Shown: positions 1 through 64,000, numbered from the stretch's first letter. The stretch is DNA of 64,000 nt from an uncultured Bacilli bacterium (GCA_947629655.1 CANREL010000004.1:13577-77576), one strand, 5' to 3'. A program made the numbers and translations. The notes: generated by a model from the letters alone, not told the origin.

Positions 1-1
1 G

Positions 2-2821
2 TATTTTAGAAACTTATTTTATGAAACGCATGACTTATTTCCCAACTTGGCATTTAATTTAGGAAATGGTCAAAATATATATAATTTGTCATATTATGGA
101 TTTTTGAGTCCAGTCATTTTCATATCATATTTATTTCCTTTTGTAGCCATGAACGATTACATCATCATTTCAACGATAATATTACTTTTGATGAGTAGTA
201 TTTTGATGTATTTCTTCATGAAGAAAAAGACTAATGATTACAATATTGCGTTGATAGGCAGTTTTGTATTTTTAATGGCTTCACCACTAATTTTTCATGC
301 ACATCGTCATATCATGTTCATGAATTATTTACCATTTTTATTGATGGGATATTTTGGTGTTGATAAGTATTTTGAAAAAAATAGTAAATGGTTATTAACT
401 CTATCGGTATTTTTGATGATAATGACTAGTTATCTATTCAGTGTGTGTGGAATTTTATCAATTGTCATATATGGAATTTATTGTTATTTACAAAGAAATG
501 ATAAAATTACTTTAAAAGGTTTTATCAGTGATGGATTTAAATTTGTTTTGCCAATATTAGTTGGCGTGTTGATGTCTTGTATTTTAATTGGACCAACGTT
601 CTATTCTTTGTTGAATGGAAGAGAATCAACTACTAGTATGAATCTTTTTAAGTTGTTAATGCCTGACGTTGACATCAGTAAACTTTTATACGGTACTTAT
701 GCGATGGGACTTTCATCACTAGCTCTAATCGGTTTAGTTGGAAGTTTTTCAATTAAGAAAAAAGAAAATGTCTTTTTAGCTACTGCTTTAGCGATAATAT
801 TGATATTTCCAATATTTACCTATTTGTTAAATGGGGGATTATATACAGAAAGTAAGATATTAATTCCGCTAATACCATTATTTATTTTGATGATTGGTGA
901 TGTGTTAAAGAACATTTTTGAAAAAAGAATAAAGGTTCGACCAATCATTATGTCAACTGTCATAATATGTTCAATTTCATTACTATTTAATGACTATAAA
1001 CAAATAGAAGTTTTATTAATTGAATTATCAATTGTCATCATATGTGTTTATCTACTATATAAAAAGAAATATTTTAGATATTTTTACATGTATCTATTTC
1101 CAGCTCTATTAATCATAAATATTTGCTTTAATTTCGGAGATACACTAATTGAAAAAGATTATTATGATCGTTTTACGGATCCAGTTTTAGATATCATTGA
1201 TGATGATCAATCTTTTTATCGAGTAAATGTTTTTGATTACAATTTGGATCATGTCAATCGCGTTTATGATAGTGAATATTATACTTCAGGTATGTACTCA
1301 TCGAGTGCTTCAATCGGTTATGAAGATTTCTTCTATCAAAGAATCGGTAATGAAATAACTTTTAGAACTTATCGTCAAATGGGAAATACTGCTAATTTGT
1401 TTTATAACATCTATAATGGTAATAAATATTTAGTAGCTGATGACTTTGATTCTGGATTTTATAAAAAGATAGGTGATATGACTTATATCAATGATAATGT
1501 TTTACCAGTTGGATATGTATCAAATCGATTGATGAGTCGCAGTTATTATGATGAATTAAATTATCCTGATAATATCTATGCCTATTTGAATTATGTAATT
1601 GTTGATGATGATCACATATCAAATCACTATGATTCTAAGTTTGAAAAAATAGATCTTGACTATGATTTGATATCGACGGAAGCTAAATATGAATTCATTG
1701 ATAATGGTATTAAGTTCAATTCTTCAAAGAATAAATCAAAAGTTAAATTACATCTTAATAATGATTTGGAAAATAAAGTTTTATTAGTAAGTTTCGATAT
1801 GAAATATCAAGAAATGTGTGATGTTGGGGATACTTACATTAAAATTAATGGTATTGAAAATAAGTTGTCATGTCGCAGTTGGAAATACAATAATAAAAAT
1901 TATAATTTTATTTACGTATTATCTAGTAATGATTTATCAGATATTGATATCGAGATATCTAAAGGCGATTATACAATTAAAAATCTTAACTTTTACACTA
2001 TCGATTATGATGATGTTAGAGATGTTTTAAAAGGTATTGATCCTTTGGTCATTGATAGAGAAAAAACATTGGGGGATAAGATTGTTGGGACTATAAACGT
2101 CACTGAAGATGGATACTTTAATCTATCAGTTCCATATGATGAAGGTTTCAAAATTTATGTCGATGGTAAAATGGTCGATTATGAAAAAACAGATATTAAC
2201 TTCATGGGATTCATGATGAAAAAAGGACATCATGATGTAGAAATTATTTATGAAGCACCATATAAAAAAGTTAGTATGTGGGTATCAATAATTGGATTTA
2301 TATTATTTATTTTGGAGGTATTAATGGTTGGTTTTATCAATGTTTTTGGAGATTTGTTGAATGAAATAAAAAATCCTAAAACAAAATTGTTCAAATTGAT
2401 TATGGGACTTTATTCGAAGTATAAAGAAATTGTTAATTATTTGATAGTTGGAGTTTTGACGACAGTTGTCAGTTTAGCTAGTAAATGGATTCTTCTATTT
2501 ACGGTTTTAGATGCTGAAAATGCATTTCAGTTACAAGTAGCTATTATCATCTCTTGGATATGTGCTGTACTATTTGCTTATGTCACTAATAGAATGTTTG
2601 TCTTCTATAGTAAGAATAAAAATATTTTACAAGAGATGGCGAAGTTCTTTGGGGCGAGAATTATCACATTATTGATGGAAATGGTCATAATGTGGTTCTT
2701 TGTAACACTACTCAGAATGAATAGTGATACTTGGGTTTTGATTTGGACAGTTGTGACTCAAGTGTTGATCATGGTATTTAACTATGTATTCAGTAAATTA
2801 TTAGTTTTCAAGAAAAAGTAA
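2..2821 (+). CDS. YfhO-family polytopic membrane glycosyltransferase fused to a C-terminal GtrA-like domain (5' end cut by the window edge)
   Basis: The frame is open from nt 2 (YFRNLFYETHDLFPNL precedes the track's TTG at 47), so the gene starts upstream of the window. It has many TM helices plus a large soluble domain, as in YfhO. The last ~130 aa (nt ~2420-2821; IVNYLIVGVLTTVVS...NRMFVF...NYVFSKLLVFKK) show the 4-TM GtrA pattern. Confidence 0.75.
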   Translation, partial: YFRNLFYETHDLFPNLAFNLGNGQNIYNLSYYGFLSPVIFISYLFPFVAMNDYIIISTIILLLMSSILMYFFMKKKTNDYNIALIGSFVFLMASPLIFHAHRHIMFMNYLPFLLMGYFGVDKYFEKNSKWLLTLSVFLMIMTSYLFSVCGILSIVIYGIYCYLQRNDKITLKGFISDGFKFVLPILVGVLMSCILIGPTFYSLLNGRESTTSMNLFKLLMPDVDISKLLYGTYAMGLSSLALIGLVGSFSIKKKENVFLATALAIILIFPIFTYLLNGGLYTESKILIPLIPLFILMIGDVLKNIFEKRIKVRPIIMSTVIICSISLLFNDYKQIEVLLIELSIVIICVYLLYKKKYFRYFYMYLFPALLIINICFNFGDTLIEKDYYDRFTDPVLDIIDDDQSFYRVNVFDYNLDHVNRVYDSEYYTSGMYSSSASIGYEDFFYQRIGNEITFRTYRQMGNTANLFYNIYNGNKYLVADDFDSGFYKKIGDMTYINDNVLPVGYVSNRLMSRSYYDELNYPDNIYAYLNYVIVDDDHISNHYDSKFEKIDLDYDLISTEAKYEFIDNGIKFNSSKNKSKVKLHLNNDLENKVLLVSFDMKYQEMCDVGDTYIKINGIENKLSCRSWKYNNKNYNFIYVLSSNDLSDIDIEISKGDYTIKNLNFYTIDYDDVRDVLKGIDPLVIDREKTLGDKIVGTINVTEDGYFNLSVPYDEGFKIYVDGKMVDYEKTDINFMGFMMKKGHHDVEIIYEAPYKKVSMWVSIIGFILFILEVLMVGFINVFGDLLNEIKNPKTKLFKLIMGLYSKYKEIVNYLIVGVLTTVVSLASKWILLFTVLDAENAFQLQVAIIISWICAVLFAYVTNRMFVFYSKNKNILQEMAKFFGARIITLLMEMVIMWFFVTLLRMNSDTWVLIWTVVTQVLIMVFNYVFSKLLVFKKK

Positions 2822-2877
2822 TTACTATTATTTAGCGATATGATATAATATGAAGTATAGAATATGGTGGTGATGAT

Positions 2878-3123
2878 ATGTTTAACGATCTTGGACGTAT
2901 TGTTGTGGTGGCTGGAAGAGAGTACTTGTTAGTTAGTAGAGTTAATCATGAGGTAGATAGTTATCTCTATTTAATGAGTGTTTCTAGTCCGTTAGATATT
3001 CTAATAGCTAAAGAGAAAAATAGTAGTGCATCAGTTGTGGAATTAGTCATGGTTGATGATGACGATGAAAAGAGAAAAATATATGATTTATTCATAAAAG
3101 GTGCTCGTTTAGGGTTATTGTAA
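2878..3123 (+). CDS. small hypothetical protein (81 aa)
   Basis: ATG is preceded by the RBS GGTGGTGA and the ORF is followed by a strong terminator. I recognise no motif with certainty. Confidence 0.4.
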   Translation: MFNDLGRIVVVAGREYLLVSRVNHEVDSYLYLMSVSSPLDILIAKEKNSSASVVELVMVDDDDEKRKIYDLFIKGARLGLL

Positions 3124-3133
3124 ATATGGTCAA

Positions 3134-3161
3134 AGATATGTAAAATACATATCTTTTTTTT
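3134..3161 (+). terminator. rho-independent terminator
   Basis: Hairpin agatatgta/aaa/tacatatct followed by a T-run. Confidence 0.6.
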
Positions 3162-3184
3162 AGTTTCCTTGTTATAATTGGGTT

Positions 3185-4219
3185 ATGGTGATGCATATGG
3201 ATAGCATATATAATAAAACTTATGATGAACTGATTAAGTATTTTGAGTCCATTGGTGAAAAAAAGTTTAAAGCGACACAAGTATTTGAATGGTTGTATTT
3301 AAAAAGAGTAAAATCATTTGATGAGATGAGCAATATAAAAAAAGATATCATCGATGAGTTAAAAAAAGAGTTTGTCATAAAAAATATAAATCTCGATAAA
3401 GTTGAAAGAGACGTTGAAGTTAATAAATATTTATTCACGTTAAGTGATGGTAATCACATCGAATCAGTTTTGATGCGTCATGATTATGGCACTAGTATTT
3501 GTATATCTAGTCAAGTTGGATGCAATATGGGATGTCATTTTTGTGAGAGTGGTAGATTGAAAAAAGTTCGCGATTTAACAGCGGGCGAGATGGTCGAACA
3601 GATATTGAAAGTTGAAGAAGACATAAAGATACGCATCACGCACGTCGTCATCATGGGAATAGGTGAACCATTTGATAATTTTGATAATTTTAAAAGGTTT
3701 GTCGAGATAATTAATTATCAAAAAGGAATCAATATTGGAAGTCGTCACATCACTGTTTCTACTAGTGGAATCATTCCTAAAATAAAAGAATTTGAACAAT
3801 TTCCTTATCAAGTAAATTTAGCGATTAGTCTTCATGCTCCAAATGATAAAATTCGTAATGAACTGATGCCTATCAATAAAGTTTATCCGATTAAAGACTT
3901 GATAAAAGAATTAAAAAATTACATAAAAATTACTAATAGAAGAGTGACATTCGAATATATTTTGTTAGATGGAATCAATGACACAGAGATGTGTGCTAAT
4001 GAATTGTGCAATCTAGTTGAAGGAATGAATTGTTATATCAATTTAATTCCATATAATGAAACTAATAATTTGGGCTATAAAAGGAGCAAAAAAGATACTA
4101 TTTCTAAATTTTATGATATAATAAAAAAGAGAAAAATAAATGTTACGATCAGAAGAGAATTTGGAACTAATATAAGTGCTGCTTGTGGACAACTTAGAAG
4201 TAAGAAGGAGGATTTATGA
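3185..4219 (+). CDS. rlmN: 23S rRNA/tRNA A2503 methyltransferase RlmN (radical SAM)
   Basis: Motifs CNMGCHFCESG (CxxxCxxC), GIGEP and the C-terminal AACGQL. The true start may be the ATG at 3197, behind GGTGA. An extended -10 (TGtTATAAT) lies at 3170-3178. Confidence 0.9.
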   Translation: MVMHMDSIYNKTYDELIKYFESIGEKKFKATQVFEWLYLKRVKSFDEMSNIKKDIIDELKKEFVIKNINLDKVERDVEVNKYLFTLSDGNHIESVLMRHDYGTSICISSQVGCNMGCHFCESGRLKKVRDLTAGEMVEQILKVEEDIKIRITHVVIMGIGEPFDNFDNFKRFVEIINYQKGINIGSRHITVSTSGIIPKIKEFEQFPYQVNLAISLHAPNDKIRNELMPINKVYPIKDLIKELKNYIKITNRRVTFEYILLDGINDTEMCANELCNLVEGMNCYINLIPYNETNNLGYKRSKKDTISKFYDIIKKRKINVTIRREFGTNISAACGQLRSKKEDL

Positions 4220-4956
4220 AATCATTTTATTTGACAGATACTGGTAAAGTAAGAAGTCATAACGAAGATAGTTTAATCGTTTTAGAAAATAGTAATCATG
4301 AGTACTTATTAGCTGTTGCTGATGGGATGGGTGGTCATTCTGCTGGTGAGGTTGCTAGTAGCATTGCGATTACACATCTAAGTAATATGTTTAAAAAAAA
4401 TTTTTTGAACTTGGAAAAGGTTCAAGCTGTCAATTGGTTACGAGATACTGTAATTGAAATTAATGATTTGATTTTTGATTATGCGGATAAACATCCTGAG
4501 AGTAAAGGAATGGGTACTACTCTAGTCGTAGCACTTGTCACTAAAGATTATGTCTTATTTGGAAATATAGGTGATTCTTCAGGATTTGTCGTAAAAAATG
4601 GAAAATTACATAAAGTTACATACGATCACACTTTGGTCAATTTACTTTTAAAAGCTGGAGAACTTACAGAAGAAGAAGCTAAGGATCATCCAAAGAAAAA
4701 TGTCCTTATGAAAGCACTTGGTGCTAACAATCCAATTGATATCGATATTTTTGATTGTGATATGGATATCGATTCAATTCTTTTGTGTAGTGATGGACTT
4801 ACAACGATGCTTGAAACTGAACAAATTGAAAAAGTGTTATTGAGTGATACGGATATTGAAGATAAAGTTATTAAATTGATTAGAAAGAGTAATAATCGCG
4901 GGGGAACTGATAATATTTCGGTTGCTTATTTAGATTTCAAAGAAAGCGGTGAATAA
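4216..4956 (+). CDS. prpC: PP2C-family Ser/Thr phosphatase
   Basis: Motifs AVADGMGGHSAGEVAS, GMGTT, NIGDSS, LCSDGL and GGTDNISV. The start overlaps the rlmN stop (ATGA). Confidence 0.9.
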   Translation: MKSFYLTDTGKVRSHNEDSLIVLENSNHEYLLAVADGMGGHSAGEVASSIAITHLSNMFKKNFLNLEKVQAVNWLRDTVIEINDLIFDYADKHPESKGMGTTLVVALVTKDYVLFGNIGDSSGFVVKNGKLHKVTYDHTLVNLLLKAGELTEEEAKDHPKKNVLMKALGANNPIDIDIFDCDMDIDSILLCSDGLTTMLETEQIEKVLLSDTDIEDKVIKLIRKSNNRGGTDNISVAYLDFKESGE

Positions 4957-4958
4957 GA

Positions 4959-6782
4959 TTGATAACAAAGGGGCAAAAAATAAATGATAGATACGAGATA
5001 ATTAAAAGTATCGGTGAAGGTGGAATGGCCAATGTCTATTTGGCTCAAGATACTATTTTAGATCGTAAAGTAGCTATTAAAGTTTTAAGAGGTGATTTGG
5101 CAAACGATGAAAAATTCATTCGTCGTTTTCAAAGGGAAGCTCTATCAGCGTCGTCTTTGTCTCATCCCAATATTGTTGAAATGTATGATGTTGGTGAAGA
5201 TAATGGTAATCACTACATCGTCATGGAGTATATCGAAGGTAAGACTTTAAAGCAGTTACTTAAGAAAAGAGGTAATTTAACTGTCAGTGAAGCTGTTGAC
5301 ATCATGCTTCAATTAACTGATGGTATTTCGCATGCACATGACAGTTATATAATCCATAGAGATTTAAAACCACAAAACATCATGATTCAAGAGGATGGTC
5401 AAATAAAAATAACCGATTTTGGTATTGCGATGGCCCTCAATTCTACGCAACTTACTCAAACTAATTCGGTCATGGGAAGTGTTCACTATTTACCACCAGA
5501 ACAAGCTAGTGGTAAAGGATCAACTATAAAATGTGATATTTATTCAATGGGAATTCTTTTCTATGAGTTATTGACAGGAGTTCTTCCTTTTAAAGGCGAT
5601 AATGCCGTAGAGATTGCTTTAAAACATATGAGGGATCCATTACCTAGTGTTCGAAAACAAAATTCTAACATTCCGCAAAGCGTTGAAAATATCATCATTA
5701 AAGCAACAGCGAAAAATCCTAAAAATAGATATAATGATGTCAAAGAGATGTATCAGGATTTGAGAGTGTGTCTCGATCCAGATGTGATGAATCAAGAACG
5801 ATATGTCTACAAATATCCTGAACATGAAATTGATGATACAAAAGCGGCAATTCCAACGATTAAGACAAAGAAACCTGAAAAGAAGAAGGAAGAAGAGAAA
5901 AAAGAAGAAGAACTAGAAGAGGAAATTGCGGAAGAGATAGAAGAAGAAAAGGAAGAAAAGAGCAAGTTACGTTATGTAATTTGGGCACTATTTGGAATTT
6001 TAGTCGTTCTTGTAATAGTTCTATCAGTATTATTCCTTCCCGGTTTCTTCAGTAAGGATAAAGAAGTAGAAATACCTGATGTATCAGGACTTTCAGTTGT
6101 CGATGCTGAATCAGTTCTAAAAGATAATGGTTTAGAAGTAGCGAAAGAAACTGAAAAAATGGTCAGTGCTGAATACGAGATTGGTCTTGTCGTCAAAACT
6201 GATCCAATTGCGGGTCGCAGTGTTAAAGAGGGGACTGTTATAACGATTTATGAATCCATTGGTGAAGAGACATATACGATGGAAAACTTTGTCGGTACTA
6301 ACTATATTGAAGCTCAGACCAAATTGGAAGAAGTCTATGGTTTAGATGTTACCGTTGAGAAAAAAGATATTGAAAATATTGAAGATTCTGAAGAGTTAGA
6401 CGCTCAAATTGTTATTGAACAGACACCAGCTGAAGGAACAGTTTTGAAAAAGGGTGATAAAGTAACTTTGTACATACCAGATGTGTATGATAAATATCCA
6501 GATTTCGTCAAAGAAGAATGGACGATTGATGACATTGATGCTTTCTGTCAACAATATGGAATTACTTTAGAGAAGAAATATCAAGCTACATCAAGTTATA
6601 AGCCAGGACAAATAATTCGTCAGTCAAGATCGGCTGGTAGTAAGATAGTTAGTGGTGCAACATTGATAATAACAATCGCTGAAGAACCAAAAGTTGAAAC
6701 ACCAGAACCACCTAGTGATAGTGGTACTAGCAGTAGTGGTGATAGTACAGGAACGACAACAGGTGATGGTGGCAATACGTAA
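4959..6782 (+). CDS. prkC: Ser/Thr protein kinase PrkC with TM segment and three PASTA repeats
   Basis: Motifs GEGGMANVY, VAIK, HRDLKPQN and DFGIA. These are followed by a K/E-rich linker, one TM helix, three PASTA-like repeats and a G/S/T-rich tail. Start codon is TTG. Confidence 0.9.
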   Translation: MITKGQKINDRYEIIKSIGEGGMANVYLAQDTILDRKVAIKVLRGDLANDEKFIRRFQREALSASSLSHPNIVEMYDVGEDNGNHYIVMEYIEGKTLKQLLKKRGNLTVSEAVDIMLQLTDGISHAHDSYIIHRDLKPQNIMIQEDGQIKITDFGIAMALNSTQLTQTNSVMGSVHYLPPEQASGKGSTIKCDIYSMGILFYELLTGVLPFKGDNAVEIALKHMRDPLPSVRKQNSNIPQSVENIIIKATAKNPKNRYNDVKEMYQDLRVCLDPDVMNQERYVYKYPEHEIDDTKAAIPTIKTKKPEKKKEEEKKEEELEEEIAEEIEEEKEEKSKLRYVIWALFGILVVLVIVLSVLFLPGFFSKDKEVEIPDVSGLSVVDAESVLKDNGLEVAKETEKMVSAEYEIGLVVKTDPIAGRSVKEGTVITIYESIGEETYTMENFVGTNYIEAQTKLEEVYGLDVTVEKKDIENIEDSEELDAQIVIEQTPAEGTVLKKGDKVTLYIPDVYDKYPDFVKEEWTIDDIDAFCQQYGITLEKKYQATSSYKPGQIIRQSRSAGSKIVSGATLIITIAEEPKVETPEPPSDSGTSSSGDSTGTTTGDGGNT

Positions 6783-6794
6783 AGTGGGGGTTAA

Positions 6795-7616
6795 ATGGAA
6801 GGTCAAATAGTTAAAATAATAAGTAATTTATATACTGTTAATTGTAATGGAAATTTGTATGAATGCAATAGTCGTGGCAAATTCCGCAAAGATAACATAA
6901 CACCAGTAGTTGGTGATTATGTCGTGATTGATAGTGATAATAAATATATTTTAGAAGTAAAACCTAGGAAGAATCGATTAATAAGACCAATGGTCAGTAA
7001 TATTGACCAAGGTCTTATTCTAACGAGTGTAAAAATTCCTGATTTTTCACCAATTCTATTGGATAAATTGATAACTTTGATGGAAATCAATAATGTTGAA
7101 CCAATTATCTGTTTCAGTAAGATGGATTTATTGAGTGATTCTGAAAAAAAGGAAATATTCAAATATATCGATTACTATAAGAAAATTGGTTATCGCGTCT
7201 TCATCAATGATCAAGTCGCTGAAATAAAAAAGATTTTTAAGAATAAAATAACGGTATTTACTGGTCAGACTGGGGCTGGAAAGAGTAGTTTAATAAATAG
7301 ACTCAGTCCTGATGTCAATTTTCAAACTGGTGAAGTTTCTATTGCTTTGGGACGTGGTAGACATACGACACGCCATGTCGAATTAATTGAATTATTTGAT
7401 GGTAAAATATTAGATACTCCAGGTTTTTCAAGTTTAGAGTTTAATAATATAGATAGAGAAAAAATACGTGATGCTTTTGTCGAGTTTAAAAATTATCCTT
7501 GTAAGTTTAAAGATTGTATGCATTTGAATGAGCGTGATTGTTCAGTTAAAGATGCGGTTAAAAATGGAGAGATATTAGAGTCACGTTATAATGATTATAA
7601 AAAGATAGTACAGTAG
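6795..7616 (+). CDS. rsgA: ribosome small-subunit biogenesis GTPase RsgA
   Basis: Circularly permuted GTPase with FSKMD, GQTGAGKSSLIN and DTPGF, plus a C-terminal Cys/His zinc cluster (CKFKDCMHLNERDC). Confidence 0.9.
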   Translation: MEGQIVKIISNLYTVNCNGNLYECNSRGKFRKDNITPVVGDYVVIDSDNKYILEVKPRKNRLIRPMVSNIDQGLILTSVKIPDFSPILLDKLITLMEINNVEPIICFSKMDLLSDSEKKEIFKYIDYYKKIGYRVFINDQVAEIKKIFKNKITVFTGQTGAGKSSLINRLSPDVNFQTGEVSIALGRGRHTTRHVELIELFDGKILDTPGFSSLEFNNIDREKIRDAFVEFKNYPCKFKDCMHLNERDCSVKDAVKNGEILESRYNDYKKIVQ

Positions 7617-7624
7617 GTGATCAT

Positions 7625-8248
7625 ATGAAAAAGAAAGTATCAGTTTCTTTTTTTAGTAGTAAAAATATTGAAGATGATTTGATAAGTTTATGTGATACAT
7701 CAGTTGATTACATCCATGTCGATGTTGGTGATGGTAAATTCATTGAAAGAAAATTTAATCCAATCAAAGAGTTAAGCGGTTTATCAGGAGCACTTACTAA
7801 GCGATTAGATGTCCATTTCATGGTTGAAGATCCAGAGAAGTATATCATCGATTACAGTGAATTGAATTGTGAATATATAACGTTTCATTGTGAGATAAAA
7901 AAAGATATTTTGAAACTTTTAGATCTCATTAAATCTTATGGAATTAAATGTGGTTTAGCGATTAGTCCAGATACGGATATCTGTTTCTTGGAACCTTTTT
8001 TAGATGACATTGACATGATTTTAGTAATGAGTGTCGTACCAGGTAAAGGGGGACAGAGTTTTATCTATTCGACTATTGATAGAATAAAAGAGATAAAAAA
8101 ATTAATTGGTAGGCGTGATATCGTCATCAATGTCGATGGAGGAATAAATGGGGAAACTTCTAAGTTGGTCGATAGTGATATCGTTGTCAGTGGAAGCTTT
8201 GTCTTAGGTAGTGGTGATCTAGAGAAAAATATTGAAGCAGTAAGGTGA
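7625..8248 (+). CDS. rpe: ribulose-phosphate 3-epimerase family protein (divergent)
   Basis: Motifs HVDVGDGKF, HFMVEDP, MSVVPGKGGQSF and VDGGIN. Its position after rsgA matches the conserved Firmicute operon. Confidence 0.7.
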   Translation: MKKKVSVSFFSSKNIEDDLISLCDTSVDYIHVDVGDGKFIERKFNPIKELSGLSGALTKRLDVHFMVEDPEKYIIDYSELNCEYITFHCEIKKDILKLLDLIKSYGIKCGLAISPDTDICFLEPFLDDIDMILVMSVVPGKGGQSFIYSTIDRIKEIKKLIGRRDIVINVDGGINGETSKLVDSDIVVSGSFVLGSGDLEKNIEAVR

Positions 8249-8252
8249 TTAG

Positions 8253-8876
8253 ATGAAAAAATTTTTAATACCATTAATGTTGGTTTTAGCAATTTTGGTA
8301 ACGGGATGTACAATCGATATCAGTAAGAATCACGATCGAGATGATAATGCGATGGATGAAGAAGAGAGAAGTACTGATAAAGAAAAAATGGAAAGTGTAG
8401 GTAGTACATCTAGTAAAGATGCTCCCCTAAGCATTGGAGAAGTTGGTATTTCTAGTAAGTACAATGCCATATTGGATACTTATCAAGATGTCGATGTCAA
8501 ATTGTTAAAAATTTATGATGATGAACTTTATCAAATTGAAAAATATAATGAAAAAAATCCAGATGATCAGATTGAAGTAGATGATGATTACAAAGCGGTA
8601 GTTCTTCAATATGAGGTATCTCTATTCGATTTTGAAACTGAATCTTTTGGAACTAGTGTTGAACTAGATACGGAAATTACGGATGTAAATGATAACAGTT
8701 TTGTTGTCAATGGTGTTAAACAAGTCATCGATGTCAAAGTTTTAGATAGTGATGCAGGAATTACTAATGGATCTAGTGGAAAAGTTACTATTTTTTTCCA
8801 AATACCGAAAGATGTGACTAATTATTTAGTCAAGTTAGGCACAAATAATCAAAAAATTGCGTATTATAAAGTGTAA
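8253..8876 (+). CDS. lipoprotein, function unknown
   Basis: Signal peptide with the lipobox LVTGC, followed by an acidic linker and a beta-rich domain. Confidence 0.65.
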   Translation: MKKFLIPLMLVLAILVTGCTIDISKNHDRDDNAMDEEERSTDKEKMESVGSTSSKDAPLSIGEVGISSKYNAILDTYQDVDVKLLKIYDDELYQIEKYNEKNPDDQIEVDDDYKAVVLQYEVSLFDFETESFGTSVELDTEITDVNDNSFVVNGVKQVIDVKVLDSDAGITNGSSGKVTIFFQIPKDVTNYLVKLGTNNQKIAYYKV

Positions 8877-8890
8877 ATGAGAGGTGTCAT

Positions 8891-10018
8891 ATGATTTATT
8901 TAGATTATTCAGCAACTACTCCAGTTGATAAAGAAGTCATCAGAACTTTTTCTAAGACTTGTGAAGAGTATTTTGCTAATCCAAATTCATTGCATAAAGA
9001 GGGAGTAAAAGCTAATGCTTTGATAAATGCAGCAACCGTCCAAATAGCTGATATTTTGGGAGTAAAGCCAAGTGAAATAATTTATACGAGTGGCGCTAGT
9101 GAAAGTAATAATTTGGCCATTAAAGGCATTTGTGATAGATATCAAAATCGAGGTAAACACATAATTACTACAGATTTTGAACATTCATCTGTCTTTGCAC
9201 CATGTGGATATTTACAAAAACATGGTTTTGATGTCGATTTCGTAAAGACAAAAGATGATGGAAAAGTCGATTTAGACGATTTGAAAAGACTCATCCGTGA
9301 TGATACGATTTTAGTAAGTATTACGGCGGTTAATAGTGAGATAGGTATCATTGAACCAATTGAAGAAATTGGCGAAATATTGAAAGAATATCCAAAAGTG
9401 TTTTATCATGTCGATTTGACTCAGAGCATTGGAAAGCAAAAGATTGATATGACCAATATTGATCTAGCTAGTTTTTCAGCTCATAAATTTTTTGGAATAA
9501 AGGGCATAGGTGTTTTAGTCAAAAAAGAAAACATCAGTATTGAACCATTAATTCATGGTGGAAAGAGTACGACTATATATCGAAGTGGTACGCCTTCAAC
9601 TCCATTAATCGCATCGATTTCTAAAGCTTTGCGATTAGTTAATATCGATATGGATAAACATTATGAATACGTCACTAAAATAAATGAGAAACTTCGTGAT
9701 GAACTGTCCAAATATGATAAAGTTCGCATCAATAGTCCAGAAGATGCTCTTCCATATATTTTGAACATAAGTGTTTTAGGAGTAAAACCAGAAGTTTTAT
9801 TACATGCGCTTGAGGAAGATGAAGTTTATATTTCAACGCAGACAGCTTGTAGTAGTAAAAATGATGAATCAAAAGCTGTATATGCTTTGACAAAAGATAA
9901 GGACAGAAGTAGATCGAGTGTTAGAATTAGTCTTTCTTATAAGACGACAGAAGAAGAAATAGAAGAATTTTTAAAAATATTTGATAAATGTTATAATAGA
10001 CTTACTACTTTGAGGTGA
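8891..10018 (+). CDS. cysteine desulfurase (NifS/IscS-like, class V aminotransferase)
   Basis: PLP-lysine motif SFSAHKFFGIKGIG, plus SGASESNN and RSGTPS, and the active-site loop STQTACSS. Confidence 0.85.
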   Translation: MIYLDYSATTPVDKEVIRTFSKTCEEYFANPNSLHKEGVKANALINAATVQIADILGVKPSEIIYTSGASESNNLAIKGICDRYQNRGKHIITTDFEHSSVFAPCGYLQKHGFDVDFVKTKDDGKVDLDDLKRLIRDDTILVSITAVNSEIGIIEPIEEIGEILKEYPKVFYHVDLTQSIGKQKIDMTNIDLASFSAHKFFGIKGIGVLVKKENISIEPLIHGGKSTTIYRSGTPSTPLIASISKALRLVNIDMDKHYEYVTKINEKLRDELSKYDKVRINSPEDALPYILNISVLGVKPEVLLHALEEDEVYISTQTACSSKNDESKAVYALTKDKDRSRSSVRISLSYKTTEEEIEEFLKIFDKCYNRLTTLR

Positions 10019-10024
10019 TATTAA

Positions 10025-10285
10025 ATGAAAATTATAAAAATAAATGCTGTTTGGTGTCCAGCATGCATACTAACCAATAAGATTTGGAAAAAAGCTAAAG
10101 AAGATTTTTCTGATTTGAAAATAGAAGAATTGGATTATGACTTTGATGAAGATGAAGTTAAAAAGTATGATGTCGGTAAAGTCCTACCAGTAGTTATTTT
10201 TATGAGAGATGGCATGGAAGTTGAAAGATTAGTTGGTGAAAAGAATAGAGAAGAAATATATGCAGCAATTGATAGGAATAAGTAG
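10025..10285 (+). CDS. small thioredoxin-fold protein
   Basis: WCPAC redox motif in an 86-aa protein. Confidence 0.7.
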   Translation: MKIIKINAVWCPACILTNKIWKKAKEDFSDLKIEELDYDFDEDEVKKYDVGKVLPVVIFMRDGMEVERLVGEKNREEIYAAIDRNK

Positions 10286-10288
10286 AAG

Positions 10289-11491
10289 ATGAAGAAGTTA
10301 GTTTTAATAATTTTGAGTTTATTAATTCTTTTACCAATAAAAAGTTATGCCTTAGTAGATGGTTATGAAGATGTCGTTCACGATGAAGTAGGAGTCGAGA
10401 CTAAAGAAGATGTTGTCAACATATATCTTTTTTATGGTGATGGTTGTCCCCATTGTGCCAAAGAAGAAAAACTTTTAAATCAATTGGAAGAAAAATATGG
10501 TGGACAGATAAAAGTCTATAGTTATGAGACTTGGAATAGTACTAAAAATAAAAATTTAATGATTAAAATAAAAAAGGAAAATGGTATAAATACTAGACTT
10601 GAAGGAGTTCCTTTCACAGTAATTGGCAAAAAGACTTATGTCGGTTATTCGGATTGGGTAGGAACTGAGTTGGAAAAGCAAATTAGATACAATCTAGAAC
10701 TTGATGATATAAGTGAAGAAGAAACAGTCATTCAAAAAAATAAAGTTCATATTCCGTTACTAGGGGACGTCAATGCTACTGATACAGCTGTTGGTGTTGC
10801 AGCAGTCATTTTAGGATTTGTCGATGGTTTCAATCCATGTGCTATGTGGGTATTGCTTTTCATCATAAGTATGTTATTTGGAATGAAGGATAGAAAGAAA
10901 ATGTTTATTTTAGGTTTTGCTTTTCTATTCACTTCGGCACTTTTCTATTTTTTATCAATGATTGGTATTAATATTGTCTTAGATTTTCTTTCAACTGATA
11001 AGATAAGAAGTTTAATTGGTCTTGTTGCAATCATCTTTGGTATTTACAATTTATATGTCTATTTTCGTGATCGTAAACTTGAAGATGGATGTCAAGTTGT
11101 CGATGATAAAAGGAGAAAGAACATAATAGCGAAAGTTAAAAAGATTAAAAATGCTAGAAATTTTTTCATAGCTTTAGGTGGAATAATCCTTTTAGCGATA
11201 TCAGTAAACATGGTAGAACTTGCTTGTAGTGCCGGTTTTCCAATGATATTTAATGAGGTCATGATCGCTAATGAAGTCGATGGTTTTTTAAGAATTATCT
11301 ATTTATTAATATATGTCTTTTTCTACATGATAGATGATATGGTAGTATTTACTATTTCGATGTGTACGTTGTCAATTGCGGGCATGACTACGAAATATAA
11401 TAAATTGATTAAGATCATTGGTGGGATATTGATGTTACTGATGGGAATCTTATTAATATTCAAACCGGAATGGATAATGTTAAATTTTTAA
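10289..11491 (+). CDS. exported thioredoxin-fold domain fused to a CcdA/DsbD-like thiol-disulfide transporter
   Basis: Signal peptide and CPHC motif, then ~6 TM helices carrying FNPCAMW and ELACSAGFP, the two membrane Cys motifs typical of CcdA. Confidence 0.7.
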   Translation: MKKLVLIILSLLILLPIKSYALVDGYEDVVHDEVGVETKEDVVNIYLFYGDGCPHCAKEEKLLNQLEEKYGGQIKVYSYETWNSTKNKNLMIKIKKENGINTRLEGVPFTVIGKKTYVGYSDWVGTELEKQIRYNLELDDISEEETVIQKNKVHIPLLGDVNATDTAVGVAAVILGFVDGFNPCAMWVLLFIISMLFGMKDRKKMFILGFAFLFTSALFYFLSMIGINIVLDFLSTDKIRSLIGLVAIIFGIYNLYVYFRDRKLEDGCQVVDDKRRKNIIAKVKKIKNARNFFIALGGIILLAISVNMVELACSAGFPMIFNEVMIANEVDGFLRIIYLLIYVFFYMIDDMVVFTISMCTLSIAGMTTKYNKLIKIIGGILMLLMGILLIFKPEWIMLNF

Positions 11492-11515
11492 AGTAAACTA
11501 TGTTTACTTTTTTTA
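11492..11515 (+). terminator. rho-independent terminator
   Basis: Hairpin agtaaac/tat/gtttact followed by a T-run. Confidence 0.7.
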
Positions 11516-11547
11516 TTTTTTCTTGATACAATTATAATGGTGATAGT

Positions 11548-11796
11548 ATGAGAGATGAAAAATTTACAATCGAGGTCGATGGTAAAATTATTGATTGTGA
11601 AGCTTTTTTAACTTTTACGCATAATGGTGATAATTTTATCGTTTTTACAGATCATGAATTAGATATGGAAAATGAAGAACGATTGATTGCTTCTAAATAC
11701 GTATTGAATGATGGAAAAGTTGTTCTTTTAGGAGAACTTAGTGATGAAGAATACGATTTAGTTGAAAAAGAAATGGAGAAGTTTATCAATGGATAA
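11548..11796 (+). CDS. DUF1292-like small acidic protein
   Basis: An 82-aa protein with the pattern of a short beta-rich N-terminus and an acidic C-terminus (FTIEVDGK...FIVFTDHELD...EEYDLVEKE). Confidence 0.55.
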   Translation: MRDEKFTIEVDGKIIDCEAFLTFTHNGDNFIVFTDHELDMENEERLIASKYVLNDGKVVLLGELSDEEYDLVEKEMEKFING

Positions 11797-13063
11797 AAAT
11801 ACGATTGTCGTAGGAATCAATGGTGATAATATCTATGCTTGTGATGTCGTTGATGGCGTTTGGTATTACTATACAGAGCTAGAGATGAAGAGTTTATTAC
11901 AAGAATTAAAAGGTGTTCATTTCTCAGGTGTGACAGTAGATAAAAATGGTGATGTTACTTTTACTAGTGATGATGAAAAAATACTTTTTGGCAACATGGA
12001 TAAATTAAAAGAACATGATGCATTTAAAGATATTTATTTACATTTAAAAGAAGAGAGCGATAAAATTGTTAAAAATGCTCAAAAAGAAAAGTTAAAACAG
12101 CGAAAACATCATCGATTGACGAGACTTGCTGCTTTTACTATGGCCGCTTTTATAAGTTTACCAGGTTCGGTCGATGAAAGTTTGATACGAAGTAATGGAT
12201 TCAATTATATCGATCAGTATTTGACTTTAGATTTTGAAAATATAAAAGATAGTGAATTTTCACTTGGAGAACTCGATACAAGAGTATTACAAGGAATTTG
12301 TACAGTTGGTGAAAATACTTTTATAACAGCATATGATTCTAGTGATGATCGCGATAAATCAGTTGTCTACATTCTCGATAAAGACAATAATTGCATTAAT
12401 GAAAAATATTTATATAACAATAGTCATGTCGGTGGAATATGTTATGATGATGAGAATGAGATCTTTTGGATAACTGATAAAAATGGAACGATTAGCGGTT
12501 ATACTTATGATGCACTTTTTTATGACAAAGATGAAATTTGTACTCCTAAATTTAAACAGATTGATGTTGGAAGTGAGGATTTAATCAATTATCAAGGCAT
12601 TCCATCAGTTGGATATATTGCTTATCACAAGGGAAAAATATTCGTTGGTAATTTTGCGATTGATGGTAGTGGTATATTGAAGTCTTTTGATATCAAAAAA
12701 AATGGTAGTATCGATATTGAAAGTTGTAAAAAAGCGAAATTCTTTAATAAAGTTCAGGGAATATCTTTTTATGAAAAGAATGATGAGACGTATTTATTAG
12801 CTAGTGTTTCTTATGGAAAATATAGCGAATCTGATCTTTTAGTTTTAAAATATGATGAAGATTGTAATGACTATACCAAAAAAGTGACAACTAGTTGTAA
12901 GATGCCACCAATGATGGAACAGATAACATTTAATGATAATGGTAAATTGATGACTCTATATGAATCAAATGCCATCAAATATAAAACAGCATTTAGGAAT
13001 AATAGTGATGTCGTCGTTACTAATCTTGATAAAGTAGTAGATCAAGTTTTTAAATCATTATAG
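11789..13063 (+). CDS. hypothetical single-pass membrane protein with a beta-rich extracytoplasmic domain
   Basis: I prefer the ATG at 11789 (RBS GGAGAAG; ATGGATAA overlap with the upstream stop) over the track start at 11762. It has one TM helix (LTRLAAFTMAAFISLPG). No motif recognised. Confidence 0.55.
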   Translation: MDKNTIVVGINGDNIYACDVVDGVWYYYTELEMKSLLQELKGVHFSGVTVDKNGDVTFTSDDEKILFGNMDKLKEHDAFKDIYLHLKEESDKIVKNAQKEKLKQRKHHRLTRLAAFTMAAFISLPGSVDESLIRSNGFNYIDQYLTLDFENIKDSEFSLGELDTRVLQGICTVGENTFITAYDSSDDRDKSVVYILDKDNNCINEKYLYNNSHVGGICYDDENEIFWITDKNGTISGYTYDALFYDKDEICTPKFKQIDVGSEDLINYQGIPSVGYIAYHKGKIFVGNFAIDGSGILKSFDIKKNGSIDIESCKKAKFFNKVQGISFYEKNDETYLLASVSYGKYSESDLLVLKYDEDCNDYTKKVTTSCKMPPMMEQITFNDNGKLMTLYESNAIKYKTAFRNNSDVVVTNLDKVVDQVFKSL

Positions 13064-13112
13064 ATATTTTTATTCAATTATTATATAATTTATTTTTGTG
13101 AGGAGTGATTTT

Positions 13113-14537
13113 ATGGCAAATGAAGTAAAAGAAATAACTAGTCGTGATGTCGATTTTGCTAAGTGGTATACCGATGTCGTCAAGAAAGCTGATTTAGTTG
13201 ATTATTCATCAGTTAAGGGAAGTATGATTATTAGACCATATGGTTATGCGATATGGGAAAACATTCAAAAAATATTAGATGAAGAATTTAAAAAGACAGG
13301 ACATGAAAATGTTCAAATGCCGATGTTCATTCCAGAGAGTTTACTAAATGTGGAAAAAGAGCACGTCCAAGGTTTTGCTCCTGAAGTTGCTTGGGTTACA
13401 CATGGTGGAAGTGAAAAGTTGGAAGAGAGAATGTGCGTTCGACCAACTAGTGAAGTTTTATTCTGTGATCATTTCAAAAAGATAATAAAGTCATATCGTG
13501 ATTTACCAATTTTATACAATCAATGGTGTACGATTGTCAGATGGGAAAAGACAACTCGTCCTTTCTTGAGAAGTCGTGAAATATTATGGCAAGAGGGACA
13601 TACGATGCACGCTACAGAAGAAGATGCTAGAAATGAGACTTTGCGAATGTTAAAAGTCTATGAAGATTTTCAAAGAAATATTTTGGCACTTCCCGTAATT
13701 GTTGGTAAGAAAACTGATAAAGAAAAATTTGCTGGTGCTTTAGAGAGCTATACATTGGAAGCTATGATGTATGATGGTGTAGCTTTACAAAATGGAACGA
13801 GTCATTATTTTGGTAATGGTTTTGCCAAAGCTTTTGGAATAGAATTTTTAAATAAAGAGAATAAAATGGTCAATCCATATCAGACGTCATGGGGTACGAC
13901 AACACGTATGATTGGAGCTATTATAATGACTCATGGTGATGATAACGGTTTAGTTCTACCACCTAATATCGCACCATTTAAAACAATTGTCATTCCGATT
14001 GGTAAGGACGAAAAAGTTTTACAAAAAGCAGATGAAATAAAAAATTTATTAATTGATAATAACATATCTAGTAAAATCGATTTAACAGATAAGACTCCAG
14101 GGTTCAAATTCGCTGAAGCTGAAGTTAAAGGTTACCCAATTCGTGTGGAAGTTGGACCAAGGGATCTTGCTAATGATCTAGTAACTTTAGTAAGACGAGA
14201 TACTCTTGAAAAAATCCAAGTAAAAATAGAAGATGTCTTGATGGAAGTAAGTAATTTATTAGTCGATATTCAAAGAAATTTATATGATCGTGCTTTGAAA
14301 AGACGTGATTCTATGATCTATGAAGCTCACAATTATGAAGAGTTTACAGATATAGCTAATAATAAGTCAGGATTCATCAAAACGAATTGGTGTGGAGATG
14401 TAGCTTGTGAAAATAAGATTAAAGATGATTTTGGAATTAAATCGCGTTGTTTAATTGAAGATGAAGAAGTAAATGGTCCTTGTGTTTGTTGTGGAATAGA
14501 AGCAAGATATCGAATTTATTTCGGAAGACAATACTAA
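13113..14537 (+). CDS. proS: prolyl-tRNA synthetase, archaeal/eukaryotic-type
   Basis: Class II aaRS core, a C-terminal Cys cluster (CGDVAC...CVCC) and a terminal Tyr (FGRQY). The ATG at 13113 follows GAGGAG. Confidence 0.9.
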   Translation: MANEVKEITSRDVDFAKWYTDVVKKADLVDYSSVKGSMIIRPYGYAIWENIQKILDEEFKKTGHENVQMPMFIPESLLNVEKEHVQGFAPEVAWVTHGGSEKLEERMCVRPTSEVLFCDHFKKIIKSYRDLPILYNQWCTIVRWEKTTRPFLRSREILWQEGHTMHATEEDARNETLRMLKVYEDFQRNILALPVIVGKKTDKEKFAGALESYTLEAMMYDGVALQNGTSHYFGNGFAKAFGIEFLNKENKMVNPYQTSWGTTTRMIGAIIMTHGDDNGLVLPPNIAPFKTIVIPIGKDEKVLQKADEIKNLLIDNNISSKIDLTDKTPGFKFAEAEVKGYPIRVEVGPRDLANDLVTLVRRDTLEKIQVKIEDVLMEVSNLLVDIQRNLYDRALKRRDSMIYEAHNYEEFTDIANNKSGFIKTNWCGDVACENKIKDDFGIKSRCLIEDEEVNGPCVCCGIEARYRIYFGRQY

Positions 14538-14539
14538 TT

Positions 14540-14565
14540 AGAAAGTTTGATACTTTCTTTTTTTT
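14540..14565 (+). terminator. rho-independent terminator
   Basis: Hairpin agaaagt/ttgat/actttct followed by T8. Confidence 0.7.
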
Positions 14566-14614
14566 CGACAAAATTCTTCTCGAAGAGATATTATCATCAT
14601 AATAGGTGATTAAT

Positions 14615-15079
14615 GTGAAGAAAAGACTCATTAGAAGTGTTATAATTCCTCTTTTAGTAGCGATTACGCTAGGGTTTTATGGAGCTAAAATTGCTTATGA
14701 TTTCTATCAGGTAAAAAAGACGATAAGAGAAACTGATTATAATGCTTTTGCTGTGCAGTATGGTGCTTATACCAGTATTGAAACTTTAAAAAAAGGTCTT
14801 GAAGGCATTGATAATTATGTCGTTAGTACTGAAGATGGAAAATATTATGTCTATTTAGGTTTTACGACTAATCCTGATAATCTTTCCAAAATACGTCATC
14901 TATATGAAAAAGAAGATAGGGAAATATATACTAAGAAATTATTCATCAACAATTCAGAATTTGTGAGTAGTCTTGAACAGTTTGACGTCTTACTCGCTAG
15001 TGCTAATGAAGAAGATGATATATCATCGATAAATAATGCTATTTTATCGAGTTATGATGAAATTATTTTAGGTAATTAG
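14615..15079 (+). CDS. membrane-anchored SPOR-like domain protein
   Basis: N-terminal TM helix, then a SPOR-like pattern (FAVQYGAYTSIETLKK...DGKYYVYLGF). The GTG at 14615 follows AGGTGA; the track start at 14606 is the alternative. Confidence 0.5.
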   Translation: MKKRLIRSVIIPLLVAITLGFYGAKIAYDFYQVKKTIRETDYNAFAVQYGAYTSIETLKKGLEGIDNYVVSTEDGKYYVYLGFTTNPDNLSKIRHLYEKEDREIYTKKLFINNSEFVSSLEQFDVLLASANEEDDISSINNAILSSYDEIILGN

Positions 15080-15112
15080 AGAATAATCATTAATAATAAT
15101 ATTGGTGATTAT

Positions 15113-15784
15113 ATGATAAAAGATATACCAATTGCTGAAAGACCACGTGAGCGAGCATTGGATTTAGGAGTAGAAAATTTATCAAATAGTGAATTGTTGT
15201 CAATAATATTGCGAACTGGTACTAATAATAAAAGTGTAAAAGATTTATCTTTAGAAATAATTGATCTAGTTGGTGATATTTCTAATTTTAAGTCCTTAAC
15301 TTTGAACAAATTATTGACAATTAGAGGAATAGGTAGAGTTAAAGCGATTGAATTGATCAGTGTAATTGAGTTTTCTAAAAGAATATATTTAGGTAATAAC
15401 AAGAGTCACATAAAAATAAGTTCAGTTAATGATGTCGTTAATAATTATAAAAACTTATTTTTTAACGTCAAACAAGAGATGTTTTATTGCCTTTATTTAA
15501 ATAATAAAAATGTGGTAATTGAAAGGAAATTGTTATTTATGGGAACTATTAATCGAAGTGTAGTACATCCACGTGAAATATTTAAAAACGCTTATCTATG
15601 CAGTGCTTCGGGAATCATTTGTATGCACAATCATCCAAGTGGTGATATCACTCCTTCAATTGAAGATAAAAGACTTACGAAAACTTTAGTCGATATTGGT
15701 AAAATTCAAAATATTCCCATTCTTGATCACGTCATAATTGGGGAAGATAATTATTTCAGTTTTATGGAGAGTGGTCTATTATGA
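15113..15784 (+). CDS. radC: RadC-family JAMM protein
   Basis: N-terminal helix-hairpin-helix (RGIGRVKA) and the JAMM motif HNHPSGD. Confidence 0.9.
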   Translation: MIKDIPIAERPRERALDLGVENLSNSELLSIILRTGTNNKSVKDLSLEIIDLVGDISNFKSLTLNKLLTIRGIGRVKAIELISVIEFSKRIYLGNNKSHIKISSVNDVVNNYKNLFFNVKQEMFYCLYLNNKNVVIERKLLFMGTINRSVVHPREIFKNAYLCSASGIICMHNHPSGDITPSIEDKRLTKTLVDIGKIQNIPILDHVIIGEDNYFSFMESGLL

Positions 15785-16524
15785 AGAGAAAGAAAAAAAG
15801 AATAAAAATTGTCGATTTAAAATATAAAATTATCATCGTAATGACTATTTTAGTAATAGCTATTGCGCTTTTGAGTTATTCTTTTACGAGTGATAATTTG
15901 TACATAACTAGTAGTATCAATAATATTTTTTACTATCCCTTTAACGGTTTGACAAATGATGAAGATATCATCGGTAAAAATATGAATGACGAATTACAAC
16001 AAGAAGTTGCTTCTTTGAAAAAAATTACTAATATCAATAATGTTTTAAGTGATTTTGAAAAGATCAATGGTGTCGTCATATCACGCAATATTGCGTATTG
16101 GCTTGATGATGTCATCGTTAATCGCGGTCAAAAAAATGGGGTTGAAAAGGGAATGGCAGTCGTTGTCAGTGAAGGACTTGTCGGTTATGTCAGTGATGTC
16201 TATGACACGTCTTCAAGAGTTACTCTAATTACTAATAGTTCATATAATAAGACTTCTGTTAGAGTAAATGATATCTATTTGATACTTGAATACGATAGTA
16301 ATAACAATCTCATAATCAATCAACTAGATAATAGTGATAAGATCAAAGTTGGTGATGTTGTCTACACCAGTGGTTTGACTGATAAATTTCCTGCTGGTTT
16401 GACGATTGGATATATTTCTAAAATAGAAGATAACAGTTATGGTACAGGAAAAAAGTTATATGTCGATTTGTATTATGACGTCAACGCTATAAGATATGTA
16501 ACCTTTTTAAAGAGGCAAGTATGA
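15781..16524 (+). CDS. mreC: rod shape-determining protein MreC
   Basis: TM anchor, coiled-coil, GLVGYV and TSGLTDKFPAGLTIG motifs. The start overlaps the radC stop. Confidence 0.85.
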   Translation: MKRKKKRIKIVDLKYKIIIVMTILVIAIALLSYSFTSDNLYITSSINNIFYYPFNGLTNDEDIIGKNMNDELQQEVASLKKITNINNVLSDFEKINGVVISRNIAYWLDDVIVNRGQKNGVEKGMAVVVSEGLVGYVSDVYDTSSRVTLITNSSYNKTSVRVNDIYLILEYDSNNNLIINQLDNSDKIKVGDVVYTSGLTDKFPAGLTIGYISKIEDNSYGTGKKLYVDLYYDVNAIRYVTFLKRQV

Positions 16525-16985
16525 TGAATATAATTGTGACTATTTTATTGTTTTTATCACTAGTTTTAGATTTTTTACTCTCTAATTTCATACCATTTGC
16601 TTTCAATGACATAACTTTTATATATCCCATGTTTTTTGTTGCGACTAATATCGTCTTATGCAAGTACTTAAATAAGAATAATGTATACATATTTCTATTA
16701 TTTGTCATCATCTATTCTTCTCTTGCTTTTAACAATATAATTTTAGGAATAATTGTTTATGCAGTCATCTATACTTTTAATAGATTTACAGATAAAATAG
16801 CGATATATTTACGCTTGGGATTATCAATTGTTCTATATGATCTATTACTATATACAATACTGATAATTTTTAAAGGATATGATTTAAACATCATCTTTTA
16901 TTGGTATAAGTTATCAAGATCAATAATCTTTAATCTTATTTATATGATTATTTTTAATTTAGTTCTAAAAAAAATAAATCCTTAA
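16521..16985 (+). CDS. mreD: rod shape-determining protein MreD
   Basis: Small polytopic membrane protein immediately after mreC, overlapping it by 4 nt. Confidence 0.7.
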   Translation: MMNIIVTILLFLSLVLDFLLSNFIPFAFNDITFIYPMFFVATNIVLCKYLNKNNVYIFLLFVIIYSSLAFNNIILGIIVYAVIYTFNRFTDKIAIYLRLGLSIVLYDLLLYTILIIFKGYDLNIIFYWYKLSRSIIFNLIYMIIFNLVLKKINP

Positions 16986-17007
16986 TATTTTATATTGAGG
17001 TGTTTTT

Positions 17008-17592
17008 ATGGACTATACCGATAGTAAATTTTTAAAAGAAAAAGATCGAGTTAAGAAGAGTGGATTCAAATCTTTCTTTAATAAGATTTTGTTTTGTATC
17101 TTAATATTTTTGATCGCTTTAATAGTTGTTAAAGGTAATCCCAACATAAAAGAAAAATTATATAGTTATATATATGAAAATAATATATCTTTTTCTAAAT
17201 TACATGATTTGTATGATAAATATTTAGGAGGAATTGTTCCTTTTGATAATGTCTTAGTAGATGATACAGTAGCTGTTTTTAAAGAAAATTTGGAGTATGA
17301 AGAGAAAAAAGATTACAATTCAGGAGTTAAATTAGTAGTGGATAACAATTATTTAGTTCCTGTCATTGAAAGTGGTATTGTCGTCTACATTGGCGATAAA
17401 GAAGGTTATGGGAATACAGTTATCATCCAACAAGTGGATGGAGTAGATGCTTGGTATAGTAATGTCGATACTAATATATCTCTATATGATTACGTAGAAA
17501 AAGGATCACTTTTAGGTAATACTAAAGATAATAATTTATATCTATATTTTCAAAAAGATGGAAAATTTATCGATTATAAAGAGTATATCTAA
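17008..17592 (+). CDS. SpoIVFA-like membrane protein with a degenerate M23/LytM domain
   Basis: TM anchor plus an M23-like C-terminus (GIVVYIGDKEGYGNTVIIQQVDG...GSLLG). The metal-binding His residues are replaced (IIQQ for the HxxxD region, LYLYFQ for HLHFE). It sits directly upstream of an M50 protease, as in spoIVFA-spoIVFB. Confidence 0.55.
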   Translation: MDYTDSKFLKEKDRVKKSGFKSFFNKILFCILIFLIALIVVKGNPNIKEKLYSYIYENNISFSKLHDLYDKYLGGIVPFDNVLVDDTVAVFKENLEYEEKKDYNSGVKLVVDNNYLVPVIESGIVVYIGDKEGYGNTVIIQQVDGVDAWYSNVDTNISLYDYVEKGSLLGNTKDNNLYLYFQKDGKFIDYKEYI

Positions 17593-18322
17593 AAAGATTT
17601 ATATTGATTCTTTTTTCTATTTTTTTATTTTGATTTCTTGCCTTACAGCTAATTTTAAAAATTTTTTATTATTTTTTTCCATTATTTTAATCCATGAGAT
17701 GGGTCATTTGATAGTTGGGGTACTTTTGGGATGGAATGTTGATAAAATATGTCTATATCCCTATGGTGGCATGACGCGGTTCAGTGAAGATATAAATAGA
17801 AAAATAAGTGAAGAATTATTAATTTTAATCAGTGGTCCACTAGTTCAAAGCATTTATTTTTTTATTGGTAATGAGTTATTTAAGAGTGCTAGTTTCAATT
17901 ACTATAACATAGCAATCTTATCATTTAATTTACTACCCATATATCCTTTGGATGGTGGTAGAATTCTAAATCTTTTGTTCAATTATTTTTGGTCGTTTAG
18001 AACTAGTTATCACTTATCGATGATAATATCTTTTGGCGTGGCTTTTTTACTACTTTGGATATCTTTAGTAAACGGTTATACTCTTAACATTATTCTAATG
18101 TTTTTAATCGTCATCTCTAAACTTGTAAAAGAGTTTAAAAAGAGGAGATACTATTTCAACAAATTTATTTTAGAGAGATATATGAACAATTATAATTTTT
18201 CAAAGTTAAAAATAATTTCATCAATAAAAAAGATGATGCGCGACTATCGTCACATCATCAAAAATAATGATACTTATTACACCGAAAAAGAATATTTAAA
18301 CAAATTATATCGAAGTAAATGA
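17558..18322 (+). CDS. spoIVFB: M50 site-2 metalloprotease, SpoIVFB-like
   Basis: HEMGH in a TM helix and NLLPIYPLDGGRIL. No C-terminal CBS domain is apparent. The start codon is uncertain because the ORF overlaps the upstream gene by 35 nt. Confidence 0.75.
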   Translation: MENLSIIKSISKKIYIDSFFYFFILISCLTANFKNFLLFFSIILIHEMGHLIVGVLLGWNVDKICLYPYGGMTRFSEDINRKISEELLILISGPLVQSIYFFIGNELFKSASFNYYNIAILSFNLLPIYPLDGGRILNLLFNYFWSFRTSYHLSMIISFGVAFLLLWISLVNGYTLNIILMFLIVISKLVKEFKKRRYYFNKFILERYMNNYNFSKLKIISSIKKMMRDYRHIIKNNDTYYTEKEYLNKLYRSK

Positions 18323-18952
18323 CATTTGAACTTTATCTTTTTCAAGTTCTTTTTCGACTTTCTTTTTATCTATTTTTTTTATGTATTTTAAATAGCACTT
18401 TCCACAAAGAGGAACATATTCAATGTCATCACTTGATCCATCAATGACATTTTGTTCACCAGATGATGTGAATTTACCATTTACTTTACGGGCATTGAAG
18501 CGAGCTTTTTTGCCACAAGTACAAATGGTTTCCAATTCTTTGACGGAATCACATAATTCTAAAAGCCGCTTTGAACCGGGAAAGCTGTTGGTTTGAAAAT
18601 CACTTTTTAATCCAAAACAAATTACGGGTATTTCTAAAGTTTTAGTGATGTACCACAATTCTTCAATTTGTTGTGGTGTTAAAAACTGTACTTCATCTAC
18701 TAAGATACATTCAGCACTTTTAATCTTGGATGAATACTTTTTTTGTAGTAATGGTTCATCTTCTTTTAAAATGATGTCAACTTGTCTTTTAGGACCGATG
18801 CGCGATACTAGATAATCATTACCTTTGGTATCGATTGATGATTTGATGAGAATGACATTTTTATTATTTTCAGTATAGTTATAAGCAACTTGTAGTAACA
18901 TCATACTTTTACCAGAATTCATTGCTCCATAACGAAATTCTAATTTTGCCAT
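18305..18952 (-). CDS. tdk: thymidine kinase
   Basis: Motifs GAMNSGKS and VDEVQF, plus zinc ribbon cysteines (CTCGKKA...CGKC). Confidence 0.92.
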   Translation of the reverse strand: MAKLEFRYGAMNSGKSMMLLQVAYNYTENNKNVILIKSSIDTKGNDYLVSRIGPKRQVDIILKEDEPLLQKKYSSKIKSAECILVDEVQFLTPQQIEELWYITKTLEIPVICFGLKSDFQTNSFPGSKRLLELCDSVKELETICTCGKKARFNARKVNGKFTSSGEQNVIDGSSDDIEYVPLCGKCYLKYIKKIDKKKVEKELEKDKVQMSFTSI

Positions 18953-19052
18953 AAAACCACGCCCCTAATTCTAATTATAAATATCTTTATTTTTTTGTCA
19001 AAGCAATTTTAAAATTTTATTAATAATATTATAATTAGATACATAGAATGGA

Positions 19053-20474
19053 ATGGTGATGTTTTTGAAAAATATTAAAGAGTTATACGATTGTGATTAT
19101 GATTTTTTAGTAAAAGATATCAAAACTAATTCTAAAGAGGTGGAAAAAGGAGATTTATTCGTCTGTATTAAAGGTGTTAATGAAGATAGACATAACTTTA
19201 TTCAAGAAGCAATTGAAAATGGTTGTAGTGGATTAGTTGTCGAAAGAGGAAATAATTATTCAGTTCCTTTTATCAAAGTTGAGAATACTAATAGAGAATT
19301 GGGAAGATTGGCAAAGAAATTTTATGGGTATCAAGATTCTTTAAAAATAATTGGTGTAACTGGTACTGATGGGAAGACGACGACCTCTTTGTGCATTCGT
19401 GATATGCTTAATGATTGTGGCTATATTGGCACTAATGGTATAAAAGATAATGATATGGAAGTTGATACTAATAATACGACTCCAGAACTAAATTTAATCT
19501 ATAAATATCTTTCAATGTTTGAAGAGAAAAAATTAAAATATGCAAGCATGGAAGTATCTAGTGAAGGACTTTTACACAATCGTGTTCATGGCATTATGTT
19601 TGATGTTGGAATCTTGACCAATATTAGTGAAGATCATTTAAATGTTCATAAGACACTTTCTAATTATATTGATGCTAAGATAAAACTTTTCAAAAATATT
19701 AAGGAAGATGGTTATGCAATACTAAATCGTGATGATAGATTTTATGATAAGTTTAAAGAAAATTGTAAATGTAATGTTTTCAGTTATGGAAAGATGAAAG
19801 ATAGTGATTTAAAAATAGAAAATTATGTTTTATCCATAGATGGGGCGAATATTGATTTCAAATATCAAGATGATTTGTATCACGTTCATACCAGTTTAAA
19901 AGGTGAATACAACATTTATAATTTAGCGGCAGCTATTTCTTGTCTATTATGTCTCGGATTTACTTTTGAAGAGGTAATTAAAAGAGTCAACAACATAAAA
20001 AAAGTTGCGGGAAGATGTGAAATATTTAATAGTGATAATTTCCAAGTCGTTTTAGATTATGCTCATACTGAAAAGGGATTAGAGAGCATTCTAACTTTTT
20101 TAAATGCGATAAAGAAAAATAGAATTATTACAGTTACTGGTAGTGCTGGTGGTCGCGAAAAAGAAAAGCGCAAGGGCATGGGAAGAGTTGTTCAAAAACT
20201 TTCAGATTTAGTCATTTATACGATGGATGATCCACGATATGAAAAAGTTATTGATATCATTGATGAAATGAAGGACGATGATAAAAATAATTATTTAATT
20301 GTTGAAGATCGCAAACTGGCCATTATGAAAGCTTTTTCATTAGCATTAGATGATGACATAATTTTAATAGCTGGTAAAGGTCGTGATAAATACATGGCTA
20401 TTTTAGATAAATATGTCGACTATTCTGATTATGATGTCATTATGAATTTGTTATCTAAAGGTAAGACATTATGA
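19053..20474 (+). CDS. murE: UDP-N-acetylmuramoyl-L-alanyl-D-glutamate ligase MurE
   Basis: Motifs GVTGTDGKTTT, EVSSEGL and LIAGKGRD. There is a DDPR motif at the position of the DNPR substrate-specificity motif. Confidence 0.9.
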   Translation: MVMFLKNIKELYDCDYDFLVKDIKTNSKEVEKGDLFVCIKGVNEDRHNFIQEAIENGCSGLVVERGNNYSVPFIKVENTNRELGRLAKKFYGYQDSLKIIGVTGTDGKTTTSLCIRDMLNDCGYIGTNGIKDNDMEVDTNNTTPELNLIYKYLSMFEEKKLKYASMEVSSEGLLHNRVHGIMFDVGILTNISEDHLNVHKTLSNYIDAKIKLFKNIKEDGYAILNRDDRFYDKFKENCKCNVFSYGKMKDSDLKIENYVLSIDGANIDFKYQDDLYHVHTSLKGEYNIYNLAAAISCLLCLGFTFEEVIKRVNNIKKVAGRCEIFNSDNFQVVLDYAHTEKGLESILTFLNAIKKNRIITVTGSAGGREKEKRKGMGRVVQKLSDLVIYTMDDPRYEKVIDIIDEMKDDDKNNYLIVEDRKLAIMKAFSLALDDDIILIAGKGRDKYMAILDKYVDYSDYDVIMNLLSKGKTL

Positions 20475-20564
20475 TTTTTATAGTTATAAAATGATATGAG
20501 TTATGCAATTTATAATAATCATTAATAAAAATTATGTTATAATTTAATCGTTGGTGGTATTACT

Positions 20565-22130
20565 ATGTCTAAGTTTAAAAAAGTTTTTTATACAATTATT
20601 TTTGTCATATCATTGTTTCTATTAATTGGGAAAGTATATGTTGATAATATTAAACCTTTGAAACATGTCGCTATCGATGTTAATGATGAAATAACGACTG
20701 ATATATTTTTTAAACATAAATTGGGGAAAATTAATTTCGTTACAGATGTTGAAAAGATTGATACTAGTAAACTTGGAAAATATGAAGTGATAATAGAAGT
20801 CAATAGTCATAGATTTAAAACGGAATTGGAAGTAGTTGACGTAGATGCTCCTATCGTCAAAGTGAAGAATTTAAAACTCGGTTATTATGAAGATATAAGT
20901 GCAGATATGTTTGTTGAAAAAATAGAAGATGCAACTGAGTGTAGCGTTTCTTTTGAAAAAGAAATTGTTAAGAAAGTTGGAAAACAGAAAGTTGTAATTG
21001 TCGTTGTTGATGAAGCTCATAATAAAACGAAAAAAGAAGTAGAATTGGAATTAGTAAAAGTTAAAGAAGAATTGACGCTCGAAGCAGGTAGTACTTTTGA
21101 GTTAGATAGTGTTTTGTATGGTGCTGATAAGATTGAAGATAAGAAAATAATTCAAAATATTGATACTAAAAAGTTGGGTGTTCAAGATTTGAAATTGATT
21201 GTTGATGGTGATGAATACACAGTCAAAGTTACAGTTGAAGATACTAAAGCACCCGTTGTAACTATCAATAATCCAACTATTTGGTGGGATGCTAAAGGTA
21301 TTACAGTTGATAAATTTATTAAAAAAGTTACGGATGCAACGACAGTAAAAAAAGAATTGTTAACTAAAATAGATTATTCGAAAATTGGAAAACAAGATGT
21401 TAAAATTCGCGTTACTGATGAATCAGGAAACGTAACTGAAGTGACCGCTAAACTAACTATAAAAAAAGATACGACTGGTCCAACAATTCGCAATATGACA
21501 ACGATTAGTGTCGTTAGAGGAAATAGTATCAATTACATGAGTGGTGTTAGTGCCTATGATGATCACGATGGAAAAGTTAGTGTCACATATGATGCTAGTA
21601 AAGTTAATACCGGTAGTCCAGGTAGTTATACAGTGACTTATACAGCTAAAGATTCTAGTGGTAATAAAACGACTAAAAATAGAACGATTAAAATAACAGG
21701 AAATGCGACTGATGTCAAAAATAAACTTCAACCGATTGTCAGTGGTTTGAAAGCTGGAAGTCGTGCTCAAACAGCTCTTAACATTCGAAATTGGGTGGCT
21801 AAAAATATCAGTTATAAGACGAGTAATTTAAAAAGTCTATATCCTTCAGCTTGGGAAGGTATTACAACGCGTAAAGGTGATTGTTATACACATATGGCTC
21901 TTACGAAAATAATGCTTGATTTAGCAGGTATTCCTAATCAGATAATTCATACATGGACAGGTGGTCACTATTGGAATTTAATCCAACTTGAAAATAGTAG
22001 TTGGTGTCATGTCGATTCAACACCGGGAGCTAAGGTTACCGATTTAAGAGATGATGCCAGTTATGAAAAGGTAGTAAAGAAAAAAGGTTGGGATCACTCT
22101 AGCTGGCCAAAAGCAGAGTGTATTAGATAG
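20565..22130 (+). CDS. membrane-anchored protein with Ig-like repeats and a C-terminal transglutaminase-like cysteine protease core
   Basis: N-terminal TM helix, then repeated Ig-like modules (VTDESGNVTEV, YTAKDSSGNKTT). The C-terminus carries GDCYTHMA...GHYWNLI...WCHVDST, a Cys-His-Asp transglutaminase-like pattern. Confidence 0.7.
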   Translation: MSKFKKVFYTIIFVISLFLLIGKVYVDNIKPLKHVAIDVNDEITTDIFFKHKLGKINFVTDVEKIDTSKLGKYEVIIEVNSHRFKTELEVVDVDAPIVKVKNLKLGYYEDISADMFVEKIEDATECSVSFEKEIVKKVGKQKVVIVVVDEAHNKTKKEVELELVKVKEELTLEAGSTFELDSVLYGADKIEDKKIIQNIDTKKLGVQDLKLIVDGDEYTVKVTVEDTKAPVVTINNPTIWWDAKGITVDKFIKKVTDATTVKKELLTKIDYSKIGKQDVKIRVTDESGNVTEVTAKLTIKKDTTGPTIRNMTTISVVRGNSINYMSGVSAYDDHDGKVSVTYDASKVNTGSPGSYTVTYTAKDSSGNKTTKNRTIKITGNATDVKNKLQPIVSGLKAGSRAQTALNIRNWVAKNISYKTSNLKSLYPSAWEGITTRKGDCYTHMALTKIMLDLAGIPNQIIHTWTGGHYWNLIQLENSSWCHVDSTPGAKVTDLRDDASYEKVVKKKGWDHSSWPKAECIR

Positions 22131-22138
22131 GTGTCTTT

Positions 22139-23623
22139 ATGAGTTTGTTATCATTGACATTTGTTTGGTTTTGTCTATTTACTATATTGGCATATTTTAT
22201 CGTACGTAAAAAAATTCAATGGCTCATATTATTGATATCAAGTTGGATTTTTTTATTATACGATGACTTTACGATTGGGACCTTATTACAGGTTTTAATC
22301 GTATTATTTTCAAGTTATGGATTAGGAATTTTAATAAATAAACATAGAAGTAAAGCTAAAATCTTTTTAATACTTGGAATATTGATAATCATTGGACAAT
22401 TGTTCTATTTAAAATATACTAATCTCTTCATTGAGACATTGAATTACTTATTTGATTTAAAAATAGGTTTGGTCAATCGCCATTCCGTAATTGGTATTAG
22501 TTATTATTCTTTGATGATGATCGGTTACTTAGTCGATGTCTATCGTTGAGCGGTTAGAAGTGAAAAGAATATTTTAAAATTATCGTTATTCATGTCTTAT
22601 TTTCCCATTTTGACTAGTGGTCCAATCATCAAATATGAAAATATGAAAAAAGAGTTGTATCATGGACATCGCTTTCGTTTATGCAATTTGACTAATGGCT
22701 TACTAAGAGTGTTATGGGGATTATTTAAGATATTAGTAATATCTCAAAGAGCTCAAATATTTGTCGATTTTGTCTATCGCGATTTCATGAATTTTAGTGG
22801 TTTATACATCTTCTTCGCAGCATTATTATTCGTCGTTCAACTATATACGAATTTCTCGGGTTCAATCGATATCATAATGGGTGTTTCAGAAATATTAGGC
22901 ATCAAGTTACCGGAGAACTTTAAAGCACCTTTCTTTGCAACGACGATTACAGAATTTTGGCGCAATTGGCACATAACCCTAGGAGCATGGTTAAAAGATT
23001 ACATCTTCTATCCACTTTTGAAGAGTAATTTCATGCAGTCTTTGAATAAGAAATGTAAAAATATTTTTGGAAAAAAGATTAGTAAGAAAATACCACTATA
23101 TTTATCAATGTTAATCATGTGGACATTAATTGGAATATGGCATGGTGGTGCATATACTTACATAATAGGGTCAGGTTTACTTCAATTTATCTTCATCTTT
23201 TTAGAAGATGTTTTAGAACCAGTTAGTAACAAGATAAATAAGAAGTTAGGAATAAATACTGATACTTTTAGTTATCGTTTGTATCAGCGAATTAGGACCT
23301 TTTTACTATTCTCTTTTTCAATGATTTTCTTTAGAGCAGTGACCGTAAATGAGGCTTTGAGCATACTTCAAAACATGTTTGTTTGGACGTCGCTTACTGA
23401 TATTGGTGAAATCATGTCAATAGCTAACTTCATAGTGATGTTTTTAGGAATTGGGGCATTGTTAGTAGTTGAATATCTAATGAGTAGAAATATTGTCTCT
23501 TTGAAATTTAAAAATCGTCATCGCGATTATCTCTTTTTGATAATATTCATATTTGTAATTATACTATTTGGAATATATGGAGTCGGTTTTGATAAAGCAG
23601 ATTTCATTTATAATAGGTTTTAG
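22139..23623 (+). pseudogene. MBOAT-family O-acyltransferase (AlgI/DltB/PatA-like) interrupted by one in-frame TGA at 22547-22549
   Basis: ORFs 22139-22549 and 22592-23623 are in the same frame. Read through, the sequence is ...YLVDVYR*AVRSEKNILKLSLFMSYFPILTSGPII. The stop sits where this family usually has Gly after DVYR. The downstream WRNWHITLGAWLKDY catalytic His block is intact. Confidence 0.8.
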
Positions 23624-23631
23624 GTGGTAAT

Positions 23632-24681
23632 ATGAAAAAGTTTATTATGTATTTTATATTATTCATGATTTTATTTTTAGGATTTCAAAGACTAGTTCAA
23701 CCCAAATATGATGAAGATTTAGTCGAAGGATCAATGACGAGTGAATATTATGATTCTTCTAAAAATCATCAAATAATCTTTTTAGGTGATTGTGAAGTTT
23801 ATTCTAGTTACTCACCAATCGTCTTGTTCAATGAATTTGGATATACTTCTTACATAAGAGGAAATTCTCAACAGATGATTTATCAATCTTATCATTTGTT
23901 ACGTGAGACTTTACAGTATGAAATACCTAAAATAGTAGTTTTTAATGTCAATGCGCTTCGTCATGGGGAATTGGATAAAAATGAAGGGTATAATCGTTTA
24001 ATGATTGATGAAATGCGAAACTCTAAAATTAAATATGACTTAATTAATGATTCACTTACGAAAAATGAGACTATCTTTGATTACGTCTTTCCCATTTTTA
24101 GATATCACAGTCGTATTTTTGAATTGACGAAAGAAGACTTTGAATACTTTTTTAAAGATAAAACAATTACACATAATGGATATTTGATGCGCGTTGATGT
24201 CAAACCTGTTACGACGATGTACGAAGGCCTTTCTTTAGCTAATTATGACTTTTCTAAAGAAAATATGGAATACTTGGATAAGATTAGAGAATTGTGTGAA
24301 AAAAATGATATTGAATTGATTCTTGTCAAAGCACCATCTACTTATCCTTACTGGTATCCAGAATATGATGAACAAGTTGTTGAGTACTCACAAAAATATG
24401 GTTTGGAATATATAAATTTTTTGGATTTAAGAGATGAAATAGGTATTGATTACAATACGGATACATATGATGCAGGTCTACATTTGAACTTGAGTGGTGC
24501 AGAAAAGTTGACGAGGTATTTTGGTAATTATTTACAACACAATCACAATTTAGATGACATGCGTAACGATGAAGAAATAAGTCGTGAATACCATGATAAA
24601 AGTGAATATTATGTGAAAATACAAAAAGAGCAATTCAAAGAATTAAAAAAGTATGGTAAGATAGTAATGTATGGAGGATAG
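23632..24681 (+). CDS. membrane-anchored SGNH/DltD-like partner of the MBOAT acyltransferase
   Basis: N-terminal TM helix, a block-I-like FLGDCEVYSS (Cys where GDS has Ser) and a late DAGLHLN. Adjacency to the MBOAT gene is typical of two-component O-acylation systems. Confidence 0.45.
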   Translation: MKKFIMYFILFMILFLGFQRLVQPKYDEDLVEGSMTSEYYDSSKNHQIIFLGDCEVYSSYSPIVLFNEFGYTSYIRGNSQQMIYQSYHLLRETLQYEIPKIVVFNVNALRHGELDKNEGYNRLMIDEMRNSKIKYDLINDSLTKNETIFDYVFPIFRYHSRIFELTKEDFEYFFKDKTITHNGYLMRVDVKPVTTMYEGLSLANYDFSKENMEYLDKIRELCEKNDIELILVKAPSTYPYWYPEYDEQVVEYSQKYGLEYINFLDLRDEIGIDYNTDTYDAGLHLNLSGAEKLTRYFGNYLQHNHNLDDMRNDEEISREYHDKSEYYVKIQKEQFKELKKYGKIVMYGG

Positions 24682-24687
24682 AAGAGT

Positions 24688-25206
24688 ATGAAAAAAGTTT
24701 TGGTGTTGATGCTTGGTATATTATTACTTACGGGATGTGGCGCTAGTAACGCTGATGAAAATAAGGCAAAGGCTAGAGAAACAGATCGAGTTGGTTATTC
24801 TGTAACACTTAATGGTGTAGAAATGATGGTCGGTGATGAGTTTTCTAAAGTTTCTTCAAAGTTGGGTAAAGATTATCAATATCAAGAAGTAGAGACTTGT
24901 GCTTTTGAAGGAATGGATAAAATTTATACTTATCCTGATTATGAAATTTATAATTATCATGAAGATGGTGTTGAGAAAATCTATACGATTACGCTATCAA
25001 CAGAAAATGTTGCGACTGATGAAGGTATAAGAGTTGGTGATAATATTTCTGACGTCATTTCTAAATATGGTGATGATTATGAAGATGTAGCAGGTGCTTA
25101 TACATATACAAAAGGAGATACGTTGTTGACTTTTATCTTTGATGAAGAGGCAGTTACTAGTATCGAATACAAAATTCAATTAGAAGGTGTTGAAGAAGGA
25201 GAGTAG
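24688..25206 (+). CDS. lipoprotein, function unknown
   Basis: Lipobox LLLTGC. Confidence 0.65.
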   Translation: MKKVLVLMLGILLLTGCGASNADENKAKARETDRVGYSVTLNGVEMMVGDEFSKVSSKLGKDYQYQEVETCAFEGMDKIYTYPDYEIYNYHEDGVEKIYTITLSTENVATDEGIRVGDNISDVISKYGDDYEDVAGAYTYTKGDTLLTFIFDEEAVTSIEYKIQLEGVEEGE

Positions 25207-25219
25207 TCCTTCTTTTTTT
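25192..25219 (+). terminator. rho-independent terminator overlapping the stop codon
   Basis: Hairpin gaagaagga/gagtag/tccttcttt followed by a T-run. Confidence 0.6.
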
Positions 25220-25277
25220 GTCGAATAAAAGCATATTTTGTCCATTTTAATTCATACAATTAAATGGAGGATGAAAT

Positions 25278-25976
25278 ATGCTTTTTAAAATATTAGAGCT
25301 TTTTAGAAGTTTTTTCATGTTTACAGGGAGTTATTCAAATAATGTCTTCTATGATCCACTTTCTAAAGAAGAAGAAGAAAAATATATCAAATTGTTAGAG
25401 ATGGGTGATAAGGAAGCGAGAAATAAACTCATTGAGCACAATCTCAGATTAGTTGCACACATCGTAAAAAAGTTTGATAGTAAGAATGTCGATCAAGATG
25501 ATTTAATAAGTATAGGGACTATTGGTCTAATAAAAGGTGTGGATTCCTATTCTTTAAAACATGGAACGAAGATAACGACTTATTGTGCTCGGTGTATTGA
25601 AAATGAAATACTTATGTATTTTCGAAGTAATAATAAAAATGAAAAAAATATATCTTTAAATGAACCAATAGGGTTTGATAAAGAGGGAAATGAAATAACA
25701 GTCATGGATGTTTTAAAATTACCCAGTCCTGATTTTATAGAAGATATTCAAACTAAGGACAATATAAAATTATTAAAAAAATATATTAATGTTTTAAATT
25801 CTCGGGAAAAGGAAATAATAGTTAAGAGATATGGACTTGATAACAATGTGGAACAAACGCAAAAAGCCATAGCTAAAGAATTAAAAATTTCTCGAAGTTA
25901 TGTCTCAAGAATTGAAAAGAGAGCGCTAACTAAAATTTTTAGAGAATTTATTAAAGATAATAATACGAAACCATAG
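25278..25976 (+). CDS. sigK: sporulation sigma factor sigma-K (pro-protein form, uninterrupted)
   Basis: A pro-sequence is followed by YSNNVFYDPLSKEEEEKYIKLLEMGDKEARNKLIEHNLRLVAHIVKKF, which is nearly collinear with B. subtilis SigK as I recall it. Region 4 reads ISRSYVSRIEKRAL. Confidence 0.85.
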   Translation: MLFKILELFRSFFMFTGSYSNNVFYDPLSKEEEEKYIKLLEMGDKEARNKLIEHNLRLVAHIVKKFDSKNVDQDDLISIGTIGLIKGVDSYSLKHGTKITTYCARCIENEILMYFRSNNKNEKNISLNEPIGFDKEGNEITVMDVLKLPSPDFIEDIQTKDNIKLLKKYINVLNSREKEIIVKRYGLDNNVEQTQKAIAKELKISRSYVSRIEKRALTKIFREFIKDNNTKP

Positions 25977-25996
25977 AGATTATCATCTCTTTTTAT
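25975..25996 (+). terminator. rho-independent terminator
   Basis: Hairpin agagat/tatc/atctct followed by ttttatt. Confidence 0.6.
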
Positions 25997-26047
25997 TTAC
26001 AAATTTTTTAAATAATTTTATAATTAGGTTGAAAATAGGGTGGTGTA

Positions 26048-27454
26048 ATGATGAAAAGACGTCTCAAAAAAATATTTTTAACAATTGTTTTCATTCTCAG
26101 CATCATGATGTTTGCGTTAGCTATTTTTGTTAGTAATATCATCGATTTAAATGGAGATAAAGTTGTCTATTTAGCACTTGATAATGAATATCATGAAAAA
26201 GGTTTTAATATCAAATATTTAAATGATGATTCATTTGATGTAAAAATAACTGGTGATGTTGATAATACGAAAGTTGGAGAATACAAAATTAAATATGAAA
26301 CAGATGTTTTTGGCATTAAGATAAAAAATTATCGAACGGTTGAGGTTGTTGATGAAGAAGCACCAACTATTGAACTTGAAAATGGTAGCGATATAAAAAT
26401 TTGTGCTAAAGATAAATATGTCGAAGATGGTTATAAAGCTTCTGACAATTATGATGGGGATTTGACAGATAAAGTTAAAGTTACTGAAAAAGATGATGTG
26501 GTCATTTATAAAGTTTCAGATAGTAGTGGTAATTCTGTTGAAGTTAGGAGATATCTTGATAGAAATGATACTGAAAAACCAGAGTTGGTCTTAAAAGGAA
26601 ATTCTACTTATAACATAGTTGTCGGTGCAAAGTTTAATGATCCAGGGTATGATGTCAAAGATAATTGTAGTCAGGATGTCGATGTCAAAGTTGAAGGAAT
26701 AGTTGATACGAGTAAGACTGGTAGTTATGAGTTAAAGTATACTGCAGTTGATGAAAGTGGCAATGCAACTGAAGTTAAAAGACATGTTAGAGTTTATGAA
26801 AAAGAAAAATACATAAATAATACGGGTATCATTTATTTGACTTTTGATGATGGACCAACTTCTTATTCAACACCTAAGATTTTAGACATTTTAAAAAAGA
26901 AAAATATCAAGGCGACATTCTTTGTAATCAATCATGAAAGTAGTACGAATTATTTGATAAAAAGAGAATATGATGAAGGACATACAGTTGGTCTACACAG
27001 TTATACGCATAATTATAAAGAGATCTATTCATCAAAAGCTAATTTCTATAATGACATGAAAAAGATCAGTGATAAAGTTGAAGGAATAACGGGTAAGAAA
27101 TCTTTAATCATCAGGTTCCCAGGTGGTAGTAGTAATACGATTAGTAGAAAATATCAAAAGGGAATAATGACTGAACTAACTAGTGAAGTGAAGAGTTTAG
27201 GTTATCGTTATTACGATTGGAATGTCGATAGTAATGATGCGGGTGGAGCTAAAAATAGTGATGATGTCTATCGAAATGTCATCAATGGTTTAAAGCCAAA
27301 TAGAAGTAATATTGTCTTAATGCATGATTTTGCTAAAAATGATAAAACGATTGGAGCTTTGGAAGCAATTATCGATTATGGACTTGCAAATGGCTATAGA
27401 TTTGATAAAATAGATATAACGACAAGTATGATTAATCACAAAGTTAATAATTAA
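26048..27454 (+). CDS. membrane-anchored polysaccharide deacetylase (NodB domain) with N-terminal Ig-like repeats
   Basis: TM anchor and Ig-like modules (YKVSDSSGNSVEV, YTAVDESGNATEV), then NodB motifs YLTFDDGP, HSYTH, RFPGGS and LMHD. Confidence 0.85.
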   Translation: MMKRRLKKIFLTIVFILSIMMFALAIFVSNIIDLNGDKVVYLALDNEYHEKGFNIKYLNDDSFDVKITGDVDNTKVGEYKIKYETDVFGIKIKNYRTVEVVDEEAPTIELENGSDIKICAKDKYVEDGYKASDNYDGDLTDKVKVTEKDDVVIYKVSDSSGNSVEVRRYLDRNDTEKPELVLKGNSTYNIVVGAKFNDPGYDVKDNCSQDVDVKVEGIVDTSKTGSYELKYTAVDESGNATEVKRHVRVYEKEKYINNTGIIYLTFDDGPTSYSTPKILDILKKKNIKATFFVINHESSTNYLIKREYDEGHTVGLHSYTHNYKEIYSSKANFYNDMKKISDKVEGITGKKSLIIRFPGGSSNTISRKYQKGIMTELTSEVKSLGYRYYDWNVDSNDAGGAKNSDDVYRNVINGLKPNRSNIVLMHDFAKNDKTIGALEAIIDYGLANGYRFDKIDITTSMINHKVNN

Positions 27455-27465
27455 GGAGTATATAT

Positions 27466-29100
27466 ATGAAAAGTGATAAGAGAATAATAAAGTTGGGGTT
27501 TTTAATTAGTTTATTCGTGTTGTTTTTTATACCTAGTGCAGTTAAGGCAGAGGTTAATTTCAATATTAAAGGACCAGATTCTGTTACTCCTGGTAGTACT
27601 GTTGAGTATGCCATTGAACTAAAGTCTGATGAAACAGATATGATTAAAGGATTTGAAGCATCTGTCAATTTTGAAAGCAATGTTTTGACTTTAAAAAATA
27701 TCAAATTAGGTTCTGGTTGGAGTGGTAATACCGAAGGAGGTAGCTCTGGTAAAAATGTAAAATTTGAGTCTGAAGTAGGAAATACGGGAACTTTTACAGT
27801 TGCGACGTTAGTATTTAGTGTTAATACTAATGCTACTTCAAATAGTGCCTATGTGACTTTGAAAGATGCTAAATATACAATTAATGAAGCAGCAACTACA
27901 CTATCAGAGAAGACTCATAATATAAAAGTAAAATCTGGTGATAACACTCTAAGCGATTTAAAAGTAAATGGAGCAAGGGTTGAAGGATTTTCACCAACTG
28001 TTTATGAATATGAAATGTCTGTCGGTGGCGATATTGCTACTGCTAAGATAAATGCAACGACAAATTCGACAAAGGCAACTTTTAAATCAGGAAATGGTAA
28101 TAGAACCGTTAACTTGAATTATGGAAGTAATGTCATTAAGGTTGTTGTCATAAGTGAGAGTGGTATTGAAAAGACATATACTTTGAACATCACACGAGAA
28201 GATACTAGAAGTACTGATGCAACTTTGTCTTCTATCACGGTCGATGGCAAAGAAATATCTAATTTTAAGAGTACAACTTATAAATATACTATAAAAAAAT
28301 ATAAAGCGACGTCTGTTAAGATACTTGGAATTCCTGCTGATATGAAAGCGACAGTTAAAGTAGATGGTCCAGCTGAAATGGTTGTTGGAGAAAATACTTA
28401 CACAATTGTCGTTACTTCAGAAAGTGGTGCAACAGCTACATATACAGTAATTATTAACAATATCGATACAGCTATTAATAAAAAGTTAAAGACATTGTCT
28501 GTAAAAGGCTATGACATCGATTTCGATCGCAATAATAATCGTTATGAGATAATGTATAATAAGAGCAAGTTTAAAAAATTGCACATCTATTTCACGACGA
28601 TGGCAGCTAGTGATGAAGTTACAGCGGTTTTATCTCCTGACATCAATAATGATAGTGAAGCTTTGAAAAATTTAAAAGTTGGAGATGAAATAACTATCAC
28701 TGTCACGGGAATCGATGGTGAGAAGTCTGAATATACAATCGTCGTTGTCAAGGATAGTAGAATTAGTTTCTTCTTGGTTTTAGAATTATTTCTCATGGCT
28801 GTCATTGCCATTATCATCTTCATTGTCTTCATGAAGAGAAAAAATGCTAAAAATGGAAAAGGAAAGAATTATAAAACTACTAAAGTAGCTAAAAAAGAAG
28901 AAAAAGAAAAACCTGAAAAAACGACGAGAACGCGTTCCAATAGTGAAAATGCTGTTCCTATCGTTGAAGGGGAAAAACCTAAGAAGAGAAGAAGATTCTC
29001 AATTTATGAAGATGAGTATGAAGAAGTCGAAGTAGAAGTCGATGATGATGAATACTCAACGACAAAAGAGTTGACAGATGAAGAATTAAATTTAAAATAG
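27466..29100 (+). CDS. surface protein: signal peptide, cohesin-like N-domain, cadherin-like beta-sandwich repeats, C-terminal TM anchor and charged tail
   Basis: Signal peptide (VKA/E). Repeats begin DNTLSDLKVNG...YEYEMSV, DATLSSITVDG...YKYTI and KKLKTLSVKG. A TM helix lies near aa 440-465, followed by a K/E-rich tail. It is a paralog of 61700-62731. Confidence 0.6.
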   Translation: MKSDKRIIKLGFLISLFVLFFIPSAVKAEVNFNIKGPDSVTPGSTVEYAIELKSDETDMIKGFEASVNFESNVLTLKNIKLGSGWSGNTEGGSSGKNVKFESEVGNTGTFTVATLVFSVNTNATSNSAYVTLKDAKYTINEAATTLSEKTHNIKVKSGDNTLSDLKVNGARVEGFSPTVYEYEMSVGGDIATAKINATTNSTKATFKSGNGNRTVNLNYGSNVIKVVVISESGIEKTYTLNITREDTRSTDATLSSITVDGKEISNFKSTTYKYTIKKYKATSVKILGIPADMKATVKVDGPAEMVVGENTYTIVVTSESGATATYTVIINNIDTAINKKLKTLSVKGYDIDFDRNNNRYEIMYNKSKFKKLHIYFTTMAASDEVTAVLSPDINNDSEALKNLKVGDEITITVTGIDGEKSEYTIVVVKDSRISFFLVLELFLMAVIAIIIFIVFMKRKNAKNGKGKNYKTTKVAKKEEKEKPEKTTRTRSNSENAVPIVEGEKPKKRRRFSIYEDEYEEVEVEVDDDEYSTTKELTDEELNLK

Positions 29101-29130
29101 AAATAAACTTTTGTTTATTTCTATATTTTT
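29099..29130 (+). terminator. rho-independent terminator
   Basis: Hairpin agaaataaac/tttt/gtttatttct followed by a T-rich tract. Confidence 0.65.
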
Positions 29131-29144
29131 CTGGAGGTGTATCT

Positions 29145-29663
29145 ATGGATAAATTTATTCCTAATAGTTATTATGAAAACATATATAGTATCAATTATGA
29201 TGCTTTGAAAAAGAAAAAAATTAAATGTATCATGTTTGATTTAGATAACACCTTAGCGCTAATTGATGAAGGAATACCACCAGAGAAAGTCATTAAATTT
29301 ATGAAGAATTTGAATAAGAGTTTTGATACTTATATCATTTCTAATAATAATCGTAAAAGAATTGAAAAGTTTTGTCGTCATTTCGATAGTGAATTTGTAG
29401 CTTTTGCTTTAAAACCATTATCTAAAGGATTTCGTCAAATTCAAAAGATGAAGAAATATAGAGTTGAAGAGATGTGCATCATTGGTGATCAGTTGATGAC
29501 AGATATATTTGGCGGAAATAGATTTGGGTGTTATACTATACTCGTTGATCCCCTTGGGAAAAAAGATTTAAAAGTTACGACTCTAAATCGATTCTTAGAA
29601 AATAGAATATTAAAAAAACTATCTAAAAGGGGCATACTGGAAAGAGGTAAATATTATGAGTAA
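29145..29663 (+). CDS. yqeG: YqeG-family HAD phosphatase
   Basis: Motifs DLDNTL, ISNN and GDQLMTDI. It sits upstream of yqeH, as in other Firmicutes. Confidence 0.8.
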   Translation: MDKFIPNSYYENIYSINYDALKKKKIKCIMFDLDNTLALIDEGIPPEKVIKFMKNLNKSFDTYIISNNNRKRIEKFCRHFDSEFVAFALKPLSKGFRQIQKMKKYRVEEMCIIGDQLMTDIFGGNRFGCYTILVDPLGKKDLKVTTLNRFLENRILKKLSKRGILERGKYYE

Positions 29664-30660
29664 AAAGATTTGTATTGGATGTGGAGTTACTCTTCAAGAT
29701 GAAAATATGAGTCAAGAAGGATATACTAGTAATATTGAGAATGATATATGTAGTCGTTGTTTTCGAATGAAGAACTATGGTGAATATCAAATTGTCACTA
29801 AATCTAATGATGAATACATAAAGATTTTAAAAGAAGTTAATAAGACGAAAGATTTAGTCTTATACATCGTCGATGCTTTAAATTTTGGTGAAGACATTAC
29901 GGAAATTAGAAAATATATATCTAATAAAATGATTTTAGTTTTAAATAAAAGAGATGTCTTACCTAAAAGTGTCAAAGATGATAAATTGATTGCATATTTG
30001 AAAAAGTTTGATATCGATTTTCAAGATATAATTGTCGTCAGTTGTTTAAAAAATTATAATATTGATGAATTGATGGCGATGATTAAGAAGTATAAGACGA
30101 GTAAAAATGTCTATGTTGTTGGAAATACTAATGTTGGTAAGAGCAGTTTAATAAATAAACTCATAAAGAATTACTCAGAGTATGAAGGGGAGTTGACGAT
30201 ATCGCCAATGCCTTCAACAACTCTCAATAAAATAAGTATAAAATTGAGCGATGATTTAAAAATTATTGATACGCCAGGGTTAGTAAATCGTGGTAATATC
30301 ATCAATTATGTCGATAATAGTATGTTGAAAAAAATAAATCCTAAAAAGGAAATAAAACCGAAAACTTATCAAATAAAAGAAGGTCAATGTCTAGTGATAG
30401 GTGATTTGTTCAGAATTGATTATGTAGCAGGTGAAAAAAACAGTTTTACTCTATTCGTATCGAATGACTTAAAAGTCAAACGATATAATATGTACAAATG
30501 TGAATTGTTAAAGAATCTTTCAAAAACGACTTATGATATTGGTTATCATAAAGATCTCGTCATTGATGGATTAGGGTTTATTAAGATCGTTTCGAAAGCT
30601 AAAGTCGATGTTTATGTCGATATAAATGTTAACGTTTTTGAGAGGGAATCTTTAATTTAG
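29656..30660 (+). CDS. yqeH: ribosome biogenesis GTPase YqeH
   Basis: N-terminal zinc motif (CIGCG...CSRCF) and a circularly permuted GTPase (NKRDVLPK, GNTNVGKSSLIN, DTPG). Confidence 0.85.
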   Translation: MSKKICIGCGVTLQDENMSQEGYTSNIENDICSRCFRMKNYGEYQIVTKSNDEYIKILKEVNKTKDLVLYIVDALNFGEDITEIRKYISNKMILVLNKRDVLPKSVKDDKLIAYLKKFDIDFQDIIVVSCLKNYNIDELMAMIKKYKTSKNVYVVGNTNVGKSSLINKLIKNYSEYEGELTISPMPSTTLNKISIKLSDDLKIIDTPGLVNRGNIINYVDNSMLKKINPKKEIKPKTYQIKEGQCLVIGDLFRIDYVAGEKNSFTLFVSNDLKVKRYNMYKCELLKNLSKTTYDIGYHKDLVIDGLGFIKIVSKAKVDVYVDINVNVFERESLI

Positions 30661-30666
30661 AGAAAA

Positions 30667-30708
30667 AAGCCTAAAAAGTTTGTATTTTGGCTTTTTTTTT
30701 ATTATAAT
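30667..30708 (+). terminator. rho-independent terminator
   Basis: Hairpin aagcctaaaa/agtttgta/ttttggctt followed by T9. Confidence 0.55.
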
Positions 30709-30724
30709 TAATATGGGTGTAGAT

Positions 30725-31447
30725 ATGAAAATAAACGTTAAAGATACAGATGTCAATTACATACAATATGGTAAGGGGAAAGAGTTAATTTTACTCCATG
30801 GATGGGGACAAAATATTGAGATGATGAAACCCCTTGGTGATCGATTAGAAGATAAATATCATATTACGATTATAGATTTACCGGGTTTTGGTGCAAGTGC
30901 TGAACCGGAAAAAGTGTTCACAGTCAGTGATTATTGTGAAGTAGTTGAAGAAATCGTAAAGAAACTGAAGATAAAGAAACCGACCCTGATTGGGCATTCC
31001 TTTGGTGGACGCGTATCGATTGTTTATGCTTCACGAAATGAAATTGATAAGTTGATCTTATTTGGTAGTCCTTGCATTAGAACGGAAGAGAAAGAAAGTC
31101 TCAAACTTAAAACTTTAAAAACTTTGAAGAAAGTTCCAGGACTTAACAAATTTGAGAATTTTGCGAAGAGACATATCGGCAGTAGAGATTATAAAAATGC
31201 CAGTGAAATGATGCGTAAGATTTTGGTTGAAACTGTTAATACCGATTTATCTGAATATGCGAAAAAAATAAAATGTCCAACGTTATTGATGTGGGGCGAT
31301 AATGATTTGGAAGAACCAGTTGAAAGAGCCCGTGAATTGGAAAAAGTTATTGATGATGCAGCACTAATCGTTTTTCCCAATTCGAGTCATTATGCATATT
31401 TAGAGAATATCGATCAAGTCATAAAAATAATAAAAGAATTTGTATAG
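30725..31447 (+). CDS. alpha/beta-fold hydrolase
   Basis: HGWG oxyanion region, GHSFGG nucleophile elbow, and late D and H (SSHYAY). I prefer the ATG at 30725 because the track's TTG at 30680 lies inside the upstream terminator. Confidence 0.75.
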   Translation: MKINVKDTDVNYIQYGKGKELILLHGWGQNIEMMKPLGDRLEDKYHITIIDLPGFGASAEPEKVFTVSDYCEVVEEIVKKLKIKKPTLIGHSFGGRVSIVYASRNEIDKLILFGSPCIRTEEKESLKLKTLKTLKKVPGLNKFENFAKRHIGSRDYKNASEMMRKILVETVNTDLSEYAKKIKCPTLLMWGDNDLEEPVERARELEKVIDDAALIVFPNSSHYAYLENIDQVIKIIKEFV

Positions 31448-31457
31448 GAGTGATTTT

Positions 31458-33071
31458 ATGTTAGTTTGTGCATATATAGTAATGGCGGTTGTTTTCATCT
31501 ATTCAATGATTAAAATGAAAAGAAGTCTACATATGATTCAACAAAATTTATACAATGAGAATAATCGATATTTGAGATGGATCAGTAAGAATAGAAAAGA
31601 GATATATAAAAATCTTGATGTCTATGGAATCGTATTTGTTTTCTGTTATGCATGGTGTTTTAATACTTATGTATCATTCTATTTCTTTGGACTTATCATT
31701 GCTCTTTATTTGATTTCAACTATTATTAATATAAAGAGTAGACAGAATGATCAAAATAAGAAACCATTAGTCATAACAGCTAGAGTTAAGAGATTGATTG
31801 TGACGACAAGTGTTTTGTATTTAATTCCTTGTTTATTAGGAATATTTATCAAATCTAATTTATGCGATTTCATATTTTTATTATCAATTATGGCTGTTTT
31901 AAATTTTTATGTCGTATATCTTGCTTCAGTCATAAATATTCCAATTGAAAAGATGATTTATCATCACTATGAGAAACAAGCTAAAGAAAAGTTAGCAAGT
32001 ATGAAAAATCTCAAAGTTATTGGAATTACGGGAAGTTATGGTAAGACTAGCTGTAAAAATGTCTTAGCTGATGTTTTAAACATTAAATATAATACTTTGG
32101 CATCACCTAAGAGCATAAATACTTTTAATGGTCTAATGATAACAATAAATAATGAATTAACTAAGTTTGATGATTGTTTCATTGCTGAAATGGGGGCTTA
32201 TGTCAAAGGAGAAATAAATGGTTTGTGCAAATTAGTAAATCCTAAATATGGAATAATTACTAGTATTGGAACAGCTCATTTGGAAACTTTTGGTAGTGAA
32301 AAGAACATTCAAGAAGGAAAGATGGAACTTATTGAATATCTACCTAAAGATGGTGTTGGTGTTTTGAATCGTGATGATGAAAAACAAAAAAATTATAAAA
32401 TCAAAAAGAAAGATCATTGTAAGATACTTTGGGTAGGAATTGATAGCAAGGATGAAGTTGATGTCAAAGCACTCAATATAAAGTGTAGTAATGAAGGAAC
32501 TACTTTTGATTGCGTCTTCAAAGGTGATAAGAAAAAGTATCAATTCAAGACTAAACTACTTGGAAAACATAATGTCTATAACATAATTTCAGCGCTAGCT
32601 TTAGGACGTGAGTGGGGAATTGAAATAGATAAATTACAACAAGCAGTTAAAAAGATCAAACCGATTGAACATCGTTTAGAAATAAAAAAATTCAATAATT
32701 TTTATCAATTGGATGATGCATATAATTCTAATCCAGTTGGTGCTAAAGCGGCTTTAGATGTTTTAGATATGATGAATGGTGAAAAAGTTGTCATAACACC
32801 TGGGATGGTGGAACTTGGTGAAAAAGAAGAATACTACAATAGAGAATTTGGTAAACAAATAGCTGAAGTTGCTGATAGAGTAATCTTGGTTGGAGAAAAG
32901 AAGACTAAACCAATTTTACAGGGATTAAAAGATATGAAATTCAATGAGAAAGACATCAAAGTTATAAATGATGTCAGAGAAGCATATACAATTTTGAATA
33001 AGATTAATAGTAAGAAAAACGTTTATGCGCTTTTTGAAAATGATTTACCTGATACATATAATGAAAAGTAG
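31458..33071 (+). CDS. murF: MurF-like Mur ligase with an N-terminal polytopic membrane domain
   Basis: The first ~170 aa contain 4-5 hydrophobic helices. These are followed by GITGSYGKTS, AEMGA, LDDAYNSNP and PGMVELG. The ATG at 31458 follows GGAGTGA. It is located directly upstream of ddl. Confidence 0.8.
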   Translation: MLVCAYIVMAVVFIYSMIKMKRSLHMIQQNLYNENNRYLRWISKNRKEIYKNLDVYGIVFVFCYAWCFNTYVSFYFFGLIIALYLISTIINIKSRQNDQNKKPLVITARVKRLIVTTSVLYLIPCLLGIFIKSNLCDFIFLLSIMAVLNFYVVYLASVINIPIEKMIYHHYEKQAKEKLASMKNLKVIGITGSYGKTSCKNVLADVLNIKYNTLASPKSINTFNGLMITINNELTKFDDCFIAEMGAYVKGEINGLCKLVNPKYGIITSIGTAHLETFGSEKNIQEGKMELIEYLPKDGVGVLNRDDEKQKNYKIKKKDHCKILWVGIDSKDEVDVKALNIKCSNEGTTFDCVFKGDKKKYQFKTKLLGKHNVYNIISALALGREWGIEIDKLQQAVKKIKPIEHRLEIKKFNNFYQLDDAYNSNPVGAKAALDVLDMMNGEKVVITPGMVELGEKEEYYNREFGKQIAEVADRVILVGEKKTKPILQGLKDMKFNEKDIKVINDVREAYTILNKINSKKNVYALFENDLPDTYNEK

Positions 33072-33083
33072 GAGATGATTTAA

Positions 33084-34286
33084 ATGATAAAAGTTGGTGT
33101 TATTTTTGGTGGAGAAAGCGTTGAACATGAAGTAAGTATTATTTCAGCTGTTCAAGCTATGAACAAGATGGATACTGAAAAGTATGAAATCGTACCCATC
33201 TATATCACAAAAGATGGTGAGTGGTATACAGGAGATTTCTTAAAGGAAATTGAAACATTCCAGGACATGCATCTTTTAAAAAAATATGCGAAAAATGTAG
33301 TTTTGTACAAGAGACATGGCAGCTATATCTTACAGAGCAAGGGCTTCTTTAGAAGTGTTGTCAAAGAAATAGATATCGCTTTTCCAATCGTTCATGGAAC
33401 GAATGTTGAAGATGGAGCTTTACAAGGATATTTAAAAACTATTGGTATTCCTTTTGTTGGACCAGATGTTTGTCCAGCAGCTATTGGTCAAGATAAAATC
33501 TTCCAAAAACAAATTTGGGGAAGTGAAGATTTACCAATTCCTAGATATACTTGGTTTTTTGATAGTGAGTATGAAGAAAATCCAGAAGAAGTCATTAAAA
33601 AAGTTGAAAAGATTAAATATCCAGTTATTGTTAAACCAGCTACTTTAGGTAGTAGTGTTGGTATCAGTGTTGCTCACAAAAAAGAAGAATTGATTGAAGC
33701 GATTGAGGATGCCATAACTTATGACAATAAGATTTTAGTTGAAGAAGTAATTGAAAACTTAGTTGAAGTTAATGTCAGTGTCGTTGGTAATCATGACAGT
33801 CTAGATACTAGTGTCATTGAACAAGTCTTGACGGGTAATGACTTACTTACATATGAAGATAAATATATTGGGGGAACGAAGAAGTCAAGCGCTAGTAAAG
33901 GAATGCTTTCAGCTACTCGTAAGATTCCTGCTGATATTGGTGATAAATTGACAAATGAAGTTAAAGACGTTGCTATTCGTGCTTTTAAAGCTTTGAATTT
34001 AAGTGGTGATGTCAGAATAGATTTCTTAATTGATTCAAAGAAGAAAAAAGTATATATAAATGAAGTTAATACCATTCCTGGTTCACTTGCTTTCTATTTG
34101 TGGGAACCAGTTGGTAAAGATTATACAGAATTATTAGATGAACTTATAAATGTTGCTGTTAAAGACTACAAAAAGCGCGTTAATAAGACACACTCTTTTG
34201 ATACTAATATACTAAGTGGATTTGCTAATGGATTAAAGGGGTCAAAAGGAATGAAAGGTGCTAAAGAAGTTAAATCTTTGAAGTAG
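33084..34286 (+). CDS. ddl: D-alanine--D-alanine ligase (ATP-grasp)
   Basis: Motifs FGGESVEHEVS, HGTNVEDGALQG, VKPATLGSSVGI, RIDFL and EVNTIPG. Confidence 0.9.
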   Translation: MIKVGVIFGGESVEHEVSIISAVQAMNKMDTEKYEIVPIYITKDGEWYTGDFLKEIETFQDMHLLKKYAKNVVLYKRHGSYILQSKGFFRSVVKEIDIAFPIVHGTNVEDGALQGYLKTIGIPFVGPDVCPAAIGQDKIFQKQIWGSEDLPIPRYTWFFDSEYEENPEEVIKKVEKIKYPVIVKPATLGSSVGISVAHKKEELIEAIEDAITYDNKILVEEVIENLVEVNVSVVGNHDSLDTSVIEQVLTGNDLLTYEDKYIGGTKKSSASKGMLSATRKIPADIGDKLTNEVKDVAIRAFKALNLSGDVRIDFLIDSKKKKVYINEVNTIPGSLAFYLWEPVGKDYTELLDELINVAVKDYKKRVNKTHSFDTNILSGFANGLKGSKGMKGAKEVKSLK

Positions 34287-34316
34287 TGTGACAATATTCT
34301 ACAGGGGGTGTAAGTA

Positions 34317-35450
34317 TTGGATAACTTTTTTGAATCGGGTTTGGACAGTTTGAGTGATGAAGCTCTTAAATATGTCGGAGTTACTAATCTCGATTTTAGA
34401 ACCCATCTCTCTAAAGATGAATTGTTGGAGGTTCAAAATATAATGTTCTCAATAAATACTTTAATACAGATCACTTTTAAAGATGGAACTTTTGTAAGCG
34501 ATATTGAGAATGTAAAACATTTATTAGAAAATTCACCAATGTGTGATGATAGAAAAATAGAGAAGATCATTCTCAGAAGAAATACATCTGATGAAGTTAA
34601 ACAGATATTGATGATGCCTTATGATAATCCTGATACTTGGAATATTGCTTATGATGTTCACGATGATACTTATATGATAACGACGTTACCCAATTATCGT
34701 CTCATGGAGGAATATATAGGTGTTGTTCTATCTTGTATTAAGGATGACATGAGTCCTTTGGAAAAAATAAAAGAAGTATATGATTTTGTCAAGTTATTGG
34801 AACTTGATGAAAAGGCGAGTAATAGATTTCCTGATATCATAAAAAATAGAGTCACTAACAATTTGGGATTTAATGTTTTATTCAGTGAAATTTTGAAGAG
34901 AATAGGAATTAAATCTTATATTGGGAAGATTCAAAGAGAACAGATGGAATATATCACAATTGTTTCTGTTAAAGATGAAAAGTATGAAGCAGATGGTATA
35001 TATGCATTTGATCCAGTTAGTGATTCAATTCCCAAGCATGCTTATAAAAATGATGCCATGCGTAAAATAAATTATAATTTTTTTGCTCTTTCTTTGAAAA
35101 AGATTGTTTCAACTACTTCTTCGGATAAATTATTAGAACCATTATCCCTATTAACTATTGATTCTTTAGATTTTTCAGAACGTCGAGTTAATGTCAATGA
35201 ACGTAGAAAGTTAGAAGAGATTTTTGATTCAAATTATGAAGAAATATTTAAAATAGTAAATAAAACTAAAGATATAAAAGATGAAAATTTATTAAATTTA
35301 TTCATTTCGACAGTTCATCGTGAAGATTTTATCAATTTGAATAGAGATATTGAAGAATTGATAAGAAACAATTATTATTTACGAAAGAAAGATCTTTTTA
35401 TAAATCTTAAGAAAGATGATATTGAAGATATGAATATTCATGATGTTTAA
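34317..35450 (+). CDS. hypothetical cytoplasmic protein (possible degenerate transglutaminase-like fold)
   Basis: TTG start behind AGGGGGTG. The segment NNLGFNVLFSEILKRIGIKSYIG...EYITIVSV...IYAFDP resembles a GxCxxFA...H...D core spacing, but the Cys and His are absent. Confidence 0.45.
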   Translation: MDNFFESGLDSLSDEALKYVGVTNLDFRTHLSKDELLEVQNIMFSINTLIQITFKDGTFVSDIENVKHLLENSPMCDDRKIEKIILRRNTSDEVKQILMMPYDNPDTWNIAYDVHDDTYMITTLPNYRLMEEYIGVVLSCIKDDMSPLEKIKEVYDFVKLLELDEKASNRFPDIIKNRVTNNLGFNVLFSEILKRIGIKSYIGKIQREQMEYITIVSVKDEKYEADGIYAFDPVSDSIPKHAYKNDAMRKINYNFFALSLKKIVSTTSSDKLLEPLSLLTIDSLDFSERRVNVNERRKLEEIFDSNYEEIFKIVNKTKDIKDENLLNLFISTVHREDFINLNRDIEELIRNNYYLRKKDLFINLKKDDIEDMNIHDV

Positions 35451-35479
35451 AGATTAAATAAGTTTATTTAATCTTTTTA
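35451..35479 (+). terminator. rho-independent terminator
   Basis: 10-bp stem agattaaata/tatttaatct with a 4-nt loop and T5. Confidence 0.75.
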
Positions 35480-35484
35480 TATTG

Positions 35485-35513
35485 TTGTTATTTTCAAGAA
35501 GAAATGATATCAT
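35485..35513 (+). promoter_or_regulatory. putative sigma-A promoter of the giant pilin gene
   Basis: TTGTTA, a 17-nt spacer to the TATCAT hexamer (35508-35513), and TG at 35505-35506 giving an extended -10 (TGaTATCAT). It lies ~29 nt upstream of the ATG. Confidence 0.4.
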
Positions 35514-35541
35514 ATAGATAGAATATAATAGGTGGTGCCAT

Positions 35542-38277
35542 ATGAAAAGAACTAATAAAAAGGGATTTACTCTAATGGAAGTAATAGCGGTCATAATAAT
35601 TTTAGGATTATTAATCATGATAGCTGTACCAGCCGTAAATAAACAGTTATCAAATTTTAGAGTAAATTATTATGATAAATTGGAGAGTAGTGCGAAAGCT
35701 GCTGGTGAAGATTATGTCTCAGATAAAAGATATGCGAAACCGACGAAACTTTTGTACTCTAAGGTTATTAAGATTAGTGAATTGGAAGATGAAGGGTATA
35801 TCGATGAAGTAAAAGATTATCTCGGTAATAAATGTGATTCGAAAGATACTTCATACAGTTATGTCGTCGTCGTTAAAACAGGAGAAAAAGAGTATCAATA
35901 TCAAGCATGTTTAAGATGTAGTGAAGATGAATATGCGACAAATACGAATGATAAAAAATATAATTTATGTGATACTGCTTGGTTAAATAATACAGGAATA
36001 GAATATGTTAAACCAGGTATTAGTAGTGATTTGTTATATGTTTATTATGGAACTACAGAACAAGAGATCAAAGAGCAAGTTGGAATAACTTACGATATTG
36101 TAAAAAGAGATCGAAATGGGGAAGTTTTAGCGCAAGTAAAAAACAGTGAAGCTGAAGAAGATGACATTCTATACCCACAAAACATTGGTGAATTAGTAGG
36201 AAAAAATGTCAATAGTATCGTTGAATTGCGTTATGTTTTACCAAATGGTGAGACTTTAACGAGAAGAGCTGTCATTTATAAACACAACGATCCAAAAGTT
36301 ACGATGACATATGGTAATGCCAATACAGTAACTGGTAAAAAAGTTGGCGATAAATATAATAATGGTAGTAATGAATGGGCAAGTAAATTAAATATAAAAA
36401 TTGAATTCTCACCTAGTGATATCAAAGAGATAACTGATAAGATTAACATGAAGACAGCTGAGTATTATGATCCTGCTACTAACAAATGGGTTGATACCAA
36501 TTGTAGTTTGAGTAGTGATAAAAAGAGTTGTACTTGGACGGTTGCTAGTAACTTTAATAAATCAGTCAAGATAAGAGTAGTTAATCAAAATGATCGCCGA
36601 GGTGATGGCATAAAAGAACACTCAATAAAAGTTGATATAACGAAACCGACATGTGCAAGTAACAATGGCAGTACGACGTGGGCAAAATCACGAACTGTCA
36701 CTGAGAGTTGTACAGATAGTGGTGGAAGTGGATGTAATAAAGGAAGTTATGCAATAACTTATCCAACTAGTTCAGTAAAAAATAAGAAAACTGATAACAT
36801 CACGATATATGATAATGCTGGTAATAGTCAAAGTTGTCCTGTCAATATTTATGTTGACTCAACACCACCTTCAAGTTGTGATGTAACATTACATGGTGTA
36901 ACTAATAATGGAACGACTAGTTCAGATATTACAATTGATGTCAAAGGTGTTGATAATGAAACTGATGCTAGTGGAATAAAGAGTGAAACAGTTGATGTCA
37001 AGTTAAATGGAAGTAGCCTTGGTGATATAAGAAATACGAGTGGTAAGAACAATGGTAAATATACAATAGTTGGAACTTGTACTGATAAAGCTGGAAATTC
37101 TAAAACTAGTGCAACGCAAACTTTCACTTTAAGTAAAAAGGTAACGATAAGCTATAGTGCTGGAGTTGGTGGTAGTGGAAGTATGGCTAGTACGACATGT
37201 GGTTATAATGAAAACTGTAACATAAGTGGAAACAGTTTTACTAGAACAGGATATCACTTCACGGGATGGAAAAATGGTAGTGCTAGTTATTTAGCTGGTG
37301 GAACGTATAAATTTACTTCAAATGTTACTTTGACAGCGCAATGGGCACCTAATACTTATACGATCAATTTCAATGGTAATGGTGCTAATGGTGGTGCAAC
37401 GGGAGCTGTTACTTGTACGTATGATCAAAATTGTACTTTGCCAGGAAATGGTTTTTCAAGAACGGGTTATAGATTTATTGGATGGGGTCTATCAACTGGT
37501 GATGGCGTTGTTTATAATAATGGCGCAACTGTTAATAATTTAGTTGCTAGTGGTTCAATTACGTTATATGCAAAATGGTCTGTTTACAAAGTTCACATCC
37601 GTTACAATACGAATGGTGGATCAATTTTGAGCAGTAATGCATCAGGAAGATGGTCAACATCTGGTAACAATGTTTATTTGAATGGTGCTTTATATGAAGA
37701 GACAATTGATTATGGTAGTAGAATGGGAAGTTCTGGTCTATCTAACTGGAATAATAGTGGATACATATACATAACACGCCCAAGTTATACAGCAGTACCT
37801 GGTCAAGAATGGGTATGTAATAGTGGATGTTCTTCCGTTGGTAGAAAGTTTAGTCAAGATGTCGTTTATAGTGCTAGTGACTTCTGTAATGCTGCTAATG
37901 GTGATTGTACAGTAACAGTGGGCGTTAACTGGCAAGTTGCCTGTGGACCAGTTTATTTGAGTGCTGTTTCAACTGGTGGTAACAATGGTGGTTACTGTTG
38001 GAATAACTGCATGGGTAAGAGTTGTCAAGATTATCGCATAACATTCTCAATTTCAGGATGTAATAGTGGCATGTATGGTCATGTCTGCTACTACAATCCA
38101 GCTGGTTACGGAATTAGTTGTAATGTCTTCCAAGCTACTTATCCAACTCATAACAGTGGATATGGTGTCGTTTGCTTCAACTCATCTACTAACTGGACAT
38201 ATGATAGATCAACTGAATGGGGATATGGTTATGTTTGTAATCAAGCTAACCAATGTGCTGAGAAAATAGCTCCATAG
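35542..38277 (+). CDS. giant (911 aa) type IV pilin-like protein with Ig-like modules, Listeria-Bacteroides-type repeats and a Cys-rich C-terminus
   Basis: Prepilin N-terminus MKRTNKKG/FTLMEVIAVIIILGLLIMIAVPAV (Gly-1, Glu+5). Mid-region has DxAGN-type Ig modules. The repeats FTRTGYHFTGWKNG and FSRTGYRFIGWGL are followed by a C-terminal ~130 aa with many Cys. Confidence 0.75.
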   Translation: MKRTNKKGFTLMEVIAVIIILGLLIMIAVPAVNKQLSNFRVNYYDKLESSAKAAGEDYVSDKRYAKPTKLLYSKVIKISELEDEGYIDEVKDYLGNKCDSKDTSYSYVVVVKTGEKEYQYQACLRCSEDEYATNTNDKKYNLCDTAWLNNTGIEYVKPGISSDLLYVYYGTTEQEIKEQVGITYDIVKRDRNGEVLAQVKNSEAEEDDILYPQNIGELVGKNVNSIVELRYVLPNGETLTRRAVIYKHNDPKVTMTYGNANTVTGKKVGDKYNNGSNEWASKLNIKIEFSPSDIKEITDKINMKTAEYYDPATNKWVDTNCSLSSDKKSCTWTVASNFNKSVKIRVVNQNDRRGDGIKEHSIKVDITKPTCASNNGSTTWAKSRTVTESCTDSGGSGCNKGSYAITYPTSSVKNKKTDNITIYDNAGNSQSCPVNIYVDSTPPSSCDVTLHGVTNNGTTSSDITIDVKGVDNETDASGIKSETVDVKLNGSSLGDIRNTSGKNNGKYTIVGTCTDKAGNSKTSATQTFTLSKKVTISYSAGVGGSGSMASTTCGYNENCNISGNSFTRTGYHFTGWKNGSASYLAGGTYKFTSNVTLTAQWAPNTYTINFNGNGANGGATGAVTCTYDQNCTLPGNGFSRTGYRFIGWGLSTGDGVVYNNGATVNNLVASGSITLYAKWSVYKVHIRYNTNGGSILSSNASGRWSTSGNNVYLNGALYEETIDYGSRMGSSGLSNWNNSGYIYITRPSYTAVPGQEWVCNSGCSSVGRKFSQDVVYSASDFCNAANGDCTVTVGVNWQVACGPVYLSAVSTGGNNGGYCWNNCMGKSCQDYRITFSISGCNSGMYGHVCYYNPAGYGISCNVFQATYPTHNSGYGVVCFNSSTNWTYDRSTEWGYGYVCNQANQCAEKIAP

Positions 38278-38294
38278 TTAGAAAGGAAATTATT

Positions 38295-39122
38295 ATGAAA
38301 AAGAAAAACACAAAGAAAATTAAAAAGAATAATTCAAAAAAAGTTTTAATCGCATTTTCAATAATAGTGATGTTATCTATCATAACTTTGGCTCTATTTC
38401 TCATAAATAGCGACAATAAAAAATATAAGAGTAATAGAGAAGTAGTCGAAAATGTCATCAAAGATGTTTTCTTAACAGAAAATACTTCTCAAAAGAAAAT
38501 AGAAAATTATTTTGGTAATCAAACTGTAAAAGTATTTGTAGCAATGGGAGAGGATAGTTACTTGCGATATATCCCTCCAACTTTTACAGAAAAGAATGCT
38601 GACTACATGAAGTATGAAACTACTCAGAAAAAATATGCCGAAAAAGTAGAAGAAAAAATCTTGAACAACACGAGTTATGTCATAAGTGAGTATGAGGAAA
38701 ATGACAATTTGCAATTTAGGATAACCCCATGGTATTTTGCCCAATATTCCAGTGATTTGTCATATTTGAAAAATAAATTGTTAGAATTGAGTAATATTGA
38801 TCCAGAATTGGTTAATACTAATTATGATAAATATAGTTTTTATGAATATAAAGCTCGTGTTAAAGCTATGGAAATAATGGACAGATATTTAGATAATTAT
38901 GATAATAAAGATGAATCATTAGATTTTACTTTCTATTATGAAAATGGTGAACCCGCTGTTAATCAATATTTGAGTTTATATTTCAATTTAATTGGTATTA
39001 CATCAAAATACAATGTCAATAGTGATGAAAAAATAAAAGAACAAGTGACGAGAGTAGATAAATATTTAGATGAGGCAATTGATAAAAAAATAGTTGATAA
39101 AGATAATGCTTTAGCACTTTAG
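38295..39122 (+). CDS. N-terminally anchored hypothetical protein, tandem paralog 1
   Basis: K-rich N-terminus and one TM helix. It shares long blocks with the next gene (for example TPWYFAQYSSDLSYLKNKLLE...YEYKARVKAM). Confidence 0.6.
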   Translation: MKKKNTKKIKKNNSKKVLIAFSIIVMLSIITLALFLINSDNKKYKSNREVVENVIKDVFLTENTSQKKIENYFGNQTVKVFVAMGEDSYLRYIPPTFTEKNADYMKYETTQKKYAEKVEEKILNNTSYVISEYEENDNLQFRITPWYFAQYSSDLSYLKNKLLELSNIDPELVNTNYDKYSFYEYKARVKAMEIMDRYLDNYDNKDESLDFTFYYENGEPAVNQYLSLYFNLIGITSKYNVNSDEKIKEQVTRVDKYLDEAIDKKIVDKDNALAL

Positions 39123-39135
39123 AAAGAAGATAATT

Positions 39136-39975
39136 ATGAATAAAAAGAGAATAATTGGATTAGTAATAATGGTGTTGGGAAGTATTTGTATATTGAGTTC
39201 TGTTTTCATGATGGTGATCAATTTTTCAAAAGATGACAATACTCCAAAAGATAATGATGAAAGTAATGAAGAAACAACAGAATCAAAACATACTAAAGAA
39301 GTGAAAGAAAATATTGAAAACATCTTTTTAAACGATGATACATCTAGTGATAAAATTGAAGAAATAACAGGTAAAGAAGTGCGTTTTGACTATGTCGTTT
39401 TAGGTAGTGATAGCTATCTTCGCAGTAGACCTACGAGTGAAGTCATCGCTAGTGAAAAACTTGATGATTATGTCACTAAACAAGATGAATATGCTAAAAA
39501 AGTGGAAAAAAATTATAGAGATAATACTGAATATGTCATCGTTGAAGGTGATGATAAAAATTTGAATTTTCAAGTTACACCATGGTATTTCGCTCTATAT
39601 TCTAGTGATTTATCCAGTTTAAAAAATAAATTATTAGAGATGGCTAATGTCGATTTGAGTTTAATTGATACTGATTATTCTAAATATTCTATTTATGAAT
39701 ATAAAGCTCGCGTTAAAGCAATGATAATTTTAGATAGTTATTTAAATAATTATAAAAATGATAATGAAAATATTGATTTCGTATTCTATTACGAAAATGA
39801 TAAACCAGCACCTGATCAATATCTCAACTTGTATTATAATTTAATCGGTTCTACTTCTAAGTACATGACTAATAATGAAGAACAATTAAAAGTACAAGTT
39901 ACAAGAGTAAATGATTATCTCAATCAAGCTATTGAAAATGGTTTAATTGATAAAAATGATGTTTTAGGATTGTAG
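39136..39975 (+). CDS. N-terminally anchored hypothetical protein, tandem paralog 2
   Basis: Same architecture as 38295-39122. A 63-aa block is 44/63 identical by my hand alignment. Confidence 0.6.
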   Translation: MNKKRIIGLVIMVLGSICILSSVFMMVINFSKDDNTPKDNDESNEETTESKHTKEVKENIENIFLNDDTSSDKIEEITGKEVRFDYVVLGSDSYLRSRPTSEVIASEKLDDYVTKQDEYAKKVEKNYRDNTEYVIVEGDDKNLNFQVTPWYFALYSSDLSSLKNKLLEMANVDLSLIDTDYSKYSIYEYKARVKAMIILDSYLNNYKNDNENIDFVFYYENDKPAPDQYLNLYYNLIGSTSKYMTNNEEQLKVQVTRVNDYLNQAIENGLIDKNDVLGL

Positions 39976-39982
39976 TTTTTTT

Positions 39983-40006
39983 AAGAGAATTTTTATTCTC
40001 TTTTTC
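39983..40006 (+). terminator. rho-independent terminator
   Basis: Hairpin aagagaat/tttt/attctctt followed by a T-run. Confidence 0.7.
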
Positions 40007-40029
40007 TTATTTTAAAATATCTATTACTA

Positions 40030-40038
40030 TGTTATAAT
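40030..40038 (+). promoter_or_regulatory. putative extended -10 element of the tad operon
   Basis: TGtTATAAT lies 31 nt upstream of the ATG at 40070. The RBS GGAAGG lies between them. Confidence 0.4.
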
Positions 40039-40069
40039 TATATTGATAATAATAGGAAGGGTTGATTTG

Positions 40070-40426
40070 ATGAAAAATAAGCAAAGTGGTCAAGCATTAA
40101 TAGAATTTGTCATTATTTTACCAGTTGTGATCTTGCTTATTTTTTCTTTTGTAGATTTGGGTAGAATTGTTTTAGAAAATAATAGATTAGAGAATTTAAC
40201 TACGAGTGTTATTGAAAAATATAATGAGACTAAAAAATATGATGATGTCATTTCTTATATCGATTCATTAGGATATGAAAAAGTTGATTTATCTATTTCT
40301 GCACATGATGATATGTTGACGATTAAACTCACTGAAAAAATTGACTTAGTTACGCCAGGACTTTCAAAAATCATGGGTGATCCTTATAAAGTTGAAGTAG
40401 AGAGAGTTGTTAAATATGAAAAATGA
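40070..40426 (+). CDS. TadE-like pseudopilin
   Basis: N-terminus MKNKQSGQALIEFVIILPVVILLIF matches the TadE-type hydrophobic segment (G/xxxxE[FY]). I prefer the ATG at 40070 over the track start at 40043. Confidence 0.65.
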   Translation: MKNKQSGQALIEFVIILPVVILLIFSFVDLGRIVLENNRLENLTTSVIEKYNETKKYDDVISYIDSLGYEKVDLSISAHDDMLTIKLTEKIDLVTPGLSKIMGDPYKVEVERVVKYEK

Positions 40427-41192
40427 AAAAGGTCAAGTATTAGTTCTTTTCATAATGATTTTACCACTTCTATTATTAGGAGGAGCGTGTATCGTTGATT
40501 CTTCTTATATGTTATATCAAAAAAATCGTTTAGATAATATAAATCGTGATGTTTTGAATAGTGTCAATAATAGTTCTTCTTTGAGTGAAGAAGTAATTGA
40601 TGAAATAATTAGAGAAAATGATGCGAAAATTGTCAATGATGAGATATCGATTGATGAGAAAATTGTGATTAAAAATCATGTGATGGTCGATAGCCTATTT
40701 GGAAAGATAATAGGTATTGATAAATATAGAGTCAATTCAGAAGTCAGTGTAAAAGCTAAGAGATTGATATTAGATATCGATAGTTTAAAGAATATTGATA
40801 ATACTGGTAATTATTCAGTTATCAATAATAATGTCATTTATGATGGAGGATTAGTTTTTAAAGATTCTGATTTGGTGATTAATAATTTTAATATGAATGG
40901 TGACTTTGAGATAAATATTTCTTTTTCATTTGAAAAAAATGGTAATTTATTAGAATTCAATAATCTTTTGATAAATATTAGTAATGATGAATTATTCATA
41001 AATGGAAAAAGAGTTACTAGTTTAAAAATTGGTGAAAAATATGATTTAGTCATAACTAAAGATCGAGTTGTATTAAATGGTGATAGTTCAGTATCTTCTA
41101 ATGATATTGACAATTATTCTGGTGATTTGATCATTGGTAAGGGATTCAGTGGAAAAATAGAATTCATAAAAATATATAATATTGGAAATTAG
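40416..41192 (+). CDS. TadG/TadF-like pseudopilin with a C-terminal LamG-like (concanavalin-type) domain
   Basis: N-terminus MKNEKGQVLVLFIMILPLLLLGGACIVD. The C-terminus ends LIIGKGFSGKIEFIKIYN, which resembles the F-x-G-x-I-D-E-V-R-I-Y-N signature of LamG-like domains. Confidence 0.5.
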   Translation: MKNEKGQVLVLFIMILPLLLLGGACIVDSSYMLYQKNRLDNINRDVLNSVNNSSSLSEEVIDEIIRENDAKIVNDEISIDEKIVIKNHVMVDSLFGKIIGIDKYRVNSEVSVKAKRLILDIDSLKNIDNTGNYSVINNNVIYDGGLVFKDSDLVINNFNMNGDFEINISFSFEKNGNLLEFNNLLINISNDELFINGKRVTSLKIGEKYDLVITKDRVVLNGDSSVSSNDIDNYSGDLIIGKGFSGKIEFIKIYNIGN

Positions 41193-41200
41193 GTGAAAAT

Positions 41201-41974
41201 ATGGAAAGTAAAAAAGGTAAAATTCTTACGATTACATCAATGAAGGGTGGAGTTGGAAAAACGATGGTGACGATGCTTCTAGCTAATGTTTTTTCGAAAT
41301 GTGGTAAAAAAGTATTAGTTGTCGATTTGGATTTATACAATGGTAATTTAGCTTTTGCTTATAAAACTAGAGTAAAAAGTTCTATCTATAATTTGTGTGA
41401 TGACATAGCTAATAATCGTTTAGTCAATGGAATAACATCTGAATACGTTTCAAAGATAAGTGATAATTTATACTTTATCGCGGCACCTAAGGATCCACGT
41501 CAAGCTAATAAGATTGATAATAAATATCTCGATAGCATTTTGAAATCATTATCTTTTTTATACGATGTCATTTTAATCGATACTAATCATATATTAAGTG
41601 TTTCTAACATGGTCGCTTTTGAAAACAGTTATAAGATTGTTGACCTTGTCACCAATGACAGCTTTGATTTACAGAGTACGAAGAGTTTTGTGGCCATCTG
41701 TAAGAACATGGGTGTTGACAATTTAGTTTTGATGTTAAATAACGCCATTGATTCACGAAGAGGTTACTATACGACTTATGACATGAAAAATATTACGAAG
41801 AAGAATATTGATTATACAATTCCAAGCGCTTTCTATTTAAAGAATTTTGATCAGTTGGTAATGGATGGTAAGATTGGTTTCTTTGATGAATATTTAAAGG
41901 GTGAAGCTAAAAAGAGTTTGGAAGATTTTGCTGGTCACATGTTAAGTCTCATTGATGATGGAGGTAAGGAATAA
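41201..41974 (+). CDS. TadZ/CpaE-like ParA/MinD-family ATPase
   Basis: Deviant Walker A motif SMKGGVGKT and a DTNH Walker B-like motif. It sits immediately upstream of the CpaF ATPase. Confidence 0.7.
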   Translation: MESKKGKILTITSMKGGVGKTMVTMLLANVFSKCGKKVLVVDLDLYNGNLAFAYKTRVKSSIYNLCDDIANNRLVNGITSEYVSKISDNLYFIAAPKDPRQANKIDNKYLDSILKSLSFLYDVILIDTNHILSVSNMVAFENSYKIVDLVTNDSFDLQSTKSFVAICKNMGVDNLVLMLNNAIDSRRGYYTTYDMKNITKKNIDYTIPSAFYLKNFDQLVMDGKIGFFDEYLKGEAKKSLEDFAGHMLSLIDDGGKE

Positions 41975-43359
41975 TGAAGAAATCTAGTTGGTTAGAAGAA
42001 TTTGATGTAGTTGATCTATCTCCTAAAGTTGATACTCATGAATCTGATTATGAAGTGTTTGAAGATAAGAAGTTACTCGACAATTTTAGAAATAGTATCA
42101 TTCAGGAATTGATCGATAGTAATATAAGTGATAATAGTAATTTATCACAATACATAAATGAAGAAATAGACCGCATTACTGATGGATATGATTTGAGTGG
42201 TCAAGAGAGAAATTATCTTTTGAATTTGATTGAAAATGAAGTTAATGGTTATGGACCAATTACGGAGCTTTTGGATGATAAAAACGTTACAGAAATAATG
42301 ATAAATGGTCCAGATGAAATATATATTGAAGTCGATGGTGTTCTATCACGTGATAAAAGTGTTTCTTTTATCAATGCTGATCACATCATTCGAACTGTTC
42401 AAAGAATAATTCAACCCCTTGGTAGAACGATAGATTCCGCAAGTCCGATGGTCGATTCGCGACTTCCTGACGGTTCAAGAATTAATGCGATCATTCCACC
42501 ATTGTCTGTCAAAGGACCAGTGGTGACAATTCGTAAATTTAAAGATGATATCGACAATATCGATTCTCTAATTGGTAATGGAACACTAACACCTTATATG
42601 GCTAGATTTTTAGATGCCTGTGTCGATGCACGATTAAATATTTTGGTCTGTGGTGGTACTGGTAGTGGTAAGACGACACTTCTAAACGTCTTATCAAACT
42701 TTATCGGTAATGAAGAGAGAATAATCACGATTGAGGATGCTGTCGAATTGCGATTAAAACAAGATCATGTCATTTCACTTGAGACTAAAAGTACTAACTA
42801 TGATCAAGAAGGCGAAGTGACAATTCGTGATTTGGTCAGAAACTCATTACGTATGCGACCTGACCGCATAATTGTTGGTGAAGTTCGTGGTAAAGAAGCA
42901 TTTGATATGCTTCAAGCGATGAATACTGGTCATGATGGAAGTTTGACTACGTTGCATGCCAATGGTTGTAGAGACGCTTTAAATAGACTTGAAACGATGA
43001 TTTTAATGGGTGAGTTGGAACTTCCTATCAAAGCTATCCGCGGTTATATAGAAAGCGCAATTGATATCGTCATATCAGTTGAAAGATTGAGTGATGGTAA
43101 GAGAAAAGTTACATCAATATCAGAAATTGTCGGTTTTGATGGGGAAAACATTCAATTAAAAGAAATATTTGGTTTTATTAAACATGGATTGACGGAAAGT
43201 AAAGAGGTAAATGGAGAATTCATCCTATACGATTACGTTCCAGAAGTTTATGAAAAGATTAAGAGTCGTGGTATTAATACCATTGATGACATGTTTGTAA
43301 AAGAGGAAAAAAAGAAAAAAAGTTCAGTTAAAAAAACAACAAAAAAGACTAAAAAGTAG
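41974..43359 (+). CDS. tadA: Tad/Cpa secretion ATPase (TadA/CpaF family)
   Basis: Motifs VTEIMINGPDEIYIE, GGTGSGKTTLLN, RPDRIIVGEVRGKEAFDMLQAMNTGHDGSLTTLHAN. It ends in a K-rich C-terminal tail. Confidence 0.9.
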   Translation: MKKSSWLEEFDVVDLSPKVDTHESDYEVFEDKKLLDNFRNSIIQELIDSNISDNSNLSQYINEEIDRITDGYDLSGQERNYLLNLIENEVNGYGPITELLDDKNVTEIMINGPDEIYIEVDGVLSRDKSVSFINADHIIRTVQRIIQPLGRTIDSASPMVDSRLPDGSRINAIIPPLSVKGPVVTIRKFKDDIDNIDSLIGNGTLTPYMARFLDACVDARLNILVCGGTGSGKTTLLNVLSNFIGNEERIITIEDAVELRLKQDHVISLETKSTNYDQEGEVTIRDLVRNSLRMRPDRIIVGEVRGKEAFDMLQAMNTGHDGSLTTLHANGCRDALNRLETMILMGELELPIKAIRGYIESAIDIVISVERLSDGKRKVTSISEIVGFDGENIQLKEIFGFIKHGLTESKEVNGEFILYDYVPEVYEKIKSRGINTIDDMFVKEEKKKKSSVKKTTKKTKK

Positions 43360-43370
43360 GAAGTGATAAA

Positions 43371-44387
43371 ATGGATACAGCACTTGATATAATCATTTTT
43401 ATAATTCAAGTGATAACAGGATTTGTACTGTTGTACATCGCTTATCGTCTATTCAGATTTTATCGAACAGTAGGGTTTGATAAGCGCTTTGGACCTTATT
43501 CTGTCGAATTGTTAGAAGATGATAGTGAATCGTTTTTTGACATGGTCAGTTATTATTATGACAAAGTACAAAATTATCTTTCAAAGTCTTTGATAAAAAT
43601 AAAAATATTTGATAGTTATAGTAAAAAATATGAAAAGTATAGTTATGGAAAAAGAGTTAATGCGATAGATGATATGAATTATATATCGAAAAAGATATTC
43701 ATTGGTTTACTATGTGTATTTCTACTATTATTCTCTTGTATTTTTAGATATGTACACGTAAGTTTACTATCGATTTTATTAGCTTTCTTAGTAGGTTTTT
43801 TTGCTCTTGATGTCTATTTGATAATTTATGATAGAATGCGAAAAAACAGTATTGAAAAAGATATTAATAAAGCGGTCATCATCATGAATAATGCCTTTAA
43901 ATCAGGTTATAGTATCATGCAGGCAATATACCTTGTCCATACACAAATGGATGGGGCGATAAGTGAAGAATTTAGAAAGATGTACATCGATATTACTTTT
44001 GGGTTGAACATGGAAGTAGTCTTTAATCGTTTCGCTGATCGCGTTGATTGTGTTGAAGCTCGCTACATGGCTACATCTTTAGGTGTTGTCAATAGGACTG
44101 GTGGAAATATCATTCAAGTTTTTGATGCCGTTGAAAGAAATGCTACGACGAGGCAACGATTGAAAGAAGAACTTAGCAGTGTTTCAGCATCGGCTCGTGC
44201 TATGTTTAAGATTTTGGTATGCATTCCAATATTCATAATTGGTATTCTATTGATTTTAAATCCTACTTATTTTGCACCACTATTCAAAACACCAATAGGT
44301 ATTTTGTGTTTGTTATTGAGTGTGATCATATATGTTTTATACATCATCATCATTAGAAAAATTATATATGTGGAGGTTGATTTATGA
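43371..44387 (+). CDS. tadB: TadB-like platform protein (T2SS-F domain)
   Basis: Polytopic protein with a GspF-like cytoplasmic domain (MNNAFKSGYSIMQAIYLV...EEFRKMYIDITFGLNMEVVFNRFADRV). Confidence 0.75.
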   Translation: MDTALDIIIFIIQVITGFVLLYIAYRLFRFYRTVGFDKRFGPYSVELLEDDSESFFDMVSYYYDKVQNYLSKSLIKIKIFDSYSKKYEKYSYGKRVNAIDDMNYISKKIFIGLLCVFLLLFSCIFRYVHVSLLSILLAFLVGFFALDVYLIIYDRMRKNSIEKDINKAVIIMNNAFKSGYSIMQAIYLVHTQMDGAISEEFRKMYIDITFGLNMEVVFNRFADRVDCVEARYMATSLGVVNRTGGNIIQVFDAVERNATTRQRLKEELSSVSASARAMFKILVCIPIFIIGILLILNPTYFAPLFKTPIGILCLLLSVIIYVLYIIIIRKIIYVEVDL

Positions 44388-45097
44388 AAAAGGTAAAGAA
44401 TAAGAAAAGAACTCTTTCACGTAGTATTTTTTCTAAGAGACAAATCGATAGAATTCAAAGAAAAATCGATTTATTAGGTGAAAATAGTAAATTTGATGCG
44501 ATTTTCTTCTTAAATTTGCGCTTTATTTCTTCCATAGTTCTATTTTTAGTGGTATTATATGTATTTGAGTTGGGGTACTTCTTAGCACCACTAATCACGT
44601 TTATTTACTATTATTTAATTTACTATCTTTTAATTGAATACAATATAAATAAGAGATGTGATAAATTAGATGTTGAAGCGATGTATTTTTTTGAAGTTAT
44701 GACTTTGGCATTAGAATCTGGTAATAATTTAAAAAATGCTTTAGATATGACTTGTAGTAATGTGGACAATGAATTGTCTAGAGAATTTCGTAAAGCTCTT
44801 GATGAAGTTGATTACGGAAAGAGTTTGAATGAAGCTTTAGAGAGTTTGAAGCTTAGAATACCTTCGGATACAATTAACAATATTATTTTGAATATCATGC
44901 AATCTAATATTTTTGGTAATAATATAACTAATGATATGTACAATCAATTGGATTACATTAGAGATAGAGAAATTCAAAAAGCTAAGAGTAGAATTAGTAA
45001 AATACCTCTATACGTATCAGTCATTTCAGTCGTATTTTATGTACCTTTGATAATGTTGTTGATTTTATCACCAGTTATAATAGAATTTTTAAGTTAG
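44384..45097 (+). CDS. tadC: TadC-like platform protein (T2SS-F domain)
   Basis: Overlaps tadB by 4 nt. It has a GspF-like domain (LALESGNNLKNALDMT...REFRKALDEVDYGKSLNEALESL). Confidence 0.7.
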   Translation: MKKVKNKKRTLSRSIFSKRQIDRIQRKIDLLGENSKFDAIFFLNLRFISSIVLFLVVLYVFELGYFLAPLITFIYYYLIYYLLIEYNINKRCDKLDVEAMYFFEVMTLALESGNNLKNALDMTCSNVDNELSREFRKALDEVDYGKSLNEALESLKLRIPSDTINNIILNIMQSNIFGNNITNDMYNQLDYIRDREIQKAKSRISKIPLYVSVISVVFYVPLIMLLILSPVIIEFLS

Positions 45098-45108
45098 GAG
45101 ATGTTAAA

Positions 45109-45828
45109 ATGAGTGGACATTCAAAGTGGGCAACTATCCATAGAAAAAAAGGATTATTGGATGCTGAAAGAGGAAAGATTTTCCAAAAGATTGCTAAAGA
45201 ATTATACGTAGCTGCGAAAGGGACAAATGGTAATCCAGATGATAACCCCGGTTTGCGCTTAGTAGTTGAAAAGGCAAAGAGTAATAACATGCCTAAAGAC
45301 AACATTCAAAAAGCGATTGATAAAGCTGTTAAATCAGCTGGTGGTGAAGACTATGAATCAGTTAGATACGAGGGATATGGTCCAAATGGTGTCGCATTCA
45401 TGGTTGATTGCTTAACTGATAATCGCAATAGAACAGCGATGCTTGTCAGATCAACTTTTACTAAACGTGGTGGAAATCTTGGAACTGACGGATCTGTTTC
45501 ATACATGTTTGAAAGACGTGGGGTTATCGTCATCGATAAAACTCTTGAAGAAGATGAAGCAATGATGGTATGCCTAGATAATGGTGCAGATGATTTCATC
45601 GTCAATGATGACAGTTATGAAATATATACGACACCTGATGATTTCATCAAAGTAAAGACAGCTTTAGAAGAAAGTGGTGTCAAAGAGTTTTTAACTAGTG
45701 AGATTACATATGTAGCTAATAATTTAGTTGAACTTGATGAAGAAGCAACAGAAAGAGTCATGGCCTTAGCTGATGCTCTAGATGAAATTGATGACGTTCA
45801 AAACGTATATCATAATTTGAGTATTTAA
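45109..45828 (+). CDS. yebC: YebC/PmpR-family transcriptional regulator
   Basis: Canonical N-terminus MSGHSKWATIHRKK, with family-wide collinearity. Confidence 0.92.
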   Translation: MSGHSKWATIHRKKGLLDAERGKIFQKIAKELYVAAKGTNGNPDDNPGLRLVVEKAKSNNMPKDNIQKAIDKAVKSAGGEDYESVRYEGYGPNGVAFMVDCLTDNRNRTAMLVRSTFTKRGGNLGTDGSVSYMFERRGVIVIDKTLEEDEAMMVCLDNGADDFIVNDDSYEIYTTPDDFIKVKTALEESGVKEFLTSEITYVANNLVELDEEATERVMALADALDEIDDVQNVYHNLSI

Positions 45829-45851
45829 GTAGATTTATATCTACTTTTTTT
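45829..45851 (+). terminator. rho-independent terminator
   Basis: Hairpin gtagat/ttat/atctac followed by T7. Confidence 0.75.
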
Positions 45852-45877
45852 GTATACTATAAAGGGTGGTGATCTAA

Positions 45878-48800
45878 ATGAGCTATATAAAATCTTTTGA
45901 TGAAGAAGAATTTGAATCTTTAAAAGAGTATTGTCAAAAATATAGTTCTCAATATGGACTCAGTGCTCATGTCATGGAGTTATTAGATGAGAATGGACTT
46001 TATTATTTGAATAAATTTGTCAATGATGATGAAGATTTTGATGAACGTGATTTTGATACTTTAATAAGAGCTTTCTTTGATGGTTTTGATTTTTATTATG
46101 ATCGTTTAGATGATAATTATTTATTAGCGGCTAAAGAAAAATTAGAAGAGACTTTTTCATTCTTTGAAGATAGTCATTTAGATGATGAACACAAAAGTGA
46201 AATTGTCGATAATTTTTTTGAAATACTATCGAGTTATACGCGTGAAGAGTTGAGTGATAGTAAAGCTTTATACTATTTATTGACTTCTGATGTTTTTAGA
46301 AGGAGCAACATGGTTAAAGAATATTTGTACAATTCTTATAATTCGGTTGCTACTAGTAAAGAAAAGTTGGTCTTTTTTGTCAAAAATCTATATGATTTAT
46401 TGAACAAATTACCATATGAAGATGCTCACAAAGTCGATTATATATTTTTGAGTAGTTCTGATGCCTTCACTTATTTTTTAGATGTACCTGAAGAGATGAA
46501 TATCTTTTTTAATGAGAGAATTTTATCAAAATTTGGAAAAGAGACCTTGAGCTTTCTATTCAGAATGTCAGATTATTCTGTCTTCAGCAGTTTTTGTAGA
46601 TCTGATGATAAGTTTTTGTCTGTCGTAGCAGCTATGAATGAATACGTATTAAAAAAATATAATAAAAATTCTTATTTCTTTGATGGAGTTTTTAAATTTT
46701 TTAACAGATTTGAGAAAAAAGATATTAGAGCTAGAAAAATAATCATTGATCTATTCTCTGAATATTATGACAAATATTTTGAAGAAAGTAAAAAGAATGG
46801 TTTTGAAAACGATGAGATTTTTAATAATTTATTGGGATTAATTCTGCAACATCGTGATGTAATATATTTTTTGAATGAAAAAAATATTGAAAATTTAGAT
46901 GATTTCTTTAAAGCGACGAGAGAGAAAATAGATGAATTACACACGACTATATTTGGTAAGGAAGGTTTGGTCAAGTTTAAATATGGTGTCTTTGATCCAA
47001 AAAAAGATTTTCCACCTTTTGAGATGCGAGTACAGGGACTACACGATTTGAAAAATGCTTTCTTGCAAAGAGTTTATGGAATAACTTATGAAGATGCCTT
47101 TTATATCGCGTCAAAATATGGAACTTTTATCGAGCTATGTCAAGATGAAATAGCGGATGAAGATCGTGATGTTTATGAGATAGTTAAGACGATAACCGAT
47201 GTCGCTAATATGATTGATTACAATGGTAATAAAATAAATAATATTAGATTAGCTGCCCATGAATTTATTAAGAATAAGGGACTTTATAATTATAATAATG
47301 GGTCTTGTTATCCGATTCTATTATCATTGATTAATCGCATGTACATGCATGCATATAATGATTGTGTCTTTAAAGTTGATGAAAATTCTAAAGTTTTATA
47401 TCGTCAAAGAAAAGTTCCTGTAATTGATGCAGGAGTTAATTTCAACATGATTGTAAGTTCTATCAATGCTGTTGATGAGTTTTATACCAGTCGTGATAAC
47501 ATGATGGAGAAGTACAACATATCGAGTCGTTCCAATAATCAAGGAATTTGTGCAAGTTTTATCAATAATGAAAGTTTAGGAGTCATATCTTTACGCCAAC
47601 CATTAATTGGGTATGCCAATTTAGCTGATGACAGTTTGGATGCGATGGGAGTTGGTGATATATATTCCAAAACGATTGATTTAGATTTGTTGAGAGCTAA
47701 TTCTACAACTGGTGAGGGAAATTATTTCTTCACTCCTAAAAAATATATCGATTATACAAGATTTGGATATAACGAAATGGTCGTTGATCGCTTTTTGGTC
47801 AAAGATGATGACGATGCGATAAAAGTTCAACCGAGTTACATAGTTGTCTATAAAATAGATGACAATTATAAAAAGACTAGAATGTATAAAAAAGGAATAA
47901 GAATGGCTAGAGATTTTGGTGTTCCACTAGTCTTAGTTGACGTTCCAAAAGTTAAAGAAAATGAACGTGATATCATTCTTCAAAAAGAAAAAGAATTATT
48001 CAAAAGTAGTAAAGTCGATAAGGAATTATTAAATGAAATAGTAACGCGTTATATGAATAATTACAGTGGATCTTTAACGATTATGCGAAGTCGAAATCGC
48101 CGTGGAAATGAATGGCACTATCCAAAGGATTTCTCTGTGCGTGGTTTGACGAGATTTTTAGATAAAGTGGCTCGAAAGTTTGAAGATTTTGATGAAGCAC
48201 AAATAGAAGAGTGGAGTCAAGCTTTGAACGAAGTTTATAATTTAGAAAAAGAAAAGAACAAAATGGCTTTACAAATAAATGATTATGAGGATTCATTGAG
48301 TGGTGGAGAATTTTTACTCGATGATAAGATCATGTTTTCAGAATTTGTTCAAAATATCAAAGATCGCAATATCAATCGTCTTCTTCTCAGAAAGGGCATG
48401 TTTGATCAAGATAAATATTTACACATACCAGATGTCAAAGTACCAAGTGATGTCCAATTGATTGTCGATTTAGCAAACTTATTGTGTAAGAGTAAAGTTT
48501 ATGCCAATGTCAGTGGTCACAATGGGGAAAATATTTATCAGACGAAGAAGACTTATGATTATAGTGAAGAAGAAAAAAATGCTTATGGTCTCGTAATTTC
48601 TTATTTACTTGGGGACTATAGTACTAATTATTTTGCTAATCTCGATACTTGTGATATTACAAATATCAAAATTGATGAAAATATCCAACGCGTTGAGAGG
48701 TGCCTAGATGGCAATGATGCTTTTTCTAATCAGAATATCGATACAGAATTGTTATTAAAAGTTGCTACAGATATTGAAGATCTACCAACGGCAATCTTTT

Positions 48801-48958
48801 CTAAAGTGTTTAGACCATTCATTCAAGATTACAGTGCAAAGATGGGCGTTGCTCCAGATAAAGTACGCGATAATTTTCTTCGTAAGAAAGAACACATTTT
48901 TAGTGAGATGTCTAAATTTGCCCGTTCTGATAGAATTAATAAAGCAATTAGTAAATAA
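45878..48958 (+). CDS. large uncharacterised cytoplasmic protein, paralog A1 (1026 aa)
   Basis: RBS GGGTGGTGA. No signal peptide or TM helix. It has a helical N-terminal module, a conserved core (nt ~47410-48080) and a divergent C-terminal module, and is collinear with 53730-57098 and 57111-60092. Confidence 0.8.
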   Translation: MSYIKSFDEEEFESLKEYCQKYSSQYGLSAHVMELLDENGLYYLNKFVNDDEDFDERDFDTLIRAFFDGFDFYYDRLDDNYLLAAKEKLEETFSFFEDSHLDDEHKSEIVDNFFEILSSYTREELSDSKALYYLLTSDVFRRSNMVKEYLYNSYNSVATSKEKLVFFVKNLYDLLNKLPYEDAHKVDYIFLSSSDAFTYFLDVPEEMNIFFNERILSKFGKETLSFLFRMSDYSVFSSFCRSDDKFLSVVAAMNEYVLKKYNKNSYFFDGVFKFFNRFEKKDIRARKIIIDLFSEYYDKYFEESKKNGFENDEIFNNLLGLILQHRDVIYFLNEKNIENLDDFFKATREKIDELHTTIFGKEGLVKFKYGVFDPKKDFPPFEMRVQGLHDLKNAFLQRVYGITYEDAFYIASKYGTFIELCQDEIADEDRDVYEIVKTITDVANMIDYNGNKINNIRLAAHEFIKNKGLYNYNNGSCYPILLSLINRMYMHAYNDCVFKVDENSKVLYRQRKVPVIDAGVNFNMIVSSINAVDEFYTSRDNMMEKYNISSRSNNQGICASFINNESLGVISLRQPLIGYANLADDSLDAMGVGDIYSKTIDLDLLRANSTTGEGNYFFTPKKYIDYTRFGYNEMVVDRFLVKDDDDAIKVQPSYIVVYKIDDNYKKTRMYKKGIRMARDFGVPLVLVDVPKVKENERDIILQKEKELFKSSKVDKELLNEIVTRYMNNYSGSLTIMRSRNRRGNEWHYPKDFSVRGLTRFLDKVARKFEDFDEAQIEEWSQALNEVYNLEKEKNKMALQINDYEDSLSGGEFLLDDKIMFSEFVQNIKDRNINRLLLRKGMFDQDKYLHIPDVKVPSDVQLIVDLANLLCKSKVYANVSGHNGENIYQTKKTYDYSEEEKNAYGLVISYLLGDYSTNYFANLDTCDITNIKIDENIQRVERCLDGNDAFSNQNIDTELLLKVATDIEDLPTAIFSKVFRPFIQDYSAKMGVAPDKVRDNFLRKKEHIFSEMSKFARSDRINKAISK

Positions 48959-49017
48959 AAACTAAAGTGTAAATTAAAGTAAAATTGACGTAAAAACATT
49001 TTAGTTTTTTTTATTTT

Positions 49018-49026
49018 TGATAGAAT
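49018..49026 (+). promoter_or_regulatory. putative extended -10 element (TGaTAGAAT)
   Basis: Lies 32 nt upstream of the ATG at 49059. It is preceded by a weak large-loop hairpin and a T-run after the A1 stop. Confidence 0.35.
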
Positions 49027-49058
49027 GATAATATAGGAATATTAGGATAGGTGATTAT

Positions 49059-49877
49059 ATGGAAGATTTAGAAAAACTTGGAAAGTTTGAAACTTTACAT
49101 TTAGGTGGAACTGGTACTATGTACTTAGTACATGGGGAAACAAAAAATTACATTTATAAACCGGCTGAAAGTAAGTTCAGTCATCAAAAAGAACCTTTTA
49201 GAGGAATAGTTCAAGAATGTGCTTATGAATTACAAGAGATAGTTGATCCAGTTTCAGCGGTCGTATGTAGATATGTTGATGCGGGAAAGATTTGTGGATC
49301 TGTTCAGGAACTGATCGTCGTTGATAAAAATGCTCCTGACTATAGAGATATGCAATATGCTGGTCAAATACCTGAATTATCATCTTCAGAAGTTGATCAA
49401 TTCATGAGAGAATTTGTAACTGATTATTTATTGTACAATTATGATTCACACGGAAAAAATTTTATAACTGACCAACAGGGAATCATTAGAGGTATTGACA
49501 AAGAACAATCTTTTAGATACATGCGTGAAAAGAAAGCGCAAACACTTGATTTGTATTACTCACCTAATGCGGCTTATGGTGAAGCTGAACCAATATACAA
49601 TACTATTTTTAGAGCGTATCGCGATGGTAAATTAGACATTGATTACAGTGTCATCAGTGGATGCATGGATAGAGTTGAAGCAGTCAGTGAAGACAGATAT
49701 CGCGCCATATTCGCTCCTTATTGTGAAGCTTGTGGTAAAGCTTTTGGTCAAAATCCTAATGAGATGTTAGATCAGATTGTCGCAAGACGCAATACGATGC
49801 GTGAAAAAGTGGATACTTTCTTTCAGGGATTGACTGAGGAACGCGAAGTTAATTTGAGTTCAGGAAAGGGAAAATAA
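49059..49877 (+). CDS. minimal PI3K/PI4K-fold kinase (type II PI4K-like), substrate unknown
   Basis: Blocks are collinear with human PI4K2A as I recall it. GGTGTMYLV...IYKPAE matches GSSGSYFV...VFKPKNEE. GSVQELIVV matches GSFQLFVE. DYLLYNYDSHGKNFI matches DYIIRNTDRGNDNWLI. GIDKEQSF matches AIDNGLAF. Confidence 0.6.
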   Translation: MEDLEKLGKFETLHLGGTGTMYLVHGETKNYIYKPAESKFSHQKEPFRGIVQECAYELQEIVDPVSAVVCRYVDAGKICGSVQELIVVDKNAPDYRDMQYAGQIPELSSSEVDQFMREFVTDYLLYNYDSHGKNFITDQQGIIRGIDKEQSFRYMREKKAQTLDLYYSPNAAYGEAEPIYNTIFRAYRDGKLDIDYSVISGCMDRVEAVSEDRYRAIFAPYCEACGKAFGQNPNEMLDQIVARRNTMREKVDTFFQGLTEEREVNLSSGKGK

Positions 49878-49878
49878 T

Positions 49879-51147
49879 ATGTTAGATAGTGAGGATAAGA
49901 AGTATAATTTTCATTCTCATACTTTTAGATGTGGTCATGCTTCAAATCTTCCTGATTCCACTTATTTAAATGTGGCTTTAAATAACAACTATAATAAGTA
50001 TGGTATTACTGACCATGCGCCTGTTCATCCCATTTTTTATGGCGATTCCAAAATGCGCATGAATGATAGTGAGCGATATGAATATATAAATGCGATTAAC
50101 AATTTGAAAGTGATGTATGCTAAAGAACTAGAAGTCTTTTGCGGATTTGAAGCTGAGTATGACGAAATTATTGAAGAGTATCTATGCGATTTGCGCGATA
50201 GTGTCGATTACATGATTTTGGGACAACACTATGTCTTAAATAGAGATATTAGAAAAAGTCCCAATTATCCAATAGAGTATGCGAAAAAAGTTTGTAAAGG
50301 AATTGAGAGCGGTTTATTCGACATCGTTGCTCATCCTGATATCTTTATGAAATTTCGCACTTCTTTAAAAGATGATGATAGTAGAGAAACATTCATGAAA
50401 AATGCTTACTTAGCATCAAAAATGATTTGTGCTAAAGCAAAGGAATATAATGTACCGCTAGAATTAAATTTAGGAGGAGTCCACATCTTTCCTCGAAAGA
50501 GAATTGAAAGTTTAGATATTGCTCTACCAACTGATTTCTTTCAAGATGATGATGATATGGATTATATCGATTATCCAACAAATTTATTTTGGAATATAGC
50601 TATTGAAATGGGAAATAGTGCTGTCGTTGGAATCGATGCACATTTTCCAAATGAAATTGAAGATCGTGAAGAAAAATTAGAAAGAATTAATCGATATATT
50701 GATCTCTCTAAAATAAATTTTTTACCAAATTCTTATGATCCTGTTAAAGCACGTTTAAACAATCCCAAATTGGAAGAAGCATATCAAAAGACGAAGGACA
50801 GTTTAAATTCAGTTGAAGCGCGATTAATAGATGACATAGTTAGTAAGAGTCTTGAAAGTGATAAAGAAGTTAAGCGTCATTCTTTGGCAACACAAATATC
50901 ACGCAGTTTGAAGTCACCAACTCATATTAGAGCGGTTCCCTTTGGCAATGGTTTTCTAACTCAAGATCAAATATATGACGACATGACTAAAAGAAATAGA
51001 GATGAGTTAGCAATTGTCGCAAGAAATGGTATCATGAGAACAAAAAGTCGTGATAGTGATATTTTTAGAACAGAACTACTAAATGAAATAGATGCTTATT
51101 ACCGTCATCAAGAAGTTGTTAATAAAGAGATTAAAAAGAATAAATAA
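49879..51147 (+). CDS. PHP-domain phosphoesterase (HisJ/histidinol-phosphatase-like) with a ~130-aa C-terminal extension
   Basis: Metal-binding blocks FHSHTFRCGHA, GITDHAP, GFEAEY, ILGQHY, VAHPD and GIDAH. The ATG lies 1 nt after the kinase stop (TAAtATG). Confidence 0.8.
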   Translation: MLDSEDKKYNFHSHTFRCGHASNLPDSTYLNVALNNNYNKYGITDHAPVHPIFYGDSKMRMNDSERYEYINAINNLKVMYAKELEVFCGFEAEYDEIIEEYLCDLRDSVDYMILGQHYVLNRDIRKSPNYPIEYAKKVCKGIESGLFDIVAHPDIFMKFRTSLKDDDSRETFMKNAYLASKMICAKAKEYNVPLELNLGGVHIFPRKRIESLDIALPTDFFQDDDDMDYIDYPTNLFWNIAIEMGNSAVVGIDAHFPNEIEDREEKLERINRYIDLSKINFLPNSYDPVKARLNNPKLEEAYQKTKDSLNSVEARLIDDIVSKSLESDKEVKRHSLATQISRSLKSPTHIRAVPFGNGFLTQDQIYDDMTKRNRDELAIVARNGIMRTKSRDSDIFRTELLNEIDAYYRHQEVVNKEIKKNK

Positions 51148-51148
51148 T

Positions 51149-51180
51149 AAAGAGTAAAACTTGTTTTTACTCTTTTGTTT
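51149..51180 (+). terminator. rho-independent terminator
   Basis: Hairpin aaagagtaaaa/cttg/tttttactcttt followed by a T-rich tract. Confidence 0.7.
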
Positions 51181-51210
51181 TGATAAAATATTGTTAGAAT
51201 AAGATAGTGG

Positions 51211-52503
51211 GTGAAAAAGATGGTTAATGTGTCAAATAAAAAGATATTATCGCTAACGCTTAATGAACTTATTAATATATCTTTAGATGATACTTTAGTC
51301 ATGTTGAATAATGATTTGACCAAAGTGGATAAGTATAGTTCTGATTATGCTTTATCAATCGCATCAGCTATCGTAAAAAGAATATTTTTAATTAAGAATT
51401 TTGCCCATCAATATGATAAATTTTATAAAATAATAACTTCTAATGAATTTAGAAATAATAAATATATTTATAGTGCTTTAAAAGATGAAAATACAACGCT
51501 TAGTGATTTGTTAGACGTCTATGATGATGCTGAAGAATTGACTAGTCTCATCGATGCCATTCTCATGAAAAATGAAAAGATGTTTGATGAATTAGTCTAT
51601 GGTCAATACAATGTACGTGAATTGTTTTCTTTAGAATTTGTCAATAAATTTAATCATAATTCTTTTAAAAGAATTTTATCTTTTTTGTTGAAAGATAGTG
51701 ATAGAAAAAGAGTTGTTAAAGCTCTATTCAAAAATAAGAATAATAAATTCATATACATGGTATCAAAAATGGATGATGTCGTTTTACAATACAGTAAAGA
51801 TGATACGAGTTATTTAGATGCCGTTTTAGTCATGTTAAATTACAACAATTATCGTCATCTCTTATGGGATTATTACAATAAATATATTGGTAATATAGAA
51901 AATGAGAATCTTATGAACAGTCCAGAATATCGTAAAGAAGTACCTGATGAGTTAAAAGAATTATTAAATTATACTTTTGCACTGATGGATTATAAGTATT
52001 TAAATGACAAAGTTCCTGAGATAATATCTAGTATCGATGAGTTGATAAGTTCTTTAAATGAAGGAAAAGATATGGTTCATACTACTGTTTTTGGGGTCAG
52101 TGGTTATGAAAAGGTCAAGAATGAAAGTTTTGATATCTTATTTGATTTTCCAAAGATGGATGATGAAAATAAATTGTTGAATTTAAAGATTGCTTTTTTT
52201 AGTAATATATATGGTATAACTTATGATCAAGCAGGGAAAATAATTGATAATTTTGATGATTTTATGAAAGATTTTGATGGATCTTTTGATAAAAAAGATC
52301 AATTGATATATGAGACAGTGATAGCGATGAAGTCTTTATATGATTTAAAGTTAGATGATAAAGATGGAATTGATCTATATCGTGAAGTATATTATAAATA
52401 TGTTAAAAAGAATGGATTATATGCTCCCGTTGAGTTATCAGCGGCAATCATGATGGAAGAGTTGATGCATAGAATGTATGAGAATTCTATAGAAATAATC
52501 TAG
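51211..52503 (+). CDS. paralog A4: N-terminal module only (430 aa) of the large protein family
   Basis: Collinear with the N-terminal ~500 aa of A1-A3 (for example TTVFGVSGYEKVKN...NIYGITYDQAGKII...YKYVKKNGLY...LMHRMYENS). It ends just before the position of the conserved core. The start is GTG 51211 or ATG 51220. Confidence 0.75.
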   Translation: MKKMVNVSNKKILSLTLNELINISLDDTLVMLNNDLTKVDKYSSDYALSIASAIVKRIFLIKNFAHQYDKFYKIITSNEFRNNKYIYSALKDENTTLSDLLDVYDDAEELTSLIDAILMKNEKMFDELVYGQYNVRELFSLEFVNKFNHNSFKRILSFLLKDSDRKRVVKALFKNKNNKFIYMVSKMDDVVLQYSKDDTSYLDAVLVMLNYNNYRHLLWDYYNKYIGNIENENLMNSPEYRKEVPDELKELLNYTFALMDYKYLNDKVPEIISSIDELISSLNEGKDMVHTTVFGVSGYEKVKNESFDILFDFPKMDDENKLLNLKIAFFSNIYGITYDQAGKIIDNFDDFMKDFDGSFDKKDQLIYETVIAMKSLYDLKLDDKDGIDLYREVYYKYVKKNGLYAPVELSAAIMMEELMHRMYENSIEII

Positions 52504-52537
52504 TTTTATGTGATAGAATGTTATTAGGAGGTCTACT

Positions 52538-53641
52538 ATGAGTGAAATTTATAAAGACAATGAAAGAGTAGATGAAAGAGAAGCAGAAAAGAATTCTATT
52601 TTGGATGATTACTTAAAAGACGTTGGGCCAATTTCAAAATTTATTAATGAGGGCTTTGAAGAGATTGATAGGGATCTTGGCGTTCAAGATGGTGTTTTAG
52701 GATTTGCGGTAGGAGATGCTTTGGGTGTCCCTGTTGAATTTTCAAGACGTGAAACTTTGATAGATAGACCAGTTGTTGATATGATGGAGTATGGTGTTCA
52801 CAATCAACCAAAGGGAACTTGGAGTGATGATACTTCAATGATGATTGCTACAATGGATGCCATTATCAATAGTTCAAAGATTGATTATCACAAGATAGCT
52901 GATAATTTTTGCCTTTGGGCTAGCAGTAGAAAGTTTAATCCTCATGGTAAATTGTTTGACATTGGAATTACGACGAGTGATGCTCTTAAGCGTTACATGT
53001 TTGAAGGATGTGAGCCTACAAAAGCTGGCAATAAAGGTTATTATGACAATGGTAATGGTTCACTAATGCGCATTTTACCTTTGGCATATTACTTTAATAG
53101 TAATAAGATGTCCGATGAAGAGATGGCTACTATCATCAATAATGTCTCATCAATAACGCATGCTCATCCAATCAGTTGTATGGGATGTTATCTATACGTA
53201 AAATATGCCATGGATTTATTAGATGGAAAAGATTTCAATGAGGCTTATCAAGATCTACTAAGATGTGATGTATCAATGTATGATAATGATACAGTCAAAG
53301 CTTATGGTCGTATTTTAAGTGGTGAACTTGGACAAATAAAGGATCAAAATAAGATTAAATCTAGTGGCTTTGTCGTCGATTCTTTAGAGGCATCTATTTG
53401 GTGTTGCTTAAATAGTGATAATTATAAAGTTGCGACTTTGAAAGCTGTCAATCTTGGCGATGATACCGATACGGTTGGAGGATTGACAGGAGGATTAGCG
53501 GGTATTAAATATGGACGTGAAAGTATTCCTAAGAATTGGGTCGATTCTTTAGCACAAAAAGATTATTTAGTCGAGTTGTGTGATGAATATCAAAAAACGA
53601 TAAAAAAAACAGCAAATTTGAATAAAATTAGACATGTTTAA
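52538..53641 (+). CDS. ADP-ribosylglycohydrolase (ARH/DraG family) with a ~47-aa N-terminal leader
   Basis: Motifs GFAVGDALGVPVEF, WSDDTSM, GNGSLMR and LGDDTDTVGGLTGGLAG, so the metal-binding acidic residues are present. RBS AGGAGG. Confidence 0.9.
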   Translation: MSEIYKDNERVDEREAEKNSILDDYLKDVGPISKFINEGFEEIDRDLGVQDGVLGFAVGDALGVPVEFSRRETLIDRPVVDMMEYGVHNQPKGTWSDDTSMMIATMDAIINSSKIDYHKIADNFCLWASSRKFNPHGKLFDIGITTSDALKRYMFEGCEPTKAGNKGYYDNGNGSLMRILPLAYYFNSNKMSDEEMATIINNVSSITHAHPISCMGCYLYVKYAMDLLDGKDFNEAYQDLLRCDVSMYDNDTVKAYGRILSGELGQIKDQNKIKSSGFVVDSLEASIWCCLNSDNYKVATLKAVNLGDDTDTVGGLTGGLAGIKYGRESIPKNWVDSLAQKDYLVELCDEYQKTIKKTANLNKIRHV

Positions 53642-53673
53642 AGAAAAAGTGTTATCATTTTTTCTTTTTTTTT
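53641..53673 (+). terminator. possible rho-independent terminator (A/U-rich stem)
   Basis: Hairpin aagaaaaa/10-nt loop/tttttctt followed by a T-run. Confidence 0.4.
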
Positions 53674-53701
53674 GACCTTGGTCATCAATATTTGTTACAA
53701 T
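53672..53701 (+). promoter_or_regulatory. putative sigma-A promoter of the A2-A3-ORF70 unit
   Basis: TTGACC, an 18-nt spacer and TACAAT, located 28 nt upstream of the ATG at 53730. Confidence 0.5.
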
Positions 53702-53729
53702 TATATTAGAATAGGATAGGTGTGGTAAC

Positions 53730-56700
53730 ATGGATGATCAAAGTATTGATAATGATTCTTTCTTGGAAGAAGATGATTTATATAGTGCAGTTGTAAACTC
53801 AGATGAAGAATTCGATGATGAGGATTTAGAAGATACACTTGATTTAGGTCTCTTTTCTAAAAATGATATGGACGAATCACCTAGTTTTGACGATGAAGAA
53901 GACTTACCGGAATTAGATAGTGATACTTTAAATGATCCTTTTCAAGATCCCTTTGATTCATCTTTGAGTAAAAGTTTCTTTCCACAGATGCAGGCCGTTT
54001 TAAAAAAGAGTGAAGCTATTGCTGTTAAACCAAGTATTTTAGATAAAAAAATTGTTGAATTAGAATCTATTCCCATTCAGGAATTGAGTGAAAAATTACT
54101 TGAAGAGATTAGAAGTTTAGAAAGTGAGACACCAGAATTTAGAAATGCACAATTACAAAGTATTTTTTCAAGAATATTAGAATTTCAACCAGTCAATAAG
54201 GCCGGTTCAACAAATGATTCGCATTTTGAAAAATATGAACAGAGATTGTTTACTGATCTAGTAAGTGCGATTGGCCTTTCCGATATCGATTTTGTCAAAG
54301 ACTTTTTAAAGTCAAGTTTTAAGTACGGCGGAAATAGTAGTAAAGTTCAACAGCGAAAATTATTATTACAAGTATTCGATTATTATGATACTCATTCTGA
54401 AGATGCCATTGAAAAATTCAATTACATATTTAGAAGTAGTGAAGCTATAGGTATAATGTTACTTGATGAACCAGAACTTTTAAAGACGCAATATTTTTCT
54501 AATCGTGTCATGGAACTATTTAGTAAAGAAAGTTTATCGCAACTTTATAGATTTAAATTTGTGATGGGTTATCAAGAGTTGGAGAATTTAGTCAAAGAAG
54601 AAAATGCTAAAGCTCTTTTTGTCGTTTCCCAAATGTGTAATTATAGTACCAATGTCATCGGTCATGATTTTGAATTCATGTCAGCTGTTTTTAAACAAAT
54701 TTCAACAAATCCAAAATTTTTTCAGTTGTTGAGTGATTCTTATGATTCTTTAGTTCATGGTGATGAAAAAGCTCATATGGCCAAAAAGGAATTAGAACCC
54801 GAATTTCGTAAATTGATGAATTATATATTGAATCAGTCATATGATAAAAGAGCGCTTGGTAGAAGTGACCATAGTAATATTTCAACACTTGCTGATTTTA
54901 TGAAATATGTTTCTAAACAGAGTGAAGAATTTCATGATTATGTCGTTAGACCTGGTACTTTATCAAAGATAGAAGATGAAACTTTTGATCCTGAAAATGA
55001 TTTCTTGAAAATTACTGATAAACAAGATTTACAAAATTTTAAACGTGGTATATTGATGGGAATTTATGGTATAAGTTTTGAAGAAGCTAAACATTACGTA
55101 TCACAATATGGTCAATACATGGAAGCTTTGGAAAAAGGAATTGTCGATGAAGATAAAGAAATTCTTCAGGTTTTAAAATCCATATGTTCAATTGTCAAAC
55201 TAGATGAAACTGATCAAAATTTTGAATCAAAAATTAGTCAGTTACAAACTGCTTATGCATATCAGATTAAGAAAAATGGACCTTATTTCCAAGATAAATA
55301 CGTTTCGACGATGATTCTTCAAGGTTTATTCAATAGAATGATAATGAATACTTATAACAAGAGAAATCTTTTAGCTTCCAGTTGTGAAGAACTTGGACGT
55401 GATGACGATGTAGTCTTGTTGGATGCGGGATATGATTTTGATATGGTAGTAACGTCTTTTAGTGGCGTTGAGAGTTTTTATCAATCTGGAGTTAATATGG
55501 CTAGTAAGTGGAATACGGCAGCTCTATCAGAAGGTCAAGGTCTTTGTGTATCACATATTTCTTCTCAAAATTTAGGAGTAATTTCTTTACAATCTCCAAT
55601 TATTGGATTTAGTAAGATTCCACAATACGCTTTAGATAGTATGGGACCAAATGATATATTCACTAATATCTCCAGTTATAATTTGCGCATGTTAAATGAA
55701 AATCGTGGTCGTGTTCAAAATCGTTTTTTCATTCCAGCTAATGTCATGTCTGATGAACAGCGATATGGTTATAATGAGATTTTGCTTGAAAGATTTTTAT
55801 CACAAGATGAAAAAGGCGATATCAAAATACAACCTAGTTATGTGGTATGTTATAAGATGAATGAAAATTATAAACAGTCTTTAAATTATAAACAATCTTT
55901 GAAAGTAGCTAAAGACTTTGGCATTCCAATGGTTGTCGTCGATGTCATGAAGATTAAGGAAAAAGAACAAAGTATCATCGAAGAACAACAACAACAATTG
56001 TTGAGTAGTGAAAAAGTCGATCTTGCAATGATGCATGATATTGTGACGCGATATATGAATAATTATACGGGATCTTTGACCATGTGTTGGGAGAATCAAT
56101 CTGATTGGCGCTATAGAGAAGATTTCTCAGTACCGGGAATGCGTAATTTTTTTGATGAAGTATTTCGAAAAATTTCCAGTATTGATGATGAAAATTTACA
56201 AAAAGAGTGGTTGGATGCTTTAGAATTCGCTTATCGTGATGAAAAGAGAAAGAATGATTCTGCTCATAAAGTTAGCAGTTATAAAGGATCAGTTCGAGGA
56301 TTTATTTTTGATCGTGATATGGAGAGTGGTGGATTTGATCTGTTGACTAGAATTACTGATGCAAGAAATGGAAAGTTCACTTATGCAAGCGAAGTGTATG
56401 TGGAAGATGAACCAACTGCTGATTTAGGTATTGTAACGCAAGTTAAAGTTACTAAAGTCATGTTATCGGATGGTGTCACAGAAGGTATTTTTGTCACTCC
56501 ACAAGAACTTAAAGAGGAAGATATTGCCATTATCAGTCTAACTAATGCGATGGAGATGGGTTCAACTTTTGACCTTGAAGATTATTCTCTAAATGGAGTT
56601 GATGGTTTTGCCATAAAATATAATGAGGTAGAAGATCAAGATGTTGTCGCAGCTGAAAATTTAGTCGTAAGTTATCTATTTGCCAATTTTGAAAGTGCCT

Positions 56701-57098
56701 TTATTGAAGATGTAGGTTTTGATCTCGGTAAGAAAGTGGCTGATGAATATGAATTGAATTTGGAACCAAACTATGACGTCACCTACAAATTTGATAACTC
56801 ATTATATAGTTCGGTATTCAATAAGAATTCGGAGAATCATCTCGATTTCAACCACGATATAATGGATAAGTACATCACTAAGATAGAGACGATGGACGAT
56901 AAAGATTTCTTAAAGATATTTACGCCAGTAATAGATAAAAAAGCAAGTGCTCTACAAAAGAGTCAAGAAGAGATAGGTGCCATTCTATTGGATCGCAAAG
57001 CCAATATTCGTTCACAATTCAACAACTTAGAACAGCACATCGCTATTGTTAATGGTGAAGCAGTAGACGTTATCAGTGATCATTTATCAACAAAGTAA
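53730..57098 (+). CDS. large uncharacterised cytoplasmic protein, paralog A2 (1122 aa) with an acidic N-terminal tail
   Basis: The first ~80 aa are D/E-rich. The rest is collinear with A1 and A3. The conserved core lies at nt ~55410-56085. Confidence 0.8.
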   Translation: MDDQSIDNDSFLEEDDLYSAVVNSDEEFDDEDLEDTLDLGLFSKNDMDESPSFDDEEDLPELDSDTLNDPFQDPFDSSLSKSFFPQMQAVLKKSEAIAVKPSILDKKIVELESIPIQELSEKLLEEIRSLESETPEFRNAQLQSIFSRILEFQPVNKAGSTNDSHFEKYEQRLFTDLVSAIGLSDIDFVKDFLKSSFKYGGNSSKVQQRKLLLQVFDYYDTHSEDAIEKFNYIFRSSEAIGIMLLDEPELLKTQYFSNRVMELFSKESLSQLYRFKFVMGYQELENLVKEENAKALFVVSQMCNYSTNVIGHDFEFMSAVFKQISTNPKFFQLLSDSYDSLVHGDEKAHMAKKELEPEFRKLMNYILNQSYDKRALGRSDHSNISTLADFMKYVSKQSEEFHDYVVRPGTLSKIEDETFDPENDFLKITDKQDLQNFKRGILMGIYGISFEEAKHYVSQYGQYMEALEKGIVDEDKEILQVLKSICSIVKLDETDQNFESKISQLQTAYAYQIKKNGPYFQDKYVSTMILQGLFNRMIMNTYNKRNLLASSCEELGRDDDVVLLDAGYDFDMVVTSFSGVESFYQSGVNMASKWNTAALSEGQGLCVSHISSQNLGVISLQSPIIGFSKIPQYALDSMGPNDIFTNISSYNLRMLNENRGRVQNRFFIPANVMSDEQRYGYNEILLERFLSQDEKGDIKIQPSYVVCYKMNENYKQSLNYKQSLKVAKDFGIPMVVVDVMKIKEKEQSIIEEQQQQLLSSEKVDLAMMHDIVTRYMNNYTGSLTMCWENQSDWRYREDFSVPGMRNFFDEVFRKISSIDDENLQKEWLDALEFAYRDEKRKNDSAHKVSSYKGSVRGFIFDRDMESGGFDLLTRITDARNGKFTYASEVYVEDEPTADLGIVTQVKVTKVMLSDGVTEGIFVTPQELKEEDIAIISLTNAMEMGSTFDLEDYSLNGVDGFAIKYNEVEDQDVVAAENLVVSYLFANFESAFIEDVGFDLGKKVADEYELNLEPNYDVTYKFDNSLYSSVFNKNSENHLDFNHDIMDKYITKIETMDDKDFLKIFTPVIDKKASALQKSQEEIGAILLDRKANIRSQFNNLEQHIAIVNGEAVDVISDHLSTK

Positions 57099-57110
57099 GG
57101 GGAGATTTGA

Positions 57111-60092
57111 ATGGAAAAGAAAACAGAAGAAATTGTCCTAAAGAAAAATTTTATGCCATCGATGAGTATGGTATTCGGTTTTCTAAGTCAAAATAAATTT
57201 ATCAATATGTCGATTAATAAGATGGAAGAGAAAGATATTGAAGAAGTTAGAGCGATTCTTTTGAATGATGTCAAAGAGTTAAAAGACAAAAATCAAGCTG
57301 TCCAAAAACAACAACTTCAAAAAATTTTTTCCAAGATCTTTGCTCTTCAACCATATCTCAATCAACGATTAAAAGATAGAAGTTTGCGAAGTACAGAGCA
57401 GCGCCTATATGCTGATCTAATTTTGACACCTGGTTTATTCGATCTCGATTACGTCGATAATTTTATTAGAAATGATTTTGTCAATAATGAGAAAAATCGT
57501 TTTAAATATGAATCTTTGATTGAAATATTAGATTATCGAAAAGGTTTATCAGATGAATCACGAGAAAAATTTGATTATTGTTATCGCAGTAGTGTTAAAT
57601 TTGCTAATTCTTTAATAAATAATCCAAATATAATTAGTCATTTACTAACGGAAAGAAATTTACAAATGTTTAGTAAAGAAACATTGTCACACATTTTTAG
57701 ATTTTTAAATTCTGGTGAAGATATCTCTAATTTATTTGCTGAAGAAAATAGTAAAGTATTATTTATCTTTTCACAGATGTGTGATGCTGTATATAAAAAA
57801 GTTGGACATGAAAGCGAAGTATTAGATGCCGGTTATCGAATGTTGAGAGATGCCGATTTTAAAGAAATTCTAAATGACTATTATGACAAATATGTTGGTA
57901 GTCAAGATAATGAAAATGACTTTAAAAAAAGAGTTGGTTTGGCTAATTCAGTTGAAATGCAAGAACTCTTTAATTACATGGTTACTCAAGGCTATAATTT
58001 CAGTTATGGTTCTAAAACTTTTTCTGATATTCATACCATAGAAGAATTTATGAATTTCGTAAGAGAAGAAAGAGAAAATAATCATATTGTTGTATTTGGA
58101 AAAGAGAATTATGAAAGAATAAAAAATGGTCATTTGGATGATGATATAACTTTTAAAAAGATAACAGATGAAGATGAGTTAAAAGAGTTTAAAAAAGCTG
58201 TTTTAGAAAATATATATGGAATCAATACATTTGAAGCAAGTCACATCACTAGAACTTATGGAAATTATTTAGAGGAGTTACAGAAATGTCTCAATGAAAA
58301 TGATAAAGTTACTTTTGAAATATTGGAAGCGATTGTCAAGATTGATAAAATGGAACTCGATAATGAAGATGATATCAAACACATTCAAAGAGCTTATTGG
58401 AAATATGTTAAAGAAAAAGGTTTGGATCATCGAAAAGAATATTCTTCAATTTTAGTATTAGATGGATTGTTAAACAGAATGTATATGAATACATATAGTG
58501 ATATTTTGTTTGATGAAAAAGATAAGAGAACTATTAGAGTTGATGATGGTGTACCAGTAATTGATGCGGGAGTCGAATTCAACATGATCGTCACTGCTTT
58601 AAATGGAGCACAAAAGTTTTTACAAAGAGGCGTTAACATTGCCAGTAAATGGAATACAGCTATGATGGAAGATAGACAGGGATTGTGTGCTTCTTTTATC
58701 AATAATTCCAATTTGGGAACAATTACTCTTAATGGTCCTTTATTAGGATTTAAAAATTTGCCCAAAGATTGTTTGAATGCGATGGGTACTACTGATATAT
58801 ATACGACTCCAGGATCTTTCAACTTGCGTTATTACAATCGAAGTCATACACTTTTTGTACCGGGACCAAATTTAGCTGATGAGACCCGATATGGTTACAA
58901 TGAGATGTTGTTAGATAGATTTTTATCAAAAGATGAAGACAATCAATTAAAACTTCAACCGGATTATGTCATCTATTACAAGACAGAAGAACCTTATCAG
59001 ACTAGTATGCGTTATGAAATGTGTTTAAAGACCGCTAAAGAATTTGGAATACCATTAGTTGTCGTCGACTATGAAAAAATCAAGAAAAATGAAAAAAAAG
59101 TTATCCATGAAATGGAACAAGAATTATTTTCAAAAGAAGAAGTTAATAAAGATTTATTAGTAGATATAATGAGTAGATATATGAACAATATCAGTGGAAC
59201 TAGAACGATTCATGGACCTACTAAATTTGGTGGTTTACACGTCAAAGATGAAGATACTTTTCCAACTGGTGATTTAAGAATTTTTATCAATGATGTGGAA
59301 CGTAGATGTGAATATATAACTGATGCAGAAAAGAAGGAAAAATGGATCGAGGCTTTTGAAGCAGCTTATGAAAATGAACAGCGAAAACATTTTGTAGCGG
59401 TCAGTGTCAATTCATATAATTGTTCAATTGGCGCTGATAAAGTTGAATTTATGTTGATGAGTGAATATGATGTTGGAAATCGCATAAAACGCTTGAAAAA
59501 AGTAGAAGAAGAAACAATAGAAGAAGAGGGAATATTTTATAAATCAAGAGATGTTCCTGGGGATATGGATGCTCTTTGTCTATTATCCAATGCTTTAGAT
59601 TTCAATACGCAGTACGACATTGTTGAAAAATACAATGATGAAGGAGAATATGGATATTATTATCAAGTAAAAAAGAATAGTAAAGAACCTAGTATTGAAG
59701 AAAAGTTAATCGTTTCTTATCTAACTGATAATTATGATACAGATTTATTGAAAGAGATGCACGATGATATCAAGACTAAAAATGTTAAATTCAATATTCC
59801 TGATAATAGGAATTTAACTGAACATGTAATGTCTTCACCAATATTTAGTAATGTTCAATATGATCAAAATAAACTAGATGGTATCATTGAAAAAATAGAA
59901 AAGATGAATGAAAAAGATTTTATCAACTTATTTGGAGCACATATTGTAGATAAATCTGATAAATATCACATAGATGTTGATACTGTTGCTTATGAGATAT
60001 CGCTTAAAAAGAGTAGTATTCGTGAAGATTTTAACAATTTGAATAATTTTATTAATAAAGGTTCAGAAGAAATAGTAGTGAAAGGAAAGTAG
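57111..60092 (+). CDS. large uncharacterised cytoplasmic protein, paralog A3 (993 aa)
   Basis: Starts 12 nt after A2, behind AGGGGAG. The conserved core lies at nt ~58548-59210. Confidence 0.8.
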   Translation: MEKKTEEIVLKKNFMPSMSMVFGFLSQNKFINMSINKMEEKDIEEVRAILLNDVKELKDKNQAVQKQQLQKIFSKIFALQPYLNQRLKDRSLRSTEQRLYADLILTPGLFDLDYVDNFIRNDFVNNEKNRFKYESLIEILDYRKGLSDESREKFDYCYRSSVKFANSLINNPNIISHLLTERNLQMFSKETLSHIFRFLNSGEDISNLFAEENSKVLFIFSQMCDAVYKKVGHESEVLDAGYRMLRDADFKEILNDYYDKYVGSQDNENDFKKRVGLANSVEMQELFNYMVTQGYNFSYGSKTFSDIHTIEEFMNFVREERENNHIVVFGKENYERIKNGHLDDDITFKKITDEDELKEFKKAVLENIYGINTFEASHITRTYGNYLEELQKCLNENDKVTFEILEAIVKIDKMELDNEDDIKHIQRAYWKYVKEKGLDHRKEYSSILVLDGLLNRMYMNTYSDILFDEKDKRTIRVDDGVPVIDAGVEFNMIVTALNGAQKFLQRGVNIASKWNTAMMEDRQGLCASFINNSNLGTITLNGPLLGFKNLPKDCLNAMGTTDIYTTPGSFNLRYYNRSHTLFVPGPNLADETRYGYNEMLLDRFLSKDEDNQLKLQPDYVIYYKTEEPYQTSMRYEMCLKTAKEFGIPLVVVDYEKIKKNEKKVIHEMEQELFSKEEVNKDLLVDIMSRYMNNISGTRTIHGPTKFGGLHVKDEDTFPTGDLRIFINDVERRCEYITDAEKKEKWIEAFEAAYENEQRKHFVAVSVNSYNCSIGADKVEFMLMSEYDVGNRIKRLKKVEEETIEEEGIFYKSRDVPGDMDALCLLSNALDFNTQYDIVEKYNDEGEYGYYYQVKKNSKEPSIEEKLIVSYLTDNYDTDLLKEMHDDIKTKNVKFNIPDNRNLTEHVMSSPIFSNVQYDQNKLDGIIEKIEKMNEKDFINLFGAHIVDKSDKYHIDVDTVAYEISLKKSSIREDFNNLNNFINKGSEEIVVKGK

Positions 60093-60096
60093 AGAG

Positions 60097-60309
60097 ATGA
60101 AAGCAAGTGAATTGAGAAGAATTGTTGAAGAAAAAAAGGGTGTTAACAATGAGAGAAGTACTAGTAGTATTTCTAATTTAGATGATGATTATGGAAGTTA
60201 TCATGAGACTATTCTCAATAATTATTTAGAGGATGTCGGTGCTATTTCTAAATATATTAATGATGGATTAAAAGAAGTAGAAAAAAATAAGAATTTACCA
60301 AACGTTTAG
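60097..60309 (+). CDS. 70-aa protein homologous to the N-terminal leader of the ADP-ribosylglycohydrolase
   Basis: ATG lies 4 nt after the A3 stop and has an AGGAAAG RBS. TILNNYLEDVGAISKYINDGLKEVEKN aligns with ARH SILDDYLKDVGPISKFINEGFEEIDRD (14/27 identical, the rest mostly conservative). Confidence 0.6.
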   Translation: MKASELRRIVEEKKGVNNERSTSSISNLDDDYGSYHETILNNYLEDVGAISKYINDGLKEVEKNKNLPNV

Positions 60310-60334
60310 AAGAAAACATTTTTGTTTTCTTTTA
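60310..60334 (+). terminator. rho-independent terminator
   Basis: Hairpin agaaaaca/tttt/tgttttct followed by a T-rich tract. Confidence 0.7.
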
Positions 60335-60375
60335 TTGTTTAACGATATATAATGTAATTAATAGGGAGTGATTTA

Positions 60376-61086
60376 ATGGAACTAAAATATAAGAGAATTT
60401 TAATCAAGTTGAGTGGTGAAAGTTTAGCTGGTAAGATTGGACATGGCATAGATTTTGATAGAACTTTGGAAATTTGTAGTGAAATAAAGAAAGTTAGTGA
60501 TTTAGGTGTAGAAGTAGCTATCGTAGTTGGTGGTGGTAACTTCTGGCGTGGTCGTAGCAATATGCATATGGACAGATGTACATCTGATTATATTGGGATG
60601 CTTGGAACGACGATGAATGCTTTAGCGCTTGGTGATGCTTTTAAACAATTAGGACAAGATGTCAGAGTTCAAACGGGAGTTGAAATGCGCCAAATTGCAG
60701 AGTTTTATATCAAGAATAGAGCTGATCGTCATTTGAGTAAGGGAAGAGTTGTAATTTTTGGTTGTGGTACTGGTAGTCCTTTCTTCTCAACTGATACAGC
60801 AGCTGCTCTAAGAAGTGCGGAGATAGGAGCTGATGCGGTTTTAAAGGCCACGAATGTCAGTGGTATTTACACAGCTGATCCAAAGAAAGATGCTAATGCA
60901 ACGATGATTGATGAGATAACTTATATGGAAGTTCTAAATAAAAAATTAAATGTCATGGATTCGACAGCGATGACTCTATGCATGGATAATGATATTCCAA
61001 TAGTAGTGTTCAACATAAATGAAAAAGGAAATCTTTTAAAATTGATTGAAGGAGAGAAAATAGGGACAGTAGTAAGTAATAAGTAG
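60376..61086 (+). CDS. pyrH: UMP kinase
   Basis: Motifs [21 protein letters not shown] and [13 protein letters not shown]. Confidence 0.92.
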
Positions 61087-61097
61087 GAGGTATCTTC

Positions 61098-61664
61098 ATG
61101 GAGAATAAGAAGAAAACAGAAAAAGAAATGTTTTTTGATTATGATTTGAGTGATCATTATTTCAAATATTATGATGAAGCTTATGGAGTTAATTTCGGCA
61201 AGAAAAAATTGTTAAAACATCCCAATGCTAAGATTGGTAGTTTCTTAAAAGAAATGACGAAAATTCTTGGTTTACTATTTTTATTATTTTTGTTCATCGG
61301 TATTATAGGAGGAGAGGATTGTTTAGAAGTATCAGCATCTTTCATGTCTTTTATAATCGTTTTAGAAATATTTTACATATTGGTAATTTTTATTGCGTCA
61401 AATTCAAAAGCCAATAGTAAAAAAGGAAGACTTATCGTAAATAAGAATGGTATTATTGATGAGACTGATGGTCTACGAATAGAAGTTGATTACGTTAATA
61501 TCGATTTAGTTTGTGTTACGAAAAATTTAGTGGTATTCATATGTAAAGCGCCATTTTTCATCATGGTCAAGAATGATCAAGCTTCAGAAATCGTTGAAGC
61601 TTTGAACAAATATAGTGATGTCGAAATTAGAAATTTTTTAAAAGAAGATGTTGAAGAAGACTGA
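61098..61664 (+). CDS. two-TM membrane protein with a YcxB-like C-terminal domain
   Basis: A hairpin of two TM helices is followed by a small beta-rich domain (GRLIVNKNGIIDE...LVVFICKAPFFIMVKND). The call rests on architecture only. Confidence 0.45.
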   Translation: MENKKKTEKEMFFDYDLSDHYFKYYDEAYGVNFGKKKLLKHPNAKIGSFLKEMTKILGLLFLLFLFIGIIGGEDCLEVSASFMSFIIVLEIFYILVIFIASNSKANSKKGRLIVNKNGIIDETDGLRIEVDYVNIDLVCVTKNLVVFICKAPFFIMVKNDQASEIVEALNKYSDVEIRNFLKEDVEED

Positions 61665-61699
61665 TATTTGTGATTATATATAATTAAAATAGAGGTGGT

Positions 61700-62731
61700 A
61701 TGATGAAGAAAGTATTTTTATTAATAGTTGCTCTTTTACTACTTGGACCTTTAGGAGTAAGTGCGGCTAGTCCCAGTGTCAGCAATTTGAGTGTTACTGG
61801 TGATAGTAGTGGCGAAGTTGGTAAAGCTTTAACAGTAAATGTTGACATAAAGTTTTCTAATATAAGTGAATTAGGTGTTAAACTTATCGACTTAGAATTC
61901 AATTTTGATGATGCATATCTTGAAGTTGTCAACATTTCTTCTAGTAATTATTCTTCAGAAGTATATGAAGAAAATGGTAAGTATTATATTCGTGCTAATT
62001 CGATGGCTAAAAATCTTGAAAGTTATAGTGCTAAGGTAATTTTTAAGCCTAAGAAGGCCGTTGATAATACTACGATTAAAACAGGTAGTATCGTTGCGGA
62101 ATTCATGCCAAAGAGAGATGGGGATGGATTGTACATCGAAAATGAAAGTGATAAGGTTAGAATTAAAACGTCTCTAGTTAAGACGAAGAGTATTTCTGTT
62201 AAGAGTTCAAGTACTAGTAATACTAGTGATAGTAAGACTGGTAGTAGTTCTACTAGTAAAGGAAGCAGTTCTTCATCACCAAGTGATAAAAAAGTAAATA
62301 TAGATGATGGTAAATCAAATAATAATTATTTGAAGAATTTAAGTATTGAAAACTATGATATTAAGTTTGATAAAGAAAAACACGTTTATGAAGTTGAAGT
62401 AAAAAAAGATGTCAATACGATTAATTTAAAAGTTGAACCCGAAGACAGTAAAGCTACTTATGATGTAGAAGGTGCTGATGATTTAAAGAAGAATGACTAC
62501 AAAGTAACAGTTAAAGTAACAGCGGAGAATGGAGATGTCAACACTTATATAGTCAATGTCAAAAATGATCAAGCAGTTGAGGTAAAAGATGATAAAGATG
62601 GTAAAATTCCAACAAAATATTTCATCATTGGTGGGATTGTGGCAGCGATCATCATCATTGTTATCATCATTATATATTTCATAGCCCATGGAAAAGATCG
62701 CAAATTAGAAAAGTCTTTGGATGAGATGTAA
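61700..62731 (+). CDS. surface protein: signal peptide, cohesin-like domain, S/T-rich linker, cadherin-like beta-sandwich repeat, C-terminal TM anchor
   Basis: Signal peptide (VSA/A), an S-rich linker, the repeat NNYLKNLSIENYDIKFDKEKHVYEVEV, and a TM helix (IIGGIVAAIIIIVIIIIYF). It is a shorter paralog of 27466-29100. Confidence 0.6.
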   Translation: MMKKVFLLIVALLLLGPLGVSAASPSVSNLSVTGDSSGEVGKALTVNVDIKFSNISELGVKLIDLEFNFDDAYLEVVNISSSNYSSEVYEENGKYYIRANSMAKNLESYSAKVIFKPKKAVDNTTIKTGSIVAEFMPKRDGDGLYIENESDKVRIKTSLVKTKSISVKSSSTSNTSDSKTGSSSTSKGSSSSSPSDKKVNIDDGKSNNNYLKNLSIENYDIKFDKEKHVYEVEVKKDVNTINLKVEPEDSKATYDVEGADDLKKNDYKVTVKVTAENGDVNTYIVNVKNDQAVEVKDDKDGKIPTKYFIIGGIVAAIIIIVIIIIYFIAHGKDRKLEKSLDEM

Positions 62732-62763
62732 ATAGATTTTAGTAAATATAGTAGGTGAGTAGT

Positions 62764-64000
62764 ATGCGTGAAAAGAATGGACCTTCTAAGAAGATGTTGG
62801 TCACGGAAGTTAAAATTACTTATAGTGAATATAAAAAGATGCATAAGTATTTTAACTATAAATTAAAAAAGAGATTAATTATTATCAGTCTGTTGATCAT
62901 CTTTGTGATGATGTTTGGACTTTTTCCTCCAGATCCTTTGCCAATTTGGGGAGTAATTGAAGTAGATATCATTTTAATCTCATTGGTTTATATCGTCTTA
63001 AAATTGTTCGATTTACTTTTTAGAAAATTTAATTATAAAAAAATTTTTAAAAAGGATAGAGATAACGTCTATTATGCTCTTTGTTTCTATGATGACCACA
63101 TTGAGAAAAGAGCAAAAAATAGTGCTAAAAACATTTTCTTTAGCGATATAAAAAAGATAAAAGAAATAGATAAACATTTTTATATAGTCGTTGATAAAGA
63201 AAATGTCATTCCTATCGATATGAATAAATGTAGTAGTGATTTGATCCTTTTTATTAGGTCATTACAGATAAATAATCTCAAGAAAAGAAATGATTATTTA
63301 AATGATTTAAATAACTATATGGTTCCAATTGAACAAGATAATAAGGGAATGCAGATTTTTTTAAAGATTTTGTTCGTCATTTGTCTTTTAATCGTTCCCA
63401 TTGGTGTCATGTTATCGTTACCAATAGCGTGTAAAAATATACCTAGCTATGTGATTGATTATTTTCCAACAATGGATCTTCGCTTGATATTTTTTAAAAT
63501 AACTTTATCAAGTATTCTAATTTCTAGTTATTTGTGGAGTTGTTTAATTCTATTACCAATTCCAATAATTTCATTTATTCTAGGAATTATATATCGAGAA
63601 AGACAAATTAAATGTACTAAGAATATCGTCATTGGTGTCATTGCTAGTATCTTGTTATTAATAATAGGTTCATATTCTTTTAGTTTTAATTTCGAAAAAG
63701 ATTATAGTGAAGTTCATTCTTTGGATAAAATTGTTGATATAAATTTCCCTAAAGAGGGAAGAGTTTTTGTCGTTGATTACCAAAAAATAGATGATTCCGA
63801 TGATGTTTCAACATTCATATTATTCAAGAATAGAAAAGAAGCTAATAAATTTTATGAACAAATTCAAAATGATTCTAGATGGATTTATAAAGATGATGTC
63901 AGTGATGAGTTGGAGCAATTCGTTCAATCAACTTGTGCTGATGATGAAATTTGTTATTTTTCTATCTATATCGATGATATTGATGAGTATAATACTTTCC
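62764..64000 (+). CDS. polytopic membrane protein (3' end cut by the window edge); absent from the supplied ORF track
   Basis: ATG at 62764 follows AGGTGA. I read the frame codon by codon to nt 64000 without meeting a stop. It has a two-TM hairpin plus a YcxB-like segment, then 4 more TM helices and a soluble tail. Confidence 0.65.
   Translation, partial: MREKNGPSKKMLVTEVKITYSEYKKMHKYFNYKLKKRLIIISLLIIFVMMFGLFPPDPLPIWGVIEVDIILISLVYIVLKLFDLLFRKFNYKKIFKKDRDNVYYALCFYDDHIEKRAKNSAKNIFFSDIKKIKEIDKHFYIVVDKENVIPIDMNKCSSDLILFIRSLQINNLKKRNDYLNDLNNYMVPIEQDNKGMQIFLKILFVICLLIVPIGVMLSLPIACKNIPSYVIDYFPTMDLRLIFFKITLSSILISSYLWSCLILLPIPIISFILGIIYRERQIKCTKNIVIGVIASILLLIIGSYSFSFNFEKDYSEVHSLDKIVDINFPKEGRVFVVDYQKIDDSDDVSTFILFKNRKEANKFYEQIQNDSRWIYKDDVSDELEQFVQSTCADDEICYFSIYIDDIDEYNTF

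Follow-up and report, generated by a model that had tools for sequence, protein, structure and literature searches.

N-terminal extensions on ARH-type erasers add a second, binding-based action to the enzyme, as in Tri1 of the Serratia proteamaculans Tre1-Tri1 pair (PDB 6DRE/6DRH). Tri1 occludes the ART with its extension and reverses the modification with its ARH domain (PMC8120803). Two further systems come close to the locus described here: the Listeria monocytogenes ART-ARH toxin-immunity pair, represented by Lmo0067 (PDB 8ZA7), and DraG-GlnZ (PDB 3O5T), in which an ARH-family eraser of the same fold has its activity or location controlled by a small partner. We analyzed a stretch of 64,000 nucleotides from an uncultured Bacilli bacterium (GCA_947629655.1, CANREL010000004.1:13577-77576), referred to below as the window. 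It encodes an ARH with an N-terminal leader and, separately, a 70-residue protein, ORF70, that matches this leader.

An island of large paralogs between yebC and pyrH

The ARH leader and ORF70 both belong to a 14.5-kb island bounded by yebC (45109-45828) and pyrH (60376-61086), in which the gene order is A1, kinase-like, PHP, AN430, ARH, A2, A3, ORF70 (Table 1). Islands of this kind carry three to eight tandem A paralogs of ~1000 aa without a known domain. AN430 aligns to A residues ~30-465 only and is kept in L013, L016, L017, L020, L022, and L024. The genes for the kinase-like protein, which has a weak HipA_C / PI3K-4K-like catalytic-loop motif, and for the PHP protein adjoin (window 49059-51147) and are kept in most related islands; the kinase-like gene is found in L012, L016, L017, L020, L022, and L024. 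Matches of the kinase-like protein to Bcl-xL (E~0.005) were taken as noise, and the PHP protein gave HisJ-family matches in NCBIfam only below cut-off. These two proteins could constitute a phosphorylation writer/eraser pair beside the ARH. Searches of Pfam, NCBIfam, PADLOC, PHROGs, and PDB sequences gave no usable annotation for the kinase-like protein or for ORF70. Between PHP and AN430, L020 additionally has small ORFs of 136 and 77 aa (7774-8417); both are absent from the window.

At the far end of the island, the ORF70 stop codon is overlapped by a hairpin (-11.5 kcal/mol, z=-4.7 against shuffles) that leads into a U-rich tract, so ORF70 looks like the last cistron. A consensus promoter and terminator scan of the window was uninformative in this AT-rich DNA, and missed the hairpin because it has few G-C pairs. 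Directly upstream of yebC is a Tad/Flp-type pilus gene set (window 35542-45097), syntenic in relatives, that encodes an N_methyl pilin-like protein with Listeria-Bacteroides repeats, TadE-like proteins, a TadZ/CpaE-like ATPase, T2SSE, and two T2SSF proteins.

Table 1. Coordinates of the island features in the window and of free-standing S genes in related loci (the S1 and S2 types are described in the text).
Feature	Location	Strand	Remarks
A1 paralog, 1026 aa	45878..48958	+	first island gene after yebC
Kinase-like protein, 272 aa	49059..49877	+	weak HipA_C match, E=0.016, below cut-off
PHP-domain phosphoesterase, 422 aa	49879..51147	+	PF02811, E=2.7e-8
AN430, 430 aa, A N-terminal helical domain alone	51211..52503	+	directly upstream of S1/ARH gene
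Fused ARH gene, 367 aa	52538-53641	+	
S1-derived leader of ARH, residues 1-51	52538..52690	+	conserved core 52595-52675
ARH catalytic domain of fused gene	52691..53641	+	PF03747
A2 paralog, 1122 aa	53730..57098	+	34% identical to A3
A3, 993 aa, last large paralog	57111..60092	+	immediately upstream of ORF70
ORF70, 70 aa, S2-type small helical protein	60097..60309	+	last cistron; conserved core 60208-60288
Terminator-like hairpin over ORF70 stop, then U-rich tract	60307..60334	+	12-bp stem
Free S1 gene, example	L013 2894-3097		MEFKELREAMKRVKENPDSINNDVNVEEMRNRAMQEYLDDVAPVSEFINRSFEEIDAKRLTKKEGNK
S2 gene	L013 11145-11336		
S2 gene	L015 13028-13237		same contig as L023
S2 gene	L017 14923-15114		
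Divergent S2-like gene P0159, 47 aa	L016 13795-13944		weak profile match, E=1e-4

A peptide shared by the ARH leader and ORF70

The initial annotation of this DNA had reported that the leader aligns to ORF70 without gaps, and BLASTP confirmed it. ARH residues 20-46 (SILDDYLKDVGPISKFINEGFEEIDRD) pair with ORF70 residues 38-64 (TILNNYLEDVGAISKYINDGLKEVEKN), 14 of the 27 positions being identical and 25 positive (pairwise E=2e-10). When the ARH N-terminus was compared with the six-frame translation of the whole window, cut into pieces totaling 71.6 k residues, the ORF70 match had E=6e-8 and the next best E=1.6. A profile of both peptides found no third copy in the window. The A3 C-terminus (DFNNLNNFINKGSEEI) was considered as a relative of this core and set aside as a chance match (E=1.6, not conserved in other A proteins).

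It is the peptide rather than the DNA that is conserved, as had also been proposed: the two 81-nt cores are 68% identical, with 18, 25, and 12 of 27 matches at codon positions 1, 2, and 3, and pN is 0.21 against a saturated pS of 0.77. Two claims about the borders of ORF70 needed adjustment. The small protein was said to end where the catalytic domain would begin, which is approximately right, as its residue 70 aligns with ARH residue ~52 and the Pfam ADP_ribosyl_GH match begins at residue 52; leaderless ARH homologs begin at the position of window-ARH residue ~46. ORF70 does have its own ribosome-binding site, but this was misplaced: what lies 4 nt past the A3 stop (TAG, 60090-60092) is the ATG of ORF70, and the SD-like AAAGGAAAG is found at 60081-60089, inside the last A3 codons.

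A family of small, charged helical proteins

Profile comparisons showed the ARH leader and ORF70 to be paralogs within an undescribed family of ~65-residue, highly charged, predicted helical proteins, here named S and defined by a length of 47-87 aa, the core motif given below, and a place in the A island. A single-sequence word-index search with ORF70 recovered ORF70 alone, and a profile of 11 sequences was needed; run against 5.8 billion proteins, it gave 42 clusters with lengths of 34-87 aa, in none of which S is joined to a further domain. Judged by these 42 clusters, none of them otherwise fused, free-standing S genes are the common and ancestral state. ORF70 and the ARH leader match a 5-sequence S-family profile at E=3.5e-26 and E=4.5e-22, respectively. 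The S core reads AMxxYLxDVGPISx[YF]INxxFxxI, in which Y, L, S, I, and N are invariant (in ORF70 numbering, Y43, S51, and N55 among them). All S loci recovered are A islands flanked by yebC and pyrH, and all come from uncultured gut Bacilli.

Two types of S protein can be told apart. S1 has the consensus MxxEEFKKEM..NP...REKAMQAYLDDVxPISEYINxGFxxIDAKRLTKKEGN..GR, its hallmarks being the MxxEEFKKEM...NP start and the tail AK[RK]LTKK[ED]GN, and S2 the consensus MKAxELR....[FY]Y..REEAMxSYLxDVGPISxYINE..xIxKE. ORF70 is an S2 protein, since it starts MKASELR and sits after A3. Substitutions in the core show what appears to be purifying selection in both paralog types.

S2 genes lie directly after the last A paralog, at the operon end, in the window, in L013, L015, and L017, and, in divergent form, in L016; a full-length A paralog directly precedes each copy, and two to six large genes separate S2 from ARH. 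S1 and S2 share one contig, JAFSDH010000009 (L023 and L015). The island of L016 (CANQJR010000009, 5586-13944) is reduced to A1, kinase, AN430, one A3-like gene, and an S2-like gene; it has no PHP gene, and no ARH was found within 15 kb. Proteins identical to ORF70 are predicted on 14 metagenome contigs and in one NCBI assembly, and the strain-level differences in ORF70, 0 in 10 contigs, are uninformative. An ABC exporter of 581-594 aa (ABC_membrane plus ABC_tran) lies between S2 and pyrH in L013 (11395-13140), L015 (13262-15046), and L017 (15168-16916); the window has no such exporter, and ORF70 is followed by the hairpin and then directly by pyrH.

By its start, position, and relatives, ORF70 is a real, conserved S2 gene, an old paralog and not a copy of the leader. 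To speak of a leader-only version, as the initial annotation suggested, implies a direction of evolution opposite to the one found. The notion of the leader as a module that can stand apart from the enzyme, as a small protein of its own, fared better: when homologous loci were surveyed for leader-only ORFs versus full ARH genes, free S1 and S2 genes turned up in the related islands.

Free S1 genes and the origin of the fused ARH

Among the closest ARH homologs, only P0003 (69% identical, full length) carries the leader. The ~24 next-closest ARH clusters, at 59-69% identity, are ~320 aa long, start MDVKDGVLGF, and are without it, which puts the fused state at two clusters of ~26 island-type ARHs. 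In the leaderless loci the missing leader is encoded separately, by an S1 gene (67-71 aa) that has a strong ribosome-binding site to itself and overlaps the start of the downstream ARH by 4 nt (L013) or 11 nt (L020/L021, L022/L023, L024). The fused gene has its AGGAGG ribosome-binding site at 52526-52531, and this site and the upstream region are orthologous to those of the free S1 genes. Besides the S1 position and upstream region, the leader has the S1-like GFEEID; it is without the S1 tail and without the S1 N-terminal helix motif. AlphaFold2 (AF2) predicted the leader as a single helix over residues 2-43, with pLDDT 66-90 overall and 84-90 for residues 11-30, from an alignment that is two sequences deep over the leader. 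MAFFT placed the free S proteins inside the ARH domain, and that alignment was not used for AF2.

The junction can be read at the level of single nucleotides. From the codons for ...EEID to those for V-K/Q-D-G there are 41 nt in L013 versus 12 nt in the window, and the 29-nt difference equals a one-frame shift; the 41 nt of L013 contain the S1 tail, the S1 stop, and the ARH start. P0003 agrees with the window ARH in junction length and in its shortened N-terminus; its upstream region is orthologous to the window's, and an A3-like gene comes next downstream. A neighbor-joining tree built on catalytic domains pairs the window ARH with P0003 as its sister (75% identity) and nests the pair among the free-S1 lineages P0005, P0015, P0017, and P0018; the fused state is thus derived and arose once. 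Comparison of the junctions shows that a net loss of 29 nt, in the common ancestor of the window organism and P0003, put S1 in frame with ARH.

S1 is absent from L017 and L012/L018, where the ARH gene comes directly after AN430 or PHP. Since S1 is absent in L017 and L012 despite the presence of ARH, ARH does not need S1. The S1 tail codes for an embedded ARH ribosome-binding site (aagaaggaagg), so conservation of the tail proves nothing. The tail could be an ARH-binding element that was made redundant by the fusion.

The ARH domain and the A proteins

The catalytic domain of the window ARH is standard and apparently active. Residues 52-332 match model positions 2-286 of 287 of Pfam PF03747 (E=8.9e-67, 226 bits against a cut-off of 26.2), and D60 (GDALG), S96-D97-D98 (SDDTS), and D309-T310-D311-T312 (DTDT) are invariant in an alignment of 109 sequences that includes the window ARH. 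The AF2 model has pLDDT 94. The solved structure closest to the catalytic domain is Lmo0067 (8za7_A; 40% identity, E=2.4e-79, TM 0.91); Tri1 (6dre) is 30% identical over the ARH domain (Foldseek E=3e-17). Against the Tri1 equivalog NF041672 of NCBIfam, the window ARH scores 182 bits where the cut-off is 490, and the Tri1 extension is not matched, since the alignment begins at model position 71. A nearer case of an extended ARH is P0028 (L028 1-9116), which is 51% identical to the window ARH, carries an N-terminal extension of another kind (~55 aa, helical) that has no sequence relationship to S, and comes directly after a 3082-aa ADPrib_exo_Tox polymorphic toxin ending in PF03496; the two form a classical ART toxin and ARH immunity pair. 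The ARH clade therefore includes immunity proteins to ART toxins with N-terminal extensions. No PF03496-type or otherwise recognizable ART was found in the window island.

The A proteins gave no matches in Pfam, NCBIfam, PADLOC, PHROGs, or PDB sequences. A genome-contig scan with A3 alone yielded nothing, an alignment-based scan four loci, and a metagenome scan one fragment. An exhaustive profile search brought the A-family relatives to 380, of which ~55 are close; distant relatives match the core alone (profile positions ~400-860) and carry no informative Pfam domain. Three distant members of the A superfamily are single genes amid housekeeping genes. Those of L025 and L026, located after topA and dxs, are single-copy and are followed by charged ORFs of 63-65 aa (L025 13073-13264, L026 11332-11529) that are not detectably homologous to S. 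L025 also encodes a 405-aa protein with a pol-beta nucleotidyltransferase-like GS...D.D motif. Both the S and the A families appear to be undescribed: neither has a model in Pfam, NCBIfam, PADLOC, or PHROGs, and the sources call their members hypothetical.

AF2 modeled A3 confidently (pLDDT 89.7), with an alpha/beta core at ~474-653 between a helical N-domain and C-terminal parts that are also helical. CteC, the ubiquitin Thr66 ADP-ribosyltransferase of Chromobacterium violaceum (PDB 8UX2), resembles A at 9% identity, and we infer that this match falls on the A core. The catalytic triad of CteC is R65/S97/E220 (PMC10810742), and no comparable R-S-E triad is evident in the A alignment. Since, in addition, Foldseek found no significant match of the A3 model in the PDB, and hhalign of the A profile with a bona fide ART toxin domain was negative, we treat an ART-like A core as a lead, not a result.

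A proposed docking helix and its alternatives

S1 and S2 probably bind the same partner, because their cores are nearly identical, and we propose that the amphipathic helix common to both docks on it. This partner would most probably be an A-family protein, a full-length A gene being the only invariable neighbor of S2. S1, whether free or fused, would hold the eraser ARH at the A partner, and S2 would fill the same site without an enzyme, as regulator, competitor, or occluder. Synteny agrees with such a link of S to A proteins: in L016 an S2-like gene occurs alongside A genes without ARH or PHP, and L013 has AN430, S1, ARH, two A genes, and S2, with A1, kinase, and PHP not adjacent. Counting against docking on A, S1 is always joined to ARH and never to an A gene, which ARH-binding fits equally well; no S domain is fused to an A protein among 165 members of the superfamily, and the S2-like match in L016 is weak. 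Taken as a whole, and with function read from gene neighborhoods, the account of an S family, an S1 fusion, and a docking helix seems to us probable, if only just.

A different use of the same observations is to regard S proteins as regulatory subunits of ARH itself, be it as inhibitor, activator, or localizer, in the way that PII/GlnZ sequesters DraG; S1 would be the cognate subunit, covalently attached in the window, and S2 a second regulator made from the operon end. S1 does always lie directly upstream of ARH, with stop and start overlapping, and is fused to ARH and to nothing else; the leader helix is confidently predicted over residues 11-30 in spite of the depth of two sequences, and DraG-GlnZ (3o5t) is a solved precedent for control of an ARH by a partner protein. 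This reading is nevertheless unlikely, given that an S2-like gene persists in L016 away from any ARH, that large genes intervene between S2 and ARH elsewhere, and that in the L017 and L012 lineages ARH manages without S1. The fusion might also be a neutral accident of translationally coupled neighbors, with S acting in the island (e.g., as an A assembly factor) and having no specific tie to ARH. Where genes overlap by 4-11 nt, a small deletion arises easily; the fusion is seen in one lineage only, and the fused leader has lost the N-terminal helix motif and the tail of S1; yet the fusion was kept, with its core motif intact in both carriers, while their ARH domains diverged to 75% identity, and we regard such an accident as rather unlikely.

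If S proteins were substrates or acceptors, reversibly ADP-ribosylated or phosphorylated on an invariant Ser, Tyr, or Asn, then Y43, S51, and N55 would be candidate sites, and a kinase-like protein, a PHP phosphoesterase, and ARH are all products of the same island; but a substrate fused to its own eraser is hard to square with signaling, and the invariant residues lie on one hydrophobic/amphipathic face, typical of a packing helix. We consider this very unlikely. As for the possibility, raised early, that ORF70 is the decaying remnant of a deleted second ARH (or its similarity to the leader mere chance), the one point in its favor is that ORF70 stops about where an ARH domain would start. The E value against the whole window speaks against chance; S2 genes with their own N-terminal signature and SD-like site occupy the same position in five divergent loci, none followed by ARH remnants; pN lies far below pS, a pattern of purifying selection; and a strong hairpin comes directly after the stop, followed by pyrH and no degraded ARH sequence. 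Because ORF70 is a real conserved gene, the remnant scenario is refuted by these comparative data, and together with chance similarity it retains next to no probability.

A more ambitious version of the docking-helix explanation would make the island a self-contained circuit of reversible ADP-ribosylation, and of phosphorylation, in which the expanded A proteins are highly divergent ART-fold enzymes and the S proteins detachable Tri1-like docking or occluding helices, S2 as a binding-only inhibitor and S1 as the ARH adaptor. We find this doubtful. If it were true, the S1-ARH fusion would show a "two-for-one" architecture, of an ARH immunity protein or regulator, being assembled from separate genes.

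Comparison with known systems

The locus makes an ARH extension visible in several states: as a free gene, which is usual, as a fusion in one lineage, and as a second free paralog. It thereby offers a natural split-versus-fused pair for testing what the S helix binds, and the small S proteins may be the easiest experimental handle on an island that is otherwise an unannotated system of uncultured gut Bacilli, with its A paralogs, kinase-like protein, PHP protein, and ARH. If an ART fold is borne out for the A core, the island would count as a new endogenous writer/eraser/adaptor module; if not, there would still be a new small-protein family with a documented gene fusion, of modest general interest.

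As an evolutionary event the fusion resembles the Rosetta-stone cases known for adjacent, translationally coupled operon genes: a small deletion restored the frame across two overlapping cistrons and made them one, and among related genomes both the free and the fused state are found. That is a general mechanism and not a functional family, and it predicts a functional link but not the nature of the link. In DraG-GlnZ, the partner is a PII trimer unrelated to S, and the island has no nitrogenase or PII context. Lmo0067, although the closest solved relative of the window catalytic domain, belongs to a toxin-immunity pair, whereas the window island is without a recognizable ART and is chromosomal, syntenic, and multi-paralogous, not a polymorphic-toxin cassette. 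Tri1 is alike in having a DraG-like ARH preceded by an N-terminal extension (50-70 residues), and its ARH domain is homologous to that of the window protein. The S profile, by contrast, has no match to the N-terminal extensions of Tri1 or Lmo0067; compared with all PDB sequences, 6DRE and 8ZA7 included, its best hit was to an unrelated protein at E=0.37. The window extension further differs in being a detachable gene product with a second free paralog, and any ART partner here is putative. By analogy, then, the window ARH may resemble Tri1 in function, as an ARH with a binding extension, but it scores below the cut-off of the Tri1 model and the two extensions are not detectably homologous.
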